A DNA stretch of 64,000 bases from Candidatus Bathyarchaeota archaeon (GTDB taxonomy: Archaea > Thermoproteota > Bathyarchaeia > Bathyarchaeales > Bathycorpusculaceae): positions 1,312,001 to 1,376,000 of the forward strand of contig OY970176.1 of NCBI GenBank assembly GCA_963707955.1, in the 5' to 3' direction. Below are positions 1-64,000 of this stretch, piece by piece. The position numbers were made by a program, and so were the translations under genes. The notes under the pieces were generated by a model that saw only the letters and a program-made list of their open reading frames with translations, made no database searches and was not told where the DNA came from. Position 1 is the first letter of the stretch; each line of letters begins with the position of its first letter.

Positions 1-82
1 CGGGCGAAATCAAATACAACGTGGCATGAAAAGCCGCAAAAACCCCGATGAACGCCACAGTTTTCGTCGACAAGGGCTTCAT
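1..82 (-). CDS. ECF-transporter S-component-like membrane protein, N-terminus (runs off window edge)
   Basis: Manual translation MKPLSTKTVAFIGVFAAFHATLYLISP resembles the typical S-component first TM helix. Confidence 0.55.
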   Translation of the reverse strand, partial: MKPLSTKTVAFIGVFAAFHATLYLISP

Positions 83-126
83 ATTTCAATCGAACGTAAT
101 TTTCTACATCAGCTAATATGCATTAT

Positions 127-197
127 GGGTTGCAATAGCTTAGCGCCAGACGAACCCACCTCCTGGGCTTGGGCGTAAGCCACAAAATGCGAGACCC
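127..197 (-). other. Long imperfect stem-loop upstream of the S-component gene (candidate structured leader or sRNA)
   Basis: Minus-strand pairings GGGT/ACCC, GCA/TGC, TGGCTTA/TAAGCTA, CGCC/GGCG, AGCCC/GGGTT; loop AGGAGGT. Confidence 0.45.
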
Positions 198-328
198 TGC
201 GTGCCAAAATAAGGTTTAATTAATTTAGGGACAAGCCAGCGTGCCTATACTATGAAAGCAGTTATATCAACCTTTATCATCTAAAAACTCCAACTGTTCG
301 CGCAATGGTAGGAGAACAAGCTGAGTAA

Positions 329-1801
329 TTGATAAAACTGAGAATAGACGTTGACTACCCCTATCCTTCAAGAAACAAGAGCTTCTTCTACACAGCGCTG
401 AGCATCAGACCAGACAAAGATTATCTGAAGAACTCGAAAATAATCGCAAGGATGATAAACGAATCACCGGAAGAAGTGGAAGCCACGTGGTTCTTCACTC
501 CAGCAACAACCCCGGACAGGGAGCTACTGAGCCTGCTGAACAACGATAGACACGAAGTTGCACTTCACATCGTCAACAACCCTTATTCTGAATGGAAGAA
601 TATGGAGAGAATGACAGGCAAAAAGATGCGTTATTACACCGTCCACGGAACAGAAAGGTTGCTCGCGAGAATCATGTGGAGACGGTGGACAACGAGATCA
701 CCAAGAATCCCGCAAGAATTCCCTCTAATCTCCTTCTATCAGTTTCCCACAAAACATCTGGACGCTATATGCTACTCCACTTCGACTGACAAAGCTGTAA
801 AGATCGCCCAAAACGCCATACGAGAAGGCCATGTCCTGCATTTCCACCCGATCTGGCTTTTTCAAAAAGGAAAGATTAACCACAGAGGGCCCTTCTACGA
901 CACGTTAAGAAAGATACTTGACGTGGACAAGGACGTTGAAGCAATAGCGTATCGCAAGAAAATCTTTTTCACAATAGCTAAAAACGCGGAAGAATATGAA
1001 AAAGATGTTGTTCCAACAGGCGAACTCGTCGCGAAGATGCGAGAAAGAGGAGCTGACGTGTTCACCTTCCTAGAGAGAGGGTGGGTCCGCACACTCTCAT
1101 GCTCAAAATCATGGGTCAAAGGAAGCGACAACATCGCACTTCTTCACGTAACAAGCTACGATGACTGGTGGAAAAGCATAGGGAAAAAAACCCGTAACGT
1201 GATTCGCAAGGCAGAAAAAAGCGGAGTGAAAACGAGAGTAGCCGAACCAGACGAGAAGCTAGCAGAAGGCATGTGGAAAATCTACAACGAAACCCCAATT
1301 AGACAGGACCGCGCGTTCCCACACTACGGTGAATCCCTGGATGCAATAACTAGAGGCTTGCACTCGACACGAAACGTCACATACGTAGGAGCCTTCTTGC
1401 AGGATGAACTTACAGGATTCATACAGCTAGTTCACGGTGACCGCATAGTCATAATCTCCCAGATACTTTCATTGCAAAAACACTGGGATAAGGCAGTGAG
1501 CAACGCTTTAGTAGCAAAGACGGTTGAAGTTTGCGCAAGCAAACATGAAGAATGGCTCATGTATGCACGCATGGGAAACCACCCTTCGCTGGACAAATTC
1601 AAACAGAGCAACGCCTTCGTCAAGTTCCCACTGACACGTTATTACGTGCCACTAACAGGAAGGGGCAGAGTGGCCCTAAGACTTGGGTTGCACGTAGAAA
1701 TGAAAGACGCTCTTCCGCAGAGAATAAAGTATCCGCTCATCCCATTTTACAACTGGATAAGCAGAACAAAAGTGAGAATCAGGCTTCGTTTGAAAACGTA
1801 G
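329..1801 (+). CDS. Polysaccharide deacetylase-like domain fused to FemAB/GNAT-like acyltransferase
   Basis: N-terminal LRIDVD, HEVALH, HFHP; C-terminal KKTRNVIRKAEKSGV and SLDKFKQ. Confidence 0.6.
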   Translation: MIKLRIDVDYPYPSRNKSFFYTALSIRPDKDYLKNSKIIARMINESPEEVEATWFFTPATTPDRELLSLLNNDRHEVALHIVNNPYSEWKNMERMTGKKMRYYTVHGTERLLARIMWRRWTTRSPRIPQEFPLISFYQFPTKHLDAICYSTSTDKAVKIAQNAIREGHVLHFHPIWLFQKGKINHRGPFYDTLRKILDVDKDVEAIAYRKKIFFTIAKNAEEYEKDVVPTGELVAKMRERGADVFTFLERGWVRTLSCSKSWVKGSDNIALLHVTSYDDWWKSIGKKTRNVIRKAEKSGVKTRVAEPDEKLAEGMWKIYNETPIRQDRAFPHYGESLDAITRGLHSTRNVTYVGAFLQDELTGFIQLVHGDRIVIISQILSLQKHWDKAVSNALVAKTVEVCASKHEEWLMYARMGNHPSLDKFKQSNAFVKFPLTRYYVPLTGRGRVALRLGLHVEMKDALPQRIKYPLIPFYNWISRTKVRIRLRLKT

Positions 1802-1977
1802 AACAGCACCTTAACGCGTACCCGAGGGTTTTGCTCGCTTCTGCCAAGTGTTATGGCGCAGCTTAGTCTCAGGCATACGATCGAAAAACTGATCCAAAAC
1901 GTGGGAATCATATTGCACTAGAACACAAAAAAATATACCCGTACACTGTTATGATCTGATTCGACAAGGGTGGCTTC

Positions 1978-3468
1978 TTGGCAAAGAAGGAAATAAGAGT
2001 TCAGTATTCAGGACTCATATTTTTCGGAGCCAAACTGATCAGTGTTGCCACAGGCATCCTCTTCACTCTACTGCTGGGTTCATTGTCGCAAGATAAGCTA
2101 GGAGCCTGGGGCATCCTTCTCAACATAATAGTCCCGTATTTCACGCTGTTGTCAGGAGCACTCTCATTCTGGACGATGCGCTTTGTCGCCAGAGACAAAG
2201 AAGGGGCAGCTAAAACGGGGATCGTGGCAAACATGACCATTGCGACAATAGCCACGCTCATCTACCTAGCGTTGCTGCCGTTGGTTACGCAAGCGTTTAG
2301 CCTACAAGATTACGTTATAGCATACATTCTAGTTGCAACACAAATAATCGAAACTTACATTATCACAGTCTTTGAAGCGTGTATGCAAGCTCAGCGACCA
2401 CAGTTCGTAGCTTACGGTTTGTTGATTGGAGAAGTGCTCAAAGTCGTCCTTGCTTACACTTTTGTAATAGCACTTCACTTGGACCTCGTGGGCATGATTC
2501 TCAGTCTTGCAATAGCATTCGCCGTCAAAATAGCATTCTATTTCAAGAATATGTTGATCGAACTTCGACAGAAGTTCGTCTTCAGCCACGTGAAAGAGTG
2601 GCTTAAAGGTTCAACGTTCAACTTATACAGCGCTATAGGTGACAGAATTGCCAGTGTCATATTCATCATGCTCAGCGTTTACGGCCAGAAGATCGGCGTG
2701 AGTTACTACACTGCAGCGCAACTAATCACGAATGTAATAGCGTACTCCGGCGCTGTGGCCTTTGCACTGTACCCGAAAATTCTGGCCGAGCGGAAAATGG
2801 ATGAGGTCACCTCCTCTCTAAGGATGGTCTTGATGTTCGCAATTCCTATGACTGTCGGAGTCCTCGCGATTCCTAACTCGTATCTCATCTTTTTCAATGT
2901 GCAGGGCACGTACGTAGTTGCCATGCCAGTCCTGATAATATTGGCGATCGACGCCCTGATCCAGACAAACGCAGGGTTCTTCACCAATATACTCTACGGA
3001 ATTGAGAGTGTGGACGAAGAAGCAAAGATACCTGTAGGGCAGCTCGTGAAAAGCAGGCTGTTCATATCCTTCTCTTTGCCTTACCTTCATTCAGCGATAA
3101 CTCTGCCGATAGCTTACTACGCTCTGACGCACTTCGCGAACAACGACCCGCTGCTAGTTGCAGTCTACGTCACTGGAATATTCATGATGGGACATCTGAT
3201 CTGTTTTCTAGTTTTGCTCGGTGTCTTGCATAAGGCCGTCAGGTTGAATATTCCATGGAAAAGCATTGTGAAGTACGTAGTTGCATCAGCGATTATGGCG
3301 CTAATTCTGATCGCAGGTCACCCAGTAGCGAGAATTTCAACACTCATATTCACTGGTGTTGGAGGATTGGCTTACCTATCATTGCTCGTTGCAATTGACA
3401 AAGAAACAAGAAACCTCGCAATAGTAATATGGGGAACATTGAAGACAAGATTCGGAAGAGGTTATTGA
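1978..3468 (+). CDS. Oligosaccharide flippase (MOP/Wzx-like)
   Basis: About 14 hydrophobic segments; paralog of 7226..8749 (IRVQYSGL, FALYPK, VLMFAIPM). Confidence 0.75.
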   Translation: MAKKEIRVQYSGLIFFGAKLISVATGILFTLLLGSLSQDKLGAWGILLNIIVPYFTLLSGALSFWTMRFVARDKEGAAKTGIVANMTIATIATLIYLALLPLVTQAFSLQDYVIAYILVATQIIETYIITVFEACMQAQRPQFVAYGLLIGEVLKVVLAYTFVIALHLDLVGMILSLAIAFAVKIAFYFKNMLIELRQKFVFSHVKEWLKGSTFNLYSAIGDRIASVIFIMLSVYGQKIGVSYYTAAQLITNVIAYSGAVAFALYPKILAERKMDEVTSSLRMVLMFAIPMTVGVLAIPNSYLIFFNVQGTYVVAMPVLIILAIDALIQTNAGFFTNILYGIESVDEEAKIPVGQLVKSRLFISFSLPYLHSAITLPIAYYALTHFANNDPLLVAVYVTGIFMMGHLICFLVLLGVLHKAVRLNIPWKSIVKYVVASAIMALILIAGHPVARISTLIFTGVGGLAYLSLLVAIDKETRNLAIVIWGTLKTRFGRGY

Positions 3469-3582
3469 CACAACGCGCCAAGCAATGCTAAAAATGGCGC
3501 GTCCTCAACCTCTTGATTGAAACAGTTCTTCGTCGCCTCAGAAATTGGTCCTGAAACGTGTCTAATTCTCCAAGAAGAGTCA

Positions 3583-3852
3583 CTAGGCCAACAGCTCAGA
3601 AAGAAGGGCGTTCAGTTCGTCTTTGTCTCTGAGACCCCTGAAAATGGCTTTGCCACTTCCGTAAAGTCGAAAAGAAAAATCCCTGTAGGTCAGTTCGGAA
3701 ACTATTCCAGCGATAGACTTCTTTGTAACGGCTTTTTTCAGAATCTTCTTGACAACTTCTTCTCTCTTATCGTATTTGAAGATCACAATAACATCTTTCT
3801 CTTTGCCGCATGTCCCTTCAACCCTGACCACGTAGTCTTCTAATCTGACCAT
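3583..3852 (-). CDS. Small protein resembling the C-terminal domain of ThiF/MoeB-family proteins
   Basis: TCG and FRLYGSGKAIFRG motifs; TAATG overlap with sufS. Confidence 0.5.
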   Translation of the reverse strand: MVRLEDYVVRVEGTCGKEKDVIVIFKYDKREEVVKKILKKAVTKKSIAGIVSELTYRDFSFRLYGSGKAIFRGLRDKDELNALLSELLA

Positions 3853-5090
3853 TAGAACTGCTCGATCTCCTTCAGCACCTCAGTGAAACTGTCAATCTCT
3901 TCGCGAGTATTGTATATGTAGAAACTCGCCCTTGCTGAGGAACTCAGCTTAAACATCTCATGCAACGGTTGGGCACAGTGAAAACCGCTTCTTATCATTA
4001 TTCCATAATTGTCAAGGAACAAGGCAACATCGTGTGAGCTTAGACCATCCACGCCGAAGGGAATTATTCCACATCTAGCAGACGTGTCCTTGGTTCCGTA
4101 AACTTCAAGCCTCTTGCAACAATCTTGCATGCGAGGCAGGGCATACTCGGTCAACCTTTCCTCATGCTCTTTCACGTTATCCATGCCGACGCGTTTGAGG
4201 TATCTCACGGCTTCCATGAACCCAACCGCTCCACCGACGTTCGGTGTTCCAGCTTCAAACTTCCACGGCAAAACATTCCAAGTTATTGAACAACGCTTCG
4301 TCCTTTTGTCGAAGGAGACCTCCCGTATCATTGCGCCCCCGCCCTGGAAGGGCTCCAGCTCCTCAAGAATCTCACGCTTTCCATACAGGACTCCTATGCC
4401 CGTTGGTCCTAACATCTTATGGCCCGAAAAAGCAAGAAAATCCGCGTCGAGATCCTTAACGTTCACCGGCATGTGCGGAACAGATTGAGCTCCGTCCACC
4501 AACATCAGGGCTCCGTGTTCATGCGCTGTTCTCGCAACTCTCTTCACGTTGTTGATTGTTCCTGTGACGTTTGAGACGTGAGAAAGGCAAACCATCTTGG
4601 TCTTCTTAGAGATCACTTTTTCAAAAGAGTCGTAGTTCAGGGTTCCGTCTCTGTTCACTCCGACGTATTTGATTTTGTAACCCCTAATCTTCGAGATTAT
4701 TTCCCAGGGAACTATGTTGCTGTGGTGCTCCATCAGCGACAGGACAACTTCGTCGTCCTCTTTTAGGTTGCGAAGTCCCCAAGCGTAGGCAACCAGGTTT
4801 ATGGCCTCAGTTGTGCCTCTGACGAAGATTATCTCTTCCATCCCTCTTGCGTTTATGAACTTGGCAACTTCTTCGTGAGCGCTCTCATAGAGTTCCGAAG
4901 CCTCTTGAGAGAGCGTGTACACAGCCCTGTGAACGTTTGCGTTGTGGTTTTCATAGAAATCTTTGATGGCGTCGATCACTTGTCTCGGTTTCTGTGTGGT
5001 CGCTGCGTTGTCGAAGTAGATCAAGGGGTGATTGTTTATCTTCCGTTTCAAAATCGGGAAATCCTTCCGAATACTGTAGGGGTCTAACAT
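3852..5090 (-). CDS. sufS: Cysteine desulfurase, SufS/group II
   Basis: YFDNAATTQKP, MEHHSN, DGAQS, FSGHKM, RSGFHCAQP. Confidence 0.95.
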   Translation of the reverse strand: MLDPYSIRKDFPILKRKINNHPLIYFDNAATTQKPRQVIDAIKDFYENHNANVHRAVYTLSQEASELYESAHEEVAKFINARGMEEIIFVRGTTEAINLVAYAWGLRNLKEDDEVVLSLMEHHSNIVPWEIISKIRGYKIKYVGVNRDGTLNYDSFEKVISKKTKMVCLSHVSNVTGTINNVKRVARTAHEHGALMLVDGAQSVPHMPVNVKDLDADFLAFSGHKMLGPTGIGVLYGKREILEELEPFQGGGAMIREVSFDKRTKRCSITWNVLPWKFEAGTPNVGGAVGFMEAVRYLKRVGMDNVKEHEERLTEYALPRMQDCCKRLEVYGTKDTSARCGIIPFGVDGLSSHDVALFLDNYGIMIRSGFHCAQPLHEMFKLSSSARASFYIYNTREEIDSFTEVLKEIEQF

Positions 5091-5590
5091 TATTTTCCTT
5101 CTGCCGCTTTCATCCTTTTCTCAAGCATCTTTGCTAGTTGTTCCTCTTCCAAAGCCTGTTTCTCTTCGAAGCTCGGCTCTTTCTGCAACCAGCTGGGAGA
5201 AGCCCCTATCTTTTCAAAGTACTTTCTTAACGCTCTCTTCAGTGCTCCCACGGCTAAGATGCCGCAGTGAAATTTGACGGTTGGCAACCCGCCCACGGCT
5301 TCTGCCACGCTCTTGTAGGATACTTTCCACGCGTCTTCAAGCTTCATGCCTTTTACCATCTCAGTTACTATGCTTGACGTGGCTATGTTCGCGGCGCAGC
5401 CATAACTCTCAAACGATGCCTTCTCAATGACGCCTGCGTCGCTGATCTTCAGGTAGAAGGTTATCATGTCTCCACACATGGGGTTTCCCGCGACGGCCGA
5501 TATGCTGGCGTCCTCCATTTTCCCGAGGTTCTTCGGGTTCCTGAACAACTCTAATATTTTTGGGTTGTAGGGCAAGGGGGCACGGGACAA
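5090..5590 (-). CDS. iscU: Fe-S cluster scaffold IscU/NifU N-domain
   Basis: GNPMCGD, YGCA, KFHC. Confidence 0.9.
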   Translation of the reverse strand: MSRAPLPYNPKILELFRNPKNLGKMEDASISAVAGNPMCGDMITFYLKISDAGVIEKASFESYGCAANIATSSIVTEMVKGMKLEDAWKVSYKSVAEAVGGLPTVKFHCGILAVGALKRALRKYFEKIGASPSWLQKEPSFEEKQALEEEQLAKMLEKRMKAAEGK

Positions 5591-5592
5591 TG

Positions 5593-6816
5593 CTACTCCG
5601 CTCCTGTAGAACCGGTTATACCTCTTATTCGATCAACAGCCTTGGGAATTACTTCCAAGGCATAATTTATGTCTTCCTCGGTGTGAACCCTCGAAACCTT
5701 CATCAGTATACTGCCGTGAGCTTGGTCGAACTTTCTGCCTATCGCAACCAGAACATGGCTCGGCTGCAGCAGCCTTCTGGAGCAGGCGCTTCCGCTTGAA
5801 ACGTAGACGCCGCTGAGGCTGAGCTCTATCGTCAGAGCCTCTCCTTCGCATCTAAGGAAGCTTATGTTCGCGTTGTCAGGAGCCCGCCTCGCTCCGACGG
5901 GACCGTTAAGCTCAATGTCCACTATTCTGCTGGTTATTCCATCAACAAGCTTGTCCCGCAGCTTCTTTATTCTCCCAACGTTCTCTTCAAAATCTTGGAA
6001 AATAAGCTCAGACGCTTTCGTGAAACCGACGATCAAAGGCGTATTCTCTACCCCAGGCCAGAGCCTCTGCGTTCCTATCTGCCCTTCCAAGATTCTTTCC
6101 AATTCAACACCTTCCTTCACGTACAAGCAGCCCATTCCTCTCGGCCCCAAAATCTTGTAGCTGCTGACCGTTGCCATGTCAACGCCCAAGTCTTGCACGT
6201 CGAACGGCACCTTGCCATATGCGTCCGAAGCGTCCGTGTGAAAGACGGTTTCCTTGTTCTTGTCCTGAACTATCTCCACTGCCTCCTTTATCGGTTGAAC
6301 CGTGCCTATCTCATGGTTCACCGTCGACAAGCTCACGAGGGCAGTTTCGTGGTCGATGGCTTCGCTCAGTCTGTCAAGGTTCAAGAAGCCCTCACTGTCA
6401 ACCGGAATCTTCGTTGCCGTGAAACCGCTTTTCTGAAGCATCTCGACGACGTGCAAGACGTTTATGGGTTCGACCTCTGAAACCACGATCTTCCTAGCTT
6501 TTTCCCTGATCGCAAGAGCAGTTCCCATTATTGCCAAGTTGTTGGCTTCGGTTTCCCCCGGAGTGAAGTTTACTTCCTCCACGTTTTTGCACTTGAGGAA
6601 GGACGCTATCCTCTGAGACGATTCCATTATCGCTTCGAACGCTTCCCAGCCCGGCTTGTGCGTCAAAGTGGGGTTTCCATAGGCAAGTCGACTGTAATAA
6701 GGCAACATCGCGTCAACGACATCTGTTGGGACGGCGCTTGAATTCTCGATGTCCAGATACACTTCACGTTTCACTCGCTCGTGCGCCTTCAACAGTTCCT
6801 TAACGTTTTCAACCAT
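5593..6816 (-). CDS. iscS: Cysteine desulfurase, IscS/NifS group I (atypical PLP pocket)
   Basis: TEANN, NHEIG, SSYKILGP, SSGSAC. Confidence 0.85.
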   Translation of the reverse strand: MVENVKELLKAHERVKREVYLDIENSSAVPTDVVDAMLPYYSRLAYGNPTLTHKPGWEAFEAIMESSQRIASFLKCKNVEEVNFTPGETEANNLAIMGTALAIREKARKIVVSEVEPINVLHVVEMLQKSGFTATKIPVDSEGFLNLDRLSEAIDHETALVSLSTVNHEIGTVQPIKEAVEIVQDKNKETVFHTDASDAYGKVPFDVQDLGVDMATVSSYKILGPRGMGCLYVKEGVELERILEGQIGTQRLWPGVENTPLIVGFTKASELIFQDFEENVGRIKKLRDKLVDGITSRIVDIELNGPVGARRAPDNANISFLRCEGEALTIELSLSGVYVSSGSACSRRLLQPSHVLVAIGRKFDQAHGSILMKVSRVHTEEDINYALEVIPKAVDRIRGITGSTGAE

Positions 6817-6861
6817 ACGCTGCTCAGCTCTTCCTTCTTGATCGCCTTCTACTATTCACTG

Positions 6862-6919
6862 TTTCTGATAGAAAAGCGTAACCCAGAAGAGAAATCGTTC
6901 CCGCACTCAACGCGTTAAA
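6862..6919 (+). repeat. Direct repeat, left boundary of glycan island
   Basis: TTTCTGATAGAAAAGCGTAACCCAGAAGAGAAATCG...CAACGCGTTAAA matches 20232-20288. Confidence 0.85.
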
Positions 6920-7225
6920 ACGTGCGCTAATCATGAATCTTAAAGAGAGAACACACAGCTACACGCAATAGAAAGAACACGACTATTTAGTGAGCGAGGA
7001 TTAGATAAGCACTATTCTGGAACAATTGTACTTTACGAATCCTAAAAATGAGAACTACAACGAGTTTCACGCTATTTGCTTAAGGTTAAGGCTTTGTCTA
7101 AACTTTCTCTTATTAGAGCGCGCGAAAAACGGTTTTTAAGGATCCTTCATTCAGTTCAAGATATTAAAGAGGAAACAATAACTCGTGTGGGAAAACGGAA
7201 ACAGCGCGTGCTAAAGGGACGACGT

Positions 7226-8749
7226 GTGAGTAGGAATAGAATAAGGGTTCAGTATTCAGGTCTCATAATATTTGTGGCTCAGATGCTAAGTGTCATAACG
7301 GGATTAATTTTCATTCTCCTGCTCACGAGAAGCATGTCAAATGATCAATACGGTGTATGGTCAAACATTTTTGATTTGACGGGATATTTTTTGCTTCTAA
7401 GCGGGCTGTTTCCGTTTTGGGCAACGCGCTTTGTTGCTCGCGGAAATGAAGGGTCAGCGAAAACGGGGTTTTATGCAAATCTACTGGTGTCTTTGGCTTC
7501 AATAGTGATTTACGTTCCTCTGGTTCCTCTGCTCATGAGCAAATTCAACGTAAGTGGAACATATCTGATGGTATATGTTGTTGCATCTGTATACATAGTC
7601 GCTATTTACTTGATTACTATACTAGAAGCCATTTTACGTGCGGAAAAACCTCAAGCTACAGGATACGGACTGCTTATAGAAGAGATATGTAAAATTTCGT
7701 TAGCATACTTGTTGATAGTGAGGTTTCAATTTTTTGGTCCAGTGAACCAGTTTTTTGGGGCGATGATAAGCCTCGTCGTGGCTACTTCGATTCAAGTAAT
7801 ATACTACTTGAAACTGGTGTTAAGAGATCTTAAGCAGAGGATTCAATGGAGCTACGTAAGAGAATGGCTGAAAGGTTCAGTCGGGTACATTTACAACGCG
7901 GTTGGTGTTCAGATAGCTGGTTTCATTTTCCTTCTGCTCTTCATCTATGGCGGTGAAGCAGCCAGAGGAGATTACCAGGCAGCAGCAACGTTTGCAGGCA
8001 TAGTTGGATATTCTTCATCCTTGGCCTTTGCACTATATCCAAAACTGTTGGCGGAGGATAGCCTGAAGGATGTCACATCTTCACTGAGAACAGTGTTGAT
8101 GTTCGCGATCCCGATGGCAGCAGTTGCCATGTCCATGTCCAAATCACTTTTGACAGTTTTGAAAGGGTCTTATGCAGATTCCTCGCTTGTACTATTCCTG
8201 CTAGCAATCGACGCAGTCATTGTCCTGATATCACAGTTCTATACTTCAGTGCTCCTCGGAATAGAAAAGCTGGATCAAGGAGCAAAAATCCCGCTTAAGC
8301 AATTTCTAAGGAGCAAGATGTTTAAAGTGTTCACATTACCCTACATACAAGCGGCTATTGCCTTACCAGCAGGATTATATGTTTTGACACAGCTTGCGAC
8401 CGGTAATCCTTTGCAAGCAGCTATCTACGTAACTATCATAAACATGGGGGCCCACGTTGCCGCAATTCTTGTTCTGTACATGATTACGCTTGGGGCAGTA
8501 ACGATAGTCGTTCCCTGGAGAAACATAGGAAAATATGTCTTCGCATCAGCAATCATGGTAACTGTTCTATACCTACTTCCACATCCAACAACAATACTCC
8601 CTACGCTTGGCACCGTCGTAGTGGCCGGAGCAATTTACGCTGCACTACTATTAGCGATCGATAGGGAGGCGAGAATTTTTGTTAATTCTATATGGGAAGA
8701 GATCAAGAAGTCATGGAAGCAGTTTTTCGGCGGGGAGGCAACGACATGA
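7226..8749 (+). CDS. Oligosaccharide flippase (MOP/Wzx-like), paralog 2
   Basis: GTG start chosen by alignment with the 1978 paralog; multi-TM. Confidence 0.75.
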   Translation: MSRNRIRVQYSGLIIFVAQMLSVITGLIFILLLTRSMSNDQYGVWSNIFDLTGYFLLLSGLFPFWATRFVARGNEGSAKTGFYANLLVSLASIVIYVPLVPLLMSKFNVSGTYLMVYVVASVYIVAIYLITILEAILRAEKPQATGYGLLIEEICKISLAYLLIVRFQFFGPVNQFFGAMISLVVATSIQVIYYLKLVLRDLKQRIQWSYVREWLKGSVGYIYNAVGVQIAGFIFLLLFIYGGEAARGDYQAAATFAGIVGYSSSLAFALYPKLLAEDSLKDVTSSLRTVLMFAIPMAAVAMSMSKSLLTVLKGSYADSSLVLFLLAIDAVIVLISQFYTSVLLGIEKLDQGAKIPLKQFLRSKMFKVFTLPYIQAAIALPAGLYVLTQLATGNPLQAAIYVTIINMGAHVAAILVLYMITLGAVTIVVPWRNIGKYVFASAIMVTVLYLLPHPTTILPTLGTVVVAGAIYAALLLAIDREARIFVNSIWEEIKKSWKQFFGGEATT

Positions 8750-9087
8750 AACCATCGGAGCAGTACTCAACCAAAATTTGCAAGATCTCGCGCTGTAGGT
8801 TGAATGTTCAGTTGTACTTAATTACAGCGCGCCCTGCCAAGTTTCGGATGCGCGATCAAGTCCCTTAAAAAGCCAAGATATATGGTGACCCTAAGACCCA
8901 ACTGAACGAGATCGAACAGCGGTCTCATCCACCTAAAGACTGTTCGTTCTTGGATTCTGAGAGGCTTGTTCACTTAGGCTTCTCAACCATTTTCTATATG
9001 AAACATGGTCTATCTATCTCCAGAGCATTCGGTCACAAGGCTGAACGATATGCAAGAACAATTTGTTTCCTTCATCGATTCTTGGCC

Positions 9088-10023
9088 TTAAAGCAGCCCT
9101 TGGTAAATGGATTCAAGCCGCGAGATTACCGCATCAACGTTGTGATGTCTTTCTAGAAACTCGTGTTCTCTTTCCCATAGATCTGACGGCAGATTTGCTA
9201 TTGACTCAGCAATCTCCTCTTCAACCCGAAGATCTTTCAGCGGAAAATCCCTGTTTTCTGGATAATCCGATGAGACGTAGCAGAGAGCAGGTCTTCCGCA
9301 GGCTATTGCCTCAAGCGAAACCATTCCCAGTGACCCTAAGGTGAAACGGTCTATAACTATGTCAGCATTCCAGTAATACTCGCTTAGCCTGTCATGAGGT
9401 GCTTTTGGCAAAATGTTCAGACGCAACCCTAACGAGTTAGCCAGCTCTACGGTCTTGGCAAAGTCTATCCCAATGGCGATTATGCTGACATTCACAATAT
9501 CTTTGATCTTTGCCAAAGCCCTTATGCTGATGTCTGTTCCTTTGACTGTCCAGTTTGAGTCGCTTGCTATCAGTACACGCTTTGGTCCATCGTGCTGATT
9601 AGCAGACTTAGAGTGGAAAAGCTCCTTGTTGACCGGGTTTGGCATGTATTCTGCATCCTCTCTGAACACTTTGGCTTGACCTAGGATATCGGGGGTGCTC
9701 ACAAGAACCCTGTCACATTTTTTGAGGTTGTGTCGGACAATTCGTCCCCAAACCTTATGCTTCAAACTCGATCTCAGGTCGCTGCCATGCGCATGTCCAA
9801 CTAAAGGTTTCTTCCCCAATCGATTCGCGATGTAAGTGTCCTGAAGAAGATAATGCGCGTGATACACGTCCGCTTCAGCTCGAAAAATCTTGTAGGCAAT
9901 GCCGAACGTCTTGCTCCACAGGCCTCTGGTACGCTTGACGTGTTCCTTTTCGATGCTAGCAGGCAAGTATTTCAGTAAGGTTTCACCCACAAAGGCGCAG
10001 TCGTTGATCATCACAACCTTCAT
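9088..10023 (-). CDS. Glycosyltransferase family 4
   Basis: HAHGSD and GSLGMVSLEAIACGRP. Confidence 0.85.
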   Translation of the reverse strand: MKVVMINDCAFVGETLLKYLPASIEKEHVKRTRGLWSKTFGIAYKIFRAEADVYHAHYLLQDTYIANRLGKKPLVGHAHGSDLRSSLKHKVWGRIVRHNLKKCDRVLVSTPDILGQAKVFREDAEYMPNPVNKELFHSKSANQHDGPKRVLIASDSNWTVKGTDISIRALAKIKDIVNVSIIAIGIDFAKTVELANSLGLRLNILPKAPHDRLSEYYWNADIVIDRFTLGSLGMVSLEAIACGRPALCYVSSDYPENRDFPLKDLRVEEEIAESIANLPSDLWEREHEFLERHHNVDAVISRLESIYQGLL

Positions 10024-10293
10024 CTAAGCATCATCACACAGCATGGCATTGGTCTATATCTGGAAAAGCAGTTATATCAGTGTTTATTACCTTAAATCGA
10101 GGCTATTGACAAAAGCCCGAATTTGCCGCTTTATACCTCGTCAGAGCCATCGCCAGCTAGTTTTGGTTCCCCAGAAACGAGTGTGAAGAACGAAACGTAC
10201 AATAGCATATCACCTATCTTTATAAGATATAAGGAGGCTTGTCTAATTGAAATTCCTGCAGAATGAGAGCCGCAGTTCAGGAGATGAACTAAG

Positions 10294-11277
10294 TTGATCA
10301 TCAGCAAAACGCCTCTTCGTTTGACGCTGGGCGGGGGTGGGACAGACTTGCCTCCGTACTACTCCATGTACGGGGGTTTTGTTGTAACCGCCGCATTGGA
10401 CAAGTACATCTACTTGGTGGTCAAGCGCAGATTTGAAGAAGAAATCAGGTTAAGCTATTCTATAACCGAAATCGTAAAGTCCATAGACGATATTAGACAT
10501 CCCGTCGTCAGAGAAGGATTGCGGCTCCTAGGATTGGCGAGCCATCTTGAGATTGTTTCGATAGCAGACATGCCTGCTGAAACGGGCCTAGGCTCTTCAG
10601 GAAACTTCACCGTCAGCCTCCTACACGCTCTTCACGCTTTCAAAGATGAAAACCCTTCACGGCAAAAACTTGCGGAAGAAGCCTGTTCCTTAGAAATGGA
10701 CATATTGAAAGGACCGAGCGGCGTGCAGGACCCTTACATAGCGGCCTTCGGAGGCTTCATATGTCTAGATATAGCCAAGGATGGAAAAGTCAAGGTTTCA
10801 CGGCTGAAGATTGCAGATGATACTATTCATGAACTTGGAAATAACATGATTTTCTTCTACACCGGGCTCAAAAGGAGCTCTGCTACGGTGCTTCAGGATC
10901 AGAGAAAATCCATACTAGATGACAAGTCTGCGGCGTTGGATTCAATGCACCGCATCAAGGAGATAGGCTTCAAAGTCAGGCAGGCCCTTGAAAATGGAGA
11001 CTTGTCCGAGTTTGGAAGGCTTCAACACGAACACTGGCTGGCAAAAAGAGGCACATCTCCAAAGATTTCAAGCGACCCGATAGACAGGTACTATCAGAAG
11101 GGGTTGGAGAACGGAGCCTTAGGTGGCAAGCTAGCAGGGGCTGGTGGCGGAGGCTTCCTAATGTTTTATTGCGAGAACGGCAAGGACAAGTTGAGGAAAA
11201 CCCTGTCCAAGGAGGGCCTGACAGAAGTCAGATTCAGCTTTGAACCCGAAGGTTCAAAGATAGCCATCAACATTTAA
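10294..11277 (+). CDS. hddA: D-glycero-alpha-D-manno-heptose-7-phosphate kinase (GHMP)
   Basis: PLRLTLGGGGTD, GLGSSG, GKLAGAGGGGF; operon context. Confidence 0.85.
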   Translation: MIISKTPLRLTLGGGGTDLPPYYSMYGGFVVTAALDKYIYLVVKRRFEEEIRLSYSITEIVKSIDDIRHPVVREGLRLLGLASHLEIVSIADMPAETGLGSSGNFTVSLLHALHAFKDENPSRQKLAEEACSLEMDILKGPSGVQDPYIAAFGGFICLDIAKDGKVKVSRLKIADDTIHELGNNMIFFYTGLKRSSATVLQDQRKSILDDKSAALDSMHRIKEIGFKVRQALENGDLSEFGRLQHEHWLAKRGTSPKISSDPIDRYYQKGLENGALGGKLAGAGGGGFLMFYCENGKDKLRKTLSKEGLTEVRFSFEPEGSKIAINI

Positions 11278-11285
11278 GTGATCCC

Positions 11286-11886
11286 ATGAGACGCAACGAC
11301 TTTGTAAATCAATACCTCCAACAATTGGAATCAATAATCAAGAGTATATCCCAAGAAGACATCAACAGCGTGATAGAGACTTCTATACACTGCTTGGAAA
11401 GAAGGAAGACAAGTATTTCTTGCAGGAAACGGGGGCTCTGCGCCGACGGCAACTCACCTTGCGTGCGACTTGGCCAAGTTCACATCTGTCGAAGGCAAGA
11501 AGAGATTCAGAGCCATTTCTCTGGTTGACAATGCGCCGCTTGTTTCGGCGCTCACCAACGATCTGGGCTGGGAAAACGTTTACGTAGAGCAGCTTAAGAA
11601 TTTAATGCGAGAAGGAGACGTCTTCGTGGCAATTAGTGTTCACGGAGGCTCTGGAGCAGAATTAGCCGCCCCTTGGTCACAGAACCTTTTGAAGGCTGCC
11701 AAGTTCATAAAAGAAAATGGCGGCAAGGTTGTGGGCTTAGCTGGTTTCGACGGAGGAGCCCTGAAACAGATAGCCGATGCCTGCATAGTCGTGCTTATAA
11801 ACTCCACGCCACAGGTCGAAGGCTTCCACTCCGTGCTATCGCATCTTATATGCGCTAGACTCCGCGAGTTAATAGGAGAGTCGTGA
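11286..11886 (+). CDS. gmhA: Sedoheptulose-7-phosphate isomerase (+1 frameshift at ~11379, probably a sequencing error)
   Basis: Removing A11379 gives VIELLYTAWKEGRQVFLAGNGGSAPTATHLACDL...ALTND...QVEGFH. Confidence 0.85.
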
Positions 11887-11887
11887 A

Positions 11888-12034
11888 ATGAAGCGCATCA
11901 TCGTATGGGTGGACACCCAAAATACAGAAGTCGCTCAAACTCTTGAGAGACTCAAGAAATTTCTGAGTTCAGCAGGACTTCAGTACAGTATTATAGATAT
12001 CTGTGAACTTGCAAAACTAGGAGAGGACAAATGA
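11888..12034 (+). CDS. 48-aa hypothetical protein in the heptose operon
   Basis: MKRIIVWVDTQNTEVAQTLERLKKFLSSAGLQYSIIDICELAKLGEDK; starts 1 nt after the gmhA stop; ATGA overlap with gmhB. Confidence 0.6.
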   Translation: MKRIIVWVDTQNTEVAQTLERLKKFLSSAGLQYSIIDICELAKLGEDK

Positions 12035-12687
12035 ACCGAGCAGTTTTCCTTGACAGAGACGGTGTAATAAACGAAATTGCCTATTTTCCAGAGTTGGGGT
12101 TGCTTGACTCGCCTCTAAACGTCAAGCAGTTCAGGCTACTGCCTAGAGCAGCCGAGGCGATAATGGTTCTCAACCGTTTGGATCTTAAGGTAATAGTTGT
12201 GTCAAATCAGCCTGCCATAGCAAAGGGAAAAATGACAATGAAGGCCTTTGAAGAAATAAGGCTGAAAATGAAGAAGGAACTTGAAAGAAAAGGTGCTCAT
12301 CTAGATGGTGAGTATTACTGCTTTCACCATCCTTCAGCAAAAATCGCCAAGTATAGAACCAGCTGCGATTGTAGGAAGCCGAGACCTGGCCTTTTCCTGA
12401 AGGCAGCAAAAGATTTTGCACTGGACCTGAAAAAAAGCTATGCTGTAGGTGACAGCCTTACAGATATTAAAGCTGGCAAGGCTGTCGACTGCAGAACGAT
12501 CTTGATTGGTTCTCTGAAATGTGATCTTTGCAGACTCATGGAACTCGAAGGCGTCAAACCGGACCACATCGTGGCCGACTTGCTTGACGCATCGAAAATA
12601 ATCCAGAAAGAAATCAACGAAAGCGTCAGACCGGACTTGATCATATCAAAAGCATTTCGCACATCAAGATCAGTAAAAGGTGAATGA
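12031..12687 (+). CDS. gmhB: D,D-heptose 1,7-bisphosphate phosphatase (HAD)
   Basis: FLDRDGVIN, SNQ, CFHHP, CDCRKPRPG, VGD. Confidence 0.92.
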   Translation: MNRAVFLDRDGVINEIAYFPELGLLDSPLNVKQFRLLPRAAEAIMVLNRLDLKVIVVSNQPAIAKGKMTMKAFEEIRLKMKKELERKGAHLDGEYYCFHHPSAKIAKYRTSCDCRKPRPGLFLKAAKDFALDLKKSYAVGDSLTDIKAGKAVDCRTILIGSLKCDLCRLMELEGVKPDHIVADLLDASKIIQKEINESVRPDLIISKAFRTSRSVKGE

Positions 12688-13379
12688 AAATGGAAATATT
12701 CCTTGACACAGCAAGTATCAAAGAGATAAAGGAGATACTGCCGTGGGGCATCATCAGCGGGGTTACGACAAACCAGAAAATTTTCTTAGCTGAAAAAGGC
12801 GTCAACTTTAAAGACAGAGTCCTCGAAATCTTGTCTCTCGTAGACGGGCCGTTAAGCGTGGAGCTGACCAAGACAGCAGAGGGCGACGAGGAGCTAGTCA
12901 AAGAAGCAAAGGAGTACTCGAGTTGGAACCCGAAGAACATCGTCATCAAAGTTCCAATGTTCGGCGACGGCCGAGGACTTCGAATCGTCAGCAGGCTCAA
13001 GAAGGAAAACATCAAGACAAACATGACTTGCATGATTACCACGAATCAGGTAATGTTAGCAGCCAAGGCTGGAGCCACATACGCCAGCATATTCTTTAAC
13101 CGCGTACGAGATTCTGGCATCGACCCGATGAAGGTTATACAAGAGTCAAGGCGCATAATAGAAGAGGGACGTTTTTCCTCGAAGATTATTGTGGGCAGCA
13201 TCAGAAAGCCTGAGGACGTCACTGAGGCAGCTGTGGCTGGAGCCCACATCATAACGATACCCTACAAGATTCTGATACAGATGCCTTCCCATCAGAAGAC
13301 AGAAGACACTATCAAAGAATTCGACCAAGCATGGTTAGAGTTCAAGAAGTGTGAAGATCAAAAGCGAAGTCTACGATGA
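12684..13379 (+). CDS. tal: Transaldolase (TalC/FSA family)
   Basis: FLDTA, GVTTN, Schiff-base VIKVP, GSIR; Glu and Phe pattern of the transaldolase type. Confidence 0.85.
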   Translation: MKMEIFLDTASIKEIKEILPWGIISGVTTNQKIFLAEKGVNFKDRVLEILSLVDGPLSVELTKTAEGDEELVKEAKEYSSWNPKNIVIKVPMFGDGRGLRIVSRLKKENIKTNMTCMITTNQVMLAAKAGATYASIFFNRVRDSGIDPMKVIQESRRIIEEGRFSSKIIVGSIRKPEDVTEAAVAGAHIITIPYKILIQMPSHQKTEDTIKEFDQAWLEFKKCEDQKRSLR

Positions 13380-14119
13380 TCGGCATTATTCTTGCAGGTG
13401 GGTATGCCAAGAGACTCTGGCCGTTGACCATGGATAAACCTAAAGCTCTGCTGCCGATAGCTGGAAGACCCATACTTGACCATGTTGTTGACAAACTTGC
13501 TTCATTAGAACCGCCGATGCACAGAATAGTGTTGTCAACGAACCTAAAGTTTCAATCGCAGTTCCAGAAGTGGCTCGAAACTGGTTCATACCGTAACATT
13601 GAACTTACACCAGAGAAATCTTCTTCTGAAAAGGAGAAGCTCGGGGCCGTTAGAGCCCTTGCCGACATAGTTGAGACGGTAGTTTCTGAAGATATCTTGG
13701 TTCTGCCTGGCGACAACCTATTCACCGACAAACTTGGGAACTTTATCCATTTCTTCTGCGAAAAGCGCGCCCCAACCGTAGCTTTATACCACGCTAGGAA
13801 TCTGACCGAAACCGAAAAAGGTTCCACTGTCAAGGTGGACGAAAACGGCAGAATACTAGAGTTTAAAGAAAAGCCTAAACACCCAACAACGACCCTAGTG
13901 GGTGCTGCCATCTACGCCTTTCCAGCAGGCATAAACAGAAGATTCGGCGAATACTTACAATCGGGACTCGCGACTGATGAGCCTGGAAGATTTATTGAGT
14001 GGCTCCATAAACGAGAGCCAGTTTTTGGCTTCATGCTTAAAGATTACTTGTGGGACATAGGAACATTAGACTCGTACAGAGCTGCTGACGAATTCTTTCG
14101 CGCGCATACTCTTTGCTAA
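13376..14119 (+). CDS. Sugar-1-phosphate nucleotidyltransferase (HddC-like)
   Basis: ILAGGYAKRL, KPKALLP, GDN, EKP, DIGT. Confidence 0.8.
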   Translation: MIGIILAGGYAKRLWPLTMDKPKALLPIAGRPILDHVVDKLASLEPPMHRIVLSTNLKFQSQFQKWLETGSYRNIELTPEKSSSEKEKLGAVRALADIVETVVSEDILVLPGDNLFTDKLGNFIHFFCEKRAPTVALYHARNLTETEKGSTVKVDENGRILEFKEKPKHPTTTLVGAAIYAFPAGINRRFGEYLQSGLATDEPGRFIEWLHKREPVFGFMLKDYLWDIGTLDSYRAADEFFRAHTLC

Positions 14120-14537
14120 GAATGGTTGAATGCGCGCCTTGCAATCAATGGAGTAGCCACAAAAGATTTTCTATCCGAGAGAGATATAGGAGGTCAGGAC
14201 ATGGTGTGTGAGATTCTGCGCGCATGCAGAGGACCAAGAATTCAGCCTCTCTGAATCAGTGCTCAAACTTTTGGGGAGTGACCAAAACGTTTATTTCAAT
14301 TGAGTACTCATGATGGCGATAGTTACTGGCGTGAAGTTTGTACGAGTATTCCACTCGTGAATCACATTTCCCTCAAGAAGATGGTTGAACAGATAGGAAA
14401 GGCAAAGCGCACTATGGCTATTGGAAGGCGATATAGCACTGACGTGCTAGAAAAGCACCGGAAGAATTGAGGAGATTGAACGGTCATTGCAATGGGTTCC
14501 ACTTGAAAGTGAGAAGAAAGAGGATGATGATTGAAAA

Positions 14538-15497
14538 ATGAAGGCTTTAGTGACTGGAGGAGCAGGGTTTATAGGAAGTCATCTAGTAGACAGACTTCTT
14601 GCTGACGGACATTCAGTAACTGTGATGGATAATTTTTCATGTGGGACACGAGAAAACTTGCGTTCTTCCAAAAGTCTTTCTTCTACAAGACTTGAGATTT
14701 CAAAAGTGGATATCGCAGACGGAAAACGAGTCAATAAAGTATTTAGTGAAAATAAATACGATGCTGTTTTCCATTTAGCGGCACAAGCTGATATAAGAAA
14801 GAGTCTTTTGGGATTCAAAGGCGATTTAGACAATAATGTGATTGGAACATTAAACATACTAGAAGCAATGAAGAAGTATGGTGTAAACGATCTTGTGTTT
14901 GCTTCCTCTTCAGCTCTCTATGGAGAAGCTACTGTTAGACCAACACCGGAAGATTATAGTCCTATTCAGACATCGTTATATGGTGCTTCTAAACTTGCTT
15001 GTGAGGCATTTACTGAAGCATATACAGAGTTCACTAAAATAAAGCTGTGGGCTTTCAGATTTACTAATGTGATTGGTGAGAGATGTCGAAGGGGGGTTAT
15101 TGGTGATTTTGTTAGGAAGTTTTTGAAGAATCCAAAAGAGCTTGAAATACTTGGAAATGGTAAACAGAGCAAAGAGTATTTGTACGTTAAGGATTGCATC
15201 AACGGGATGCTGACAGGTCATCTACAATCTTCAGAGAAGACAAACATTTTCAATTTGGGTGTGAGTTGTCAAACAACAGTTGACGAAGTTGCTAGTATTG
15301 TTATTGAAGAAATGGGATTGAGTAATGTCAAACGGAAATACACGGGTGGCAATAGAGGCTGGATAGGCGATAATCCAATAGTTGAGCTTTCTTTGAACAA
15401 GATTAAAGGTTTGGGATGGAATACTGAAGTTTCATCAGAAGAAGCAATAAGGCGTACAGCTAGATGGAACATTGAAAATGAACAGGAGGAGGTGTAG
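14538..15497 (+). CDS. NAD-dependent epimerase/dehydratase (GalE-like)
   Basis: GGAGFIG, SSS, YGASK. Confidence 0.9.
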   Translation: MKALVTGGAGFIGSHLVDRLLADGHSVTVMDNFSCGTRENLRSSKSLSSTRLEISKVDIADGKRVNKVFSENKYDAVFHLAAQADIRKSLLGFKGDLDNNVIGTLNILEAMKKYGVNDLVFASSSALYGEATVRPTPEDYSPIQTSLYGASKLACEAFTEAYTEFTKIKLWAFRFTNVIGERCRRGVIGDFVRKFLKNPKELEILGNGKQSKEYLYVKDCINGMLTGHLQSSEKTNIFNLGVSCQTTVDEVASIVIEEMGLSNVKRKYTGGNRGWIGDNPIVELSLNKIKGLGWNTEVSSEEAIRRTARWNIENEQEEV

Positions 15498-15499
15498 AG

Positions 15500-15757
15500 A
15501 TGAAAATGAAAGACATATTCAGATATTTGGCAATGTTTGTAGTTATTGCCTTGCCTATGATAATTGGTTTTGCATGGGGCTATCTCTTTGAGCAGAATAT
15601 TGCAGTCGAGGCTGGGTATACATATTCGTATATCAGACCAAGTTTGTCCTTGTCGTTTTATGTAGAACTATTATGGTTCTTCCCTGTGGCGATCTTCATA
15701 TTGCCAAAAATGGTCGGGAAAATTTCAGAAAAAGTGGAGCCAGATCCGAAAAAGTAA
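15500..15757 (+). CDS. Small two-TM membrane protein
   Basis: Two hydrophobic helices; GGAGGTG SD upstream. Confidence 0.6.
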   Translation: MKMKDIFRYLAMFVVIALPMIIGFAWGYLFEQNIAVEAGYTYSYIRPSLSLSFYVELLWFFPVAIFILPKMVGKISEKVEPDPKK

Positions 15758-15765
15758 GTGACCTT

Positions 15766-16746
15766 ATGAAAACGGTTGTTGCAGGTGGTGCAGGTTTCAT
15801 AGGAAGTCACCTTGTAAAGAGGCTTGTCGATGAAGATAGTGACGTTGTTGTCATAGATGACCTTTCTAGGGGAAGTCGCACTAACCTAGTAGATTTAGAT
15901 CATAGACTGCTTGATGATATTTACATTGAACTGTTTGATTTGCGTAATGGAAGGAAACTTTCTGACATAATGGATGGAGCAGATACAGTTTTTCATTTAG
16001 CTGCTCGCGTTGGAAGCGTTGACTATCTTCATGGCAGTAATCTCGCAGAATTAACAGCTTTTCAGGACAATGTGCGTATTGATGCGAATGTTTTCAGTGC
16101 TTGTAGAGAAGTTAGTGTAAAAAAGATTGTTTATGCATCGAGTGTTTCTGTTTATCCAATGAACAGTCAAAGTTCACCTGATGCGATTTTTAGTGAGAGG
16201 GATATGAACTATCAGAATCCCGATGGTGGATACGGTTGGGCTAAGTTGTTAGGAGAATATCAGTTGGGTTTGATGAAGAATACGAAGATTAGTATCGCTA
16301 GGATATTCAGCATATATGGACCTTGCTCGGCTATTGACGAAACTGCTCAAGCCATACCAGCACTCATAAGGAAAGCGGTCAAGTATCCAACAGAAGATTT
16401 TGTGGTATGGGGAACGGGAAGACAAAGTAGAGACTTCACATACGTTTCTGATTGTGCCGATGCCCTTTTGCTACTAGAGAAAAACGCCAACAATCCGCCT
16501 TTCATAGCTAATGTTGGAACAGGTGCATCTACTTCTATTAGCGATATAGCTCGACTTATCGTAAGCATTTCTGGAAAGGCAATACCGATGAGATTTGATG
16601 AAAATAAGACAACGGGAACAGTTAGTCGAACTGCGAACATAGGAAAATTGTTGAGTTTAGGATGGAAACCAAAGGTAACATTAGACGAAGGTTTAAAGTT
16701 AACCTATAAATGGCTAGAAAAGAGGTACAGATCCGAACGAAGTTAG
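15766..16746 (+). CDS. NAD-dependent epimerase, GDP-mannose 3,5-epimerase-like
   Basis: GGAGFIG, HLAARVG, YGWAK, VWGTGRQSRDF. Confidence 0.8.
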   Translation: MKTVVAGGAGFIGSHLVKRLVDEDSDVVVIDDLSRGSRTNLVDLDHRLLDDIYIELFDLRNGRKLSDIMDGADTVFHLAARVGSVDYLHGSNLAELTAFQDNVRIDANVFSACREVSVKKIVYASSVSVYPMNSQSSPDAIFSERDMNYQNPDGGYGWAKLLGEYQLGLMKNTKISIARIFSIYGPCSAIDETAQAIPALIRKAVKYPTEDFVVWGTGRQSRDFTYVSDCADALLLLEKNANNPPFIANVGTGASTSISDIARLIVSISGKAIPMRFDENKTTGTVSRTANIGKLLSLGWKPKVTLDEGLKLTYKWLEKRYRSERS

Positions 16747-16748
16747 CC

Positions 16749-17354
16749 ATGTTATGCAGGGATGTTCCATTTGAAGAAAGAATAGGGCTAAAGGACAATA
16801 TGAGCGTTCTGGACGTAGGATGTGGTTATGGAGAAATTCTATCTAGGTTGAATGCGGATGATGCGTTTCGTGTTGGTCTCGATATGACCAAGAACAAGTT
16901 GATAAACGGACACGACGATTTTGCTAATGTTAATTTCGTGTTCGGTGATGTAAGTTTCTTACCATTCAGGAATGCTACTTTTGACGTGGTTATGTCAAGG
17001 CAGGCAGTTAGTCATTTCTGGAATCTTGATAAGGCAATTGGGGAAATGAGAAGGGTAACTTGTGAACGAGTTTACATAGAGGATTCAAACATATTCAACA
17101 TAATTGTGTTTTTGAAGCTGCTGTTCCGTTTTGGTCCAGATTGGTTGTGGAATAAACAGAAGGTGCTTGAGAATTTTGGAAAAATGGAAGATATACACTC
17201 AGTTTTTTGGTGGAAGAGGAAAATTAGAGATCCTATTAAACTTCGGACAAGAAAAGAATTTTGGAACTCATTGCTCGATACAATTTGGAAGTTTTTCGGA
17301 CCTGATTGCATTTTTAGTTTTGAATTGCATCAAAGAGATTGTGGGAATGAATAA
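16749..17354 (+). CDS. Class I SAM-dependent methyltransferase
   Basis: VLDVGCGYG, LPF..FDVV. Confidence 0.85.
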   Translation: MLCRDVPFEERIGLKDNMSVLDVGCGYGEILSRLNADDAFRVGLDMTKNKLINGHDDFANVNFVFGDVSFLPFRNATFDVVMSRQAVSHFWNLDKAIGEMRRVTCERVYIEDSNIFNIIVFLKLLFRFGPDWLWNKQKVLENFGKMEDIHSVFWWKRKIRDPIKLRTRKEFWNSLLDTIWKFFGPDCIFSFELHQRDCGNE

Positions 17355-18672
17355 GATCAGAGTGTTAATGGCATCAGTTTCCTTCGGAGTAGGTGGGTCG
17401 TATGTACAGATTCATTCTAAATACATGAACAAGGACCATTTTGATGTTACTGCGTGTGCTTTGTTTGATGATGGTGAGAAAGGTGAACTTTTGAGAAGAA
17501 GTGGCATAAAAACAGAGGTGTTGCATGGTGACTTCTCTACAGTTGAGGATTTGCTAAGAAATGTCGATGTTTTACACATTAATCAAACTGGGTATAAGCA
17601 CCAATCGATATTGAGAATGGCAAAAAAGGTTGGAGTTCCTGTTGCGATTGAGACTGACATATTTGGTTGTTATCCAAATTCTCCAGACGTAGAGAAGATC
17701 GTAGACTTACATTTATGGGTGAGTAAAAATTGCGCTTGGTCATATATGAACAGAGAGAACATTTCAATTGGAGATTTTCTAGTAAAGGGCAGAGTGTTAT
17801 ATGATCCTATTGATGTTGAAGAGTTTGACAAACACAAACCCTCTGAGCAACAAATCTATGATTTCAGGGATGAACTTGGAGTAAATAATGGCGTGACGCT
17901 GATTTGTAGAGTTGGTAGACCAGATATTTCAAAATGGTCTCCCTTTATAATACATATGCTTTGGTATCTGGTTCGTAAGATTCCTGTTAAACTTTTGATA
18001 GTTGGTGGCACGCCTAAATGGGTTTCTAGGAAGATAGCCAAGTATCATTTAGAAAAGAACGTTATAGATTTTGGTGTTGCAACTGAAGACGAGCTGATCA
18101 AAATATATCATTCGATTGATCTCTTGACTCACTGTTCCAGGATAGGTGAGTCTTTTGGGAGAACAATAGGAGATGCTATGGCAGCAGGAAAGCCTGCAGT
18201 TGTGAATTCAACTCCGTGGATGGATAATGCTCAGATTGAACTTGTCGATAATTTTGTTACAGGGTTTGTTGCTAACACTCCAAGTGTATTCTCGGATGCT
18301 GTAACATTAATTGCTAATGACAAGCATCTTGCAAGGACTATGGGAAACTTGGGCTTTCAAAAGGTAAAGGGTCAGTATGATGCTAGGAGTAACACTAGGT
18401 TGCTTGAGAAATATTATGTTGAAATGCTGGCTAGAAAGGGAATGCTGGGTGATGAGGAGCTGTTGTCTGAGTATAAAGGAGTTGCAGAATTTCCTTCTAG
18501 TGATGACATCAGAGCTTATCCGATAGAATATCAAAGGAGGTTAAAAAATTATTTTGGGAATGTGTCTATGATTAATAGGTGTTGGTTAAAGATTAAACAG
18601 TTTACCCAACAACGCCCACGAAGAGGTTACATCTTTAAAGACACGCACTTGCATATCCCTCCAATATTCTAA
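17347..18672 (+). CDS. Glycosyltransferase family 4
   Basis: GVGG, VGRP, ESFGRTIGDAMAAGKP. Confidence 0.85.
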   Translation: MNKIRVLMASVSFGVGGSYVQIHSKYMNKDHFDVTACALFDDGEKGELLRRSGIKTEVLHGDFSTVEDLLRNVDVLHINQTGYKHQSILRMAKKVGVPVAIETDIFGCYPNSPDVEKIVDLHLWVSKNCAWSYMNRENISIGDFLVKGRVLYDPIDVEEFDKHKPSEQQIYDFRDELGVNNGVTLICRVGRPDISKWSPFIIHMLWYLVRKIPVKLLIVGGTPKWVSRKIAKYHLEKNVIDFGVATEDELIKIYHSIDLLTHCSRIGESFGRTIGDAMAAGKPAVVNSTPWMDNAQIELVDNFVTGFVANTPSVFSDAVTLIANDKHLARTMGNLGFQKVKGQYDARSNTRLLEKYYVEMLARKGMLGDEELLSEYKGVAEFPSSDDIRAYPIEYQRRLKNYFGNVSMINRCWLKIKQFTQQRPRRGYIFKDTHLHIPPIF

Positions 18673-18760
18673 AGTCGTGGTTATATGAACAAGGTAACTT
18701 TGGAGCGCGCACGCTGAAATTATGACAATCACGATTAAAACACAGTGAGATGAAACATGC

Positions 18761-19303
18761 ATGAAATTTCCGTTCTCCAGAACAATAAGCAATTGGTACA
18801 AATATCACAGATACAAAGCTGACGGCTGGAAGTTCAGTGACGAACGTAGGATGTTTTACATTCGAGAGTATGATGAGTGGTTACAATTTTATTTGCCCAT
18901 TGCAGTGGAAGGATTGACTGTGTTAGACGAGGGAGCTGGAGAAGGAGAAAGTGCAAGATTCTTTTTAGAGCATGGTGCAAGGAGTGTGATTTGCGTGGAA
19001 CCAGACGTTGTGGCGTTTAAAAATCTTCTCATAAACTCTAAAGAAAGACCGATAGTGTGCGTGAATAAGAGGTTTGATCTGTCAGACTTAAAGTTTGACT
19101 TTGATTTTATGAAGATGGACATTGAAGGTTTTGAGGAAGCAATGCTATCTGTTTCTGACTTTGACAAGCCTTGTGTGATAGAATATCATGGACTTCAACT
19201 CAGAGAGGCATTTGAGAGATTAGGATATATAATACGCAACAAACCGACTCCCCCATATACTATTGGGTATGCTTACAAGAACTTGGGAGATATTAAACCA
19301 TGA
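18761..19303 (+). CDS. FkbM-like SAM methyltransferase
   Basis: VLDEGAGEG, VEPD, MKMDIEGFE. Confidence 0.8.
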   Translation: MKFPFSRTISNWYKYHRYKADGWKFSDERRMFYIREYDEWLQFYLPIAVEGLTVLDEGAGEGESARFFLEHGARSVICVEPDVVAFKNLLINSKERPIVCVNKRFDLSDLKFDFDFMKMDIEGFEEAMLSVSDFDKPCVIEYHGLQLREAFERLGYIIRNKPTPPYTIGYAYKNLGDIKP

Positions 19304-20216
19304 TCTCTACTATTGTGCTTTCAAAGAATAATGATGATACGCTTGATGCGTGTTTAAGGTCTGTTGTAGATTCACTTCCGTATGATAAAGAGGTTCTAGT
19401 TGTGGATGCGCATTCAACAGACAATACGCCGAACATTTTGAAGAAGTATGATGGGAAGATACGTGTTGTTTATGATAAGGGTGAGGGACTAGGCTGGAGT
19501 AGAAATTTTGGAGTTAGAAATGCGACTCATGACATAATAGCGTTTGTTGATTCAGATGTGATATGTGAAAAAGAACATTTCCTAAAGATAATGAACTACT
19601 TCAATGAACATCCAGATATAGGTGCTCTTGACACTTCGGGAATACATCCGATGATTGGTACGAAAGTGCAAAGGTTAGAATCGTTGTTTTGGGCAACAGC
19701 TGAGTCAGGCATTTCTAGTCAGGCTTCTTAAGAGGGTGGTCGATATCGTTCAGACGCAGTGCTTTTGATGCTGTTAATGGTTTTAGAAGAGGAGGTGCTG
19801 ACGATAATGATTTCACTTACAAGCTGAAGAAACATGGTGTCAAGATAGCAAGTATAAGGACAAACAGTTGGCATATGCCAAGAAGAACTTTGCCTGAGTT
19901 GATCAAGGAGATGGAACTTTGGGGAAGGATGGGGGCTTATCTTCAATATCAATGGAGAAGTAATCGAGTCTTCACAAGAGATATGATGAACAGAAGGATA
20001 TTTCGTATTTTGAGGAACGGTAGGGTGATGATGTTTGTTGCCTATTTGGCGTCTCCGATAACTGGGATAAAGTATCTTCGAAAGGCGAAGAACTTTCAAT
20101 TGTATTTGCATTTTATCGTGAGGCAATGGGCGTGGACATTTGGGTTCATACAAGGCAATTTCGACATTGCATTCAATCACGACAGGTATTTGAGGGCACA
20201 TCTTGAAGATGTTTGA
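19300..20216 (+). CDS. Glycosyltransferase family 2 (-1 frameshift at ~19722-19729)
   Basis: VDAHSTD, SRNFG, FVDSD; after the shift FRRSAFDAVNGF...DDNDF continues into the 19875 frame. Confidence 0.8.
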
Positions 20217-20231
20217 AACCAACGCGCGCGC

Positions 20232-20288
20232 TTTCTGATAAAAAAGCGTAACTTAGAAGAGAAATCGCTCTGCACACAACGCTTTAAA
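20232..20288 (+). repeat. Direct repeat, right boundary of glycan island
   Basis: Imperfect copy of 6862-6919. Confidence 0.85.
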
Positions 20289-20335
20289 CTGTCCCAGTGC
20301 TAATGGTGTCTAGCAGAAAACATAGGCGCATCAGA

Positions 20336-22568
20336 GTGAAGGTAACGGACTTACCCATACCAGAAACCGTTAAAGAACTCGTAATCAGGTCTGGAATCGT
20401 TGAACTTTACCCTCCGCAGGAAGAAGCCATAAGAGACCGGAGCTCTTGAAGGAAAAAACCTCGTTCTGGCAAGCCCCACCGCTTCTGGAAAAACTCTGGT
20501 CGCCGAGTTTTGTGCCCTTAAACACATCTTGGAGAAGAACGGGAAGACCGTTTACCTGACGCCGCTCAGGGCTTTGGCGAATGAAAAGTTCGATGAATTC
20601 AGAAAATACGCGACGATAACGAAGAAGGATGGAAGAAAAGTCAGAATAGGCATAAGCACAGGCGATTTTGACAGCACAGATCCCTGGCTGGAAAGGTATG
20701 ACATAATCATAACCACGAACGAGAAGGCAGACTCGCTTCTGAGACACAGGGCCAAGTGGATGGACGAAATCAGCCTCGTGGTCGCCGACGAAGTGCACCT
20801 GCTAAATGAAGCTGAGCGAGGGCCAACTCTCGAAGTTGTCTTGGCGAGGCTCATGCAGGTCAACCCGGATGTTCAAATCTTGGCTCTAAGCGCAACGATA
20901 AACAACGTGGATGAAATCGCAGGATGGCTCAAGGCACAACACGTCACCACTGAGTGGCGCCCCGTGCCTTTAAAGGAAGGAGTCTTGCTCCACGAGGAGA
21001 TTCAATACAAAGACGGCGACGCCCGGAAAATAGAAAAGAGAGCAAGAGATGCCGTCACAAACTTGGCACTGAACACGATCAAGACAGGAGGCCAAGCGTT
21101 GGTCTTCGCGTCAACGCGGAAAAATGCCGTGACACTTGCTAAGAGGATGGCGACTGAAGTTGTCGGAGTCCTATCTAAACCCGCAAGGCGTTCTCTAGAA
21201 CACGAAGCAGAAAGGATCATGTCGACGGGAGAAAGAACAAGGCTCGGCGAATCCCTCAGCGAACTGGTCAAGTGCGGTACGGCCTTTCACCACGCGGGCC
21301 TAGCTGGTGGACATCGAAGAATAATAGAAGATTCTTTCCGAGAGGGAAAAATAAAGGTGCTGACGGCCACGCCAACGCTCGCCTTCGGCGTGAACCTTCC
21401 TGCCAGAACGGTCATCATCCAAGATTACAGACGATATGAGGCTGGGTACGGCTACTACCCCATCAGCGTGTTAGAGTATAAACAGATGGCTGGCAGAGCT
21501 GGAAGACCCAAATACGACAAGACAGGTGAAGCCATACTCGTAGCCAAGACCAGTGACGAAGCAGACTATCTTATTGAAAGCTACATCCTTGCAAGACCAG
21601 AGCGCATTTGGTCGCGACTTGCAGTCGAGAGGATAATGAGGTCTCACGTGCTCGCAACCATCGCTGCAGACTTCGCTCACACTGAAAACGGAATCTACGA
21701 GTTCTTCGGCAAGACCTTCTACGCTTACCAGTACGACATAGAAGCGATCAAGAGCATAGTCGCAAAGATTCTCAAGTACCTGTACGACGAGGAGATGATT
21801 GAAGTCTTCGCCGAAAACATCAACGCAACAAAGTTTGGAAAACGCGTCAGCGAACTTTACATAGACCCAGTCTCAGCTGTCATAATCCGCGATGCGCTAA
21901 GCCGAAAACCCGCGTACCTGACAGACGTCAGTCTTCTGCACATGATCTCTCACACGCCTGACATGAGCCCCGTGCTGAGACCTTACACGAACGAGATGGA
22001 CCAAGTGACACTGTTCATGGAGGAACACAGAGAAGAGTTCCTGATAGCCCCCCCAGACGAATGGGAAGACAGGATATCCTACGAACAGTTTCTCGGCGAA
22101 GTCAAGACGGCCATGACACTCAAAGCATGGATCGAGGAGACAAGCGAAGATTGGCTGATCGAAAAGTTCAGGGTGCAGCCCGGCGACCTCTACAGGACGC
22201 TTGAAAGTGCGAAGTGGCTGCTCCACGCCACACATGAACTGACTCTTCTATTCGGCAACAAACAGGCTTTAACCCAGACTCTTGAAACACAGCAGAGAGT
22301 TGAGAAAGGAGTTAAAAAAGAGCTGCTGCCGCTTGTGAAGCTTGAAGGAGTTGGCAGAGTCCGCGCCCGCATACTCTTCAACTCTGGGTATAAAACGATT
22401 GATGACATCAAACGCGTCCCGATTGACCAACTCCAAAACCTCCCGCTTATCGGACCCAAACTGGCGAAGAAGATAAAGGAGCAGGTCGGCGGCTTCGTGA
22501 AAAAAGAAACATGGGAAAAGCTGGAAAGAGAAGACGAATGGAAACAGAAAGCGCTCACCGAGTACTAG
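20336..22568 (+). CDS. hel308: Hel308/Hjm Ski2-like DNA helicase (+1 frameshift at 20436, probably a sequencing error)
   Basis: LYPPQEEAIRAG, SPTASGKT, DEVH, SAT, QMAGRAGR, C-terminal HhH. Confidence 0.92.
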
Positions 22569-22727
22569 CGCGCGCTTCAATTGCACTTGAACCCTTGCGC
22601 GGTTTGTTTTCGAAAAGAAATTTCACTAGGGCCTCCGTGGGCACTGGTTTCTCCAAGAATTCGGCTCCAACCTCATACACTCTGCAGTATCTCTCATCGT
22701 AGGCACGCGCGTCATACGAGTACTTAC

Positions 22728-24095
22728 TCATGCCTGCCCTCTACTCTTACGCTCTCTCTTCGTCTTCTTGACCATAAGGTCGACTTGCCTTGCCGCGGTG
22801 CCCAAGTAGTTCTTCGGGTTCAAAGCTGCATCGACCTCTCTCTTTGTCAGCTTTTGACTTACTGTCGAGTCTTCGAGAAGAACTTCCCCGAAACCTCGTT
22901 TTTCAAGCTCGCTTTTTATGGTCAGTTTCCTGAGAAGCTCATGAGCCGCTTGCCGATTCACACCCTTTCTTGTAAGCACCACCATAACAGCTTCCGACAT
23001 ATAGCGCCCTTGAGTTACCTCCATGTTCTTGAGCATGCGTTCCTCATCAACCCGCAGGCTACTCACTATGTTATTCATCAGGAACAGCAGGTAGTCTGTC
23101 AAGATACACGTTTCTGGGAGAAGAAAGCGTTCAGTAGATGATTGAGTCAAGTCTCGTTCATGCCAGGTTGTAACATCTTCCAAAGCTGGCACGACTAGGC
23201 TTCTCACGATTCGAGCCAAGCCGCAGACTCTTTCGCACAGCTCGGGGTTTCGCTTTTGAGGCATCGTTGAACTTCCAACTTGCTTCTCAAGTTCGAAGTA
23301 CTCAGAGAGTTCACCGATCTCGGGCCTCTGCAACTCTCGAATTTCGGTGGCAAAATTTTCCAGCGAAGATGCAATCAAAGCCAGCACGCATGTGAGTTCA
23401 GCATGACGATCTCGCTGCACAATCTGCGTTGAAATATCGGCGGCGCATATCCCTAGTCTCTGCATGACAAGCTCCTGAATCTTCATTGCATGCTCTCCCA
23501 GACCGGCCTGCGTGCCCACTGCACCGCTCATTTTTCCAACCAAAACGCGCTCTCTGCACTGTCTGAGCCTCTGCATATGCCTTGAAACTTCACGCATCCA
23601 AACCGCGAACTTGAAGCCAAGCGTTATGGGCAAAGCGTGCTGGCCATGCGTTCTGCCAACCATCAACATGTGCTCGTACTGCAAAGCCTTGTCGATCAAG
23701 GTTTTTTCGAAGCTGCCTAGTTTTTTCTCGATCAATTCCAGAGCGTCCTTCAGCTGCAAAGCGTTAGCTGTGTCCACAATGTCGTAGCTCGTGGCTCCAA
23801 GGTGAACATACCCGCCGCTTGAACCGCAGGCCTCTGCTAAAGCTCTGACGAGTGAAGCAACATCATGCTTTATTTCACGTTCAATCTCCTTGATGCGGGT
23901 CAGTTTCACATGCTTCAGTGAAGCAGTTGCCTCGATCTTCTCGGCGTCCTCTTGCGGTATGTCACCGACCTCAGCGTGTGCCCATGCCAAAGCGGCTTCG
24001 ACGTCGAGCATTTTTTGAACGCGGCTCTCTTCTTCGAAAATTCTCCTCATTTCCGCTGTTCCGTAACGACCCGTATCAATTGGGAGAATAGGCAA
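22728..24095 (-). CDS. purB: Adenylosuccinate lyase
   Basis: HDV, GRTHGQHA, GSSTMPQKRNP. Confidence 0.95.
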   Translation of the reverse strand: MPILPIDTGRYGTAEMRRIFEEESRVQKMLDVEAALAWAHAEVGDIPQEDAEKIEATASLKHVKLTRIKEIEREIKHDVASLVRALAEACGSSGGYVHLGATSYDIVDTANALQLKDALELIEKKLGSFEKTLIDKALQYEHMLMVGRTHGQHALPITLGFKFAVWMREVSRHMQRLRQCRERVLVGKMSGAVGTQAGLGEHAMKIQELVMQRLGICAADISTQIVQRDRHAELTCVLALIASSLENFATEIRELQRPEIGELSEYFELEKQVGSSTMPQKRNPELCERVCGLARIVRSLVVPALEDVTTWHERDLTQSSTERFLLPETCILTDYLLFLMNNIVSSLRVDEERMLKNMEVTQGRYMSEAVMVVLTRKGVNRQAAHELLRKLTIKSELEKRGFGEVLLEDSTVSQKLTKREVDAALNPKNYLGTAARQVDLMVKKTKRERKSRGQA

Positions 24096-24188
24096 GGCTG
24101 CAAATCCCTCGCAGATAAACTACATCGATTAAAGATTAATGTTTTACCGAACTACTACATACCCACATGAACGGATGGGTCTTCTAGA

Positions 24189-25652
24189 ATGGGCGCGATA
24201 ACAGCTGTTCTTCAAAAGAAAGGCCAAGATGCAACAAAAACAGCGTTGGAAATGCTGAAAACGATGAAGGGCACGAACATAGAAGCCTACGGAATAGGCT
24301 CAGGAGCGACGATTGAAGTAAAGAGAGCCTTGGATCAGTTTCAGAATCAAAAAACAGAATCGTCAATAACTATTGGGTATGCCTTTTCCAGAATTCTCGA
24401 ACGAGATAGAACTCAACCATTGCGCTTACAAGACGCAATCATAGTTTTTGATGGAAGAATCTTTCCAGCAGACGAACTAAAGTGTGATGCAGAAATCTTT
24501 GCACTCAAGTTATCAAGAAATCGAGAAGAAAACGCCAAGACATTTATCAAGCAAACTGAAGGCGACTTCGCCTTTGCAGTTGCTGAACAGGAAAGGCTCA
24601 TCGTCGGCAGGGACAGCCTGGGTTTACGCCCCCTCTACTATGGAGAGAACAATGTCTTGGCGGGCTTAGCTTCTGAACGCAAGGCACTATGGAAGATTGG
24701 AATACAACACGTGGAATCGTTCCCTCCAGGTCACGTGGCTCTAATAGGCAAAAGCGGCTTCAAATTCACTCTGGCAAGAACAGTTGTCCACTCAGAGCCA
24801 AAAAAGGTCACGATGGAAACTGCTTCTAGAAGACTCCGAACTCTACTGGAACGAGCCGTGAGGGAAAGAGTTGCAGGATTAAGAGAGGTAGCAATCGCGT
24901 TTTCAGGAGGCCTGGACAGCAGCATGCTAGCGTTCTTTGCCAATAGGACTGGAGTCAGAGTCGAACTCGTGCATGCAAGCATGAAAAACCAAGATGAAAC
25001 GGAGCATGCAAAAAAGATGGCTGACGAGCTTAAACTGCCATTTCACTCCGTCTCGCTAACTGAGGATAACGTGCTCGAAGCTCTCCCCATCGTCCTGTCT
25101 CTGATCGAGGAACCCGACCCCGTCAAAGCGAGCATCGGCATCCCTTTCTACACTGCAGCAGAGAAAACGGCAGAAATGAAAATCAGAGTAATGTTGGCAG
25201 GTCAGGGTGCAGACGAGCTTTTCGCAGGTTATAAACGGTACGTTGACGATTATATTCTGAAGGGAAGAGAAAAAGCAGAAGAAACGATTTTCAGAGATAT
25301 TGTTGGGATGCACAGGAACAACTTCGAAAGGGACATGAAAATCTGCAACTTTCACGGTGTCGAAATGAGACTGCCTTTCGCAACGTATGAGATCGCGAGG
25401 TTCGCAGTTGATTTGCCCATTGAGCTGAAGATTCAGCCAATGGAAACCACGTTGAGAAAGCTTGTACTGAGAAATGTGGCATGCACCCTTGGACTTCCAC
25501 AGTTGATAGTGGAGAGACCTAAGAAAGCGGTGCAATATTCGACAGGGATAAATCAGAGTCTTAAGAGAGCCGCAAGACGGAACCATCAGACACTGAAACA
25601 ATACGTGCAGGAAAAATTCCAAGCCGACGTGAAAAAGATGATGCAAAGTTGA
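24189..25652 (+). CDS. Asparagine synthetase B-like protein lacking the N-terminal Cys
   Basis: RDSLGLRPLY, FSGGLDSS, GQGADELFAGY; starts MGAI. Confidence 0.8.
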   Translation: MGAITAVLQKKGQDATKTALEMLKTMKGTNIEAYGIGSGATIEVKRALDQFQNQKTESSITIGYAFSRILERDRTQPLRLQDAIIVFDGRIFPADELKCDAEIFALKLSRNREENAKTFIKQTEGDFAFAVAEQERLIVGRDSLGLRPLYYGENNVLAGLASERKALWKIGIQHVESFPPGHVALIGKSGFKFTLARTVVHSEPKKVTMETASRRLRTLLERAVRERVAGLREVAIAFSGGLDSSMLAFFANRTGVRVELVHASMKNQDETEHAKKMADELKLPFHSVSLTEDNVLEALPIVLSLIEEPDPVKASIGIPFYTAAEKTAEMKIRVMLAGQGADELFAGYKRYVDDYILKGREKAEETIFRDIVGMHRNNFERDMKICNFHGVEMRLPFATYEIARFAVDLPIELKIQPMETTLRKLVLRNVACTLGLPQLIVERPKKAVQYSTGINQSLKRAARRNHQTLKQYVQEKFQADVKKMMQS

Positions 25653-25763
25653 ATAGCGAACAGGGTGAACAGGTTAAAAAGCAAGTGAAAAAAAGTCTAC
25701 AGAAGCTCTTGTGGCCCTACGTTAGCACCGTGCGAAGGATGTTCAATTAAGTAAGGCTCGCGG

Positions 25764-25946
25764 TCACTCGACCACTTGGATCGCTGTCTCTGGGCATTGG
25801 ACTTCACATGCTCTGCACACCAGACATTCTTCAGGTTTTACCGGAACCGATTTTCCATCTTTGACCTCGTAGACGGCCACTGGGCATGTATCAACGCATG
25901 TTCCACAACCTGTGCATTTAGCATTGTCAATCACTATCTTCACCAT
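25764..25946 (-). CDS. 2x[4Fe-4S] ferredoxin
   Basis: Two CxxCxxCxxxCP motifs. Confidence 0.95.
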   Translation of the reverse strand: MVKIVIDNAKCTGCGTCVDTCPVAVYEVKDGKSVPVKPEECLVCRACEVQCPETAIQVVE

Positions 25947-26014
25947 TTCTCATTCCTTCTGATGTGAGAATTTCTTTCAGAGCGAAGCAGCAGAATAAAA
26001 GGGTTTAGGTGCAT

Positions 26015-27760
26015 TTAGCCAGTTTCTTCACGTAATCTTAGGAGGACCCCGTTCATGGTTGCTTCGGCCTTTTCTTTTCTGCGCTGGTAATCCCCTAGGA
26101 GTTTTCGGTATGCTTCCAAGGAAAGTTCTCCGCGGCTGTGACGTGCTTCGATAGTCTTGACGCTAGATTCGACCTCATTCATTCCGGTCTCTGCCACTTC
26201 AAGTTCACGCATCAAACCTGCGTAGTGACCGCCCGCCGACCTCATCCTTTCCCTGCTTTCGTTCAAGCTTCTAGACACTGCGTTAAGACGCGTTTCCAAG
26301 GTTCTTCGTTGCACTTTGTACCGTTGCCTGGGTAACTTGCCTTTCCTAGCTTTGCTTTCAAGAGAATCGATTTCAGAAGCTATCTTCATCCTCTCCTCGT
26401 ACGACTCCACGAAAGACCTGATGTATTCCGGACGAATCCTCATGCCCGCCGTGCCTACGGCGGCGACAGGTATCGGAGCTTTAGGCCTCCTCAAAACCAC
26501 AACTGCCAGACAGCCGACCATTGAGAGGGCCAAAGCCCATATGGTAGACGCATAGCCTAACCATAACGGGCTGTAATCATAAACTATTCTGACGCTGAAG
26601 TTGTCTAACGAGAACACGCTCTGAGCGCTTATAAAAACCTCTTCCTGGAAGACATTCTTGCTAGTACCGTATGAGCCGCCAGCCAAAGAGTCTTCAAACG
26701 ACTGCAACGTTGCACCTTGAGGCAAGACGAAGGTCACCGTTGTTTTATTGATGTAGTAGTCCAAGTCTTCGAACATGGTCATACTCAGAGCAAAACTGTT
26801 GGCTCCACCCTGCTGCTGAAGATAGATTCCACTTGGCAAGCTATAGGTTACGGTGAACAAGGTTGATCTCGCAGGGTCCACAGCTGTCGAAAAAGTGATT
26901 GTGTAGCTGCTCACGTTGGCAACAGTCTGCGTTGGCGGGAGCATCGTTCGGCCAAATTGATCCTGCGCGTTCACCTGAGTTGCGTCTGGAGGCAAAAGAA
27001 CTTCAACAGAACTCAAAGTGCTGTTCACCTCCGTATTCGTTACGTAGTAGGAATCTGTACCCGTTATATCTCCAACCGGACTTACACTTATCTGGCGGTT
27101 AAGCTGGTTCACATCATAAAGTTGCATCGCACTATTAGCAACGTTAAACACCTCAGTTGACGAGTTGTAAGCAAACGCGGCTAAATTCGTCTGTGAATAA
27201 GTCAAATTATTCATCGTCCCCCCGACTAAGACTGAGCTTGTAGGCAAGACTATTGAACCGTTGAAGGTGTCAGCAGATGTCACTAGACTCGGAAACATGG
27301 GAAAAGCAACAGCAAACAATGTGGCATTGTCAGGGTCTTGCTCAATCAGAGCGCTTGAAAACAAGACTTGAACGCTGAAGGCTTGTGGCGCACCATTTGA
27401 AAAATCAACCTCTATGCCGTAGAAGCCGACGTGATCTTCCAAAGGCACGCTTAGGCTAACGGGAAAAGTGTTAGATGTGTTACTAGCGTCTGAAGCGACA
27501 CAACGGAGAACATAAGAGCCAAACGTGTACGGGAAACCGAGCAGAAAACTTGGCGGCACTTGCCCAGACAACGTCAGCGTATCATTCATCAGAACAAAAC
27601 CATTAGACAAGACGCTTATCGTATGATTGACGTTTTGCACTTCATAATTCGCATCTGCCCTAACGCTTCTGGCGTTGAACGACATTGAGACAGAGAATAT
27701 CATGGCCACAACCAGCAATGTGAACACCCATGTTGCCTTTCTCAAGCCGTTATCCTCCAC
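26015..27760 (-). CDS. Secreted type-I membrane protein with ribophorin-I-like ectodomain and cytoplasmic coiled coil
   Basis: Signal peptide, beta-rich repeats (VLLPPDA, FVLPQGA), TM helix, charged helical tail. Confidence 0.5.
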   Translation of the reverse strand: MEDNGLRKATWVFTLLVVAMIFSVSMSFNARSVRADANYEVQNVNHTISVLSNGFVLMNDTLTLSGQVPPSFLLGFPYTFGSYVLRCVASDASNTSNTFPVSLSVPLEDHVGFYGIEVDFSNGAPQAFSVQVLFSSALIEQDPDNATLFAVAFPMFPSLVTSADTFNGSIVLPTSSVLVGGTMNNLTYSQTNLAAFAYNSSTEVFNVANSAMQLYDVNQLNRQISVSPVGDITGTDSYYVTNTEVNSTLSSVEVLLPPDATQVNAQDQFGRTMLPPTQTVANVSSYTITFSTAVDPARSTLFTVTYSLPSGIYLQQQGGANSFALSMTMFEDLDYYINKTTVTFVLPQGATLQSFEDSLAGGSYGTSKNVFQEEVFISAQSVFSLDNFSVRIVYDYSPLWLGYASTIWALALSMVGCLAVVVLRRPKAPIPVAAVGTAGMRIRPEYIRSFVESYEERMKIASEIDSLESKARKGKLPRQRYKVQRRTLETRLNAVSRSLNESRERMRSAGGHYAGLMRELEVAETGMNEVESSVKTIEARHSRGELSLEAYRKLLGDYQRRKEKAEATMNGVLLRLREETG

Positions 27761-27902
27761 TGCGTTCCCAAAGATTTAGGCTTCCTATCTATTGATGAGC
27801 CCATTTATTTACTTTTGGAGATAGACCACATACGTCACGTATATACTTACCCATCGAAGGGAACAATGAGAATCAGTACTTAAAATTTAGGCGCTTTTCT
27901 CG

Positions 27903-28250
27903 TCAGAGTTCCCCGTGTCTTAGGTAGTAGTCCTCTTCTTTCTTCGCTCCGAAGTTTCTGACACCTTTCTCCTTCAGCTGCTCTTTCAGCTTCTGAGCGT
28001 ACAGTCTATCGATTTCGCCTCTCTTTTCCATGAAATCTATGATCCGCTCTGCCTGCTCCGGCGTGTCACATCTCCGAATAAAGTCTACGACGTCAGGTAC
28101 ATAGTGAACGAAGGTTTCTCTCGTGGCATGTCTTTCTCCAGCCTCATTGTCTGTTCGAACAGAGTTAACTGAGACCTTGTTCTCGCCTGATCCCAATTCT
28201 TGGGCCAGGTTCGGAAACATCTTCTTGAAGGCTTTCTTTTCGAGCTCCAA
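27903..28250 (-). CDS. DUF2095 family protein
   Basis: FKKMFPNLAQEL, PDVVDFIRRC, GVRNFG..KE..YY. Confidence 0.75.
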   Translation of the reverse strand: MELEKKAFKKMFPNLAQELGSGENKVSVNSVRTDNEAGERHATRETFVHYVPDVVDFIRRCDTPEQAERIIDFMEKRGEIDRLYAQKLKEQLKEKGVRNFGAKKEEDYYLRHGEL

Positions 28251-28349
28251 CGTTGCACCTCGAGTACCAGCCGTGTTTCTTCACGCATCTATGGAAAACG
28301 CAAATATTTAAACGTCTTTTTTGGCCCGTCATCATATGGACATAGGCTT

Positions 28350-28973
28350 CTACCTTTCAGGAGGAACAAACCTACGAGTTGGGGTTTCTTCAAGGATTTT
28401 CTGAAGTTCTCGCAAGCGGAGACCGACTATTTCGTCGCCGTATATTTCGCATTTCTCGCTGAGACAGGCTTCGTCTGGACTGTGAACAATAATTTCAACT
28501 TGCTCTTTGATCGGAGACTCTGTATGAATGTGGAAGGAACCTTTCTTCTTTCCCCGCTTCGTAACGTTGACCCATTCAGCCCGTTGAATCTTTAAGCCGG
28601 TTTGTTCAACCGCCTTCAAAACTTCTCCAGGTTCGTCATGATGGACTATTATGTCCAAGTCGCTGTCATGGTGAATTGTGCCACGCCACACGCTTCCAAC
28701 CAGCACGGGGTCGAACCTCTTCAGAGTAGTCATGATCCTGAAAGCTTCTTTGCGCATCCTGACTAATCTTTCCTGTCTAGCAGCCCCTTCATTCTCCTCT
28801 GCGATCCTGTCAATTTCCATGGCAACCTCAAGGTTTGTCGGCATGAAGTGAAGCCCAAACGTTTTTGCAGCCTTCAACTTCGCCTGCTTGTACTCTTTCT
28901 CAACTCCGTTGTAAAGAAGATTAGCAGCTTCTATGGTGACCTTCTTTCTTGAACTCACAGAATCGGCGGTCAA
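28350..28973 (-). CDS. Nucleotidyltransferase-domain protein
   Basis: GSVWRG....SDLD; EYKQAK. Confidence 0.75.
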   Translation of the reverse strand: MTADSVSSRKKVTIEAANLLYNGVEKEYKQAKLKAAKTFGLHFMPTNLEVAMEIDRIAEENEGAARQERLVRMRKEAFRIMTTLKRFDPVLVGSVWRGTIHHDSDLDIIVHHDEPGEVLKAVEQTGLKIQRAEWVNVTKRGKKKGSFHIHTESPIKEQVEIIVHSPDEACLSEKCEIYGDEIVGLRLRELQKILEETPTRRFVPPER

Positions 28974-29015
28974 CGCGTCACCGAAGAAAAACTGCGTTCA
29001 ACGCGGAACTTAAGC

Positions 29016-30269
29016 TTAGCGCTTGAGAATCTGCTCATAAAGTTCCAACGTTTTCTCAGCTATCTTGTCCCACGTGAACTCGCTCAGAACCCTGCGTCTA
29101 CCGTTTTTCCCAAGCCATTTCCTTTTCTCATCACTTTCGAGGGCGCTGTTTATGCCCCAAGCGATGTCCGACGGGTTGTTCGGGTCAATGTGGTAACCAC
29201 ACTGTTCCTCACCGCAGCAGACAACTATCTCTCGCATCCCACTGATGCCAGCGGCGCCCACTACGACTGGACGCTCCATGCTCATCGCCTCCAGAACCAC
29301 TATTCCGAAAGGTTCATAGAAGCTTGGGAAAACCGCAACGTCACAGGTTGCATAGTGAAGGATGCGCTCCTCCTCAGGAATGAACTCAAAACGAAACTTT
29401 ACGAAATCACTCATCCTCGTAGCTTTAACCAGGTTCACCAAGTATTCCTGAAGGTCGCCGAGACCAACGATTACGAGTTTCGCCTTCGGGTTTTTCTGCA
29501 AGATGTGCGGCAACGCCATCACAAGCTTATCAACACCTTTAACGCCCACAAGCCTGCCTATGAAGAGAATCATGAAATCGTCATCCTTGATGCCGTACAA
29601 TGCTCTAACCTTCTTGACCTGATCGGCAGTCACGGTCGCCGGGTCGTATTTCTGCGGGTCAACTCCATTGTAGGCAACCTGGATTTTCTCTTTCGGAAAC
29701 CCTAGGCCTATCAGCTCATCCTTCATCGCATAAGAAACTGTCACGATCAAGTCAGCTGCTCTTGCCGCGTGAAGCTCGATGTTGCTCACCGTGATAGATC
29801 CGTTTCCAAGCGTTCTTCCTTTCTCCGTTGAGTGAACGTGAAACGCAAAAGGCAATCCTGCCTCTTTCTTAACAGTCATTCCGCCTATAGCTGAAAGCCA
29901 GTCATGAGCAACGATAAGGTCGAATTTTATGCCTTCCTTTCTTATCAGCTCATTAACGAGTTTTGCAGCGCTAAGATAATTGTACACGAGGATTTTTGAG
30001 AACAGCTGAATCCCCCTGCCCCACTTCTTTATATCCTCTGCAACTACGTCAGGCAGTGAGTCAGAAATGTCAATGTGCAGCGGCCGATGAATTTCGATAC
30101 CACGCCATATCTCCCGCGTCGGTAAACTGCCAGCATCATCATTCATCGTGAAAACTGTAACATCGTTGTCTGTCAGGACAAATTTCCTAGTGATCTCAGC
30201 CGCGTAAGTGCCCAAGCCGCCAACGATCTTCGGAGGGTACTCGTAAACGAGGACAGACAGCTTCATCAC
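29016..30269 (-). CDS. GT4 glycosyltransferase (glycogen/alpha-glucan synthase-like)
   Basis: EYPPKIVGGLG, HDW, HSTE, GRL...KG, EPFGIVVLE. Confidence 0.88.
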   Translation of the reverse strand: MMKLSVLVYEYPPKIVGGLGTYAAEITRKFVLTDNDVTVFTMNDDAGSLPTREIWRGIEIHRPLHIDISDSLPDVVAEDIKKWGRGIQLFSKILVYNYLSAAKLVNELIRKEGIKFDLIVAHDWLSAIGGMTVKKEAGLPFAFHVHSTEKGRTLGNGSITVSNIELHAARAADLIVTVSYAMKDELIGLGFPKEKIQVAYNGVDPQKYDPATVTADQVKKVRALYGIKDDDFMILFIGRLVGVKGVDKLVMALPHILQKNPKAKLVIVGLGDLQEYLVNLVKATRMSDFVKFRFEFIPEEERILHYATCDVAVFPSFYEPFGIVVLEAMSMERPVVVGAAGISGMREIVVCCGEEQCGYHIDPNNPSDIAWGINSALESDEKRKWLGKNGRRRVLSEFTWDKIAEKTLELYEQILKR

Positions 30270-30503
30270 TTTTCACCAGTCCACTCTAACAACAATTCCT
30301 TAATGGTTATTGAACAATGGTTTATTTACCTTGCTCACTCAGCATACACTTCAGACCGCATTGACGACCATCCACCCCCGAATAGACGCCTTCTCAGCCT
30401 AGAAGCAGAAACATCAAATTGTCATTCAAGGCAGATTCCCAAATTGGAAAATTGTGAAAAACCTATTAGGTAGGTGCGACACAATTAGGTGAAGTGCAAC
30501 AGC

Positions 30504-31052
30504 ATGAGTGTATCACCTGTTAAACGTTTGATTCTTGAAACCATGTGGATGCTTGACAAGCCCGCAAAAGTGACGGAAATAGCCAAAGACACGGGTGTGA
30601 AATTTCCTGCCGTCATGATGCACATCCTAGGACTCAGCACGATGCAATGCGTAGCCTCGCCTGAAAAGGGGATCTATGTCATAACAGAGAAGGGAAAGAA
30701 GACTCTTGGCATTCCAGAGGTTGACAAGGAAAAAGCAGCCGAAATCTTGAGATATTTACCCGCGGAAAAATCGTTCCACTTCTACGCAGACGTTGGAAAG
30801 CCCTTGAACGTTTTCGCGGCGAGCCTCGGAGACTTCTGCGAAAAGATACAGAGAATCGACATCGGCTCGATAGAGTTTCACATAAACCGTGGAGATTTTG
30901 AGGCATGGTTCACTGACTTGGGCGACATTGAACTGGCGAGGAAAACACTGCTCGTCAGAGAGCAGAAGATGAACGCGGAAGACCTTCGAAAGAAACTCTA
31001 CGAGATCGCAAAAAAACGATGTGAAGAGTTGGCCAAGGTTAGAGGTGCTTAG
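30504..31052 (+). CDS. wHTH + DUF5752-like domain protein
   Basis: N-terminal wHTH ending YVITEKG; FHFY...ASL.DF...SIEFH..RGDF..W. Confidence 0.7.
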   Translation: MSVSPVKRLILETMWMLDKPAKVTEIAKDTGVKFPAVMMHILGLSTMQCVASPEKGIYVITEKGKKTLGIPEVDKEKAAEILRYLPAEKSFHFYADVGKPLNVFAASLGDFCEKIQRIDIGSIEFHINRGDFEAWFTDLGDIELARKTLLVREQKMNAEDLRKKLYEIAKKRCEELAKVRGA

Positions 31053-31306
31053 GACCGCGCTGAACTAGGCTGGCTAAACCGTTTCTTCAGCCTCTTCAAC
31101 ACTTGTCCCAGCGTTGTGTACTCCGTTTCTTCAGTTTTATAAGCGCCGTTGGATGATTGATCGAGAACAGACTTTGCTGGCCATGCTGAAAAAGGGGAGC
31201 AGAGGCAACGAGAAAAACAATTGGTTTTTCGAGAGCGGCAGGAGCCGTGAAGCTCAGAGTCAGCTTGAGAGGCGGGTAGGCAAGAATGAACGTGTTTGTT
31301 GGGTTT

Positions 31307-31364
31307 ATATCTGAATCCAAATATCCATGGTACGTTGAAACCGAGGAGGGGAGGGATCCCTAGC
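31307..31364 (+). repeat. 58-bp non-coding element with imperfect palindrome and G-string (copy A)
   Basis: 52/58 identical to the reverse complement of 62367-62424. Confidence 0.9.
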
Positions 31365-31807
31365 CTGCCAGGAAGAGAAAGTGAGTCTATGGGTTTACGC
31401 TTCGACGCCACGGATGGAAGTTGGACCCTAACGCGCACGCTTGTTCCTAAATTCCTAGATTCTGTTCAAGGGAGAAGCATGGCGTTTTCAGATAGGGGGA
31501 TGGTTACTTTCACGGTTCGAGCTGGGTGCTCTCTCGCTCTCACGCCCTCCCCCCCGGGTATCCTATATGGTCCAAATATGGTTGAAGAGCAGAATGAGTA
31601 GCGCAAGCTGCTTCCCAAAAGAATTCAGGAACACGCTAGCGCGCTGTCTTATGAGAGATCGTTCTTCCTTCTAGCCAGGCATGATCACTTAGGACTTCCT
31701 TTTCGCTCCAGATTTGTCCTGTTGATTTTAAGAATTCCGAAGAGAAAAACAATAAGGCTACTATCAACCAAACAGTACTCTTAGAGTTGAAAAGTGAGGG
31801 CACTTGG

Positions 31808-32308
31808 ATGGATGAGTTAAAAGTTGTCTCTGCAAAGATTCCTGAAAACGTCTACGAGGAAATGCTATTGCGAGTGCCAGAAGGAGACCGCAGCAATTTC
31901 ATTCGAGACGCCATAATGGAAAAGCTGCAGAAAACGCCTAGACCAGACAGAGTGTTGGAGCTAAAAAACCGCGTAGACAAGATGGAGGAGGACTTGTCGG
32001 AGATCAGAAAATATCTGGCAGATCTAGAACTGCTCACTTATGAGCGGGGAACAACGAACCCTCATACGTTTGCCCTGGACGAGATTGACCACAAGATAGT
32101 TGATTACTTGTTGCATTACAAGGGCGCCACCACGCCTGAACTGGCAGAGTACTTGAAAACAAACAGGTGGCTCGTCCTCAACAGGCTGAGAAGAATGCAG
32201 AAGACTTCCAGAAAACAGCTTGGAAAACACATAATAGAATACTATCCTGGAGAAAAATCTGGGAAAAAGAAGGCCTGGTGGATAAACGAAGAACTAGTTG
32301 AAACGTAA
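31808..32308 (+). CDS. Ribbon-helix-helix + coiled-coil + wHTH DNA-binding protein
   Basis: KVVSAKIP...RSNFIRDAI (RHH); IVDYL...ATTPELAEYL (HTH). Confidence 0.7.
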   Translation: MDELKVVSAKIPENVYEEMLLRVPEGDRSNFIRDAIMEKLQKTPRPDRVLELKNRVDKMEEDLSEIRKYLADLELLTYERGTTNPHTFALDEIDHKIVDYLLHYKGATTPELAEYLKTNRWLVLNRLRRMQKTSRKQLGKHIIEYYPGEKSGKKKAWWINEELVET

Positions 32309-32356
32309 TCCGACATAGCAAGAATTAATTTCTTTCTACGCTTCACTGTATTCTGA

Positions 32357-32475
32357 GGGCCCGTAGCCCAGTCTGGATTAAGGCGTCGAATCAAGACAAA
32401 AGATGCGCAAGCCTCCGGGCACGACAGATGGAAGAAAACCGGAGAACAGGGGTTCAAATCCCCTCGGGCCCGCCA
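32357..32475 (+). tRNA. tRNA-Arg(CCG) with two introns (~29/30 and 37/38)
   Basis: Acceptor GGGCCCG/CGGGCCC-G-CCA; T arm AGGGG TTCAAAT CCCCT; anticodon loop CT-CCG-G; inserts at ~32389-32410 and ~32419-32436. Confidence 0.75.
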
Positions 32476-32477
32476 CC

Positions 32478-33038
32478 CTATCGATACTGTGCGAGCCTTT
32501 TCAACGCGCACTTTCCTAGATTATCTTCACCTATCTTGAAAGTCTCAGGCTCCTCCTTCTTCAGTATGGCTCTGAGAGCTTCAGAATCAAGCTCGCTAAC
32601 AAGTTTAGATATCTCTTTCTTCGCTGAGTCAACATGCCTTTGCAGTAACACCTTGTCCAAATACACGCGTCCAGCGAGAGAGCATATCTTATCCATCTTT
32701 ATGAACCATTCAATCTTTGAAGCTTCTGCTTTTATGTCGAAGGTTATCGGTCCGGCGACGCATGTTTCAGGTTTCACAGGATGAATGAGACACTTCTTCG
32801 TCTTCTTATCGTGAAACACACAGTACCCATCTGCGGCCAATCGTGGAAAAACGTATTCTGCCTCGACAAATGGCTTCTCGACGCTAATCTTTTTCGCTCT
32901 GAGATAAGCCTCTATGATTTTCCTGCGTTTGTCTGTCACCGGAGGCGTCGTCTCATGGCAACAGCTCCAACCGGTCCTGCATCGACTGCACGTATCGAAA
33001 AAATCGGTCTGCCTCTTGCTTTCAGTTCTTGAAGACAT
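32478..33038 (-). CDS. YkgJ-family cysteine-cluster protein
   Basis: CxxC....CC, CVF, CLIHPVKPETC..GP. Confidence 0.85.
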   Translation of the reverse strand: MSSRTESKRQTDFFDTCSRCRTGWSCCHETTPPVTDKRRKIIEAYLRAKKISVEKPFVEAEYVFPRLAADGYCVFHDKKTKKCLIHPVKPETCVAGPITFDIKAEASKIEWFIKMDKICSLAGRVYLDKVLLQRHVDSAKKEISKLVSELDSEALRAILKKEEPETFKIGEDNLGKCALKRLAQYR

Positions 33039-33316
33039 AGAGTTTCTCCGTCGCTGCCTTTCGGAAGTAGATTTGATTGTCAATAAGACTTTCTGCAAGT
33101 TTTGAATAAACATTGAGTATGGCTTCCCTGAAGTCTGCTTTCTGCCCTCTCACCTGGACCCTCTCCCGCACGATTTCTGACAAGTTCCCTTTTGTGACCC
33201 TTTTCTGTATTATTGACAGGTAATTCTTCTCCTCTTCAGACACATTTTCGAAAGCAATTTTCAAAAGAGACAGAGAGACTTCGCTCTGGCCCCAGTACTT
33301 CTAGGGTTTTGTACGT
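33022..33316 (-). pseudogene. Glutamate-cysteine ligase (GCS2) family remnant with large internal deletion
   Basis: N-terminal YKTLEVLGPE abuts a C-terminal ...EEKNYL.II.KR...GNLSE...YSKL..SL..N; no intact start; divergent from RimK-type genes. Confidence 0.55.
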
Positions 33317-33426
33317 AGGTTTCCGCCTGTGTTTAGTCGTTGGTCAAAATTTGATATAAACGGAGTAGTTAGTCTTAAATATAGCAGCTGCAATACGGAA
33401 CCTTTCAGTTACCTGGTGTCAAATGG

Positions 33427-34120
33427 GTGCTGGTCGTCTCTAACATCGACCTAACGACAGATCTGCCAACGATGAAGCCAGTCTGCGTTCCTCAAATCGT
33501 CGATAAAAGATTTTACTCTCAACCTCAACACAGACTACCGCTACTTGAAAACGGCCTACTACGTATCAATGCACGCAGAGGTTTTGGGCAATCCGGTGAT
33601 TCCTTCAACGGAAAGCATAATTGACGCCAGCAGAACGCCGATTTTACTGCTTAAAGCTTCAAAGGCTGGAATTCCTACTCTGCCCTATTTGATGGCAAGT
33701 TCTGTGAAACAAATAACATCTCAGTTCGCTTTTCCAGTTGTCGTCTTCGCGGTCAACCCGTTCTCCTACGAAGGCTACAAAACCGCTGGAAACAGAAGCG
33801 CCCTATACAGATCCGTTAAGAGTCTAAGCATGAACTACAAGTTCGCCGTTTGTGTGCAGCCGCTGAAGGGTGAGATGCTTTCGTTCAAATCTATCTTTGG
33901 AAAATGTGAGCATACGGCAGAAGTTGCAAAGATTTCGGAGAAGATCTATGAAACTTTCAAGATCCCCATGTGCAAACTTCACGTTCAAACCATTGAAGGC
34001 AAAGCCTACCTGTGTGGGCTTCAGCCTCTAAGAATTGAGGAGATTTTCCCATCTGATTTGGAAACGGTTTCGACAGAGGTTTTTCGGATGTCGAACAAGG
34101 GTGAACACCTAGTTGGCTAG
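33427..34120 (+). CDS. RimK-like ATP-grasp N-terminal (RLAN-type) protein (+1 frameshift at 33482)
   Basis: Removing T33482 gives MKPAAFLKSSIKDFTLNLNTDYRYLKTAYYVSMHAE..G..VIPS. Confidence 0.7.
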
Positions 34121-34991
34121 GATAGCCTGTTTCGTCGAGAAATACAACTTCTCTGATCTGAGGGAAACACGGGCCCTAGAAAATTTCAAGCGCACAGCAG
34201 AGGAAAAGGGACACGCGTTCGACTTCATGTTCAGAGAAGGCATCTCAGAAATCCCGAAGTACGACGCGGTTTTCATAAGGGCGACGACGGACCCTCTTTT
34301 CACGGCCTACGTGGTTTCGAAAACAGCGTGGGAGCTAGGTCTGAAGGTTGTCGACGACCCTGAATCGATACAGATCTGCGGGAACAAAATCCACCTGTAC
34401 GACCTTTTCGAAAAGCACAACATACCAACTATCCCAACACTCTTCCTGAACAAGAATGAGATGCATCACAAACGGTTCTTGGAGATCTTTGAAAACCTTG
34501 GAAAACCAGTAGTCGTGAAAGCGCCATACACGAGCTTCTCAAGATACGTGGAAAAAGTTGCCTGCGAAACAAGCTTCCGCGACGTGGCCAGAAGATTCTT
34601 CAGAAAATCCGACCTTCTCGCCGTCCAAACGTTCATGCCTACCTCTTTCGATTGGAGAGTCGGAGTCCTGAATCGCGAAGTCCTGTACGTGTGCAAGTAC
34701 ATGATGCCTAAGGGCAGATGGAAGCATGGTGCCAAACGCAGAGGAAAGCCAACCTTTGTCTGGGGCAGGACGTTCTCGCTTAGAAGAGAAAACGCGCCCA
34801 CAGCGCTTAAGGAACTGGCTTTAAAGGCTTGCGAAGTGATCGGACACGGACTCTACGGGGTGGACATCAAAGAAGCTGACGGCAAATACGTGGTAGTTGA
34901 GGTTAACGACAACCCGAGCATCTACGCCGGCTACGAAGACTGCAGAAACAAGGACCTGTACGGAAAAATCATAGACTATCTAGTTGACTAG
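34113..34991 (+). CDS. RimK-family ATP-grasp ligase
   Basis: FIRATT, DWRVGVL, LYGVDIK, EVNDNP. Confidence 0.88.
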   Translation: MARIACFVEKYNFSDLRETRALENFKRTAEEKGHAFDFMFREGISEIPKYDAVFIRATTDPLFTAYVVSKTAWELGLKVVDDPESIQICGNKIHLYDLFEKHNIPTIPTLFLNKNEMHHKRFLEIFENLGKPVVVKAPYTSFSRYVEKVACETSFRDVARRFFRKSDLLAVQTFMPTSFDWRVGVLNREVLYVCKYMMPKGRWKHGAKRRGKPTFVWGRTFSLRRENAPTALKELALKACEVIGHGLYGVDIKEADGKYVVVEVNDNPSIYAGYEDCRNKDLYGKIIDYLVD

Positions 34992-35072
34992 CCCTCGTTT
35001 CCATCAAAACATTCACTCAGGACGCGATTGTTTTATAAAAAGCTGAACTTACATGCATATTGAAGTGATACG

Positions 35073-36008
35073 ATGGTTCACGTTGCAGTTGCCGGAACAG
35101 GCCGTGTAGGCGGCCAAGTAGCTTTCACCCTGATCTTCGAAAGATACGTGACTCAACTGTCACTCGTTGACACTGCGCCAAGAGTTGCGGAGATGACGAA
35201 AGAAGAGATGCATCACGCAATCGCGAGCCACGGCTTTGACGTGGAGATCAACGTCTACGAAAACAGCAAGTCAGTTGAAGATGCAGACTTAATAGTCATA
35301 GCTGCTGGGTTTCCTAGAACGCCAGAAATGAGCAGAAGAGACCTGGCAGCAAAAAACGCGGCGGCTGTGCAGCAAACAGTAGCGGACACCGTTGACAACA
35401 ACCCTGACGCGTGGTACTTTGTGATAACCAACCCTGTTGACGCAATGACCACTCTGGCCAACAAAACCGCACGAGGCAAAAGGCCCATTATAGGAACGGG
35501 CACAAACCTTGAAACTTCAAGGTTCAGAACCATTCTATGCCGAGAACTGAAAGTCCCAATAGGCACCGTTGAAGCCTATACGGGCGGCGAACACGGAGAA
35601 GCAGCAGTCCTACTGTGGAGCACAGTCAAAATCAACGGGCTACAGTTAGACGAGTATTTGAAGAAAACGGGAAAGAAGCTTGACAGAGGAATCTGTGAGA
35701 ACTACGTGAAAGAGGTAAGCCGACAGGTCATAACTTTTCTGGGCGGAACAAGGTATGGCCCAGCAGGCTCTTTCATAGAAATAATCCGGGGAATTCTGCT
35801 GAACACGGGGAAAGTCATAAGCTACTCCAGGCCGACAAAGTTTGAGACGACGCCTGAGCTGGTTTACGTCACGGTGCCGGCACGAATCGCAAAGTCTCTT
35901 GGACCCGACCTGTGGGACCTGCTCGCTAAATCAGAGCAAGAAGCCATCAAAGAAGCTGCTGGAATAATCTACAAGACCTACTGCGAAGCTGTTGGAGGAA
36001 AGAGCTGA
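35073..36008 (+). CDS. mdh: LDH-like malate dehydrogenase
   Basis: GTGRVG, AGFPRTPEMSRRDL (Arg specificity residue), TNPVD, GEHG. Confidence 0.8.
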   Translation: MVHVAVAGTGRVGGQVAFTLIFERYVTQLSLVDTAPRVAEMTKEEMHHAIASHGFDVEINVYENSKSVEDADLIVIAAGFPRTPEMSRRDLAAKNAAAVQQTVADTVDNNPDAWYFVITNPVDAMTTLANKTARGKRPIIGTGTNLETSRFRTILCRELKVPIGTVEAYTGGEHGEAAVLLWSTVKINGLQLDEYLKKTGKKLDRGICENYVKEVSRQVITFLGGTRYGPAGSFIEIIRGILLNTGKVISYSRPTKFETTPELVYVTVPARIAKSLGPDLWDLLAKSEQEAIKEAAGIIYKTYCEAVGGKS

Positions 36009-36010
36009 CC

Positions 36011-36958
36011 TTGAGAGAAGCTGTTGAAGACTACGCTTTCTCTGAAAAAATGAGTGTTGACGAGCTTGTCTCGCAGATGGAAAAAGCCTGGGGGTTCACA
36101 GCTGGAAAGTTGGCCGTCGGCCTGAGGATCATGGAAAGGATGGTTGAAGACAAGAAATGTGTAAAATTCCTTTCCTTCACTGGAAACCTAGTGGCCACGG
36201 GAACAAGAGGCGCCCTCAAGGAGCTTGTGAAAAGAAAGCTCGTTGATGTTGTCGTCACGACCTGTGGAACCGTTGACCATGACGTGGCGAGGTGCTGGAA
36301 GAACTATTACAGAGGCTCGTTTCTTATGAGTGACGCAAGGCTTCATGGAGAAGAGATAAACCGATTAGGCAACGTTCTCGTCCCAAATGAAAGCTACGGC
36401 ATGATAATCGAAGAAAAGATGCGGCTCCTGCTTCAAAGCTTGTGGCAAAAAGGAATCAAAGAGTGCTCATCGGGCCAACTTTGCCGAGAAATAGGAAAGA
36501 GCATATGCAATGAGAGTTCCATCCTCTACTGGGCCGCAGAGAACAAGATACCCGTCTACGTGCCAGGCATCACAGACGGAGCCGTTGGATACCAAATGTG
36601 GCTTTTCTCACAGGACCATGACTTCAGACTCAACCCTTTAAAAGACTCTGGAGAGTTGAACGAGATTGTTTTTGAAGCGAAGAAAAGTGGCGCTTTGCTT
36701 GTAGGCGGTGGAATATCAAAGCACCACACGTTGTGGTGGAACCAGTTCAAAGGTGGTTTAGACTACGCGGTGTACATCAGCACCGCTGATGAATGGGACG
36801 GCAACCTATCCGGCGCCAGACCGCGAGAGGCAGTGTCGTGGGGAAAAATAAGCGAAAAAGCAAAGAAGACGATGATTGAAGGCGACGCTTCCCTGATTCT
36901 GCCGTTGATGGTGAGTGCACTCATAACAAGAATCGGAAAGGCTAGGAGACGCCGCTGA
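36011..36958 (+). CDS. dys: Deoxyhypusine synthase
   Basis: SFTGNL, INRLGN, TDG, GGGISKHH, EAVSWGK. Confidence 0.92.
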   Translation: MREAVEDYAFSEKMSVDELVSQMEKAWGFTAGKLAVGLRIMERMVEDKKCVKFLSFTGNLVATGTRGALKELVKRKLVDVVVTTCGTVDHDVARCWKNYYRGSFLMSDARLHGEEINRLGNVLVPNESYGMIIEEKMRLLLQSLWQKGIKECSSGQLCREIGKSICNESSILYWAAENKIPVYVPGITDGAVGYQMWLFSQDHDFRLNPLKDSGELNEIVFEAKKSGALLVGGGISKHHTLWWNQFKGGLDYAVYISTADEWDGNLSGARPREAVSWGKISEKAKKTMIEGDASLILPLMVSALITRIGKARRRR

Positions 36959-38003
36959 AGAGCCACGACATGTCTGGGGCTTTCCTCTTCGTCTTAACTC
37001 TCTCGCAAAGCGCATGCGTAATCAGAGGTAAGGCTATCGTCGCATCGCAGTAGCACACTGCCCTCTTTCCGCCCTCGTCGATTTTTCCCCAGCTTATCGC
37101 CTCTTCTAAGGTGCACCCTGACAAGCCGCCCCACTGAGGCGAGTCCGAAGTGATCTGAATCGCGTACTTGTGCGGGTAGTAGTACTCCTTCAGGCCTTTG
37201 CGAAGATGACCCCTCCTTCCTGGCACTCCTTCGTCCAATGTTTTAGGCGAGACAGATATGGCAATGAGCTGCGTGAAGTCTTTCGGCACGCCGCCGCCTA
37301 TGTAGACGACGCCGACTTCCTTGGTTTTCTCTCCTATTCCTACGAACTGGTCGAAATCCTTCACCTGGTCCAGCACGACCGGGTGTCCCGCGTTCTTTGC
37401 CATGATGAATGCTTCCCCGTAAGCACTATCAGTTATTGCTGGACAGAACACCGGAACCTTGTTCTCCGCCGCTGTAGCGGCTATGCTCTTCACTCCTTTC
37501 TTGCTCAAGTATTTGCCGAAAACGTAGAGAAGCTCCGCTGAAGTGTACACATAGTCCTTCTTCAACTTCATGAGGCCCTCAGTCATGAGTAACTCCATCT
37601 CGCGATAGTCCGTTTCTTTCCCGAAAACGTCGTAATACCTGTTCACATCAGCTTTCAGAAGCTCCTCATCATTAACATGTTGAGAACCTTGCCAATAACC
37701 GAAGCCCATGGCATCTACGATGTCCTCTGAGACGTTCGCACCTGTTGAAACAAGAACGTCAATGTAGCGGTTCTCTATCAGCCAGTTGACGATCTTCCAC
37801 TGGCCCGCAGTGCTCATCGAGCCCGCAAAACCCATTATGATCGTGAGCTCTTTTTCTTTCAGCATGGCTTCCCAAACGTCGACAGCTTCTCCAAGCTTTC
37901 TACCCTGATAGGCCGTCTTGCCCATCTCGGCCAGAAGCTGGGAAACACTCTTTTTGCCAACTTCAATGGACTGAACCTTCCTCTTGAAGTAAGATTCCTT
38001 CAT
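36942..38003 (-). CDS. Second deoxyhypusine synthase/homospermidine-synthase-like paralog
   Basis: STGAN, NRYYD, GGGVPKDF, GGLSGCT..EAISWGK. Confidence 0.85.
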   Translation of the reverse strand: MKESYFKRKVQSIEVGKKSVSQLLAEMGKTAYQGRKLGEAVDVWEAMLKEKELTIIMGFAGSMSTAGQWKIVNWLIENRYIDVLVSTGANVSEDIVDAMGFGYWQGSQHVNDEELLKADVNRYYDVFGKETDYREMELLMTEGLMKLKKDYVYTSAELLYVFGKYLSKKGVKSIAATAAENKVPVFCPAITDSAYGEAFIMAKNAGHPVVLDQVKDFDQFVGIGEKTKEVGVVYIGGGVPKDFTQLIAISVSPKTLDEGVPGRRGHLRKGLKEYYYPHKYAIQITSDSPQWGGLSGCTLEEAISWGKIDEGGKRAVCYCDATIALPLITHALCERVKTKRKAPDMSWLFSGVS

Positions 38004-38060
38004 AACAGCGCCCCACTTCAGATTATTCGGCCTGTATATGAAAGTTTCTTTTGAGAAAAG

Positions 38061-38192
38061 ATGGAGACTGACAGTGCGAAGGCAGCAGGTTGGATAAGAG
38101 CTTGTACTGACGCTGTGGTAATGATCGAGGCAGGAGCCAACAGCATAGGGACAAACTCGGCGACATCTGCGGTCAAACAGATATCAGCCTAG
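38061..38192 (+). pseudogene. deoC: C-terminal remnant of deoxyribose-phosphate aldolase
   Basis: AKAAGWIR...DAVVMIEAGANSIGTNS matches the DeoC pattern KAAGGIR...MIEAGA.RIGTS. Confidence 0.65.
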
Positions 38193-38196
38193 ACTT

Positions 38197-40161
38197 TCAC
38201 ATTCTTTCGGGGGCCAACACACCGATTAGGTTCAATGCGTTCCGAAGCACTATCTTAACAGAGTCAGTTAAAGCAAGTCGTGCATCGCTGAGCCCTCTAG
38301 GCTTTGCGTTTATCACTGGAAAGCGCGCGCGTGCGCTGTAGAAGGTGTTGAAAGTGTCTGCTAAGCTGTTTGCAAAGTCGGCGATGAGGTTGGGTTTGAG
38401 GTACTCCGTTGCCTCTACGAACGTGTCTGGGAAACTGGCCAACCTGATTATCATTTCGCGCTCCAGATCTTCTTTCAGTTGCTCGTACGCTGGCTCCGCA
38501 GGTTCCCTAGCTGCTTTTCGCAAGATGCTGCAGGCTCGTGCGTGCGTGTACTGAATGTAGGGTGCGCTGTTTCTTTCAAAATTGAGGACGCGGTCCCAAG
38601 TAAACATTACTGGTTTCGAAGTGTCAACCTCGACGAGCGCGTAGCGCACCGCACCTGTTCCTACGAAGTCCGCGATCTTCTGTTTTTCTCCGTTCGAAAG
38701 TTGTGGAGAGCGCTTCGAAACCTCTTCGTACGCTCGTTTTACAGCTTCGTCCAAGACTTCGTCAAGAGTGATGTAACGCCCCCTGCGACTGGACATCTTG
38801 TAGCCTGGAAAAGTGACCAAGTTGTAGGCGAAGTGAACCAGACTGTCCGCGTACTTGCCGTAACCCAGAGCGTGCAGGGCTATTTTCAGCTGCAGCTGAG
38901 CAAGGCTCTGTTCCATGCCTATGACGTTGATAACTTTCTCGGCTTTTTCAAACTTGAGCAACGTGTAGGCAACGTCCCGCGTTGTGTAGAGCGTCGTACC
39001 GTCAGCGCGCACGAGAGTCAAAGATGGAATATCATGGCCCTCCCTTAAGCCGAGCCGCTGCCAGAGACCAAGTTCTCTGACGACTTCTTCAGCTTCGAAT
39101 TCCAGAACCCCGCCTTCAGCGTGAGTGAACCGAGACTTCTTGAGTTGCCGCAGAACCTCTTCAACTCGTCCGCTCCACATCAGGTCGCTTTCCCAATCCC
39201 AAGAATCTAAGACAACACCGATCTTACCCAACGTTTCCCTGAAGCCTTCTAGACACAGTTCGCTGACCGTCCTGACGAGGGTCCTGGCCTTTTTGTCCGC
39301 CGCCTCATACGCCTGATTGAGGATTTTTATCGCAGTCTCTGGGTTTTCGTCCTCGCCGATTCTCGTCAACAGCGTTTCGAAAAGTTCAGGATACCTGTCC
39401 TTCAGGTCTGCGGCGACGGCAATCCAGTCGTCCAGTTCCTTCGTGATTTTCAGGATTTCTTCGTCCGCAGCTACAGTTTTTGCGCGCTCAAGGTCTCTTT
39501 TCAGGCGGTTGATTTCGACGAAACAGCTCGTAATAGTGTAAATTTTGCCGATGTACTCATCTGGTTTCTCGTCTGGCTTCGGCTTGCCCAGTTTCTCGTA
39601 CCCGTAGGCGATGACTGACGATTGACGGCCGACATCGTCGATGTAAAAGTGACGATGGACCGTGTGTCCCCGAGACGTGAGCAACCGGGCAATGGTGTCC
39701 CCGAGCACCGGGTTTCGAGCCGTCCCAACCGTTATGGGGTGAAGAGGGTTGGCGCTCGTGTGCTCCACGATGATTTTAAGGGGCTTTTCGGTCTTGATGA
39801 AGCCATAGTCTGCGTCAAGATTTCTCACAGAGCTCAGAGCTACCTTTGAAAATCTGGTGAAGTCAACGTGGAAGTTTACGTAGCCTCCGCCGGCTGATGA
39901 GACTTTTTCGACGAGACTGAATCGCGATTTATCAATGGCTTTGACCAGATGCTCCGCCAAGTCAAGTGGTTCTTGACTCACTTTTTTGGCGAGCTCAAAG
40001 CACAGTGAAGAAGCCAGCTGCCCGTACTCGGGGTTCGGCGGTTTTTCCAAGGCCAAGTCTGTGATTTGAACTTCGGGAAGGAGCTTACTCAAGGCGTAGG
40101 CTAGGCTGGTTTCGCATTCTGAACGGAAAGCAGCGAACGGGTTCTCGACGATCTTGGACAC
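38197..40161 (-). CDS. argS: Arginyl-tRNA synthetase
   Basis: EHTSANP.HP, RADGTTLY, MSSRRG, PYIQYTHAR, APERM. Confidence 0.95.
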   Translation of the reverse strand: MSKIVENPFAAFRSECETSLAYALSKLLPEVQITDLALEKPPNPEYGQLASSLCFELAKKVSQEPLDLAEHLVKAIDKSRFSLVEKVSSAGGGYVNFHVDFTRFSKVALSSVRNLDADYGFIKTEKPLKIIVEHTSANPLHPITVGTARNPVLGDTIARLLTSRGHTVHRHFYIDDVGRQSSVIAYGYEKLGKPKPDEKPDEYIGKIYTITSCFVEINRLKRDLERAKTVAADEEILKITKELDDWIAVAADLKDRYPELFETLLTRIGEDENPETAIKILNQAYEAADKKARTLVRTVSELCLEGFRETLGKIGVVLDSWDWESDLMWSGRVEEVLRQLKKSRFTHAEGGVLEFEAEEVVRELGLWQRLGLREGHDIPSLTLVRADGTTLYTTRDVAYTLLKFEKAEKVINVIGMEQSLAQLQLKIALHALGYGKYADSLVHFAYNLVTFPGYKMSSRRGRYITLDEVLDEAVKRAYEEVSKRSPQLSNGEKQKIADFVGTGAVRYALVEVDTSKPVMFTWDRVLNFERNSAPYIQYTHARACSILRKAAREPAEPAYEQLKEDLEREMIIRLASFPDTFVEATEYLKPNLIADFANSLADTFNTFYSARARFPVINAKPRGLSDARLALTDSVKIVLRNALNLIGVLAPERM

Positions 40162-40256
40162 TTGTCAATGGCTCCACAATTCTCTAAGCTTTTAAGAGGT
40201 GAAGTGATATTTTAACTTGAGAAACGATCGTCAATTCTTACATGGACGCATTTGGT

Positions 40257-41105
40257 ATGAAGACGAGAATAATCTTTTCAGAAAAGTGCTTGACGTACGG
40301 GTCCTGGCACACGGAAGGCCCAGAGAGGGTTCGAAAGGCTCACAGTATCCTGAAAGAGAAAGGCTACAGCTTCGTGACGCCCGAGCCCGCTGCAGAGGAA
40401 GATCTGCTGAAGGTTCATGATCACGAGTACCTCTGGATATTGAAGAAGGGGCTGGTTGAGGATGATGACACTCCGGCGTACGACAACATCTTCGAGCTCG
40501 CCAGGCTCTCAGCAGGCGGGGCAATCGTGGCTGCTAAGGTCAAAGGGTTCAGCATCATGCGTCCACCAGGCCATCATGCTGGGATAGGCGGCGCAGCGTT
40601 GGGCGCGGCCACGCGGGGGTTTTGCTACTTGAACAACGTTGCGATAGCTGTGAGGTATCTTGGTAAGCCCACTCTGATCTTGGACATTGACGGGCATCAC
40701 GGGAATGGAACGCAGGAAATCTTCTACGGAGACAGCATGGTCACGTATGTTTCTCTTCATCGGCATCCGAACTTTCCGGGAACAGGCACCGCCTCCGACA
40801 TGAACTGCCTCAACTTTCCACTTCCGCCTGAGTGTGGAGACACGGTTTATTTGAAGACTCTTGACAAGGCTTTGGGCACGGTGGACACGCGCAAGTTTGA
40901 AGCCGTGGCTGTTTCAGCAGGGTTTGACACTTACGCTGGAGACTTGGCTTCGCTTGGCTTGTCTGAGAAGGCGTACAGAGGGATTGGCGAAAGAATCGCG
41001 GCGTTGCAGAAGCCTACATTCTTCGTTTTGGAGGGCGGCTACTCAGGACAGCACGTTGGAACAGCCATAGACGAATTGTTAAGAGCCTACGAAGATGTCC
41101 GCTGA
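40257..41105 (+). CDS. Histone deacetylase/acetylpolyamine amidohydrolase family
   Basis: RPPGHHA, GFC, DIDGHHGNGTQ, SAGFD, LEGGY. Confidence 0.92.
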   Translation: MKTRIIFSEKCLTYGSWHTEGPERVRKAHSILKEKGYSFVTPEPAAEEDLLKVHDHEYLWILKKGLVEDDDTPAYDNIFELARLSAGGAIVAAKVKGFSIMRPPGHHAGIGGAALGAATRGFCYLNNVAIAVRYLGKPTLILDIDGHHGNGTQEIFYGDSMVTYVSLHRHPNFPGTGTASDMNCLNFPLPPECGDTVYLKTLDKALGTVDTRKFEAVAVSAGFDTYAGDLASLGLSEKAYRGIGERIAALQKPTFFVLEGGYSGQHVGTAIDELLRAYEDVR

Positions 41106-41135
41106 ACTCAAGTCTACGTGAAGGCCAGCATTCGT

Positions 41136-41942
41136 TTACTTGATTAGTTTCTTTTTCATCTGGTTTATGCTTAAGAGGAAGAAAACGAGCGTGACAACGC
41201 CAATCCAAACTATGCTAAGGAGCATGGTTGGTTCGAAGTTTCCAAACATTAGCCCTCTGGCAAGGATCACGGTGTGCGTTAAGGGGAGAACTGCCTGTGC
41301 CAGAATCTGCATGAACTGGGGAAGGATTGTCAAAGGGAAGAAGGTTCCGCTCAGCAGGAACATCGGGGTTATGAACAGGAACCCTGGGTAGTTGAAGAAA
41401 TCTATGTTGGGCGCCAGCGCTGTGAAGCACATTGCTATCGCCGAAAACATCAACCCAGCGAAGAAAGCAAGGATGGGAATCAGCAGGACCAGTGCGCTTG
41501 AGACCAGTCCAAAGGCAGCTACGACGGCCAAGACTATGCTTGAACTGATCAGACTTCGGGTTGCGCCCCAGAACAGCTCGCCTGCTATGACTTCTTCAAT
41601 GTTTATTGGTGTGGTGATGATGGCGTCAAAGGTCTTCTGGTAATACATTCGGACAAACGAACCGTATGTACACTCGAAGAATGCAGAGTACATGATGGAG
41701 ATGGCCACCAAGGCTGGTGCGATGAATTTGACGTAAGAGTAACCTAGCTGTGCAGCCGACACGAAACTTCCCAGCCCGAAGCCCAAAGCAGCAAGGTAGA
41801 AGATGGGTTCAAGGAGAGGCGGGAAAAAGTTGACTTTGTACGTTTTCATGAACACGTCAAAGTTTCTGCGCCAAACCTTCCGTACTCTGTACGTCAACTC
41901 GGGCAGTTTGAAGCTTGAGGCAACGCGGCTGGACCTTTTCAT
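41136..41942 (-). CDS. ABC-2 exporter permease (NodJ-like)
   Basis: LEP..YL...G.GLG, FECTY, SGTFFP. Confidence 0.88.
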   Translation of the reverse strand: MKRSSRVASSFKLPELTYRVRKVWRRNFDVFMKTYKVNFFPPLLEPIFYLAALGFGLGSFVSAAQLGYSYVKFIAPALVAISIMYSAFFECTYGSFVRMYYQKTFDAIITTPINIEEVIAGELFWGATRSLISSSIVLAVVAAFGLVSSALVLLIPILAFFAGLMFSAIAMCFTALAPNIDFFNYPGFLFITPMFLLSGTFFPLTILPQFMQILAQAVLPLTHTVILARGLMFGNFEPTMLLSIVWIGVVTLVFFLLSINQMKKKLIK

Positions 41943-42859
41943 TCTCTGAGTTTCCTCCCAGTTAGTTTCAAGAAAACGTCCTCGAGGTTAGCGTTCCGAA
42001 CGGTGGCACTCTTCGTTGGAAAATCTTCGAGAAAGCTGGCGAACACTCCATGAGGCTCAGTGGCAAAAACTTGGATCCTGTCACCCACGATTTCCACCCG
42101 AGCCTCTGGAAACTTATTATTGATCGTCGCCACCACTTTGTCATCATAATCGACTTCCATAACTTCTTCTCCAACATGCTTCCTGACCAAGTCTGTCGGA
42201 GTGCCTTCCTCGATGATCTTGCCATTATCCATGATCAGTGTGCGGTCGCACAGTTCAGCCGCCTCATCCATGTAATGCGTCGTCAAGATAATGGTCACGC
42301 CCGATTTCTTCAGGCTTCGAACCTTGTCCCAAATCAAATGACGCGCCTGAGGGTCAAGTCCCGTTGTAGGTTCATCCAACAAGAGTATCTGCGGTTCGTT
42401 GATCAATGCCCTAGCGAGAATTAATCGGCGTTTCATACCAGTCGACAGTTGATCAATAATAACATCGCGCTTTTCTTCCAGTTGAAAGAACTTGAGCATC
42501 TCCTCGGCTCGCTTGCGTGCCTCATCTTTGGAAATGTCAAAGTAGCGGGCGTAGACGGTCAGGTTGGTTATGACGCTGAAGTCTGGGTCGAGGTTTTCTT
42601 CCTGAGGTGAGACGCCTATCATCTTCTTTATGTCTCTGGGGTTTTCAGACACGCTTATGCCCGCCACCGTTAGCTTGCCTGACGCGGGAGGCAAGACACA
42701 GTGAATCATTTTGATGGTTGTTGTCTTTCCCGCACCGTTGGGCCCAAGAAACCCGCAGCACTCACCCTTGTAGACTTGAAAGTTTATGTTGTCCACTGCA
42801 ACGAAATCGTCATACTTCTTTGTCAGGTTCTGCGCTTCGATGAGGACTTCTGAAACCAT
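41939..42859 (-). CDS. ABC exporter ATPase (NodI-like)
   Basis: GPNGAGKT, LSTGM, LLLDEPT, LEDVF. Confidence 0.92.
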   Translation of the reverse strand: MVSEVLIEAQNLTKKYDDFVAVDNINFQVYKGECCGFLGPNGAGKTTTIKMIHCVLPPASGKLTVAGISVSENPRDIKKMIGVSPQEENLDPDFSVITNLTVYARYFDISKDEARKRAEEMLKFFQLEEKRDVIIDQLSTGMKRRLILARALINEPQILLLDEPTTGLDPQARHLIWDKVRSLKKSGVTIILTTHYMDEAAELCDRTLIMDNGKIIEEGTPTDLVRKHVGEEVMEVDYDDKVVATINNKFPEARVEIVGDRIQVFATEPHGVFASFLEDFPTKSATVRNANLEDVFLKLTGRKLRE

Positions 42860-43003
42860 GCGGTTCCTTCCAAGAGTCTACCTCATGCATACAGCACGCG
42901 TTCTTAAGAGAATTACTTTTCACTCCTCAAAGTGCCTGAACTCTTCTATCCTCGGCTACATATTTGTCAAGGAGCGCACACGCAGACACTTCATGCAAGG
43001 TTT

Positions 43004-43083
43004 TGGCGGGCCCGCAGGGATTTGAACCCTGGATCTCCGGCTCCGCAGGCCAGCGTCCTAATCCAGACCTAGACCACGGGCCC
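43004..43083 (-). tRNA. tRNA-Arg(GCG)
   Basis: GGGCCCG...CTGGC CT GCG GA GCCGG...GGTTCAAATCC...CGGGCCCGCCA. Confidence 0.95.
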
Positions 43084-43311
43084 ATATGACTGGATTACGG
43101 TGTTCTGACTATTGCCTAGGTAAGATATTAACAACTCTAATAAAACTTAAGAACAGAGGCTTAGCTGAAGGCACACAGTCTGGTTGCTTCTGCTTCTCCT
43201 AGGTATGCTACGGTATTGAAGGTTCTTGCAGAAACAGGGGTTATGCCTCATGAACTGTCCAATGTTTCAATCAGAGATATTGATGTGGAAAGGGGAGTAA
43301 TGAATGTTAGC
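43084..43311 (+). pseudogene. Degraded tyrosine integrase (part downstream of att)
   Basis: GKILTTLIKLKNRGLAEGT, then after a deletion or frameshift YATVLKVLAETGVMPHELSNVSIRDID (box I-like); truncated. Confidence 0.7.
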
Positions 43312-43625
43312 GCGCGCGAGAGCAGAATTGAGGATGCAAATGTAAGAAAAACAGACCACATTAGTCGAAATATGATATTGACCGTGTGGGTCAGAATGTT
43401 TTGTTGCATCTCGCTCGTCTCTCACTCCATCACTATTAGGAGACTCTTAAGTGTTTATTCTAGTAACACTGTATTGTCTCACAAGTCACTGTGCGGACAT
43501 TTATCAATCCTTTTCCAGAAAATCCATCAGGGTCATTTACAGACTACATGACTTTTTCTTTTTAAGCCTTATGAATATCCTTATTAGACCTCAAACAACA
43601 CAAGGCAAACTGGGGGTTCAAAACT

Positions 43626-44261
43626 ATGTCTAGAGACAATTCACATGGAGAATCGGCAACTCCAAGTAAGCATATTATCGTTGAAAATCACGTTGTTGGT
43701 ATTGAGAGTGTTAGTATCAAGACTCGTCATGAAATTTCTGTATTGGCTTATGATTTTGCCAAAAGTTCTGTTGAAGATTGTCGCAGATATCGAGAGTTTT
43801 GTGATAAAGCTAAAGATGTACAAGAAAAAATGGGACATCTTCTCAATGAAATGCAGAGTTCAGTGGCATGCTTTGTCTTTTGCGTAATTTGTCTAGAGGC
43901 ATACATAAACACGTATGCTGGTGATAGGCTTTCTGAATTAATATGGGAAAAACTTGAACTAAGATTACGCCTTGAGGACAAGTGGATAGTAGTTCCAGAA
44001 CTCGCTCTCAGAAAAACATTTGAAACTGACAAGGAACCTTATAAATCATTAAAATGGTTGGTTGACCAGAGGAATTTTATAGTCCATTACAAAGGCAAAT
44101 TCAGTGAACCTGAAATGAATGACCGACTAGGGACCGCTACTGACAGAATTTTTAATCAATTTACATTGGAGAAAGCAGAAAGAGCATTTCAGCTTGTAAA
44201 AGACATGATTAAGAGCGTGCACAGTTTCGATGACTCGAAGGCTCCCGATTGGTTAGCCTAG
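43626..44261 (+). CDS. HEPN-like protein
   Basis: LEAYIN helix and RNFIVH (RX4H). Confidence 0.55.
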   Translation: MSRDNSHGESATPSKHIIVENHVVGIESVSIKTRHEISVLAYDFAKSSVEDCRRYREFCDKAKDVQEKMGHLLNEMQSSVACFVFCVICLEAYINTYAGDRLSELIWEKLELRLRLEDKWIVVPELALRKTFETDKEPYKSLKWLVDQRNFIVHYKGKFSEPEMNDRLGTATDRIFNQFTLEKAERAFQLVKDMIKSVHSFDDSKAPDWLA

Positions 44262-44341
44262 CCTAAGCCATGCAGTACAGAAGTCTTAAATCAGGACAGT
44301 AGGTTGACGAAACACACGGTAGAAAAGTAGAAATCCTATCG

Positions 44342-44809
44342 ATGCATACAGCAGGTCACGGTAGTGTTGGCATGTCTCGTGATGTTATATATGCAAAATA
44401 CCAAAGAATAGTGATGAGTGGTTTCGGTTACGCTTGTCCGTTTTGTTACGAACGAGATAAACTGGTTTATGATATGGGCACCCCAAGTTACCTGACCTGC
44501 ACGGCATGTGGAGCACGATGGAATCTTCACTGGTTTTTCGGCAAATTGACAGGGGCGGTATTGGTACAGGACAGTATGAAGGGAATAGGAGCACATTTGC
44601 TCCATAAGAATTATCCAACAGATTTCTGGCGAAAGATGGGTCTTGAAGGTCGCAAGGACTTGCCTCCGCCTTCCACTGAAATGACGGCAGCCAAGGAAAA
44701 AGAGATAATAACACAAACAAAAGTCATCGTGAAGGTCAAATGTCCTTATTGTACCAATCTATATGACGAGACGCTCGACAGATGTCCGCACTGTGGTGGA
44801 AAAAGGTAA
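44342..44809 (+). CDS. Zinc-ribbon protein
   Basis: Four CxxC pairs; KEIIT..KVKCPYC...CPHCG tail. Confidence 0.7.
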   Translation: MHTAGHGSVGMSRDVIYAKYQRIVMSGFGYACPFCYERDKLVYDMGTPSYLTCTACGARWNLHWFFGKLTGAVLVQDSMKGIGAHLLHKNYPTDFWRKMGLEGRKDLPPPSTEMTAAKEKEIITQTKVIVKVKCPYCTNLYDETLDRCPHCGGKR

Positions 44810-44939
44810 CAGTCGAATAAGGTAAATCAACTTGCGACAGACTCTAGTCAAGCTGAAAGAGGAATAATAGAAAAATTAAATCGGCACAGCAACAGAAGAC
44901 GAACTGGGCACATGCATAGAATCAGAAAGAGAATCTTGA

Positions 44940-46109
44940 ATGAACCATAACTATGATGATGAGGAAAAGAATACTGAACCAGATGAAGAAGATTCAGAAG
45001 AACCAAGACCTGTTGATGCTGAAGTTGATAGAAGAAAACGTGTTGAAATGCTCCTCAAAGAGGAAGAAGAAATAGACAAAGGTCAACCATTCAGAACAAA
45101 AGAAAGGAAGCACAATAATGGAATGACCAGTGAAGGAGAATTTCATTTTAAAAAAGCAGAAGAATGGAAAGAGATACATAGGAAAAGAATGAAATGGAAA
45201 TGGGTTCTCGCAACTATTTTGATCTTGGCAACAATCATACTCGGTCTATTCGTCTTCTACTCGTATCCTAATCTCTTTTCGAATATAATTCCAAACCAGT
45301 CTACAACAAATTATACTCATGGAGAACTTGTAGACTATGCTTTGACTCTAATCAATTTGGACAGATCATCAAGAGGCTTATCAAATGTGAGCCTAAGTCC
45401 AATAGATTCGGGTCAAGTTCACGCTGATGATATGTTTAATCATGGGTTCTTTAGCCATTGGGGAACTGATGGGTCTAAACCTTACATGCGGTATACATGG
45501 GCAGGAGGAAAAGGGGCTGTCGAAGAGAACGTTGCAGCATATTTGCAGGGTAGTCCTTCAGATCTGAAGACAGCTCTGAAAGATTTGGAATTCAATATGA
45601 TGTTTAATGATTCGGCTTCGAACTGGGGACACAGGGATAACATTTTGAATTCATTTCATAACGAGGTAAGCATTGGCGTTTCTCACGGCAATAGCCAACT
45701 GTATTTCGTTGAGGATTTCATAGATGACTACATTAACTGGTCAACCTTCACATTCACTCAAAATCAAGTTACATTAATCGGAAGTCTAACCAAACAAGTG
45801 TCTCTGAGTCAAGTCAATATATTCTATGATAGTCTGCCATCTAACTTGACGGCGGGTCAGTTGGATAATTCTCCCCACATTGGTTCATATACGCAAGGAA
45901 CTTTCACTGGAATGGCTCTTCCCCCAAACTATCAATCTCAACAAGGCATAACTATAACAGCCCAAACTTGGGTGCAATCAGTCCTAACATTCCAGATAGA
46001 ATTCGATTTGTCTCAAGTGTTCAATACGTACGGAAAAGGTGTCTATACTTTATATCTTCAAACCACCAGTCAAGATTCTCTTACATCATATTCTATCTGG
46101 CATGAATGA
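44940..46109 (+). CDS. Membrane-anchored CAP (SCP/PR-1) domain protein
   Basis: TM helix; IN.DR, HADDM...FSHW, EENVA, GHRDNIL. Confidence 0.85.
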   Translation: MNHNYDDEEKNTEPDEEDSEEPRPVDAEVDRRKRVEMLLKEEEEIDKGQPFRTKERKHNNGMTSEGEFHFKKAEEWKEIHRKRMKWKWVLATILILATIILGLFVFYSYPNLFSNIIPNQSTTNYTHGELVDYALTLINLDRSSRGLSNVSLSPIDSGQVHADDMFNHGFFSHWGTDGSKPYMRYTWAGGKGAVEENVAAYLQGSPSDLKTALKDLEFNMMFNDSASNWGHRDNILNSFHNEVSIGVSHGNSQLYFVEDFIDDYINWSTFTFTQNQVTLIGSLTKQVSLSQVNIFYDSLPSNLTAGQLDNSPHIGSYTQGTFTGMALPPNYQSQQGITITAQTWVQSVLTFQIEFDLSQVFNTYGKGVYTLYLQTTSQDSLTSYSIWHE

Positions 46110-46119
46110 CCGTAATGGA

Positions 46120-46148
46120 GATTTCAGAGGGTCCATAGAAGTTTTTCA
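46120..46148 (+). repeat. Cassette-boundary repeat R1
   Basis: GATTTCAGAGGGTCCATAGAAGTTTTTCA. Confidence 0.9.
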
Positions 46149-46423
46149 ATTTTAATTTAAAGGAAACAAGGTCTCTTCTTCATTCTTAGTGTTTATCAGA
46201 ACAAATCTAAGATTCGTTCTCATAGGGAAGATGTTCTGTTTGTGACGACTGTTTGCTCATAGAACTTTGTTTCAAAAGACAAATAGCCTGAGAAGAGTAA
46301 AGATCCATACACATTCTAGGGGAAAAGGAAAGGTGGTACAACGGTAAAAAAGAAGGATTTGGTTCAATGTTTATATTTTTGGTTTTGCATATATTTCATT
46401 GTAAGAATTACAGAAGATAGTGA

Positions 46424-47662
46424 ATGATGAAAAGTTATGCTGTTTGTGCTTTCTTACTGTTTTCAATGTTAGCTCTGCTTATACCGCTAAACATAGTCAA
46501 AGTAGATGCTGGCCTCGAATCAGGTTTGACGTTAGACTCTGGAAGTTATCCAGCAAGTATGGTCTACGATAACAATACCAATTCAGTATGGATAGCTTTG
46601 CATTATGGATATCCTCCATGGAATTCTTCGATAGCAAACATTGACGTTGCAAGCAAATCCGTTATAGGAATATATCAGCTTCCATATTCTTTGGATTCTG
46701 GTACATGGGGACCTTTTGCAGAATATATAACAATGGATTCTAACGGAAATGTTTGGGTAGCACCTTCTGATTATTTGCACTGGATTATACCTGAAGTCTA
46801 TGTTTTTATGTTCAATGTATCATCTCAAAATTGGACAACAGTTTTGGTTGATAACACTTCTTTGTTTGGAATTGGAGACATAGCCTATACAAATGGATAC
46901 ATATGGGTTCTTGGCTACACAAATATATACAGAGTAAATTTCAACAATAACAATTCTGTGTTAAAGATACCATCACCATCAGGAATAACATTGTTAGACG
47001 GAAGTTTATGTGAAGACGGAACAAATCTTTGGATTAGCACTTCTAATAGTGGCTCTCTTTTAATGCTAAATACAACAGATAACTCTGTTAAAACAGTTCT
47101 AAACGGACTTAATAATCCAAGAGGTATGTGTGTTGACAACACTTTTCTGTACATTGCCGAACAAGGACAAAATGTTGGTGGCAGTGGCAATTTTTCTGGA
47201 AATACTATTACTGTTATGAACAAGATAGACTATGGTGTAACAACTATAACTTGTGAGAACTGTACAGGAGTACAAAATGTTGCAATAGATGAAAATGGTA
47301 GCTTATGGTGGACAGATACTTCGCCAAACGGAGAAGTTATGACACATGTCGGAGTTTTTAATGTTACATACACACTTTATGAATATGCATATTATGTGAT
47401 CTATGTTCCTAACCCTGGTGTTTGGGTTTCGTACACTGGTAGTGCTGGTATAAAATTCTACAACTTCAGTGGATTTATCCAAGGTGACGTGAACAAAGAC
47501 GGAAGAGTGAGCATGACTGACGTTGTTGATGTCTTGGGAGCATTTGGTGCAGTAAATGGAACTTCTAGATACAATCCAACCTATGACTTCGACAACAATA
47601 GCAGAATAGATATGTCAGACATAATGGTTGTTTTAAGACACTTTGGACAAGTATCAACGTAG
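46424..47662 (+). CDS. Secreted beta-propeller (Vgb/NHL-like) protein with C-terminal dockerin-like domain
   Basis: Signal peptide; D..GN.W repeats; GDVNKDGRV...D, DFDNNSRID. Confidence 0.75.
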   Translation: MMKSYAVCAFLLFSMLALLIPLNIVKVDAGLESGLTLDSGSYPASMVYDNNTNSVWIALHYGYPPWNSSIANIDVASKSVIGIYQLPYSLDSGTWGPFAEYITMDSNGNVWVAPSDYLHWIIPEVYVFMFNVSSQNWTTVLVDNTSLFGIGDIAYTNGYIWVLGYTNIYRVNFNNNNSVLKIPSPSGITLLDGSLCEDGTNLWISTSNSGSLLMLNTTDNSVKTVLNGLNNPRGMCVDNTFLYIAEQGQNVGGSGNFSGNTITVMNKIDYGVTTITCENCTGVQNVAIDENGSLWWTDTSPNGEVMTHVGVFNVTYTLYEYAYYVIYVPNPGVWVSYTGSAGIKFYNFSGFIQGDVNKDGRVSMTDVVDVLGAFGAVNGTSRYNPTYDFDNNSRIDMSDIMVVLRHFGQVST

Positions 47663-47819
47663 TGAAAAACATCCAAAAATTCTCTTCTTTTTGTTGTTCT
47701 ATTTTTGCTCATAGGGCTAGTTCTTCAAGGAATAGCAGAGTTTGTAAGCTAAAGTTAGAGGAATATGATAAGGGTCTAGTTCTTTCACCAAGTTTAGGCT
47801 TTTCCCATCAATGAATGCA

Positions 47820-47857
47820 GATTTCAGAGGGTTCATAGAAGTTTTTCATCGAAGTTC
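47820..47857 (+). repeat. Cassette-boundary repeat R2
   Basis: GATTTCAGAGGGTTCATAGAAGTTTTTCATCGAAGTTC. Confidence 0.9.
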
Positions 47858-47994
47858 TTATGTTCACAGAAGATATTCAGTCAGCCAATCAGTACCTTTG
47901 AGCTTCTTGGAACATTTCTGCTTTCTAAAATGAAAAAGGATACATGCATAAGCTATAAGAACAACAGAAAAGGCAGTAATTTAGGGAGACGGAG

Positions 47995-49020
47995 ATGGCT
48001 AGAGGGTATCTTTTTTCTATAGCTCTGATTTGTGTGCTAGTTTTGTTATCTCCTTGTCTTTTGAAGAAAGCTTATGCTACTGACGGTTTTCCAGTACACA
48101 ATATCAGCACAGACTTGAACTATGCAACAATACAATCAGCAATCAATGCTATCCAGACAGTAGATGGAAATACGATTAGAGTTGATGCTGGAACCTATAA
48201 CGAGACATTGACAATTGATAAGGGCGTTTCCGTAATTGGAGACAGCCCCAGTACTACAACAATCAATGGGCAGGTCACTATAATTTCTTCAGGAGTAGAA
48301 ATCTTCAATTTCACCTTGAATGGTGGAATTAAAATATTCTCTTCTTACTATGCAACTTCACGCTGCACTGTTTCTAATAACACAATAGTTGGAGTTCCAA
48401 ACATAGGGGATGGATACGGGATTCATGTCTACACCAATGAAGCTGGATTTGCAGATTATGGCATTATTGAAAACAATGAGATAAGAGATTTTAACTATAC
48501 TGGCATATCGATTTATCGTGTTAGTGGTTGGACAATTTCAGGAAATGACATACACGACAATCTAAGAGGCGGTATATATCTTGGAGATGGAGAATCGTGT
48601 AATATCATTGGAAACTCAATCCATAATGACAATTCAATTTATCCATATACCTTCTTTGCATTAGAACTTGAATATTCAAGCAATAATGTGATATATTATA
48701 ACGATTTTTTTGATAATGGCAAGTTTTCTCAAGTATATGTATCAAATGGCTATTCCAACAAATGGGATAGCGGAAGTCAAGGCAATTATTGGGATGATTA
48801 TAAAGGAGTAGATAGTGGTAATGGGATTGGAAGCACTCCGTATTTAATTGACTCTTATAACCAAGATAATTTTCCACTCATGCACACGTACAACATTCCA
48901 GAGTTCCCATCATTCATTGTCCTAACAATATCCATGTTAGTAACACTACTAGCAGTCATAGTCTACTTGAAACTCATCAAGCAAAGATTTCAAGGACTCC
49001 ATAGAAGTTTTTCATCGTAG
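47995..49020 (+). CDS. Secreted beta-helix (NosD/pectin-lyase-like) protein with PEF-CTERM anchor
   Basis: YATIQSAIN, GTYNE, GNYWDDY.G.D..GIG..PY, IPEFPS plus TM helix. Confidence 0.8.
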   Translation: MARGYLFSIALICVLVLLSPCLLKKAYATDGFPVHNISTDLNYATIQSAINAIQTVDGNTIRVDAGTYNETLTIDKGVSVIGDSPSTTTINGQVTIISSGVEIFNFTLNGGIKIFSSYYATSRCTVSNNTIVGVPNIGDGYGIHVYTNEAGFADYGIIENNEIRDFNYTGISIYRVSGWTISGNDIHDNLRGGIYLGDGESCNIIGNSIHNDNSIYPYTFFALELEYSSNNVIYYNDFFDNGKFSQVYVSNGYSNKWDSGSQGNYWDDYKGVDSGNGIGSTPYLIDSYNQDNFPLMHTYNIPEFPSFIVLTISMLVTLLAVIVYLKLIKQRFQGLHRSFSS

Positions 49021-49023
49021 TTC
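48986..49023 (+). repeat. Cassette-boundary repeat R3
   Basis: GATTTCAAGGACTCCATAGAAGTTTTTCATCGTAGTTC; supplies the stop codon of 47995..49020. Confidence 0.85.
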
Positions 49024-49127
49024 TGTCTGTTATTAACATATACAGCTATTATTGAGCTTCTTTTCTATCCAATATTCTCTTCATGATGTAGTCTTTAATA
49101 CTAATTCTACTAGATTTGATTTCTTGA

Positions 49128-49616
49128 GTGACTCAGATGTTGGACATACCGTCTATTTCAGCAATTGTTGTAGCCACAGGCGTACTGGTTGGTGTTGTTT
49201 ATTATATTCTGGATATGAGAAATCAGAGCAAAGTGAGACAAACAGACCTTGTAATGAGACTATACTCAACTTTCAATAGTCTTGAATTCCAGAAGACATG
49301 GGAAGAGGTTTTGAAAAGAGAAGCCAAGAACCTCAATGATTACGAGAAAAAGTATAGTCAGGCTGAGGTATTAGCAATTGGCATGTTCTTCGAAGGAATC
49401 GGCATTCTTCTAAAAAGAAAACTCATAGACATAGAGTTAGTTGATGACATGTTCACTATGCCTATCAAAACAACATGGGAAAAGATGAGGGATATTACAT
49501 TAGAAGCCAGAAAAGTCAGAAATGAACCAACGGGTCTTGAGTGGTTCGAATATCTCTACGATGAAATGAAGAAGAGAGAACAGAAGCTCCGACAAGGAAG
49601 TTTCAAGAATGGTTGA
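49128..49616 (+). CDS. DUF4760-like single-TM protein
   Basis: N-terminal TM; FFEGIGIL, WEK, WFEYLYDEMKK. Confidence 0.6.
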   Translation: MTQMLDIPSISAIVVATGVLVGVVYYILDMRNQSKVRQTDLVMRLYSTFNSLEFQKTWEEVLKREAKNLNDYEKKYSQAEVLAIGMFFEGIGILLKRKLIDIELVDDMFTMPIKTTWEKMRDITLEARKVRNEPTGLEWFEYLYDEMKKREQKLRQGSFKNG

Positions 49617-50062
49617 CATAACAGAGATTTCGGCTATTGTTGCAGCAGCAGGTGTGTTAGTAGGTGTTATCCTTACTGTGCTAGAGCTTAGACATCTAGC
49701 CAGATCAAGACGAACAGACTCCTATTGGAGGATTATGTCCAGCTTCAACAGCAAAGAATACTTGGAAGCATTACAGAAAGTGCTTAGTCTGGAATTCGAG
49801 GACTACGATGACTTCACAAGAAAATATGGTAACTTGCTTTCAGGAAAATGAAGTTGGCGTACCATTCGCCATGGTTTGCGATCTGTATGAAACAACAGGC
49901 TTTCTTCTTCATAATGGACTACTGGAATATGACATAGCCAGCCAATTCCCAGTCATCCAAACATGGGAGAGAGTGAAGCCGATAGTAGAAGGATTAAGAA
50001 AGGAATCCACCAAATCGTATTACAAGTGGTTTGAATACCTATACAATGAGATGAAGAAATGA
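49609..50062 (+). CDS. DUF4760-like paralog, frameshifted at ~49843
   Basis: The two frames together align end-to-end with 49128..49616. Confidence 0.6.
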
Positions 50063-50085
50063 GAGCAAACACAGATTCAGCCAAG

Positions 50086-50123
50086 GATTTCAGAGGGTCT
50101 GTAGAAGTTTTTCAGCGAAGTTT
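50086..50123 (+). repeat. Cassette-boundary repeat R4
   Basis: GATTTCAGAGGGTCTGTAGAAGTTTTTCAGCGAAGTTT. Confidence 0.9.
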
Positions 50124-50211
50124 CGAGATTTCAAGCTTAGAGTGATCAATCACAAACCATTTAAGATTCTTCAAAGTAGTATAGAAGTGCAAAATGGGGA
50201 GATAAAGAAGA

Positions 50212-50293
50212 ATGGACAATGAAAACAATCCTTTTGAACAGAAAGCAATCAATAATAAGTCTGACGTCCTAATCCAGCCTAGACCACGGGCCC
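50212..50293 (+). other. Putative intN fragment ending in the att repeat (50265-50293)
   Basis: MDNENNPFEQKAINNKSDVLIQPRPRA; in frame with 43084 onward after excision. Confidence 0.6.
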
Positions 50294-50746
50294 TTTTGGA
50301 CGGACTAGGGTACTATTGCGCTCTCTGAAAAGTTTGTACTCGTCTGTCTCCGTCACAAAGTCGAAGTCGGACTCTATTAGTTTTTTTGCTTCTGCGATCA
50401 AGAATCGCAAAGAGAATGTGGTTTTATTGTCCCAGATTCATATCAAAAATACATATGGAAAAGGTCGCAGCTAGCAAAGCGGTGAATACCATAAGCAGGG
50501 CCCGTTTATTGAGATGGCAGCACGTGACTGGAAGCCGACTATCGATGAAGCTTTAGAAAGGGAAAACCGAGCTATCAGGTTTCACAAAACGCGTTACGTA
50601 CTTTGAACACTGAGGATACTGTAGACTGTGATGGCATTGTGTTCAGAAGAGAATTGATTGTCACGCACTTGCCGCGCAATTTGCCTGCTTTCCGAGGAGC
50701 TCACAGATTAAATAGTTCTAGAGTCATTTTAGAATCTGGTGTTTTG

Positions 50747-51814
50747 TTGGATTCAAGAATTCAGCATCTCGTCGAGGTTAGCAAGCAGGTGATCTCGGAT
50801 TGTGCATTGGAAAACGGGGCTATCGTCGCGGCGAATGGGTTCAAGGAATACTTTCCGAAAGAAGCTAAAGATTACATGTACGTGTGGCCCAGAGACGCAT
50901 CGTTTGCATGTGTGAGCGCGGATATTCTGCAGATGGAGAAGATACAGGAGCGTTTCTTTGACTGGTGTATCCACCGGGCAGAAGGCTTCATGGAAGGGGG
51001 CTGTCTCTGTCAGAACTATTCTGTTAACGGTCCTAAAGCCTCAGCGAATTTTCAGCCCGACCAAACTGGTTCTCTCTTGTGGGCGATTTGGCACCACTTT
51101 AAGGGAAAACCGAAAAGAGCCTTGAAATACGAGATGCTTGTCAAACAGGCAGCTAATGGCCTGTGCAATAAGTGGAAAGAAAATCACTTCGATGATACTA
51201 CAAACGACTTGTGGGAGGAGAGGTTCACCTTCCCCGATTTAGAGGATAATTTCACTTATTCACTTGCTGCATGCATCAAAGGCTTGAGGTGCGCAAACGA
51301 AATCGTTCCGAACAAGAAGTGGATGACCACTGCGGACAGCATGTTTCAAAGACTGAAAGAACACTACAGAAACTTCTTTATTAGAAGCTATGGAAGACTG
51401 AGCGATGAAAGAATCGACGCCTCAGCGCTTGGGCTCGTGTTTCCGTTTGACATTTTTCGGGCAGATGATCCGCGGATACTTGCCACAGTCGAACAAATTG
51501 AAAAGAAGCTGGTTCTTCGCGGCGGAATACACAGGTACGAAAGCGATGAATACGACGGGTGGATGTGCGGAGGCCTGCATCGAAGGAAAGGCGCAGGCGC
51601 TTGGCCGATCCTCAACTTCTGGATGAGCATATACTACGCGAAACTTGGCAACGGCGAAAAGGCTCTTCAATACTACAACTGGCCGCTTGAAAGAACTCGA
51701 GAATTTCTTCCTGAACAAATATTCGAGAACGATCTTCAAGTTTCAGTGAGACCGTTATGCTGGAGCCACGCGATGTTCATCATCGCTTCAAAAGAACTCG
51801 GTTACATACAGTGA
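50747..51814 (+). CDS. GH15 glucoamylase-like hydrolase
   Basis: YVWPRDA, DLWEE, IDAS, GIHRYESDEY, LPEQ, PLCWSHA. Confidence 0.88.
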   Translation: MDSRIQHLVEVSKQVISDCALENGAIVAANGFKEYFPKEAKDYMYVWPRDASFACVSADILQMEKIQERFFDWCIHRAEGFMEGGCLCQNYSVNGPKASANFQPDQTGSLLWAIWHHFKGKPKRALKYEMLVKQAANGLCNKWKENHFDDTTNDLWEERFTFPDLEDNFTYSLAACIKGLRCANEIVPNKKWMTTADSMFQRLKEHYRNFFIRSYGRLSDERIDASALGLVFPFDIFRADDPRILATVEQIEKKLVLRGGIHRYESDEYDGWMCGGLHRRKGAGAWPILNFWMSIYYAKLGNGEKALQYYNWPLERTREFLPEQIFENDLQVSVRPLCWSHAMFIIASKELGYIQ

Positions 51815-51881
51815 CCTGATCAAGACCGCAAAGTTTAAGCAAATTCTGCGCATTCTGTCGTATTCGACTTGGTGTTGAAGA

Positions 51882-53415
51882 TTGGTCGACGTGCTCCTCA
51901 TTTTCAAAGTCCATCAACCTTACAGGCTTAGAGAGAGTTTCTTCTGGGAAAGAAATATGTTCAAAAGAAAAACCAAGGAGGAACTCTTTGATTTCTACTT
52001 CGACAGCGCAAAGAACAAGGAAATTTTCGACCGCGCCGCCAGAAAATGCTATTTTCCAGCAAACGGCATCCTGTTTGACCTGATCGACAGGTTCAAAAAA
52101 CAAAAAAAGAAGGTCAAAGTCTCATTCAGTATCTCAGGCGTCTTCCTTGAACAATGCGAAAGTTTCAACTCTGACCTTCTAGAATCATTCAAACAGCTTA
52201 GCGAGACAGGCTGCGTCGAATTCCTGGACCAGCCATACTATCACTCCTTAGCAGGATTGTACCCGGAGAGAGATGAGTTCACAGAACAAGTCCAGATGCA
52301 TCGACAACTAATGAAGGACTTGTTCCATTCTGAACCCGTCGCCCTTGAGAACACAGAGATGATCTACAACAACGCCATCGCAAGAGTCGTGGACAAAATG
52401 GGTTACGGCGCCATGTTCACTGAGGGAGTTGATAGGATCCTAAAGGGAAGGTCGCCGAACTATGTTTACATGGCCAAAGGTCTGCGAGAGACTCAGGGTT
52501 CTCCTCAGAAACTTCAAACTCACAGACGATGTTGCATTCCGGTTTTCAGTAAGAACGTGGAGCGACTGGCCACTCACAGCTGACAAGTACGCAGACTGGC
52601 TGGCAGCGACTCAGGGACAATGCATCACCATTTTTCCAGATTATGAAACTTTCGGAGAACACCACTGGCCCGAAACCGGCATACACGACTTTCTCAAAAA
52701 TCTGCCTCTGGAAATTTTAAAGCATGAAAACCTCTCTATGTCAACCCCCTCTGAAGCGCTGAGTAAATACGGAGCCACCGGAGAGATTGACGTTGAGGAA
52801 CTCGGCGACACCGTCTCCTGGGCTGACATCAACAGAGACACGAGCGGCTGGCTGGGAAACACAATGCAATGGGCGTATTACACGACGAGCAAGGAACTGG
52901 AACCGCTCGTTAAGGAATCAAACGACAGCGAATTCCTCAGATTGTGGCGATATTTTCTGACGAGCGACCATCTTTACTACATGTTCTCCGCTGGAGGGGC
53001 ACCCGGCGAGGTACACACGTACTTCAGCCCTTACAAATCGGCGGCAGATGCCTTCGTCACTGCGCAGGGAGCCCTGCTCGACTTCGAATCAAAACTGAGG
53101 GATTATTTGGACGCTGCAAATGAACCATTCCTGTTTTACACAGGAATGGGAGAAGAGAATTTCACAGGCATCAAAGCATGGAGTCTATTAGGCTTTCTCC
53201 AGGCGATACAAAGAATCGACACGGCGCTCATCGAGTTTCACAACCGAAAAGGAGATTTTGAAAAGTGGGCAATCGCGTCACTGCGGGACGAGAAAATGGG
53301 CAAGAAACTGGAGCAGATTCGAACCTCAAAGGTGCAAGGCGAAGAACTCCGTAGAAACTTGATAGCCACGATACAATCACGGTTGACTGAACTCAAGAAG
53401 CCCGTTTTTCGTTGA
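51882..53415 (+). CDS. GH57 alpha-amylase with C-terminal DUF5752-like domain (+1 frameshift at 52481)
   Basis: VHQP, YYHSL, NTE, DYETFGEH, TSDH; tail FLFYTG...EFH..KGDF.KW. Confidence 0.85.
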
Positions 53416-53432
53416 AAAATGAACGTTCGAGC

Positions 53433-54907
53433 CTAGGAAAAAGCCGAACACACCTTGACGATACCGAGTTTCGTGAGGAAATATCGGAGTCGCCGCAGAT
53501 CGTCTCTGTAGCCCGCTACGTAGCCAGAGTCCAAGACTTCTGAAGCAGACCGTGCAACCTAGCGACGCTCATTCCCAATAGCTCGGCTAACTCTGCTGGC
53601 CGTTTGGCGTTCTCCCTGTCGACGACCCCGAGAATGTGCATCAACAGAAGAACCCTCAAGTCCTCAGGAAACTCTTCAGACATGAGGAACGGAAACCTAA
53701 AATGAATGGTACCGTTCCGGGGCGCCGCTATTAACGCAAGATCATAGACCTTCATCGTCTTTTCAGCGATCTTATCCCAATCATAGTCCCTAAGCACTTT
53801 TCGATACCCGTCCTCTCGAATCTTTTTAGCTACATCAGAGTTCTTGAGCACCCTTAGAATTCCCCAAGCCAGCGAATCGGAGTTGTCAACGTAGACCTTG
53901 ATGCCCGTTTTTTCATGCTGCACTATTTCGCCTAATCCTCCTGTGTCGGTAACTATGACTGGCGTTCTTGCGGCCATCGCTTCCAAGGCTGTGATGCCAA
54001 ACGGTTCGTAAAGAGATGGAAAGACAGCAGCGTCACTTGCCCTGTAGATCGAAATCAGCGTTTCTTCGTTAACAAACCCTGCGAAAAAGACGTGGCTAGC
54101 CACGCCGAAATCCCATGCTTCCTTCACTAGATAATCTTTCATTCCGCCTTCTCCGACGATCACGAAGTTCACGTTCGGCATCACAGCCAAGACTTTGGGT
54201 ACTGCGCCGATGAGGACGTGCACGCCTTTCTCGTGGACGAGTCGTCCGACGAAGCACACTATTTTTTCCCCATTCTTCGCATACAGACGCTTAATGGGCA
54301 GAGTGTTGACTCTACCGTCAAACTTGGCTACGTTTACACCATTCGGAATTACGTGAAGCCTCTTACTATGCACGTTGAATGAGGAGGAGATTTGGTCAGC
54401 CATGTAATTGCTGCAGCAGATCACTTCCCAGCTTTGACTAATTAGGTGCCGTTCAACCTCGTCTATGGTCCTTTGGTAATCATTGTGGATTCCGCCTCTT
54501 CTTCCCATCTCAGTCGCGTGGATCGTTGAAACCAACGGTTTTGAGAAGGCGTCTCGAAGCTTCACGGCCGCTTCCGTGACCAGCCAGTCGTGAGCATGAA
54601 TGATGTCTACCTCCGCGTTGGCGTCGTTGATCACGTCGATGGCCCTTTCAGCCATGGCCTGATTCATCGAAAAAACCCATCCTAGGAAGCTTGTAGAGGG
54701 AATCTTCGAGTTAAAACGATGCACCTTAACCCGGCCGATTTGCTCATCTTCAGGTGCTCCTGGAAAGGAACAAGTCACCACGTGAACAGTCACGTTTTTG
54801 CGCGCAAGCGCCATGGAAAGTTCATAGACGTGCGAGGAGATTCCGCCTATGATTCTAGGAGGAAACTCCCAGCTCAACATGAGAACAGTGAATCCGCCGG
54901 CGGCCAT
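53433..54907 (-). CDS. GT4 glycosyltransferase with C-terminal wHTH (-1 frameshift at ~53536)
   Basis: WEFPPRIIGG, EPFGITALE; restored tail LLDSGYVAGYRDDLRRLRYFLTKLGIVKVCSAFS. Confidence 0.85.
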
Positions 54908-54996
54908 GAACTATCACATCAAGATACGCTAACATGTATTTAGGGTCTATTGCACAAAAGTTATTTGGTCATTTATCTTCTTGAAAGAAGCAGAGA

Positions 54997-55260
54997 ATGA
55001 TAATGTTGAACGAGTATGATCTTCCCCTGTCAGAACGGCTCCTGATCACCCTGCACAACCTCTGTGCCACCAACGGCGACATGGCTAGAAAGAGCGACGA
55101 GCTAGTTCAGATTCTTCAAGCCGGCACGGACGAAGTCAACCAGAACCTAAACAGGCATATCTCTGACGGATACGTCGCCGCTTTCACGGATAATGAAGGA
55201 AACAGAAGATTCTACTTGACAAACACTGGGATAATAAGAGTCTGCTCACTTTTCAGCTAA
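54997..55260 (+). CDS. Stand-alone wHTH protein homologous to the GT4 C-terminal domain
   Basis: GYVAAF.D...RRFYLT..GIIRVCSLFS. Confidence 0.75.
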   Translation: MIMLNEYDLPLSERLLITLHNLCATNGDMARKSDELVQILQAGTDEVNQNLNRHISDGYVAAFTDNEGNRRFYLTNTGIIRVCSLFS

Positions 55261-55274
55261 GGAAGTCAACAGTT

Positions 55275-55898
55275 TTGCGTGTGATAATCTTCACGTGGGA
55301 ATTTCCGCCTAGAATCGTCGGTCCGCTCGCGTATTACGTGAACAAGCTCGCAGTCGAATTGGCAAAGAAAAGCGTTGACACGTACGTGGTTACGTATAAC
55401 AGCTCTTGGGTTGGCTTTCACGCAGGCGCAGACGGCATAAAAGCCTACAGAATCTCAGACACGGTGAGACCTCAGATAAACGTCCTGACGTGGATGCTTA
55501 GCCTCAACCAGGAAGCTGAACGGGTCGCCTCAGACATCTACTACTCGATGAAACACGAAGTAAACCTGATAGACGTGCACGACTGGCACTTCGTACCAGC
55601 CGCGGTCACTTTGAAAAGGGCGCTGGGAATTCCTTTTGTTTTTTCAGTGGACAGCATTGAACCTCACAGGTCTCGAAACAGCAACGCGCCCTTAAGCTTG
55701 TCTATAACAAGCATCGAGTCGCTAGGAGTTTCCGAAGCCACGAAGATCATAGTCAAATCACAATGGATGAAGCAGGAACTGAAACACTATTACAATGCGC
55801 CAGACGACGTGACAGAGCTCGTCTTGCCTGAGTCTGAGGCATGGATAGAAGGAATCCTTGCGATTTATGAAAAGGGTCTGAGGGTGCTTGCCAGCTGA
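55275..55898 (+). CDS. GT4 N-terminal-domain-only protein
   Basis: WEFPPRIVGP and HDW present; GR/K/EPFG donor domain absent. Confidence 0.8.
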   Translation: MRVIIFTWEFPPRIVGPLAYYVNKLAVELAKKSVDTYVVTYNSSWVGFHAGADGIKAYRISDTVRPQINVLTWMLSLNQEAERVASDIYYSMKHEVNLIDVHDWHFVPAAVTLKRALGIPFVFSVDSIEPHRSRNSNAPLSLSITSIESLGVSEATKIIVKSQWMKQELKHYYNAPDDVTELVLPESEAWIEGILAIYEKGLRVLAS

Positions 55899-57103
55899 GC
55901 AGGCAACTTCGAGTTGTGATGCTTTCATGGGAATTTCCCCCGAGGACGGTAGGTGGGATTGCAGCCCATTTGTACTATTTATCTCGAGAACTCGTGAAGT
56001 TGGGTGTGGACACTTACATCGTGACATGTGATTTTCCTGGAGCGCCAGAACGTGAGGTGGTGAATGGCGCACATGTGGTGAGAGTAGATTCGTACAAGAC
56101 TCCTTCTCCAGACTTTGCGACTTGGGATTCTCTGATGAACGTGAACATGCAGAAGGAAACCGCGACTCTAATCAGCGATCTCGGTCGCCAAGTTGACATC
56201 ATTCACGCTCATGATTGGCTAGTGGCGAACGCGGCCTTGGGCCTCAAGCAGATCTTCCGAATCCCACTAGTAGCAACGATACATTCGACAGAAATCGGCA
56301 GGAGAAACGGGCTTCACACAGACTACGAAAGGATGATCCATCAAACCGAAAACTGGCTCGCTCACGAATCTTGGCGGATCATATGCTGCAGTCAATACAT
56401 GGCACAACATGTCATGTGGGCCTACGGGCTTCCGCAAGACAGGGTGATGGTTATTCCAAACGGAGTCGACGCCAGCGTGTACGAAAAGGAGTTTGACAGA
56501 ACCGAGTTCAGAAAAAGATTCGCCTTTCCAGAAGAGAAGATCGTGCTTTATGTCGGTCGGCTAGTATATGAAAAAGGCGTGCAGACTCTAGTCAGTGCTA
56601 TCCCGAAGATCCTGTCGAGAGTGAACGCAAAATTCGTAGTTGTCGGTGACGGAGGCATGAAGGACCACCTGATGCGGCAAGTAGCAAACATGCGTCTTAC
56701 GCACAGGATCATGTTCACAGGTTTTCTGGATGAAGAGAGCCTCAGAAAGCTGTATCAAATCGCTGACGTCTGCGTCGTGCCGTCTCTCTATGAACCGTTT
56801 GGCATCACAACCTTGGAAGCGATGGCCGCAAAGACGCCGTTGGTCGTCTCGAACACGGGAGGTCTCTCAGAAATTGTTGAGCATGATAAGACAGGAACAA
56901 AAGTCTATGCGGGCAACGCAGATTCGGTCGCTTGGGGAATAATAAGAATTTTACTTGATCCCGGATACGCAGACTGGATCAAACTCAACGCCTATAAGAA
57001 GGCCTTAGAAGTCTACGACTGGACCAGGATAGCAAAGGAAACGAAGGAATTCTACGAGCGGGTACTCAAAGAATACGATAGCGGCTCTTGGAAACCTACA
57101 TGA
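55895..57103 (+). CDS. GT4 glycosyltransferase (glycogen synthase-like)
   Basis: WEFPPRTVGG, EPFG; probable CTG start overlapping the upstream TGA. Confidence 0.88.
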   Translation: MSRQLRVVMLSWEFPPRTVGGIAAHLYYLSRELVKLGVDTYIVTCDFPGAPEREVVNGAHVVRVDSYKTPSPDFATWDSLMNVNMQKETATLISDLGRQVDIIHAHDWLVANAALGLKQIFRIPLVATIHSTEIGRRNGLHTDYERMIHQTENWLAHESWRIICCSQYMAQHVMWAYGLPQDRVMVIPNGVDASVYEKEFDRTEFRKRFAFPEEKIVLYVGRLVYEKGVQTLVSAIPKILSRVNAKFVVVGDGGMKDHLMRQVANMRLTHRIMFTGFLDEESLRKLYQIADVCVVPSLYEPFGITTLEAMAAKTPLVVSNTGGLSEIVEHDKTGTKVYAGNADSVAWGIIRILLDPGYADWIKLNAYKKALEVYDWTRIAKETKEFYERVLKEYDSGSWKPT

Positions 57104-58340
57104 TTCCGCAGAGCCTTTGGGCTTCATTGATTCTTTCCCTGGCTTTGAGAGAGCAGACGACTGACCGATCAAGCCAGTCTTTACTGCCCCACCAGAAGTC
57201 ATCGCTTGCTTCTGCCATGAGAAGCCAACGCCAAGCCTGGTCTAGCGCACTCTTTGCATCTGAAGAGCAGTTCATTCTTGCGCCTGCCATCTTTTCTTCA
57301 GCTTCACGGACATACCTGCTGGCCTCCAGAACACGCGCCCAAGTCCTCTGCCTCTCTTCGCCTCCGGTCCATTTCAGAAACCTGCCATCATCAAACGTGT
57401 CTGGAACATTCCAGCTTCCATCCTCAACCATCACCGTGTCCTTCGGCGGATGTTCAGCAAGGTACTCGCTTATGGTTGTCAATCTGATGAACTGAAAGTC
57501 AGGATCCTTCTTTAGAAGATAGAGAAGAGGCTCGAAAAACCATCCCCAAAAGCCTGCATTCTCTCCAGAGTGGCGGAACCACCCGTTTTCACCGTCAGTA
57601 GCTACGGTCAGCAGAAACTCCCCGTCGTTGTTTGGCACGATTTCTCTTTCAATTTCGTGTCTGAGCCAAACGGGGTTGTAGCCGCTCTGCTGCGCGATGC
57701 TGATCATTCTGTCGCGGGGGATCACAATTATGCGCTGTCCATCATACTCCGCAAAATGAGGCTTGTACAAGAGCTGAAACAAGTTCTCATTCTTGTTGGC
57801 GTTGACTATGTGAGGGCCATCGACTATCGTCCATTTTATGCCATTCTTTGCAAGCGCTGGAATCACCTTTGGGCTGAAGGCAAGCTCCGGCAGCCAAAAC
57901 CCCTCAGGTCTTGCTCCGAAAGTCTGCTCAAAGAGGCTCAAATGCGCCTCGATCTGCCTCAGCTGGTCATCCTCAGGTATAAGCGGAAATATGGGATGAA
58001 AATACCCGCAACCAGTGAATTCTGAGTTTCCGAGCCGCTTCGTCTCCTTGTACCTATCCCATATTCCGTTCAACCTTTGATCGAAACCAACACTTGCCAA
58101 CTCATTAATCTGCTCAATCAAACTGCCTGTAAAGTTCAGAGTAACCCTTGCGTTCTCATCCTTCTTGAGTGCCTCTGAAGGGTACGTGTAAGGGTGAAGC
58201 GTTTGGCCAAAAACGTCGCGAGCCAATTCTGACTCATACGTTGGGCCATTCAAGTTGTAACGTGGCTGATGCATGTGCAAGACCAGAGCAAAATACAAAG
58301 GTTGCCTATCCATTCTGCCATCGCCCAGATTCACTTGCAT
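57096..58340 (-). CDS. GH57 glycoside hydrolase
   Basis: HMHQP, GFWLPE, TDGEN, AEASD. Confidence 0.88.
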   Translation of the reverse strand: MQVNLGDGRMDRQPLYFALVLHMHQPRYNLNGPTYESELARDVFGQTLHPYTYPSEALKKDENARVTLNFTGSLIEQINELASVGFDQRLNGIWDRYKETKRLGNSEFTGCGYFHPIFPLIPEDDQLRQIEAHLSLFEQTFGARPEGFWLPELAFSPKVIPALAKNGIKWTIVDGPHIVNANKNENLFQLLYKPHFAEYDGQRIIVIPRDRMISIAQQSGYNPVWLRHEIEREIVPNNDGEFLLTVATDGENGWFRHSGENAGFWGWFFEPLLYLLKKDPDFQFIRLTTISEYLAEHPPKDTVMVEDGSWNVPDTFDDGRFLKWTGGEERQRTWARVLEASRYVREAEEKMAGARMNCSSDAKSALDQAWRWLLMAEASDDFWWGSKDWLDRSVVCSLKARERINEAQRLCGIM

Positions 58341-58370
58341 CTCGAAAGATAAAGTTATTATGGTGAATGC

Positions 58371-58961
58371 TTGCTATCTGAACTGAAGGTACCCTCTGTG
58401 CCCGAATTCTCACAAGACGAGATTACCGTTTTAAAAAAGATAGACCCCTTAGGAAAAGCGACACCTGAAAGCTTAGCTCGCATATTAGGCGAACCCTACA
58501 CCGTTCAGCATCTTTCCGCCTACTTGAAATCGTTGGAAGAGAAAACGCTTCTGAGAAGGACACAAGAAAATCGGTCAGTTTACGAATTAACCCCGCTCGG
58601 ACTCATAGCTATAGGAGCGCTACCTGAAAGCGCGAAGAAAATCTATTCACCATTGCCCCGTGAAAAATGCTTCTACTTCTACACCGGCGTCGGACCTGAC
58701 AAGTTCACGAAAATGTCGGCCTGTAGCCTCTTTGACTTCAAGGAAAAAACAAGAAAAGTCGACTCAAGATCGCTGGAATTTCACCTCCAGAGAGGCGACA
58801 TAGCAAAATGGTTCAATGAAGTCGTCGGCGAAGCAGAGCTGGCCAAAGAGTTTGACCGTTTGAAAACAGCAAACCTCTACGGCGAAGTGCTCAGGACCCG
58901 CATAACAAGGCTGATAGACGCCCGCATCGAAACACTGACTTACAGCAGAACCCGCGTCTGA
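58371..58961 (+). CDS. wHTH + DUF5752-like domain protein
   Basis: wHTH ending YELTPLG; FYFYTG...SL.DF...SLEFHLQRGDIAKW. Confidence 0.72.
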   Translation: MLSELKVPSVPEFSQDEITVLKKIDPLGKATPESLARILGEPYTVQHLSAYLKSLEEKTLLRRTQENRSVYELTPLGLIAIGALPESAKKIYSPLPREKCFYFYTGVGPDKFTKMSACSLFDFKEKTRKVDSRSLEFHLQRGDIAKWFNEVVGEAELAKEFDRLKTANLYGEVLRTRITRLIDARIETLTYSRTRV

Positions 58962-58976
58962 TCCTCAAGTCTATCG

Positions 58977-59621
58977 ATGCCAGTGGGCTCTCCGATGCAC
59001 ATTCTGCTGCTCAGCTGGGAATATCCACCTAAGCGCCTAGGGAACATCGCTGACCACGTGAGCACCCTAGCCCATGAACTTGTCAAACGAGGACATGACA
59101 TCGAACTCGTAGTTCTGGACGATCTGAAGCAAGGGTTCGAAGACGTTGCTGGTGTCCACGTCCACAGGGTCGCCAACCCCATCAGAACTCACCCTATGGC
59201 AAGCATCCTCAGTTATTCCGTCACCGCCTCGCTGCAGATGGAAGCCGAATCCTCAAACATTATCTACTTCTATAAACAACAAGGGAAGAACATCGATTTG
59301 ATACACGCCCACGAGTGGCTCACGACATACCCAGCCATCGTTCTCAAACACGCCTTCCACACGCCTTTTGTGGTGACCTTTCACTCGATCGAGGGGCATC
59401 GCTGCCATGACAATTTCAACGCTACCAGCCTAGGGATCAAAGAAATCGAAGACATGAGCATATGGGAATCCAACTCTGTGATCACAAACACGGACTGGCT
59501 GAAAAAAGAGATCTTGAGATATTATGGCAAAGGCCACGATGAGAAAATAAAAGTGATCTGGCCTATTGGCTCAAACTGGGTTGACGAAATCGTTTCTGCG
59601 TACAGTATGGCTGCGCCATGA
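58977..59621 (+). CDS. GT4 N-terminal-domain-only protein
   Basis: WEYPPKRLGN, HAHEW, HSIE; donor domain absent. Confidence 0.8.
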   Translation: MPVGSPMHILLLSWEYPPKRLGNIADHVSTLAHELVKRGHDIELVVLDDLKQGFEDVAGVHVHRVANPIRTHPMASILSYSVTASLQMEAESSNIIYFYKQQGKNIDLIHAHEWLTTYPAIVLKHAFHTPFVVTFHSIEGHRCHDNFNATSLGIKEIEDMSIWESNSVITNTDWLKKEILRYYGKGHDEKIKVIWPIGSNWVDEIVSAYSMAAP

Positions 59622-60827
59622 GTGATGCGGATGCGGGTTCTTCACCTGTCATGGGAATTTCCTCCTAGAATAATAGGAGGCGTAGCCTCACACGTCTTTG
59701 ATCTTTCCAGAGCCCTTGCTAGGAGGGGCTTAGAGGTACACGTTTTGACGTGCAACTTTCCAGGCGCGAAGAGGTTCGAGAACATTGACGGAGTCAACGT
59801 CAACAGATTTGAAGCCTACGCCACGGCAGACTCCTTCTTAGCATGGAGTCTTCGAATGCAGAAGAACATGGAGATCAGCGGCAGCGACCTGATCAGCCGA
59901 AGTGGAGCCTTCGACGTTATCCATGCGCATGATTGGCTTTCCGGCGTCGCCGGCATCGGACTAAAACACCTATACAGAAAACCTCTGATCACAACGATGC
60001 ACAGCACGGAATATGGCAGAAGAACAGGGATCCACAATGACCTTCAAGCGGCGATCCATGAAATTGAGGGCTGGATCGTAGGTGAATCTTGGCGAGTGAT
60101 CACCTGTTCATACTACATGCGCAACCACGTCGCCTGGTGTTTCCACACGTCTGAAAACAGAATAAACGTTATACCTAACGGCGTCGACATCACAAAATTC
60201 AGCTTCAACTTCAACTACTGGGAAGTCAGGAATCGATTCGCACACGAATCTGAAAGAATCCTGCTGTTCGTAGGGAGGTTCGTCCCTGAGAAGGGCTTAG
60301 ACACGCTCATCGAAGCGCTACCCATCGTCCTTGCAAACGGCTTAAATGTCAAACTAATCGTGGTCGGCGAAGGGCCCCAAAAAGAGGCCTATCAGGGAAT
60401 GGTTAACGATTACGACCTGCGCCAGAAAGTATTCTTCGCAGGGCACATTGACGATTGGACACTAAGAACCCTTTACCGGGTGGCAGACGTGACCGTGGTC
60501 CCCTCGAAATTTGAGCCTTTTGGTATAGTGGCACTGGAAGCAATGGCCGCCCATTGTCCATTAGTGACGACGACCACGGGCGGGCTGAACGAAATTGTGG
60601 ACGACGGCGGCACAGGCTTGAAAGTTCCAGTTGATGATCCCAACGCCTTAGCATGGGCAATCCTCAGGGTTGTGAGAGACGTCGGATTCAAAAACTACGT
60701 GGTAGAAAACGCCTATCGGAAGTGCTTATGGAACTACAACTGGGACAAAATCGCAGAATGGACAAACGGCGTCTACGATGCAGTTCTGAATGAGTACGCC
60801 AAAAGCACATGGAAACCATCTGGCTGA
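59622..60827 (+). CDS. GT4 glycosyltransferase (glycogen synthase-like)
   Basis: WEFPPRIIGG, HAHDW, GRF..EKG, EPFGIVALE. Confidence 0.88.
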   Translation: MMRMRVLHLSWEFPPRIIGGVASHVFDLSRALARRGLEVHVLTCNFPGAKRFENIDGVNVNRFEAYATADSFLAWSLRMQKNMEISGSDLISRSGAFDVIHAHDWLSGVAGIGLKHLYRKPLITTMHSTEYGRRTGIHNDLQAAIHEIEGWIVGESWRVITCSYYMRNHVAWCFHTSENRINVIPNGVDITKFSFNFNYWEVRNRFAHESERILLFVGRFVPEKGLDTLIEALPIVLANGLNVKLIVVGEGPQKEAYQGMVNDYDLRQKVFFAGHIDDWTLRTLYRVADVTVVPSKFEPFGIVALEAMAAHCPLVTTTTGGLNEIVDDGGTGLKVPVDDPNALAWAILRVVRDVGFKNYVVENAYRKCLWNYNWDKIAEWTNGVYDAVLNEYAKSTWKPSG

Positions 60828-60909
60828 ACAAACAACGCGCTGTTCCAGCAGACTCAGCATTCCTCTTTCCACTCACGCTATCTTTGCAATTTTGCCGCCA
60901 GCACCTCTT

Positions 60910-62133
60910 TTATGAAGAAAACTCTTCCATTTGTCGATAAGCAAAATCTATCATTCTTTCTCCCTGGTCGAACCAGAAATCGCTGTTCCAATATACGTAG
61001 CAACTCGTCTCAGCCATGAGGAGCGCTCTCAGCGCCTCTTCGCTTCTTGAGGTTTTTGTTTGCTCGTCATGAAACCTCCGACTCAACTCTTCTATTTTCC
61101 TCTTCATCTCCAACCGTCTATCTCCACAACCCCACCGTGAATGGTCCCCCAGCCATGAGCCTCCGACACCCTGCAGCTCGATCTCGCTGTCTGGAGGATA
61201 TTCCCTCAGATATTGAGTAACCGTCATTGAGGAAACCTCTTCATCACTCTTCTCTCTGAAAAACGGAATGAACGTATCGGAGAAGAAATGGTTCAGCATG
61301 ACGTTCCCGTTCTCGCCATCGGACGCGGGAACAATAAGCGCAGGGCACTTTCTGCCGGTTTTTTCTGAAATACGAGCGGCCTCCATGCATTTGTTATACA
61401 CTCCATTTGCGTCACATCCTGCCTGTTGATCAATAAAATCGTACTTAGGCCTGAAGATCACCGTCATCTCTTCGCCGTCGGCTCTGAGAACATGTGGTTG
61501 GCAGAAAATCTCGACGTGCTTTTCGTACGTGATTGTCTTCGCCTTCACAGTCTCGATCGGCAGAATCAGCCATTCATATCCTTTGTTTTTCAACAGCCTC
61601 ATCAGTGCACTCAGTTTCTCAGCGGCTGGAACGCCCATTTCTGGTAGCCAGAACCCTTTGACCCTCATGGTCGATTCCGGACCGAAAAGCGAACAGAACG
61701 CCTTTCTCCAGAAATCAACCTGGCTTTCCCAGTCTTCTTCAGGAGTCACAGGAAAATAGCAGTGAGCGTACGCTGTTCCAGAGAACTCTATCGAGTCAGG
61801 AAACTCATTAAGAACCTGCTTCCATAGCCCGATTATGTCTCCTATCACATTACCGTCGACATCTTCTTGGGAATGCAGTTCACTCATTCTGTCGAGGTTC
61901 TCAAGAAGTATCCCAGAGTAGTCGACTGCAACTCGCGGATGTTTTCCTTCACGTTCAAGATTTCTGACCCACAAAGCAGGGTTTCTATAAGCCCGAGCCA
62001 TGAGTCGCCCGTCCCACCGATCTCTCGAGTCGTCAGAACTGAGCATCCTTTCCAAGTTGCCTATGATCCTATTACTGTCTGTGAACACCATCGGCTGATG
62101 CATGTGTAACCAGGGCAAATACACTGCTTTCAT
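60910..62133 (-). CDS. GH57 glycoside hydrolase
   Basis: HMHQP, GFWLPE, SDGENGN, AETSC. Confidence 0.85.
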   Translation of the reverse strand: MKAVYLPWLHMHQPMVFTDSNRIIGNLERMLSSDDSRDRWDGRLMARAYRNPALWVRNLEREGKHPRVAVDYSGILLENLDRMSELHSQEDVDGNVIGDIIGLWKQVLNEFPDSIEFSGTAYAHCYFPVTPEEDWESQVDFWRKAFCSLFGPESTMRVKGFWLPEMGVPAAEKLSALMRLLKNKGYEWLILPIETVKAKTITYEKHVEIFCQPHVLRADGEEMTVIFRPKYDFIDQQAGCDANGVYNKCMEAARISEKTGRKCPALIVPASDGENGNVMLNHFFSDTFIPFFREKSDEEVSSMTVTQYLREYPPDSEIELQGVGGSWLGDHSRWGCGDRRLEMKRKIEELSRRFHDEQTKTSRSEEALRALLMAETSCYVYWNSDFWFDQGERMIDFAYRQMEEFSS

Positions 62134-62366
62134 ATCTAGGCGTAGACATCAAGAACCTAAAATAAAATGCTTCGGAAACAAATCCAGCAAACCCCATCAG
62201 AAACAGAAAAGAAGAAACGTGCGGGAGATGCCTCCACCCGAGAACAAGTCTAGCTTAGACGGGCCAGTTGGATGGATTTTGCCCCTTTAAATGCGCTTCC
62301 TGAACAGTTTGCTCACATCTATATCTGTCACGTAATAGGAGCTCGACTGCAACGTTTGAATGAGAA

Positions 62367-62424
62367 GCTGGGGATCCCTCCCCTCCTAGGTTTCAATATA
62401 CCATGGATATTTGGATCCAAATAT
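62367..62424 (-). repeat. 58-bp non-coding element (copy B) with perfect palindrome ATATTTGGATCCAAATAT and G-string
   Basis: Inverted copy of 31307-31364. Confidence 0.9.
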
Positions 62425-62837
62425 GCTCGCCTCCAACGCCTTTTGAGTTTGATCTGCTCGGCCAGAGACCGCTTTCTAATCGAGCGCGCGTCGGAGGTCT
62501 GGTGCTGCAACCTGTTGTGCCCTAGACTTACTATTATGATTTGTACAAGACCGCACCGAGCACAGATGGGAACGGACAACACGCGGGCATTGACGGCAAC
62601 CGGCTTGAATAGCAGATTCTCATCATTGTTTTCGGAATAGCAACGATTGTATTGAGCACTATGTCCTATGTCAGGCGGAGAAAGAGGGAATGCGCACGGG
62701 CCATAGAAGAATCTGGCCAAGAGCGCATTCAAGACTCTTTTCTCTTCAGGGATGCGCCTCAAACTTTGTGAAAGGCTGCTCAGAATACTACTGTACAGCA
62801 AGGTCTTGTTCAGGAATGCAGGGGCGAGATTCAGGTA

Positions 62838-63503
62838 TTATGGTAGGTCGGCGTTGTTGTCGTATCCATTGCTTTCCCAATAGCCTCGAAAGCTGGTGTC
62901 GTTGGATACTTCTATCTTGGTTAGCCACTTTATCCACTTGTACCCGTACTTGCCTTCAGCGGCTAGTTGAAACGGGAAGCCTTCCGTTGCCGGGAGGGTT
63001 ACGTTGTTTACTTTGTAAGCTATCATTATGTTGTCGTCCACTATGTAGGAAAGCGGCAGACTGGTCGTGTATCCGTCTTGAGCATAGAATATTACGACTT
63101 GGGCATTCTGTTCGTACCCGGCTTCCTCAAGGAGGTCCTTCACGCGTACACCCTGCCACAAAGCCGTGACTGCCCAGCCCGTCACGCAGACGAGCGTGAC
63201 AACTTTCTCGTAGCTTGTGTGATTGTTAATAATGTCGTCGTACGTGTAGACGGTTTGGTTTTGAACAAGCCCTGTGACAACAAGCTGGTAAGTGCTTACG
63301 TTTATGTATTGTATATCATTTATCGCTTCGAGTTGAAAATCATTTATCGACCCGAGTTCCTGCCCATCGTACACCCTGATTTCCCCCGGATAGGAGCCTG
63401 TTGGACCGCTGGTCAGGCTGGTCCACACCAAATTTCCCACGAATGCGGCAGCGACCACTATTATCGCGAGAATGGCCAACAGGAGGATTCTCCTTGCATT
63501 CAT
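62838..63503 (-). CDS. Sulfite oxidase-family molybdopterin oxidoreductase
   Basis: LVCVTGW, WQGV, GFPF, YGYKWIKW, GYWE..GY. Confidence 0.9.
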   Translation of the reverse strand: MNARRILLLAILAIIVVAAAFVGNLVWTSLTSGPTGSYPGEIRVYDGQELGSINDFQLEAINDIQYINVSTYQLVVTGLVQNQTVYTYDDIINNHTSYEKVVTLVCVTGWAVTALWQGVRVKDLLEEAGYEQNAQVVIFYAQDGYTTSLPLSYIVDDNIMIAYKVNNVTLPATEGFPFQLAAEGKYGYKWIKWLTKIEVSNDTSFRGYWESNGYDNNADLP

Positions 63504-63673
63504 CGTTTCTTCGCTTCAAGGATAATATGACTTACGTCATACCTATATGCATTTTGCCCGTGTACCTCGCACCAACGGAAACGACTGATCGAGCTCGGTC
63601 AAAAATGCTTTTAATGTGTGCAACGCATAGTCTGAGACAAACTGCCCAGCCCAAAGAAATCGCAAGTGAAAAC

Positions 63674-64000
63674 ATGAAGCTGAACCGCAGGCTACAAAGC
63701 AGTTACGGAAAACGCGTTCTTCTCGTTGTCATACTAGTCTTGGTAGTCACGAGCGCAGTTTCTTTTTCACCTGCGAGCGCACGGGCAGCGGCTACCGCCA
63801 TCAATCTTCCTCCCATGACCCTCACTCTCGTCGCCGCAAATGGCACCCAACTCGTCTTGACCTCTAACGATATCGGAAACCTCCCCTCCTACACGGCTTA
63901 CGGAGGGTATGAAACCCAAGTCGGATTCATCAGGGCTCTGGGAAACTATACGGGGGTCCCGTTGATAACCATCTGCAATCTAGTTGGAGGAATAGCTAAC
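63674..64000 (+). CDS. Secreted protein, molybdopterin-oxidoreductase-like domain (partial)
   Basis: Signal peptide and GNYTGVPL; open to the window end. Confidence 0.5.
   Translation, partial: MKLNRRLQSSYGKRVLLVVILVLVVTSAVSFSPASARAAATAINLPPMTLTLVAANGTQLVLTSNDIGNLPSYTAYGGYETQVGFIRALGNYTGVPLITICNLVGGIAN

Follow-up and report, generated by a model that had tools for sequence, protein, structure and literature searches.

We find that a conserved, oriented repeat of about 45 bp, here called R, separates gene units in islands integrated at tRNA genes in one Bathyarchaeia family, and we give an even chance to the explanation that R is the boundary and recombination site of an undescribed cassette system carried by these islands. 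The initial annotation had proposed recombination sites of an undescribed archaeal cassette system; its cassette-like units and their shuffling are borne out by the comparison of related loci, and that the exchange is site-specific, with R as the site, is what we infer from the sequences.

The window analysed is a stretch of 64,000 nucleotides from a Candidatus Bathyarchaeota archaeon, and the island in it, with its four copies of R and their cargo, is laid out as follows.

43004..43083, minus strand: tRNA-Arg(gcg), integration target of the island (ARAGORN; Rfam tRNA, 56.3 bits)
43054..43083, unstranded: left att direct repeat, the 5' part of tRNA-Arg (30-nt repeat, 96.7% identical to 50265-50293)
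43084..50264, plus strand: integrated island of ~7.2 kb with four R sites (empty sites in relatives)
44940..46109, plus strand: unit 1 gene, CAP-domain protein (Pfam CAP, E 6.6e-4, marginal)
46115..46162, plus strand: R1 (pattern, repeat and HMM matches; right half diverges past T5-CA)
46424..47662, plus strand: unit 2 gene, propeller-repeat protein with C-terminal dockerin (Pfam Dockerin_1, 2.2e-6; Reg_prop, 2.6e-5)
47815..47862, plus strand: R2 (pattern, repeat comparison)
47995..49020, plus strand: unit 3 gene, secreted beta-helix (NosD-like) protein with C-terminal membrane anchor (Pfam Beta_helix, 1e-14)
48981..49028, plus strand: R3 (repeat family; 95% identical over 41 nt to the copy at genome position 2136382)
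49128-49616, plus strand: unit 4, intact DUF4760 gene (whole unit 49128..50062)
49609-49851 and 49808-50062, plus strand: unit 4, second DUF4760 gene, split into two ORFs
50081..50128, plus strand: R4, the last site, 137 nt before the right att repeat
50265..50293, unstranded: right att direct repeat, displaced copy of the tRNA-Arg 5' end (repeat match, empty-site contig)

The whole island is mobile. A tRNA segment recurs as a direct repeat at either end of it, and the site is empty in relatives: in a related strain a contig from run X4 joins position 43053 to 50265, skipping 7211 nt, the same-genus genome G198 carries the empty site, and the genome comparison found no island in G139. The "element" of the initial annotation is thus confirmed as an island integrated at tRNA-Arg, with the correction that it has att repeats of its own, unrelated to R. 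The tyrosine-recombinase remnant assigned to it (ORF 43216-43551) was not confirmed: this ORF has no Pfam match at E<=1 and no PHROG or PADLOC match, and BLAST shows no resemblance between it and the integrases that related islands carry. No PF16795 integrase is found in the window island or anywhere in its genome, which is why we regard the island as a decayed member of the SSV-type tRNA elements; R4 stands at the array end where related islands have the integrase.

All four same-strand repeats first described in the window are real. Three of them (pattern starts 46120, 47820 and 50086) are matched on the plus strand with at most 3 mismatches, where 0.00 matches are expected from 100 shuffles, the fourth was recovered by a repeat search at 48977-49022 (family D1, n=4, spacings 1700, 1166 and 1100), and all four score E values of 1e-10 to 2e-16 with an HMM of R. 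The repeat had been given as 29-38 bp, which is too short for a conserved unit of ~45 nt, and a "degenerate core" placed at ~46256 escaped HMM detection even at E<=50 with the island alone searched. The sites follow their genes as described: the pattern starts of R1, R2 and R4 lie 11 nt past the stop of the CAP ORF (46109), 158 nt past that of the propeller/dockerin ORF (47662) and 24 nt past that of the last DUF4760 ORF (50062), respectively, and the beta-helix ORF runs into R3, which provides its TAG (49018-49020). Every cargo ORF is on the plus strand, and Pfam upholds the cargo names: CAP (marginally), Dockerin_1/Reg_prop, Beta_helix/NosD and, in unit 4, DUF4760 (8.8e-11 and 8.5e-8).

Genome-wide, we found seven copies of R in three places of the 2.35-Mb genome, three of them outside the window and each next to a tRNA gene or an island. 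A position behind housekeeping genes, which the initial annotation had named as refuting, is thus not what R shows in this genome. The same distribution rules out a dispersed repeat of the REP/MITE type, repeats of which occur in many copies genome-wide and in both orientations. The set consists of two arrays and one solitary R, which we call orphans because the genome is without an SSV-type integrase. The second island carries a 456-aa paralog of the CAP gene (paralog family F10) and a DUF4760 module with 69% nucleotide identity to unit 4, the similarity beginning at the right edge of R3.

The left arm of R, AAGATTTCA, is conserved, its 9-nt centre varies and is roughly palindromic, and its right part, TAGAAGTTTTTCATCGTAGTTC, is nearly invariant; the apparent conservation of the arms is inflated by the metagenome sample, which was collected by an exact pattern. 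Its occurrence is confined to one Bathyarchaeia family, with copies in 18 of 201 genomes and in 7 of 70 genera (reversed control, 0). An exact-pattern search of one genome per species returned 16 stretches, 14 titled Bathyarchaeia or Bathyarchaeota, and one of the two others has the island GNAT gene beside R.

Arrays of R are uniform in orientation and variable in content. R is one-oriented in all 18 multi-copy genomic loci and in 31 of 32 multi-copy metagenomic loci, and the 101 distinct R-to-R units have a median of 850 nt, 49 of them with a single ORF and 10 with none. Reversed ORFs make up the whole content of 21 of the 101 units and part of that of 16 more (44 of 183 ORFs in all). These are arrays of co-oriented sites with mostly single-gene units, the organisation of the integron type. 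The cargo across R islands includes CAP, dockerin-propeller, beta-helix, CBM96, GH99, ZIP and methyltransferase genes and a GNAT-DUF4760 module; ZIP-R-GNAT and DUF4760-R-Lrp are blocks conserved across R, and these, like the constant distance of R from the GNAT start given below, weigh against the cassette reading. In line with the reading of the window repeats as bounding cassette-like units, relatives have longer same-strand arrays whose content and order vary. CRISPR arrays have regular 25-50-nt spacers; a CRISPR array is ruled out here, as the initial annotation had judged, by R-to-R spacings of 76-7137 nt with genes inside the intervals, and the two periodic repeats of this genome are other sequences.

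Linkage gives evidence for exchange at R. Among 129 R copies, the left flanks are similar in 522 pairs and the right flanks in 349, and both are similar in 24 pairs against 22.1 expected; when the gap is shifted 300 nt into the units as a control, the counts are 71 against 3.8 expected and 117 against 5.3 expected. By these flank comparisons, the unit on one side of R is independent of the unit on the other. Of the pairs in which one flank is near-identical (>=88%), 12 of 19 and 15 of 21 have unrelated sequence on the opposite side. Among 108 internal ends of matches at >=90% identity, 23 fall within 15 nt of R, which makes up ~2% of the sequence; the other 85 lie away from R, a point against the cassette reading.

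Individual loci place the breaks within R itself. Three contigs agree over 570 nt of left flank and on through the left half of R, then continue into three different sequences past TAGAAGTT, another contig pair splits past TAGAAGTTT, and copies that retain only the left half or only the right half of R break at columns 19-32. The invariant core around CTAGAAGTTT is where homology breaks off, also at junctions with sequence dissimilar to R. The R of locus L050 is a hybrid: its upstream unit is that of one L040 site and its downstream unit that of another, the two L040 sites being 6.1 kb and four units apart. In the genome of the window, the R copy at 2138151 has an upstream flank like that of R2 (47757-47854) and a downstream flank like that of R4, and at the tRNA-Val gac locus a same-genus genome has different units between conserved R sites. 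Cargo order varies, with breakpoints that fall at R, the opposite of the pattern that the initial annotation had set down as refuting. No cassette-level joint was found in assembled contigs, nor any circular contig among the metagenome and genome-contig loci examined.

Intact islands end with a convergent tyrosine integrase of the SSV type, 50-350 nt past the last R. An integrase lies within 1.5 kb past the last R in 17 of 62 arrays, convergent in 16 of the 17, and before the first R in 1 of 65. The best Pfam family of the array-adjacent integrases is PF16795, and in six loci (L035, L037, L043, L044, L045 and L047) the PF16795 integrase carries an att copy in its own 5' end. The att of the islands, the established integrase target, is 30-47 nt long, tRNA-derived and unrelated to R. 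The co-occurrence with intact integrases that the initial annotation asked about is therefore frequent in relatives and absent from this genome. PF16795-family integrases are present in 39 of 201 genomes, many without R; R without an integrase here and family integrases without R elsewhere are counterpoints to reading R as their site.

In the mechanism we propose, two direct R sites would recombine to excise a unit together with one R, and a free unit would be inserted by recombination with a resident R, following the logic of integrons with another site and another recombinase family. The most likely enzyme would be the integrase of the island itself, with R as an additional type of target, which is conjecture. 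The fuller model is tentative, and we rate it at somewhat less than an even chance: an SSV-family integrase would recombine a dedicated 45-bp site besides its tRNA integration, single-gene cassettes would be excised, inserted and reordered, and the whole would be an independently evolved platform, many of whose cassettes encode surface, secreted or carbohydrate-binding proteins. Since the central 9 nt of R vary, classical tyrosine-recombinase exchange would be hindered if this centre were the overlap region. The T5 run of R may additionally end transcription of each unit.

The main rival, unlikely in our estimate and still to be taken seriously, is that R acts chiefly at the 3' end of transcripts, as an archaeal oligo-T terminator after an A-tract and a weak hairpin, placed on every island transcription unit, and that the units are shuffled by homologous recombination over 40 bp of common sequence with R as mere punctuation. 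A co-oriented ORF of at least 60 aa does end within 160 nt before R in 110 of 149 copies, 26 of which provide its stop codon; TATA-like boxes lie between R and the next start codon in the window units, so that each of these resembles an independent transcription unit. The T5 run occurs in 158 of 199 copies (in only 54 of the 95 distinct copies outside the exact search pattern), consensus copies can adopt a fold with an A-tract, a stem and a U-run, one at z -2.6, and G-U pairs favour folding of the sense strand. The four window copies, however, show no more folding than shuffled sequence (z +0.05 to +1.42), and none scores in a scan for hairpin-plus-T terminators, which have a G+C-rich stem with a T run immediately behind it, so that the terminator alternative raised in the initial annotation is weakened. 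Hairpin-plus-T terminators are not enriched in this genome either (16 against 16.1 expected and 8 against 13.6 expected), the hairpin covaries only weakly (0.113 against 0.104 in shuffles, 25 of 500 of which attain the observed score), ~13 invariant consensus bases past the T run are left over, and no gene outside the islands has R behind it in this genome. A terminator would also leave the constant orientation of arrays beside the reversed genes to be explained. As for the shuffling, the available part of PMC8371274 puts module exchange in archaeal elements down to homologous recombination between tandem-integrated elements; the left half of R, however, forms junctions with non-homologous sequence at the same 1-2 nt, and homologous exchange cannot make these.

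Stacking of elements could build arrays in another way, with separate small elements integrated repeatedly at one tRNA, their integrases and att sites later lost, and R a conserved internal feature of each, for example in regulation or replication. Related islands do integrate at tRNA genes with att repeats, several arrays have two or three copies of the GNAT-DUF4760 module, integrase fragments are present among related loci, and a minimal element of 3.5 kb exists (L044: tRNA, GNAT, DUF4760, R, Lrp, R, integrase, att). This element already has two R sites, however, the loci examined have the outer att pair alone with no internal copies between units, and many units of 340-570 nt with one small gene each are too small to be elements; since linkage across R is at chance level, exchange at R is needed and stacking is insufficient, and we consider such accretion improbable. 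Very improbable, in our view, is that R is an operator or insulator through which an island DNA-binding protein, F2 (AsnC/Lrp-type HTH) or F5 (winged-helix), controls each unit. In its favour, the left part of R forms an imperfect palindrome like the sites of dimeric HTH proteins, F2 typically adjoins the integrase and is flanked by R on both sides, and R precedes the GNAT start by a constant 76-80 nt in 8 of the 10 loci examined. Against this, F2 occurs in 12 and F5 in 3 of 79 metagenomic R loci, neither is found in the window island or the second island, and the eight F2-like genes of this genome are chromosomal paralogs, 32-46% identical; R is often at 3' ends, including that of the convergent integrase, and an operator explains neither the loss of linkage nor the breakpoints in R. 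The chance that R is a divergent attC of a canonical integron is close to nil in spite of the resemblance of the arrays to integron cassette arrays: neither a GTTRRRY nor an RYYYAAC core is present in the consensus of 143 copies, as the initial annotation had noted for GTTRRRY, R is 45 nt with a weak stem of at most 13 pairs, none of five array-adjacent integrases matches the integron-integrase model TIGR02249, and archaeal integrons, in the available part of their description (Ghaly et al. 2022, PMC9668308), have canonical IntI and attC.

To our knowledge, integrons are the one well-understood prokaryotic means to stockpile and reshuffle single genes. If R is a cassette site, a second and unrelated cassette system would mean that this strategy evolved more than once, here as a functional analogue of the integron with no parts in common and carried on a mobile island; it would give SSV-family integrases a new kind of substrate and help to account for the exchange of surface and glycan genes among abundant sediment archaea. 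The cassette hypothesis lends itself to direct testing, because intact arrays with an integrase are known and R is a short site with sharp limits. On a conservative reading, R is still a newly recognised marker for an island family and for module boundaries in metagenomes.

Short, oriented, conserved elements after genes are also found in oligo-T and intrinsic terminators, REP sequences and the stoperators of mycobacteriophages. R resembles these in its T run and weak palindrome and differs in its restriction to one island family (7 copies in 2.35 Mb), in keeping its orientation beside reversed genes and in marking points of exchange.

Integrons are marked by IntI with its specific extra domain, encoded upstream of the array and divergent from it, and their cassettes excise as circles and insert at a site; attC is an imperfect palindrome of 57-141 nt with RYYYAAC ... 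GTTRRRY cores that folds as a single strand. Like R arrays, integrons have short co-oriented sites, mostly single-gene co-oriented units with a minority reversed or without an ORF, variable order and content, a tyrosine recombinase at one end, and arrays that lack an integrase. In contrast, R is a largely sequence-conserved 45 bp that lacks both the attC core motifs and a long hairpin fold, its putative recombinase is an archaeal integrase of the SSV type (PF16795), downstream and convergent, its platform is a tRNA-integrating element of 3.5-8 kb, and the window units seem to have promoter-like boxes of their own.

Elements with SSV-family ("suicidal") integrases and cryptic integrated archaeal elements, as described in the available parts of PMC8371274, PMC7253208 and PMC6563490, have in common with R islands tRNA integration, an att copy within the 5' end of the integrase gene, small size without viral hallmark genes, and modular evolution; an internal, repeated and oriented junction site is not described in those parts of this literature. 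The SSV-family integrase of pTN3 carries out low-specificity recombination beyond att (Cossu et al. 2017, cited in PMC8371274, available in part), which makes action of an SSV-type integrase on R conceivable. According to the same excerpt the pTN3 activity needs at least 104 bp of identity and no dedicated site, whereas R is 45 bp and some of its junction partners are non-homologous.

Units of a family of tRNA-integrating islands reassort at R, a ~45-bp repeat that forms an oriented, lineage-restricted junction element. The four same-strand repeats from which an integron-like cassette array had been proposed are real: the pattern of the initial annotation (at most 3 mismatches) matches at 46120, 47820 and 50086 on the + strand, with 0.00 matches expected from 100 shuffles, and a repeat search places the fourth copy at 48977-49022 (family D1, spacings 1700, 1166 and 1100). 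The copies do lie 3' of the CAP, propeller/dockerin, beta-helix and DUF4760 ORFs, R3 supplying the TAG of the beta-helix ORF. Two other features fell away: the "degenerate core" near 46256 has no HMM match at E<=50, and the supposed tyrosine-recombinase remnant, an ORF at 43216-43551, shows no sign of a recombinase in Pfam (E<=1), PHROGs or PADLOC, nor in BLAST against related integrases. Another island ORF, of 211 aa (43626-44261), has HEPN-like Pfam matches that are faint (E 0.011 and 0.08) and miss every threshold. The second DUF4760 gene (49609-50062) is split into two overlapping ORFs, the last of which ends at a TGA where relatives continue into R (…KKREQ…), so the gene looks decayed.

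The genome is a single contig (C1) of 2.35 Mb in which an HMM finds seven copies of R.

Copies of R and the second R-bearing island in the genome (first line, window coordinates; others, positions on C1)
46115-46162, 47815-47862, 48981-49028, 50081-50128; + strand; four copies, R1 to R4
2136341-2138151; - strand; two copies, 1.77 kb apart
1301793-1301829 (4793-4829 of extracted locus L005); solitary copy, with tRNA-Val(tac) 134 nt away and ordinary-looking genes immediately following
2136003-2142674 (6005-12674 of extracted locus L004); second island, between tRNA-Val(gac) and a 111-nt tRNA

In this genome no housekeeping gene precedes R, in keeping with the initial proposal. The 7.2-kb island of the window lies between 30-nt direct repeats that match the 5' end of tRNA-Arg(gcg) (43054-83 and 50265-93). 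A related-strain contig from sequencing run X4 connects 43053 with 50265, omitting 7211 nt; the island flanks are 276 nt apart in the same-genus genome G198, and G139 is likewise without the island. The empty site in relatives identifies the entire island as inserted DNA. The 111-nt tRNA beside the second island, missed by ARAGORN, has an Rfam score of 46.7 bits (intron or long arm). This island encodes a 456-aa zinc-ribbon-CAP fusion and a GNAT-DUF4760-GNAT module, and its two R sites adjoin paralogs of the window's CAP and DUF4760 genes. The tRNA-Val(gac) locus is syntenic in the same-genus genome G120 with different units. Across relatives, unit order and content vary; the fixed order that would have told against the initial proposal is not seen. 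In the chromosomal neighbourhood of the solitary R, genome G126 (L047) has an island of 7 kb in which R occurs twice and the integrase is split; the lone copy may represent either a scar or a landing site. Just outside the second island, an 852-aa protein gene and its neighbours (L004 2015-5472) are inserted relative to the syntenic region of G120 (L050). Eight further paralogs of the island GNAT (53-72% identical) lie elsewhere on C1 (around 209-214 kb, 1122 kb, 1441 kb, 2031-2032 kb and 2237 kb) with neither R nor DUF4760.

Alignment of 143 distinct copies among the matches listed gives a unit of ~45 nt.

Parts of R in the 143-copy alignment
Left arm: (A)AAGATTTCA
Centre: nine variable, roughly palindromic bases, commonest GGGAGTCCC
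Right part: TAGAAGTTTTTCATCG(T/A)AGTTC

Columns outside the search pattern (TCGTAGTTC) are 73-97% conserved, and the apparent conservation of the arms is inflated because the sample was gathered by that pattern. Several readings of R failed. A coding origin, as a conserved C-terminal peptide (e.g. KISGxP), is at odds with variable columns that are first and second codon positions and with upstream ORFs that enter R in differing frames or stop short of it. R lacks the CCGAAA..CTTAAATA-type box of this genome's tRNA promoters; TATA-like boxes are seen by eye in the window between R and the following start codon. Rfam reports tRNAs only and no known RNA family at R. R is not a CRISPR repeat, as had been said from the outset, nor a solitary repeat unit, the two periodic repeats of the genome being unrelated to it; an 18-mer in 7 copies at 45-110-nt spacing near 2287681, possibly a CRISPR array, is unrelated to R in sequence. 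Alternative right halves recur on a normal left half of R, of the types …TAGAAGT-CTAGAGTCA… and …TTTGTGACTTC…. These copies may represent site variants, or may have arisen by recombination with another type of site.

Loci with alternative right halves of R
L034 17408, L035 12399, L084 3501, L101 542; L043 9258, L046 7164, L076 1839, L126 4800

With a degenerate pattern (<=2 mismatches), R is found in 18 of 201 family genomes and 7 of 70 genera, the reversed control giving 0 matches. The exact pattern, searched in one genome per species, matches 16 stretches, 14 of them under Bathyarchaeia or Bathyarchaeota MAG titles; of the remaining two, one has the island GNAT gene beside R. A metagenome scan matched at least 120 stretches, 80 of which were retrieved. 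The full pattern has 0 matches in IMG/VR; a 17-nt core has 9, roughly what we estimate for chance at an assumed collection size, all lacking the left half of R and any island gene. A stretch resembling R, A+T-rich at its centre and lacking island genes in its vicinity, occurs in a Saccharibacteria-binned contig (L057 5790-5825) and a metagenome contig (L079 10919); it may be chance or a distant relative.

Orientation within arrays is nearly uniform: the 62 copies in 23 genomic sources (up to 7 copies per locus) share a single orientation in 18/18 multi-copy loci, and among the matches listed the 140 copies in 79 metagenomic loci are coherent in 31/32. The 101 distinct R-to-R intervals among the matches listed have a median of 850 nt (range 76-7137); 49 hold one ORF (>=50 aa) and 10 none, and their ORFs are all co-oriented in 54, all reversed in 21 and mixed in 16 (139 ORFs co-oriented, 44 reversed). 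A co-oriented ORF (>=60 aa) precedes 110 of 149 copies among the matches listed, 26 copies supplying its stop codon.

Units bounded by R
Recurrent: R, 76-80 nt, GNAT (Acetyltransf_3), one to four DUF4760 genes, R
Recurrent: R, AsnC-type HTH gene, R
Other cargo: winged-helix protein, methyltransferases, ZIP transporter, CBM96, GH99, beta-helix proteins

In PADLOC neither DUF4760 nor the GNATs have a defence match, and the AsnC/Lrp-type (F2) and winged-helix (F5) families match HTH models only weakly; PHROGs matches integrase and acetyltransferase only. Tandem R pairs 76-77 nt apart are geneless (L070 352-475, L088 6994-7117), and several other units of 345-490 nt have no ORF >=50 aa. At L044 7985-8080 and L046 7860-8054, the last ~20 codons of a membrane-anchor tail (…VIVYRKKHAK…), which also ends full beta-helix genes including that of the window, follow the HTH gene and immediately precede R; this remnant suggests that most of a former unit was deleted.

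The evidence for reassortment comes from the flanks, which we compared by gapped alignment of 200 nt on either side of a 48-nt gap. Across 129 copies among the matches listed, 522 pairs have similar left flanks and 349 similar right flanks; 24 pairs are similar on both sides, where independence predicts 22.1, and the probability of right-flank similarity given left-flank similarity is 0.046 versus 0.042. With the gap shifted 300 nt into the upstream or downstream unit, the same matches give 71 versus 3.8 and 117 versus 5.3 expected; these controls replaced one at the GNAT/DUF4760 junction, which is powerless because its left flanks are nearly all alike. Where one flank is >=88% identical among the matches listed, the opposite side is unrelated in 12/19 pairs (left shared) and 15/21 (right shared) and alike in 6. 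Of 108 internal ends of >=90%-identity matches, 23 lie <=15 nt from R, which makes up ~2% of the sequence, and 85 elsewhere. Against free exchange, ZIP-R-GNAT and DUF4760-R-HTH blocks are kept across R in some pairs.

Worked cases of exchange at R
L045 and L046: R, winged-helix gene, R unit common to both (84% over 454 nt), flanks unrelated
L050: its R has on one side the upstream unit of an L040 site and on the other the downstream unit of a second L040 site, which lies four units (6.1 kb) from the first
Copy at 2138151: upstream flank like R2, downstream flank like R4
R3: homology of the DUF4760 module begins at its right edge

The switch can be placed within R. In 27 discordant pairs, columns 41-48 track the right flank and the centre mostly tracks the left, which puts the switch within the invariant core. 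Three contigs share ~570 nt of left flank and the left half of R, followed by three unrelated continuations after TAGAAGTT; another contig pair diverges after TAGAAGTTT. Breaks lie at columns 25-32 in copies that keep only the left half and at ~19-25 in those that keep only the right half, a scatter of ~8 nt such as we would expect of an overlap region, and CTAGAAGTTT is the stretch in which putative site-specific junctions would fall.

How the switch comes about is less certain. Of the cassette-capture sites first proposed, the reassortment of units stands, and site-specific recombination is what we infer from it: we rate as roughly even the chance that R serves site-specific recombination, probably by the SSV-type integrase of the island. 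The main rival, which we consider rather unlikely, is a terminator-like element exchanged by homology. Transcription may well stop at the T5 run, which is kept in 54 of the 95 distinct copies lying outside the search pattern, and consensus copies fold as an A-tract, stem and U-run hairpin (best z -2.6). Folding of the window copies does not surpass that of shuffles (z +0.05 to +1.42); within the window, hairpin-plus-T terminators show no enrichment and 0/4 R copies qualify as such. Compensatory change in the central stem was rejected over the 143 copies (covariation 0.113 versus 0.104, reached by 25/500 shuffles), association being weak even in the best covarying pair (GC 78, GT 22, AT 14, AC 24). 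A stop at the T5 run alone leaves unexplained the orientation of R beside reversed genes, its extra invariant bases and its restriction to islands, and junctions with partners lacking homology point to breakage at a favoured position and not to homologous exchange.

Contigs of four runs from one study contain the whole-island empty site and no R x R joint. Since rare forms do not show up in contigs, this absence is neutral. The joints 49199/49543 and 49589/48984 and loose ends at 48984 and 49024 were traced to the second island of the genome, and we read the untraced joint 49586/48985 and loose ends at ~47819-47858 as R sites of other organisms. No contig among the loci checked is circular.

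A candidate enzyme for site-specific recombination at R is encoded beside the arrays, which adjoin tRNA genes. In five loci (L037, L043, L044, L045 and L047), a PF16795 (SSV-type) integrase gene lies directly after the last R, convergent with the array, and has a 39-47-nt tRNA copy at or in its 5' end, so that its chromosomal att is a tRNA segment and not R; the L044 protein is 298 aa long. Among the matches listed, such an integrase follows the last R within 1.5 kb in 17 of 62 arrays (16 of the 17 convergent) and precedes the first R in 1 of 65. A single query finds the family in 39 of 201 genomes, and because it misses known divergent members beside R (G017:C18, G017:C8, G139:C6, G102 and G126) this survey speaks neither for nor against co-occurrence with R. 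No PF16795-type integrase was found in the genome of the window, where the R arrays are orphaned.

R is not attC, since it is short and its consensus has none of the core motifs, as the initial annotation had noted of the core, and the array integrases are not IntI, 0/5 matching TIGR02249. No R-like site was found described in the literature searched. In the portion of PMC9668308 available, the archaeal integrons in print are canonical. In that of PMC8371274, archaeal tyrosine recombinases have tRNA targets and an att inside the integrase gene, one family member recombines with low specificity, and modules are exchanged by homologous recombination of tandem elements; unlike the R islands, the elements covered there have no repeated internal site described. 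If R is recombined by the island integrase, the islands would constitute an integron-like cassette system built of different parts.
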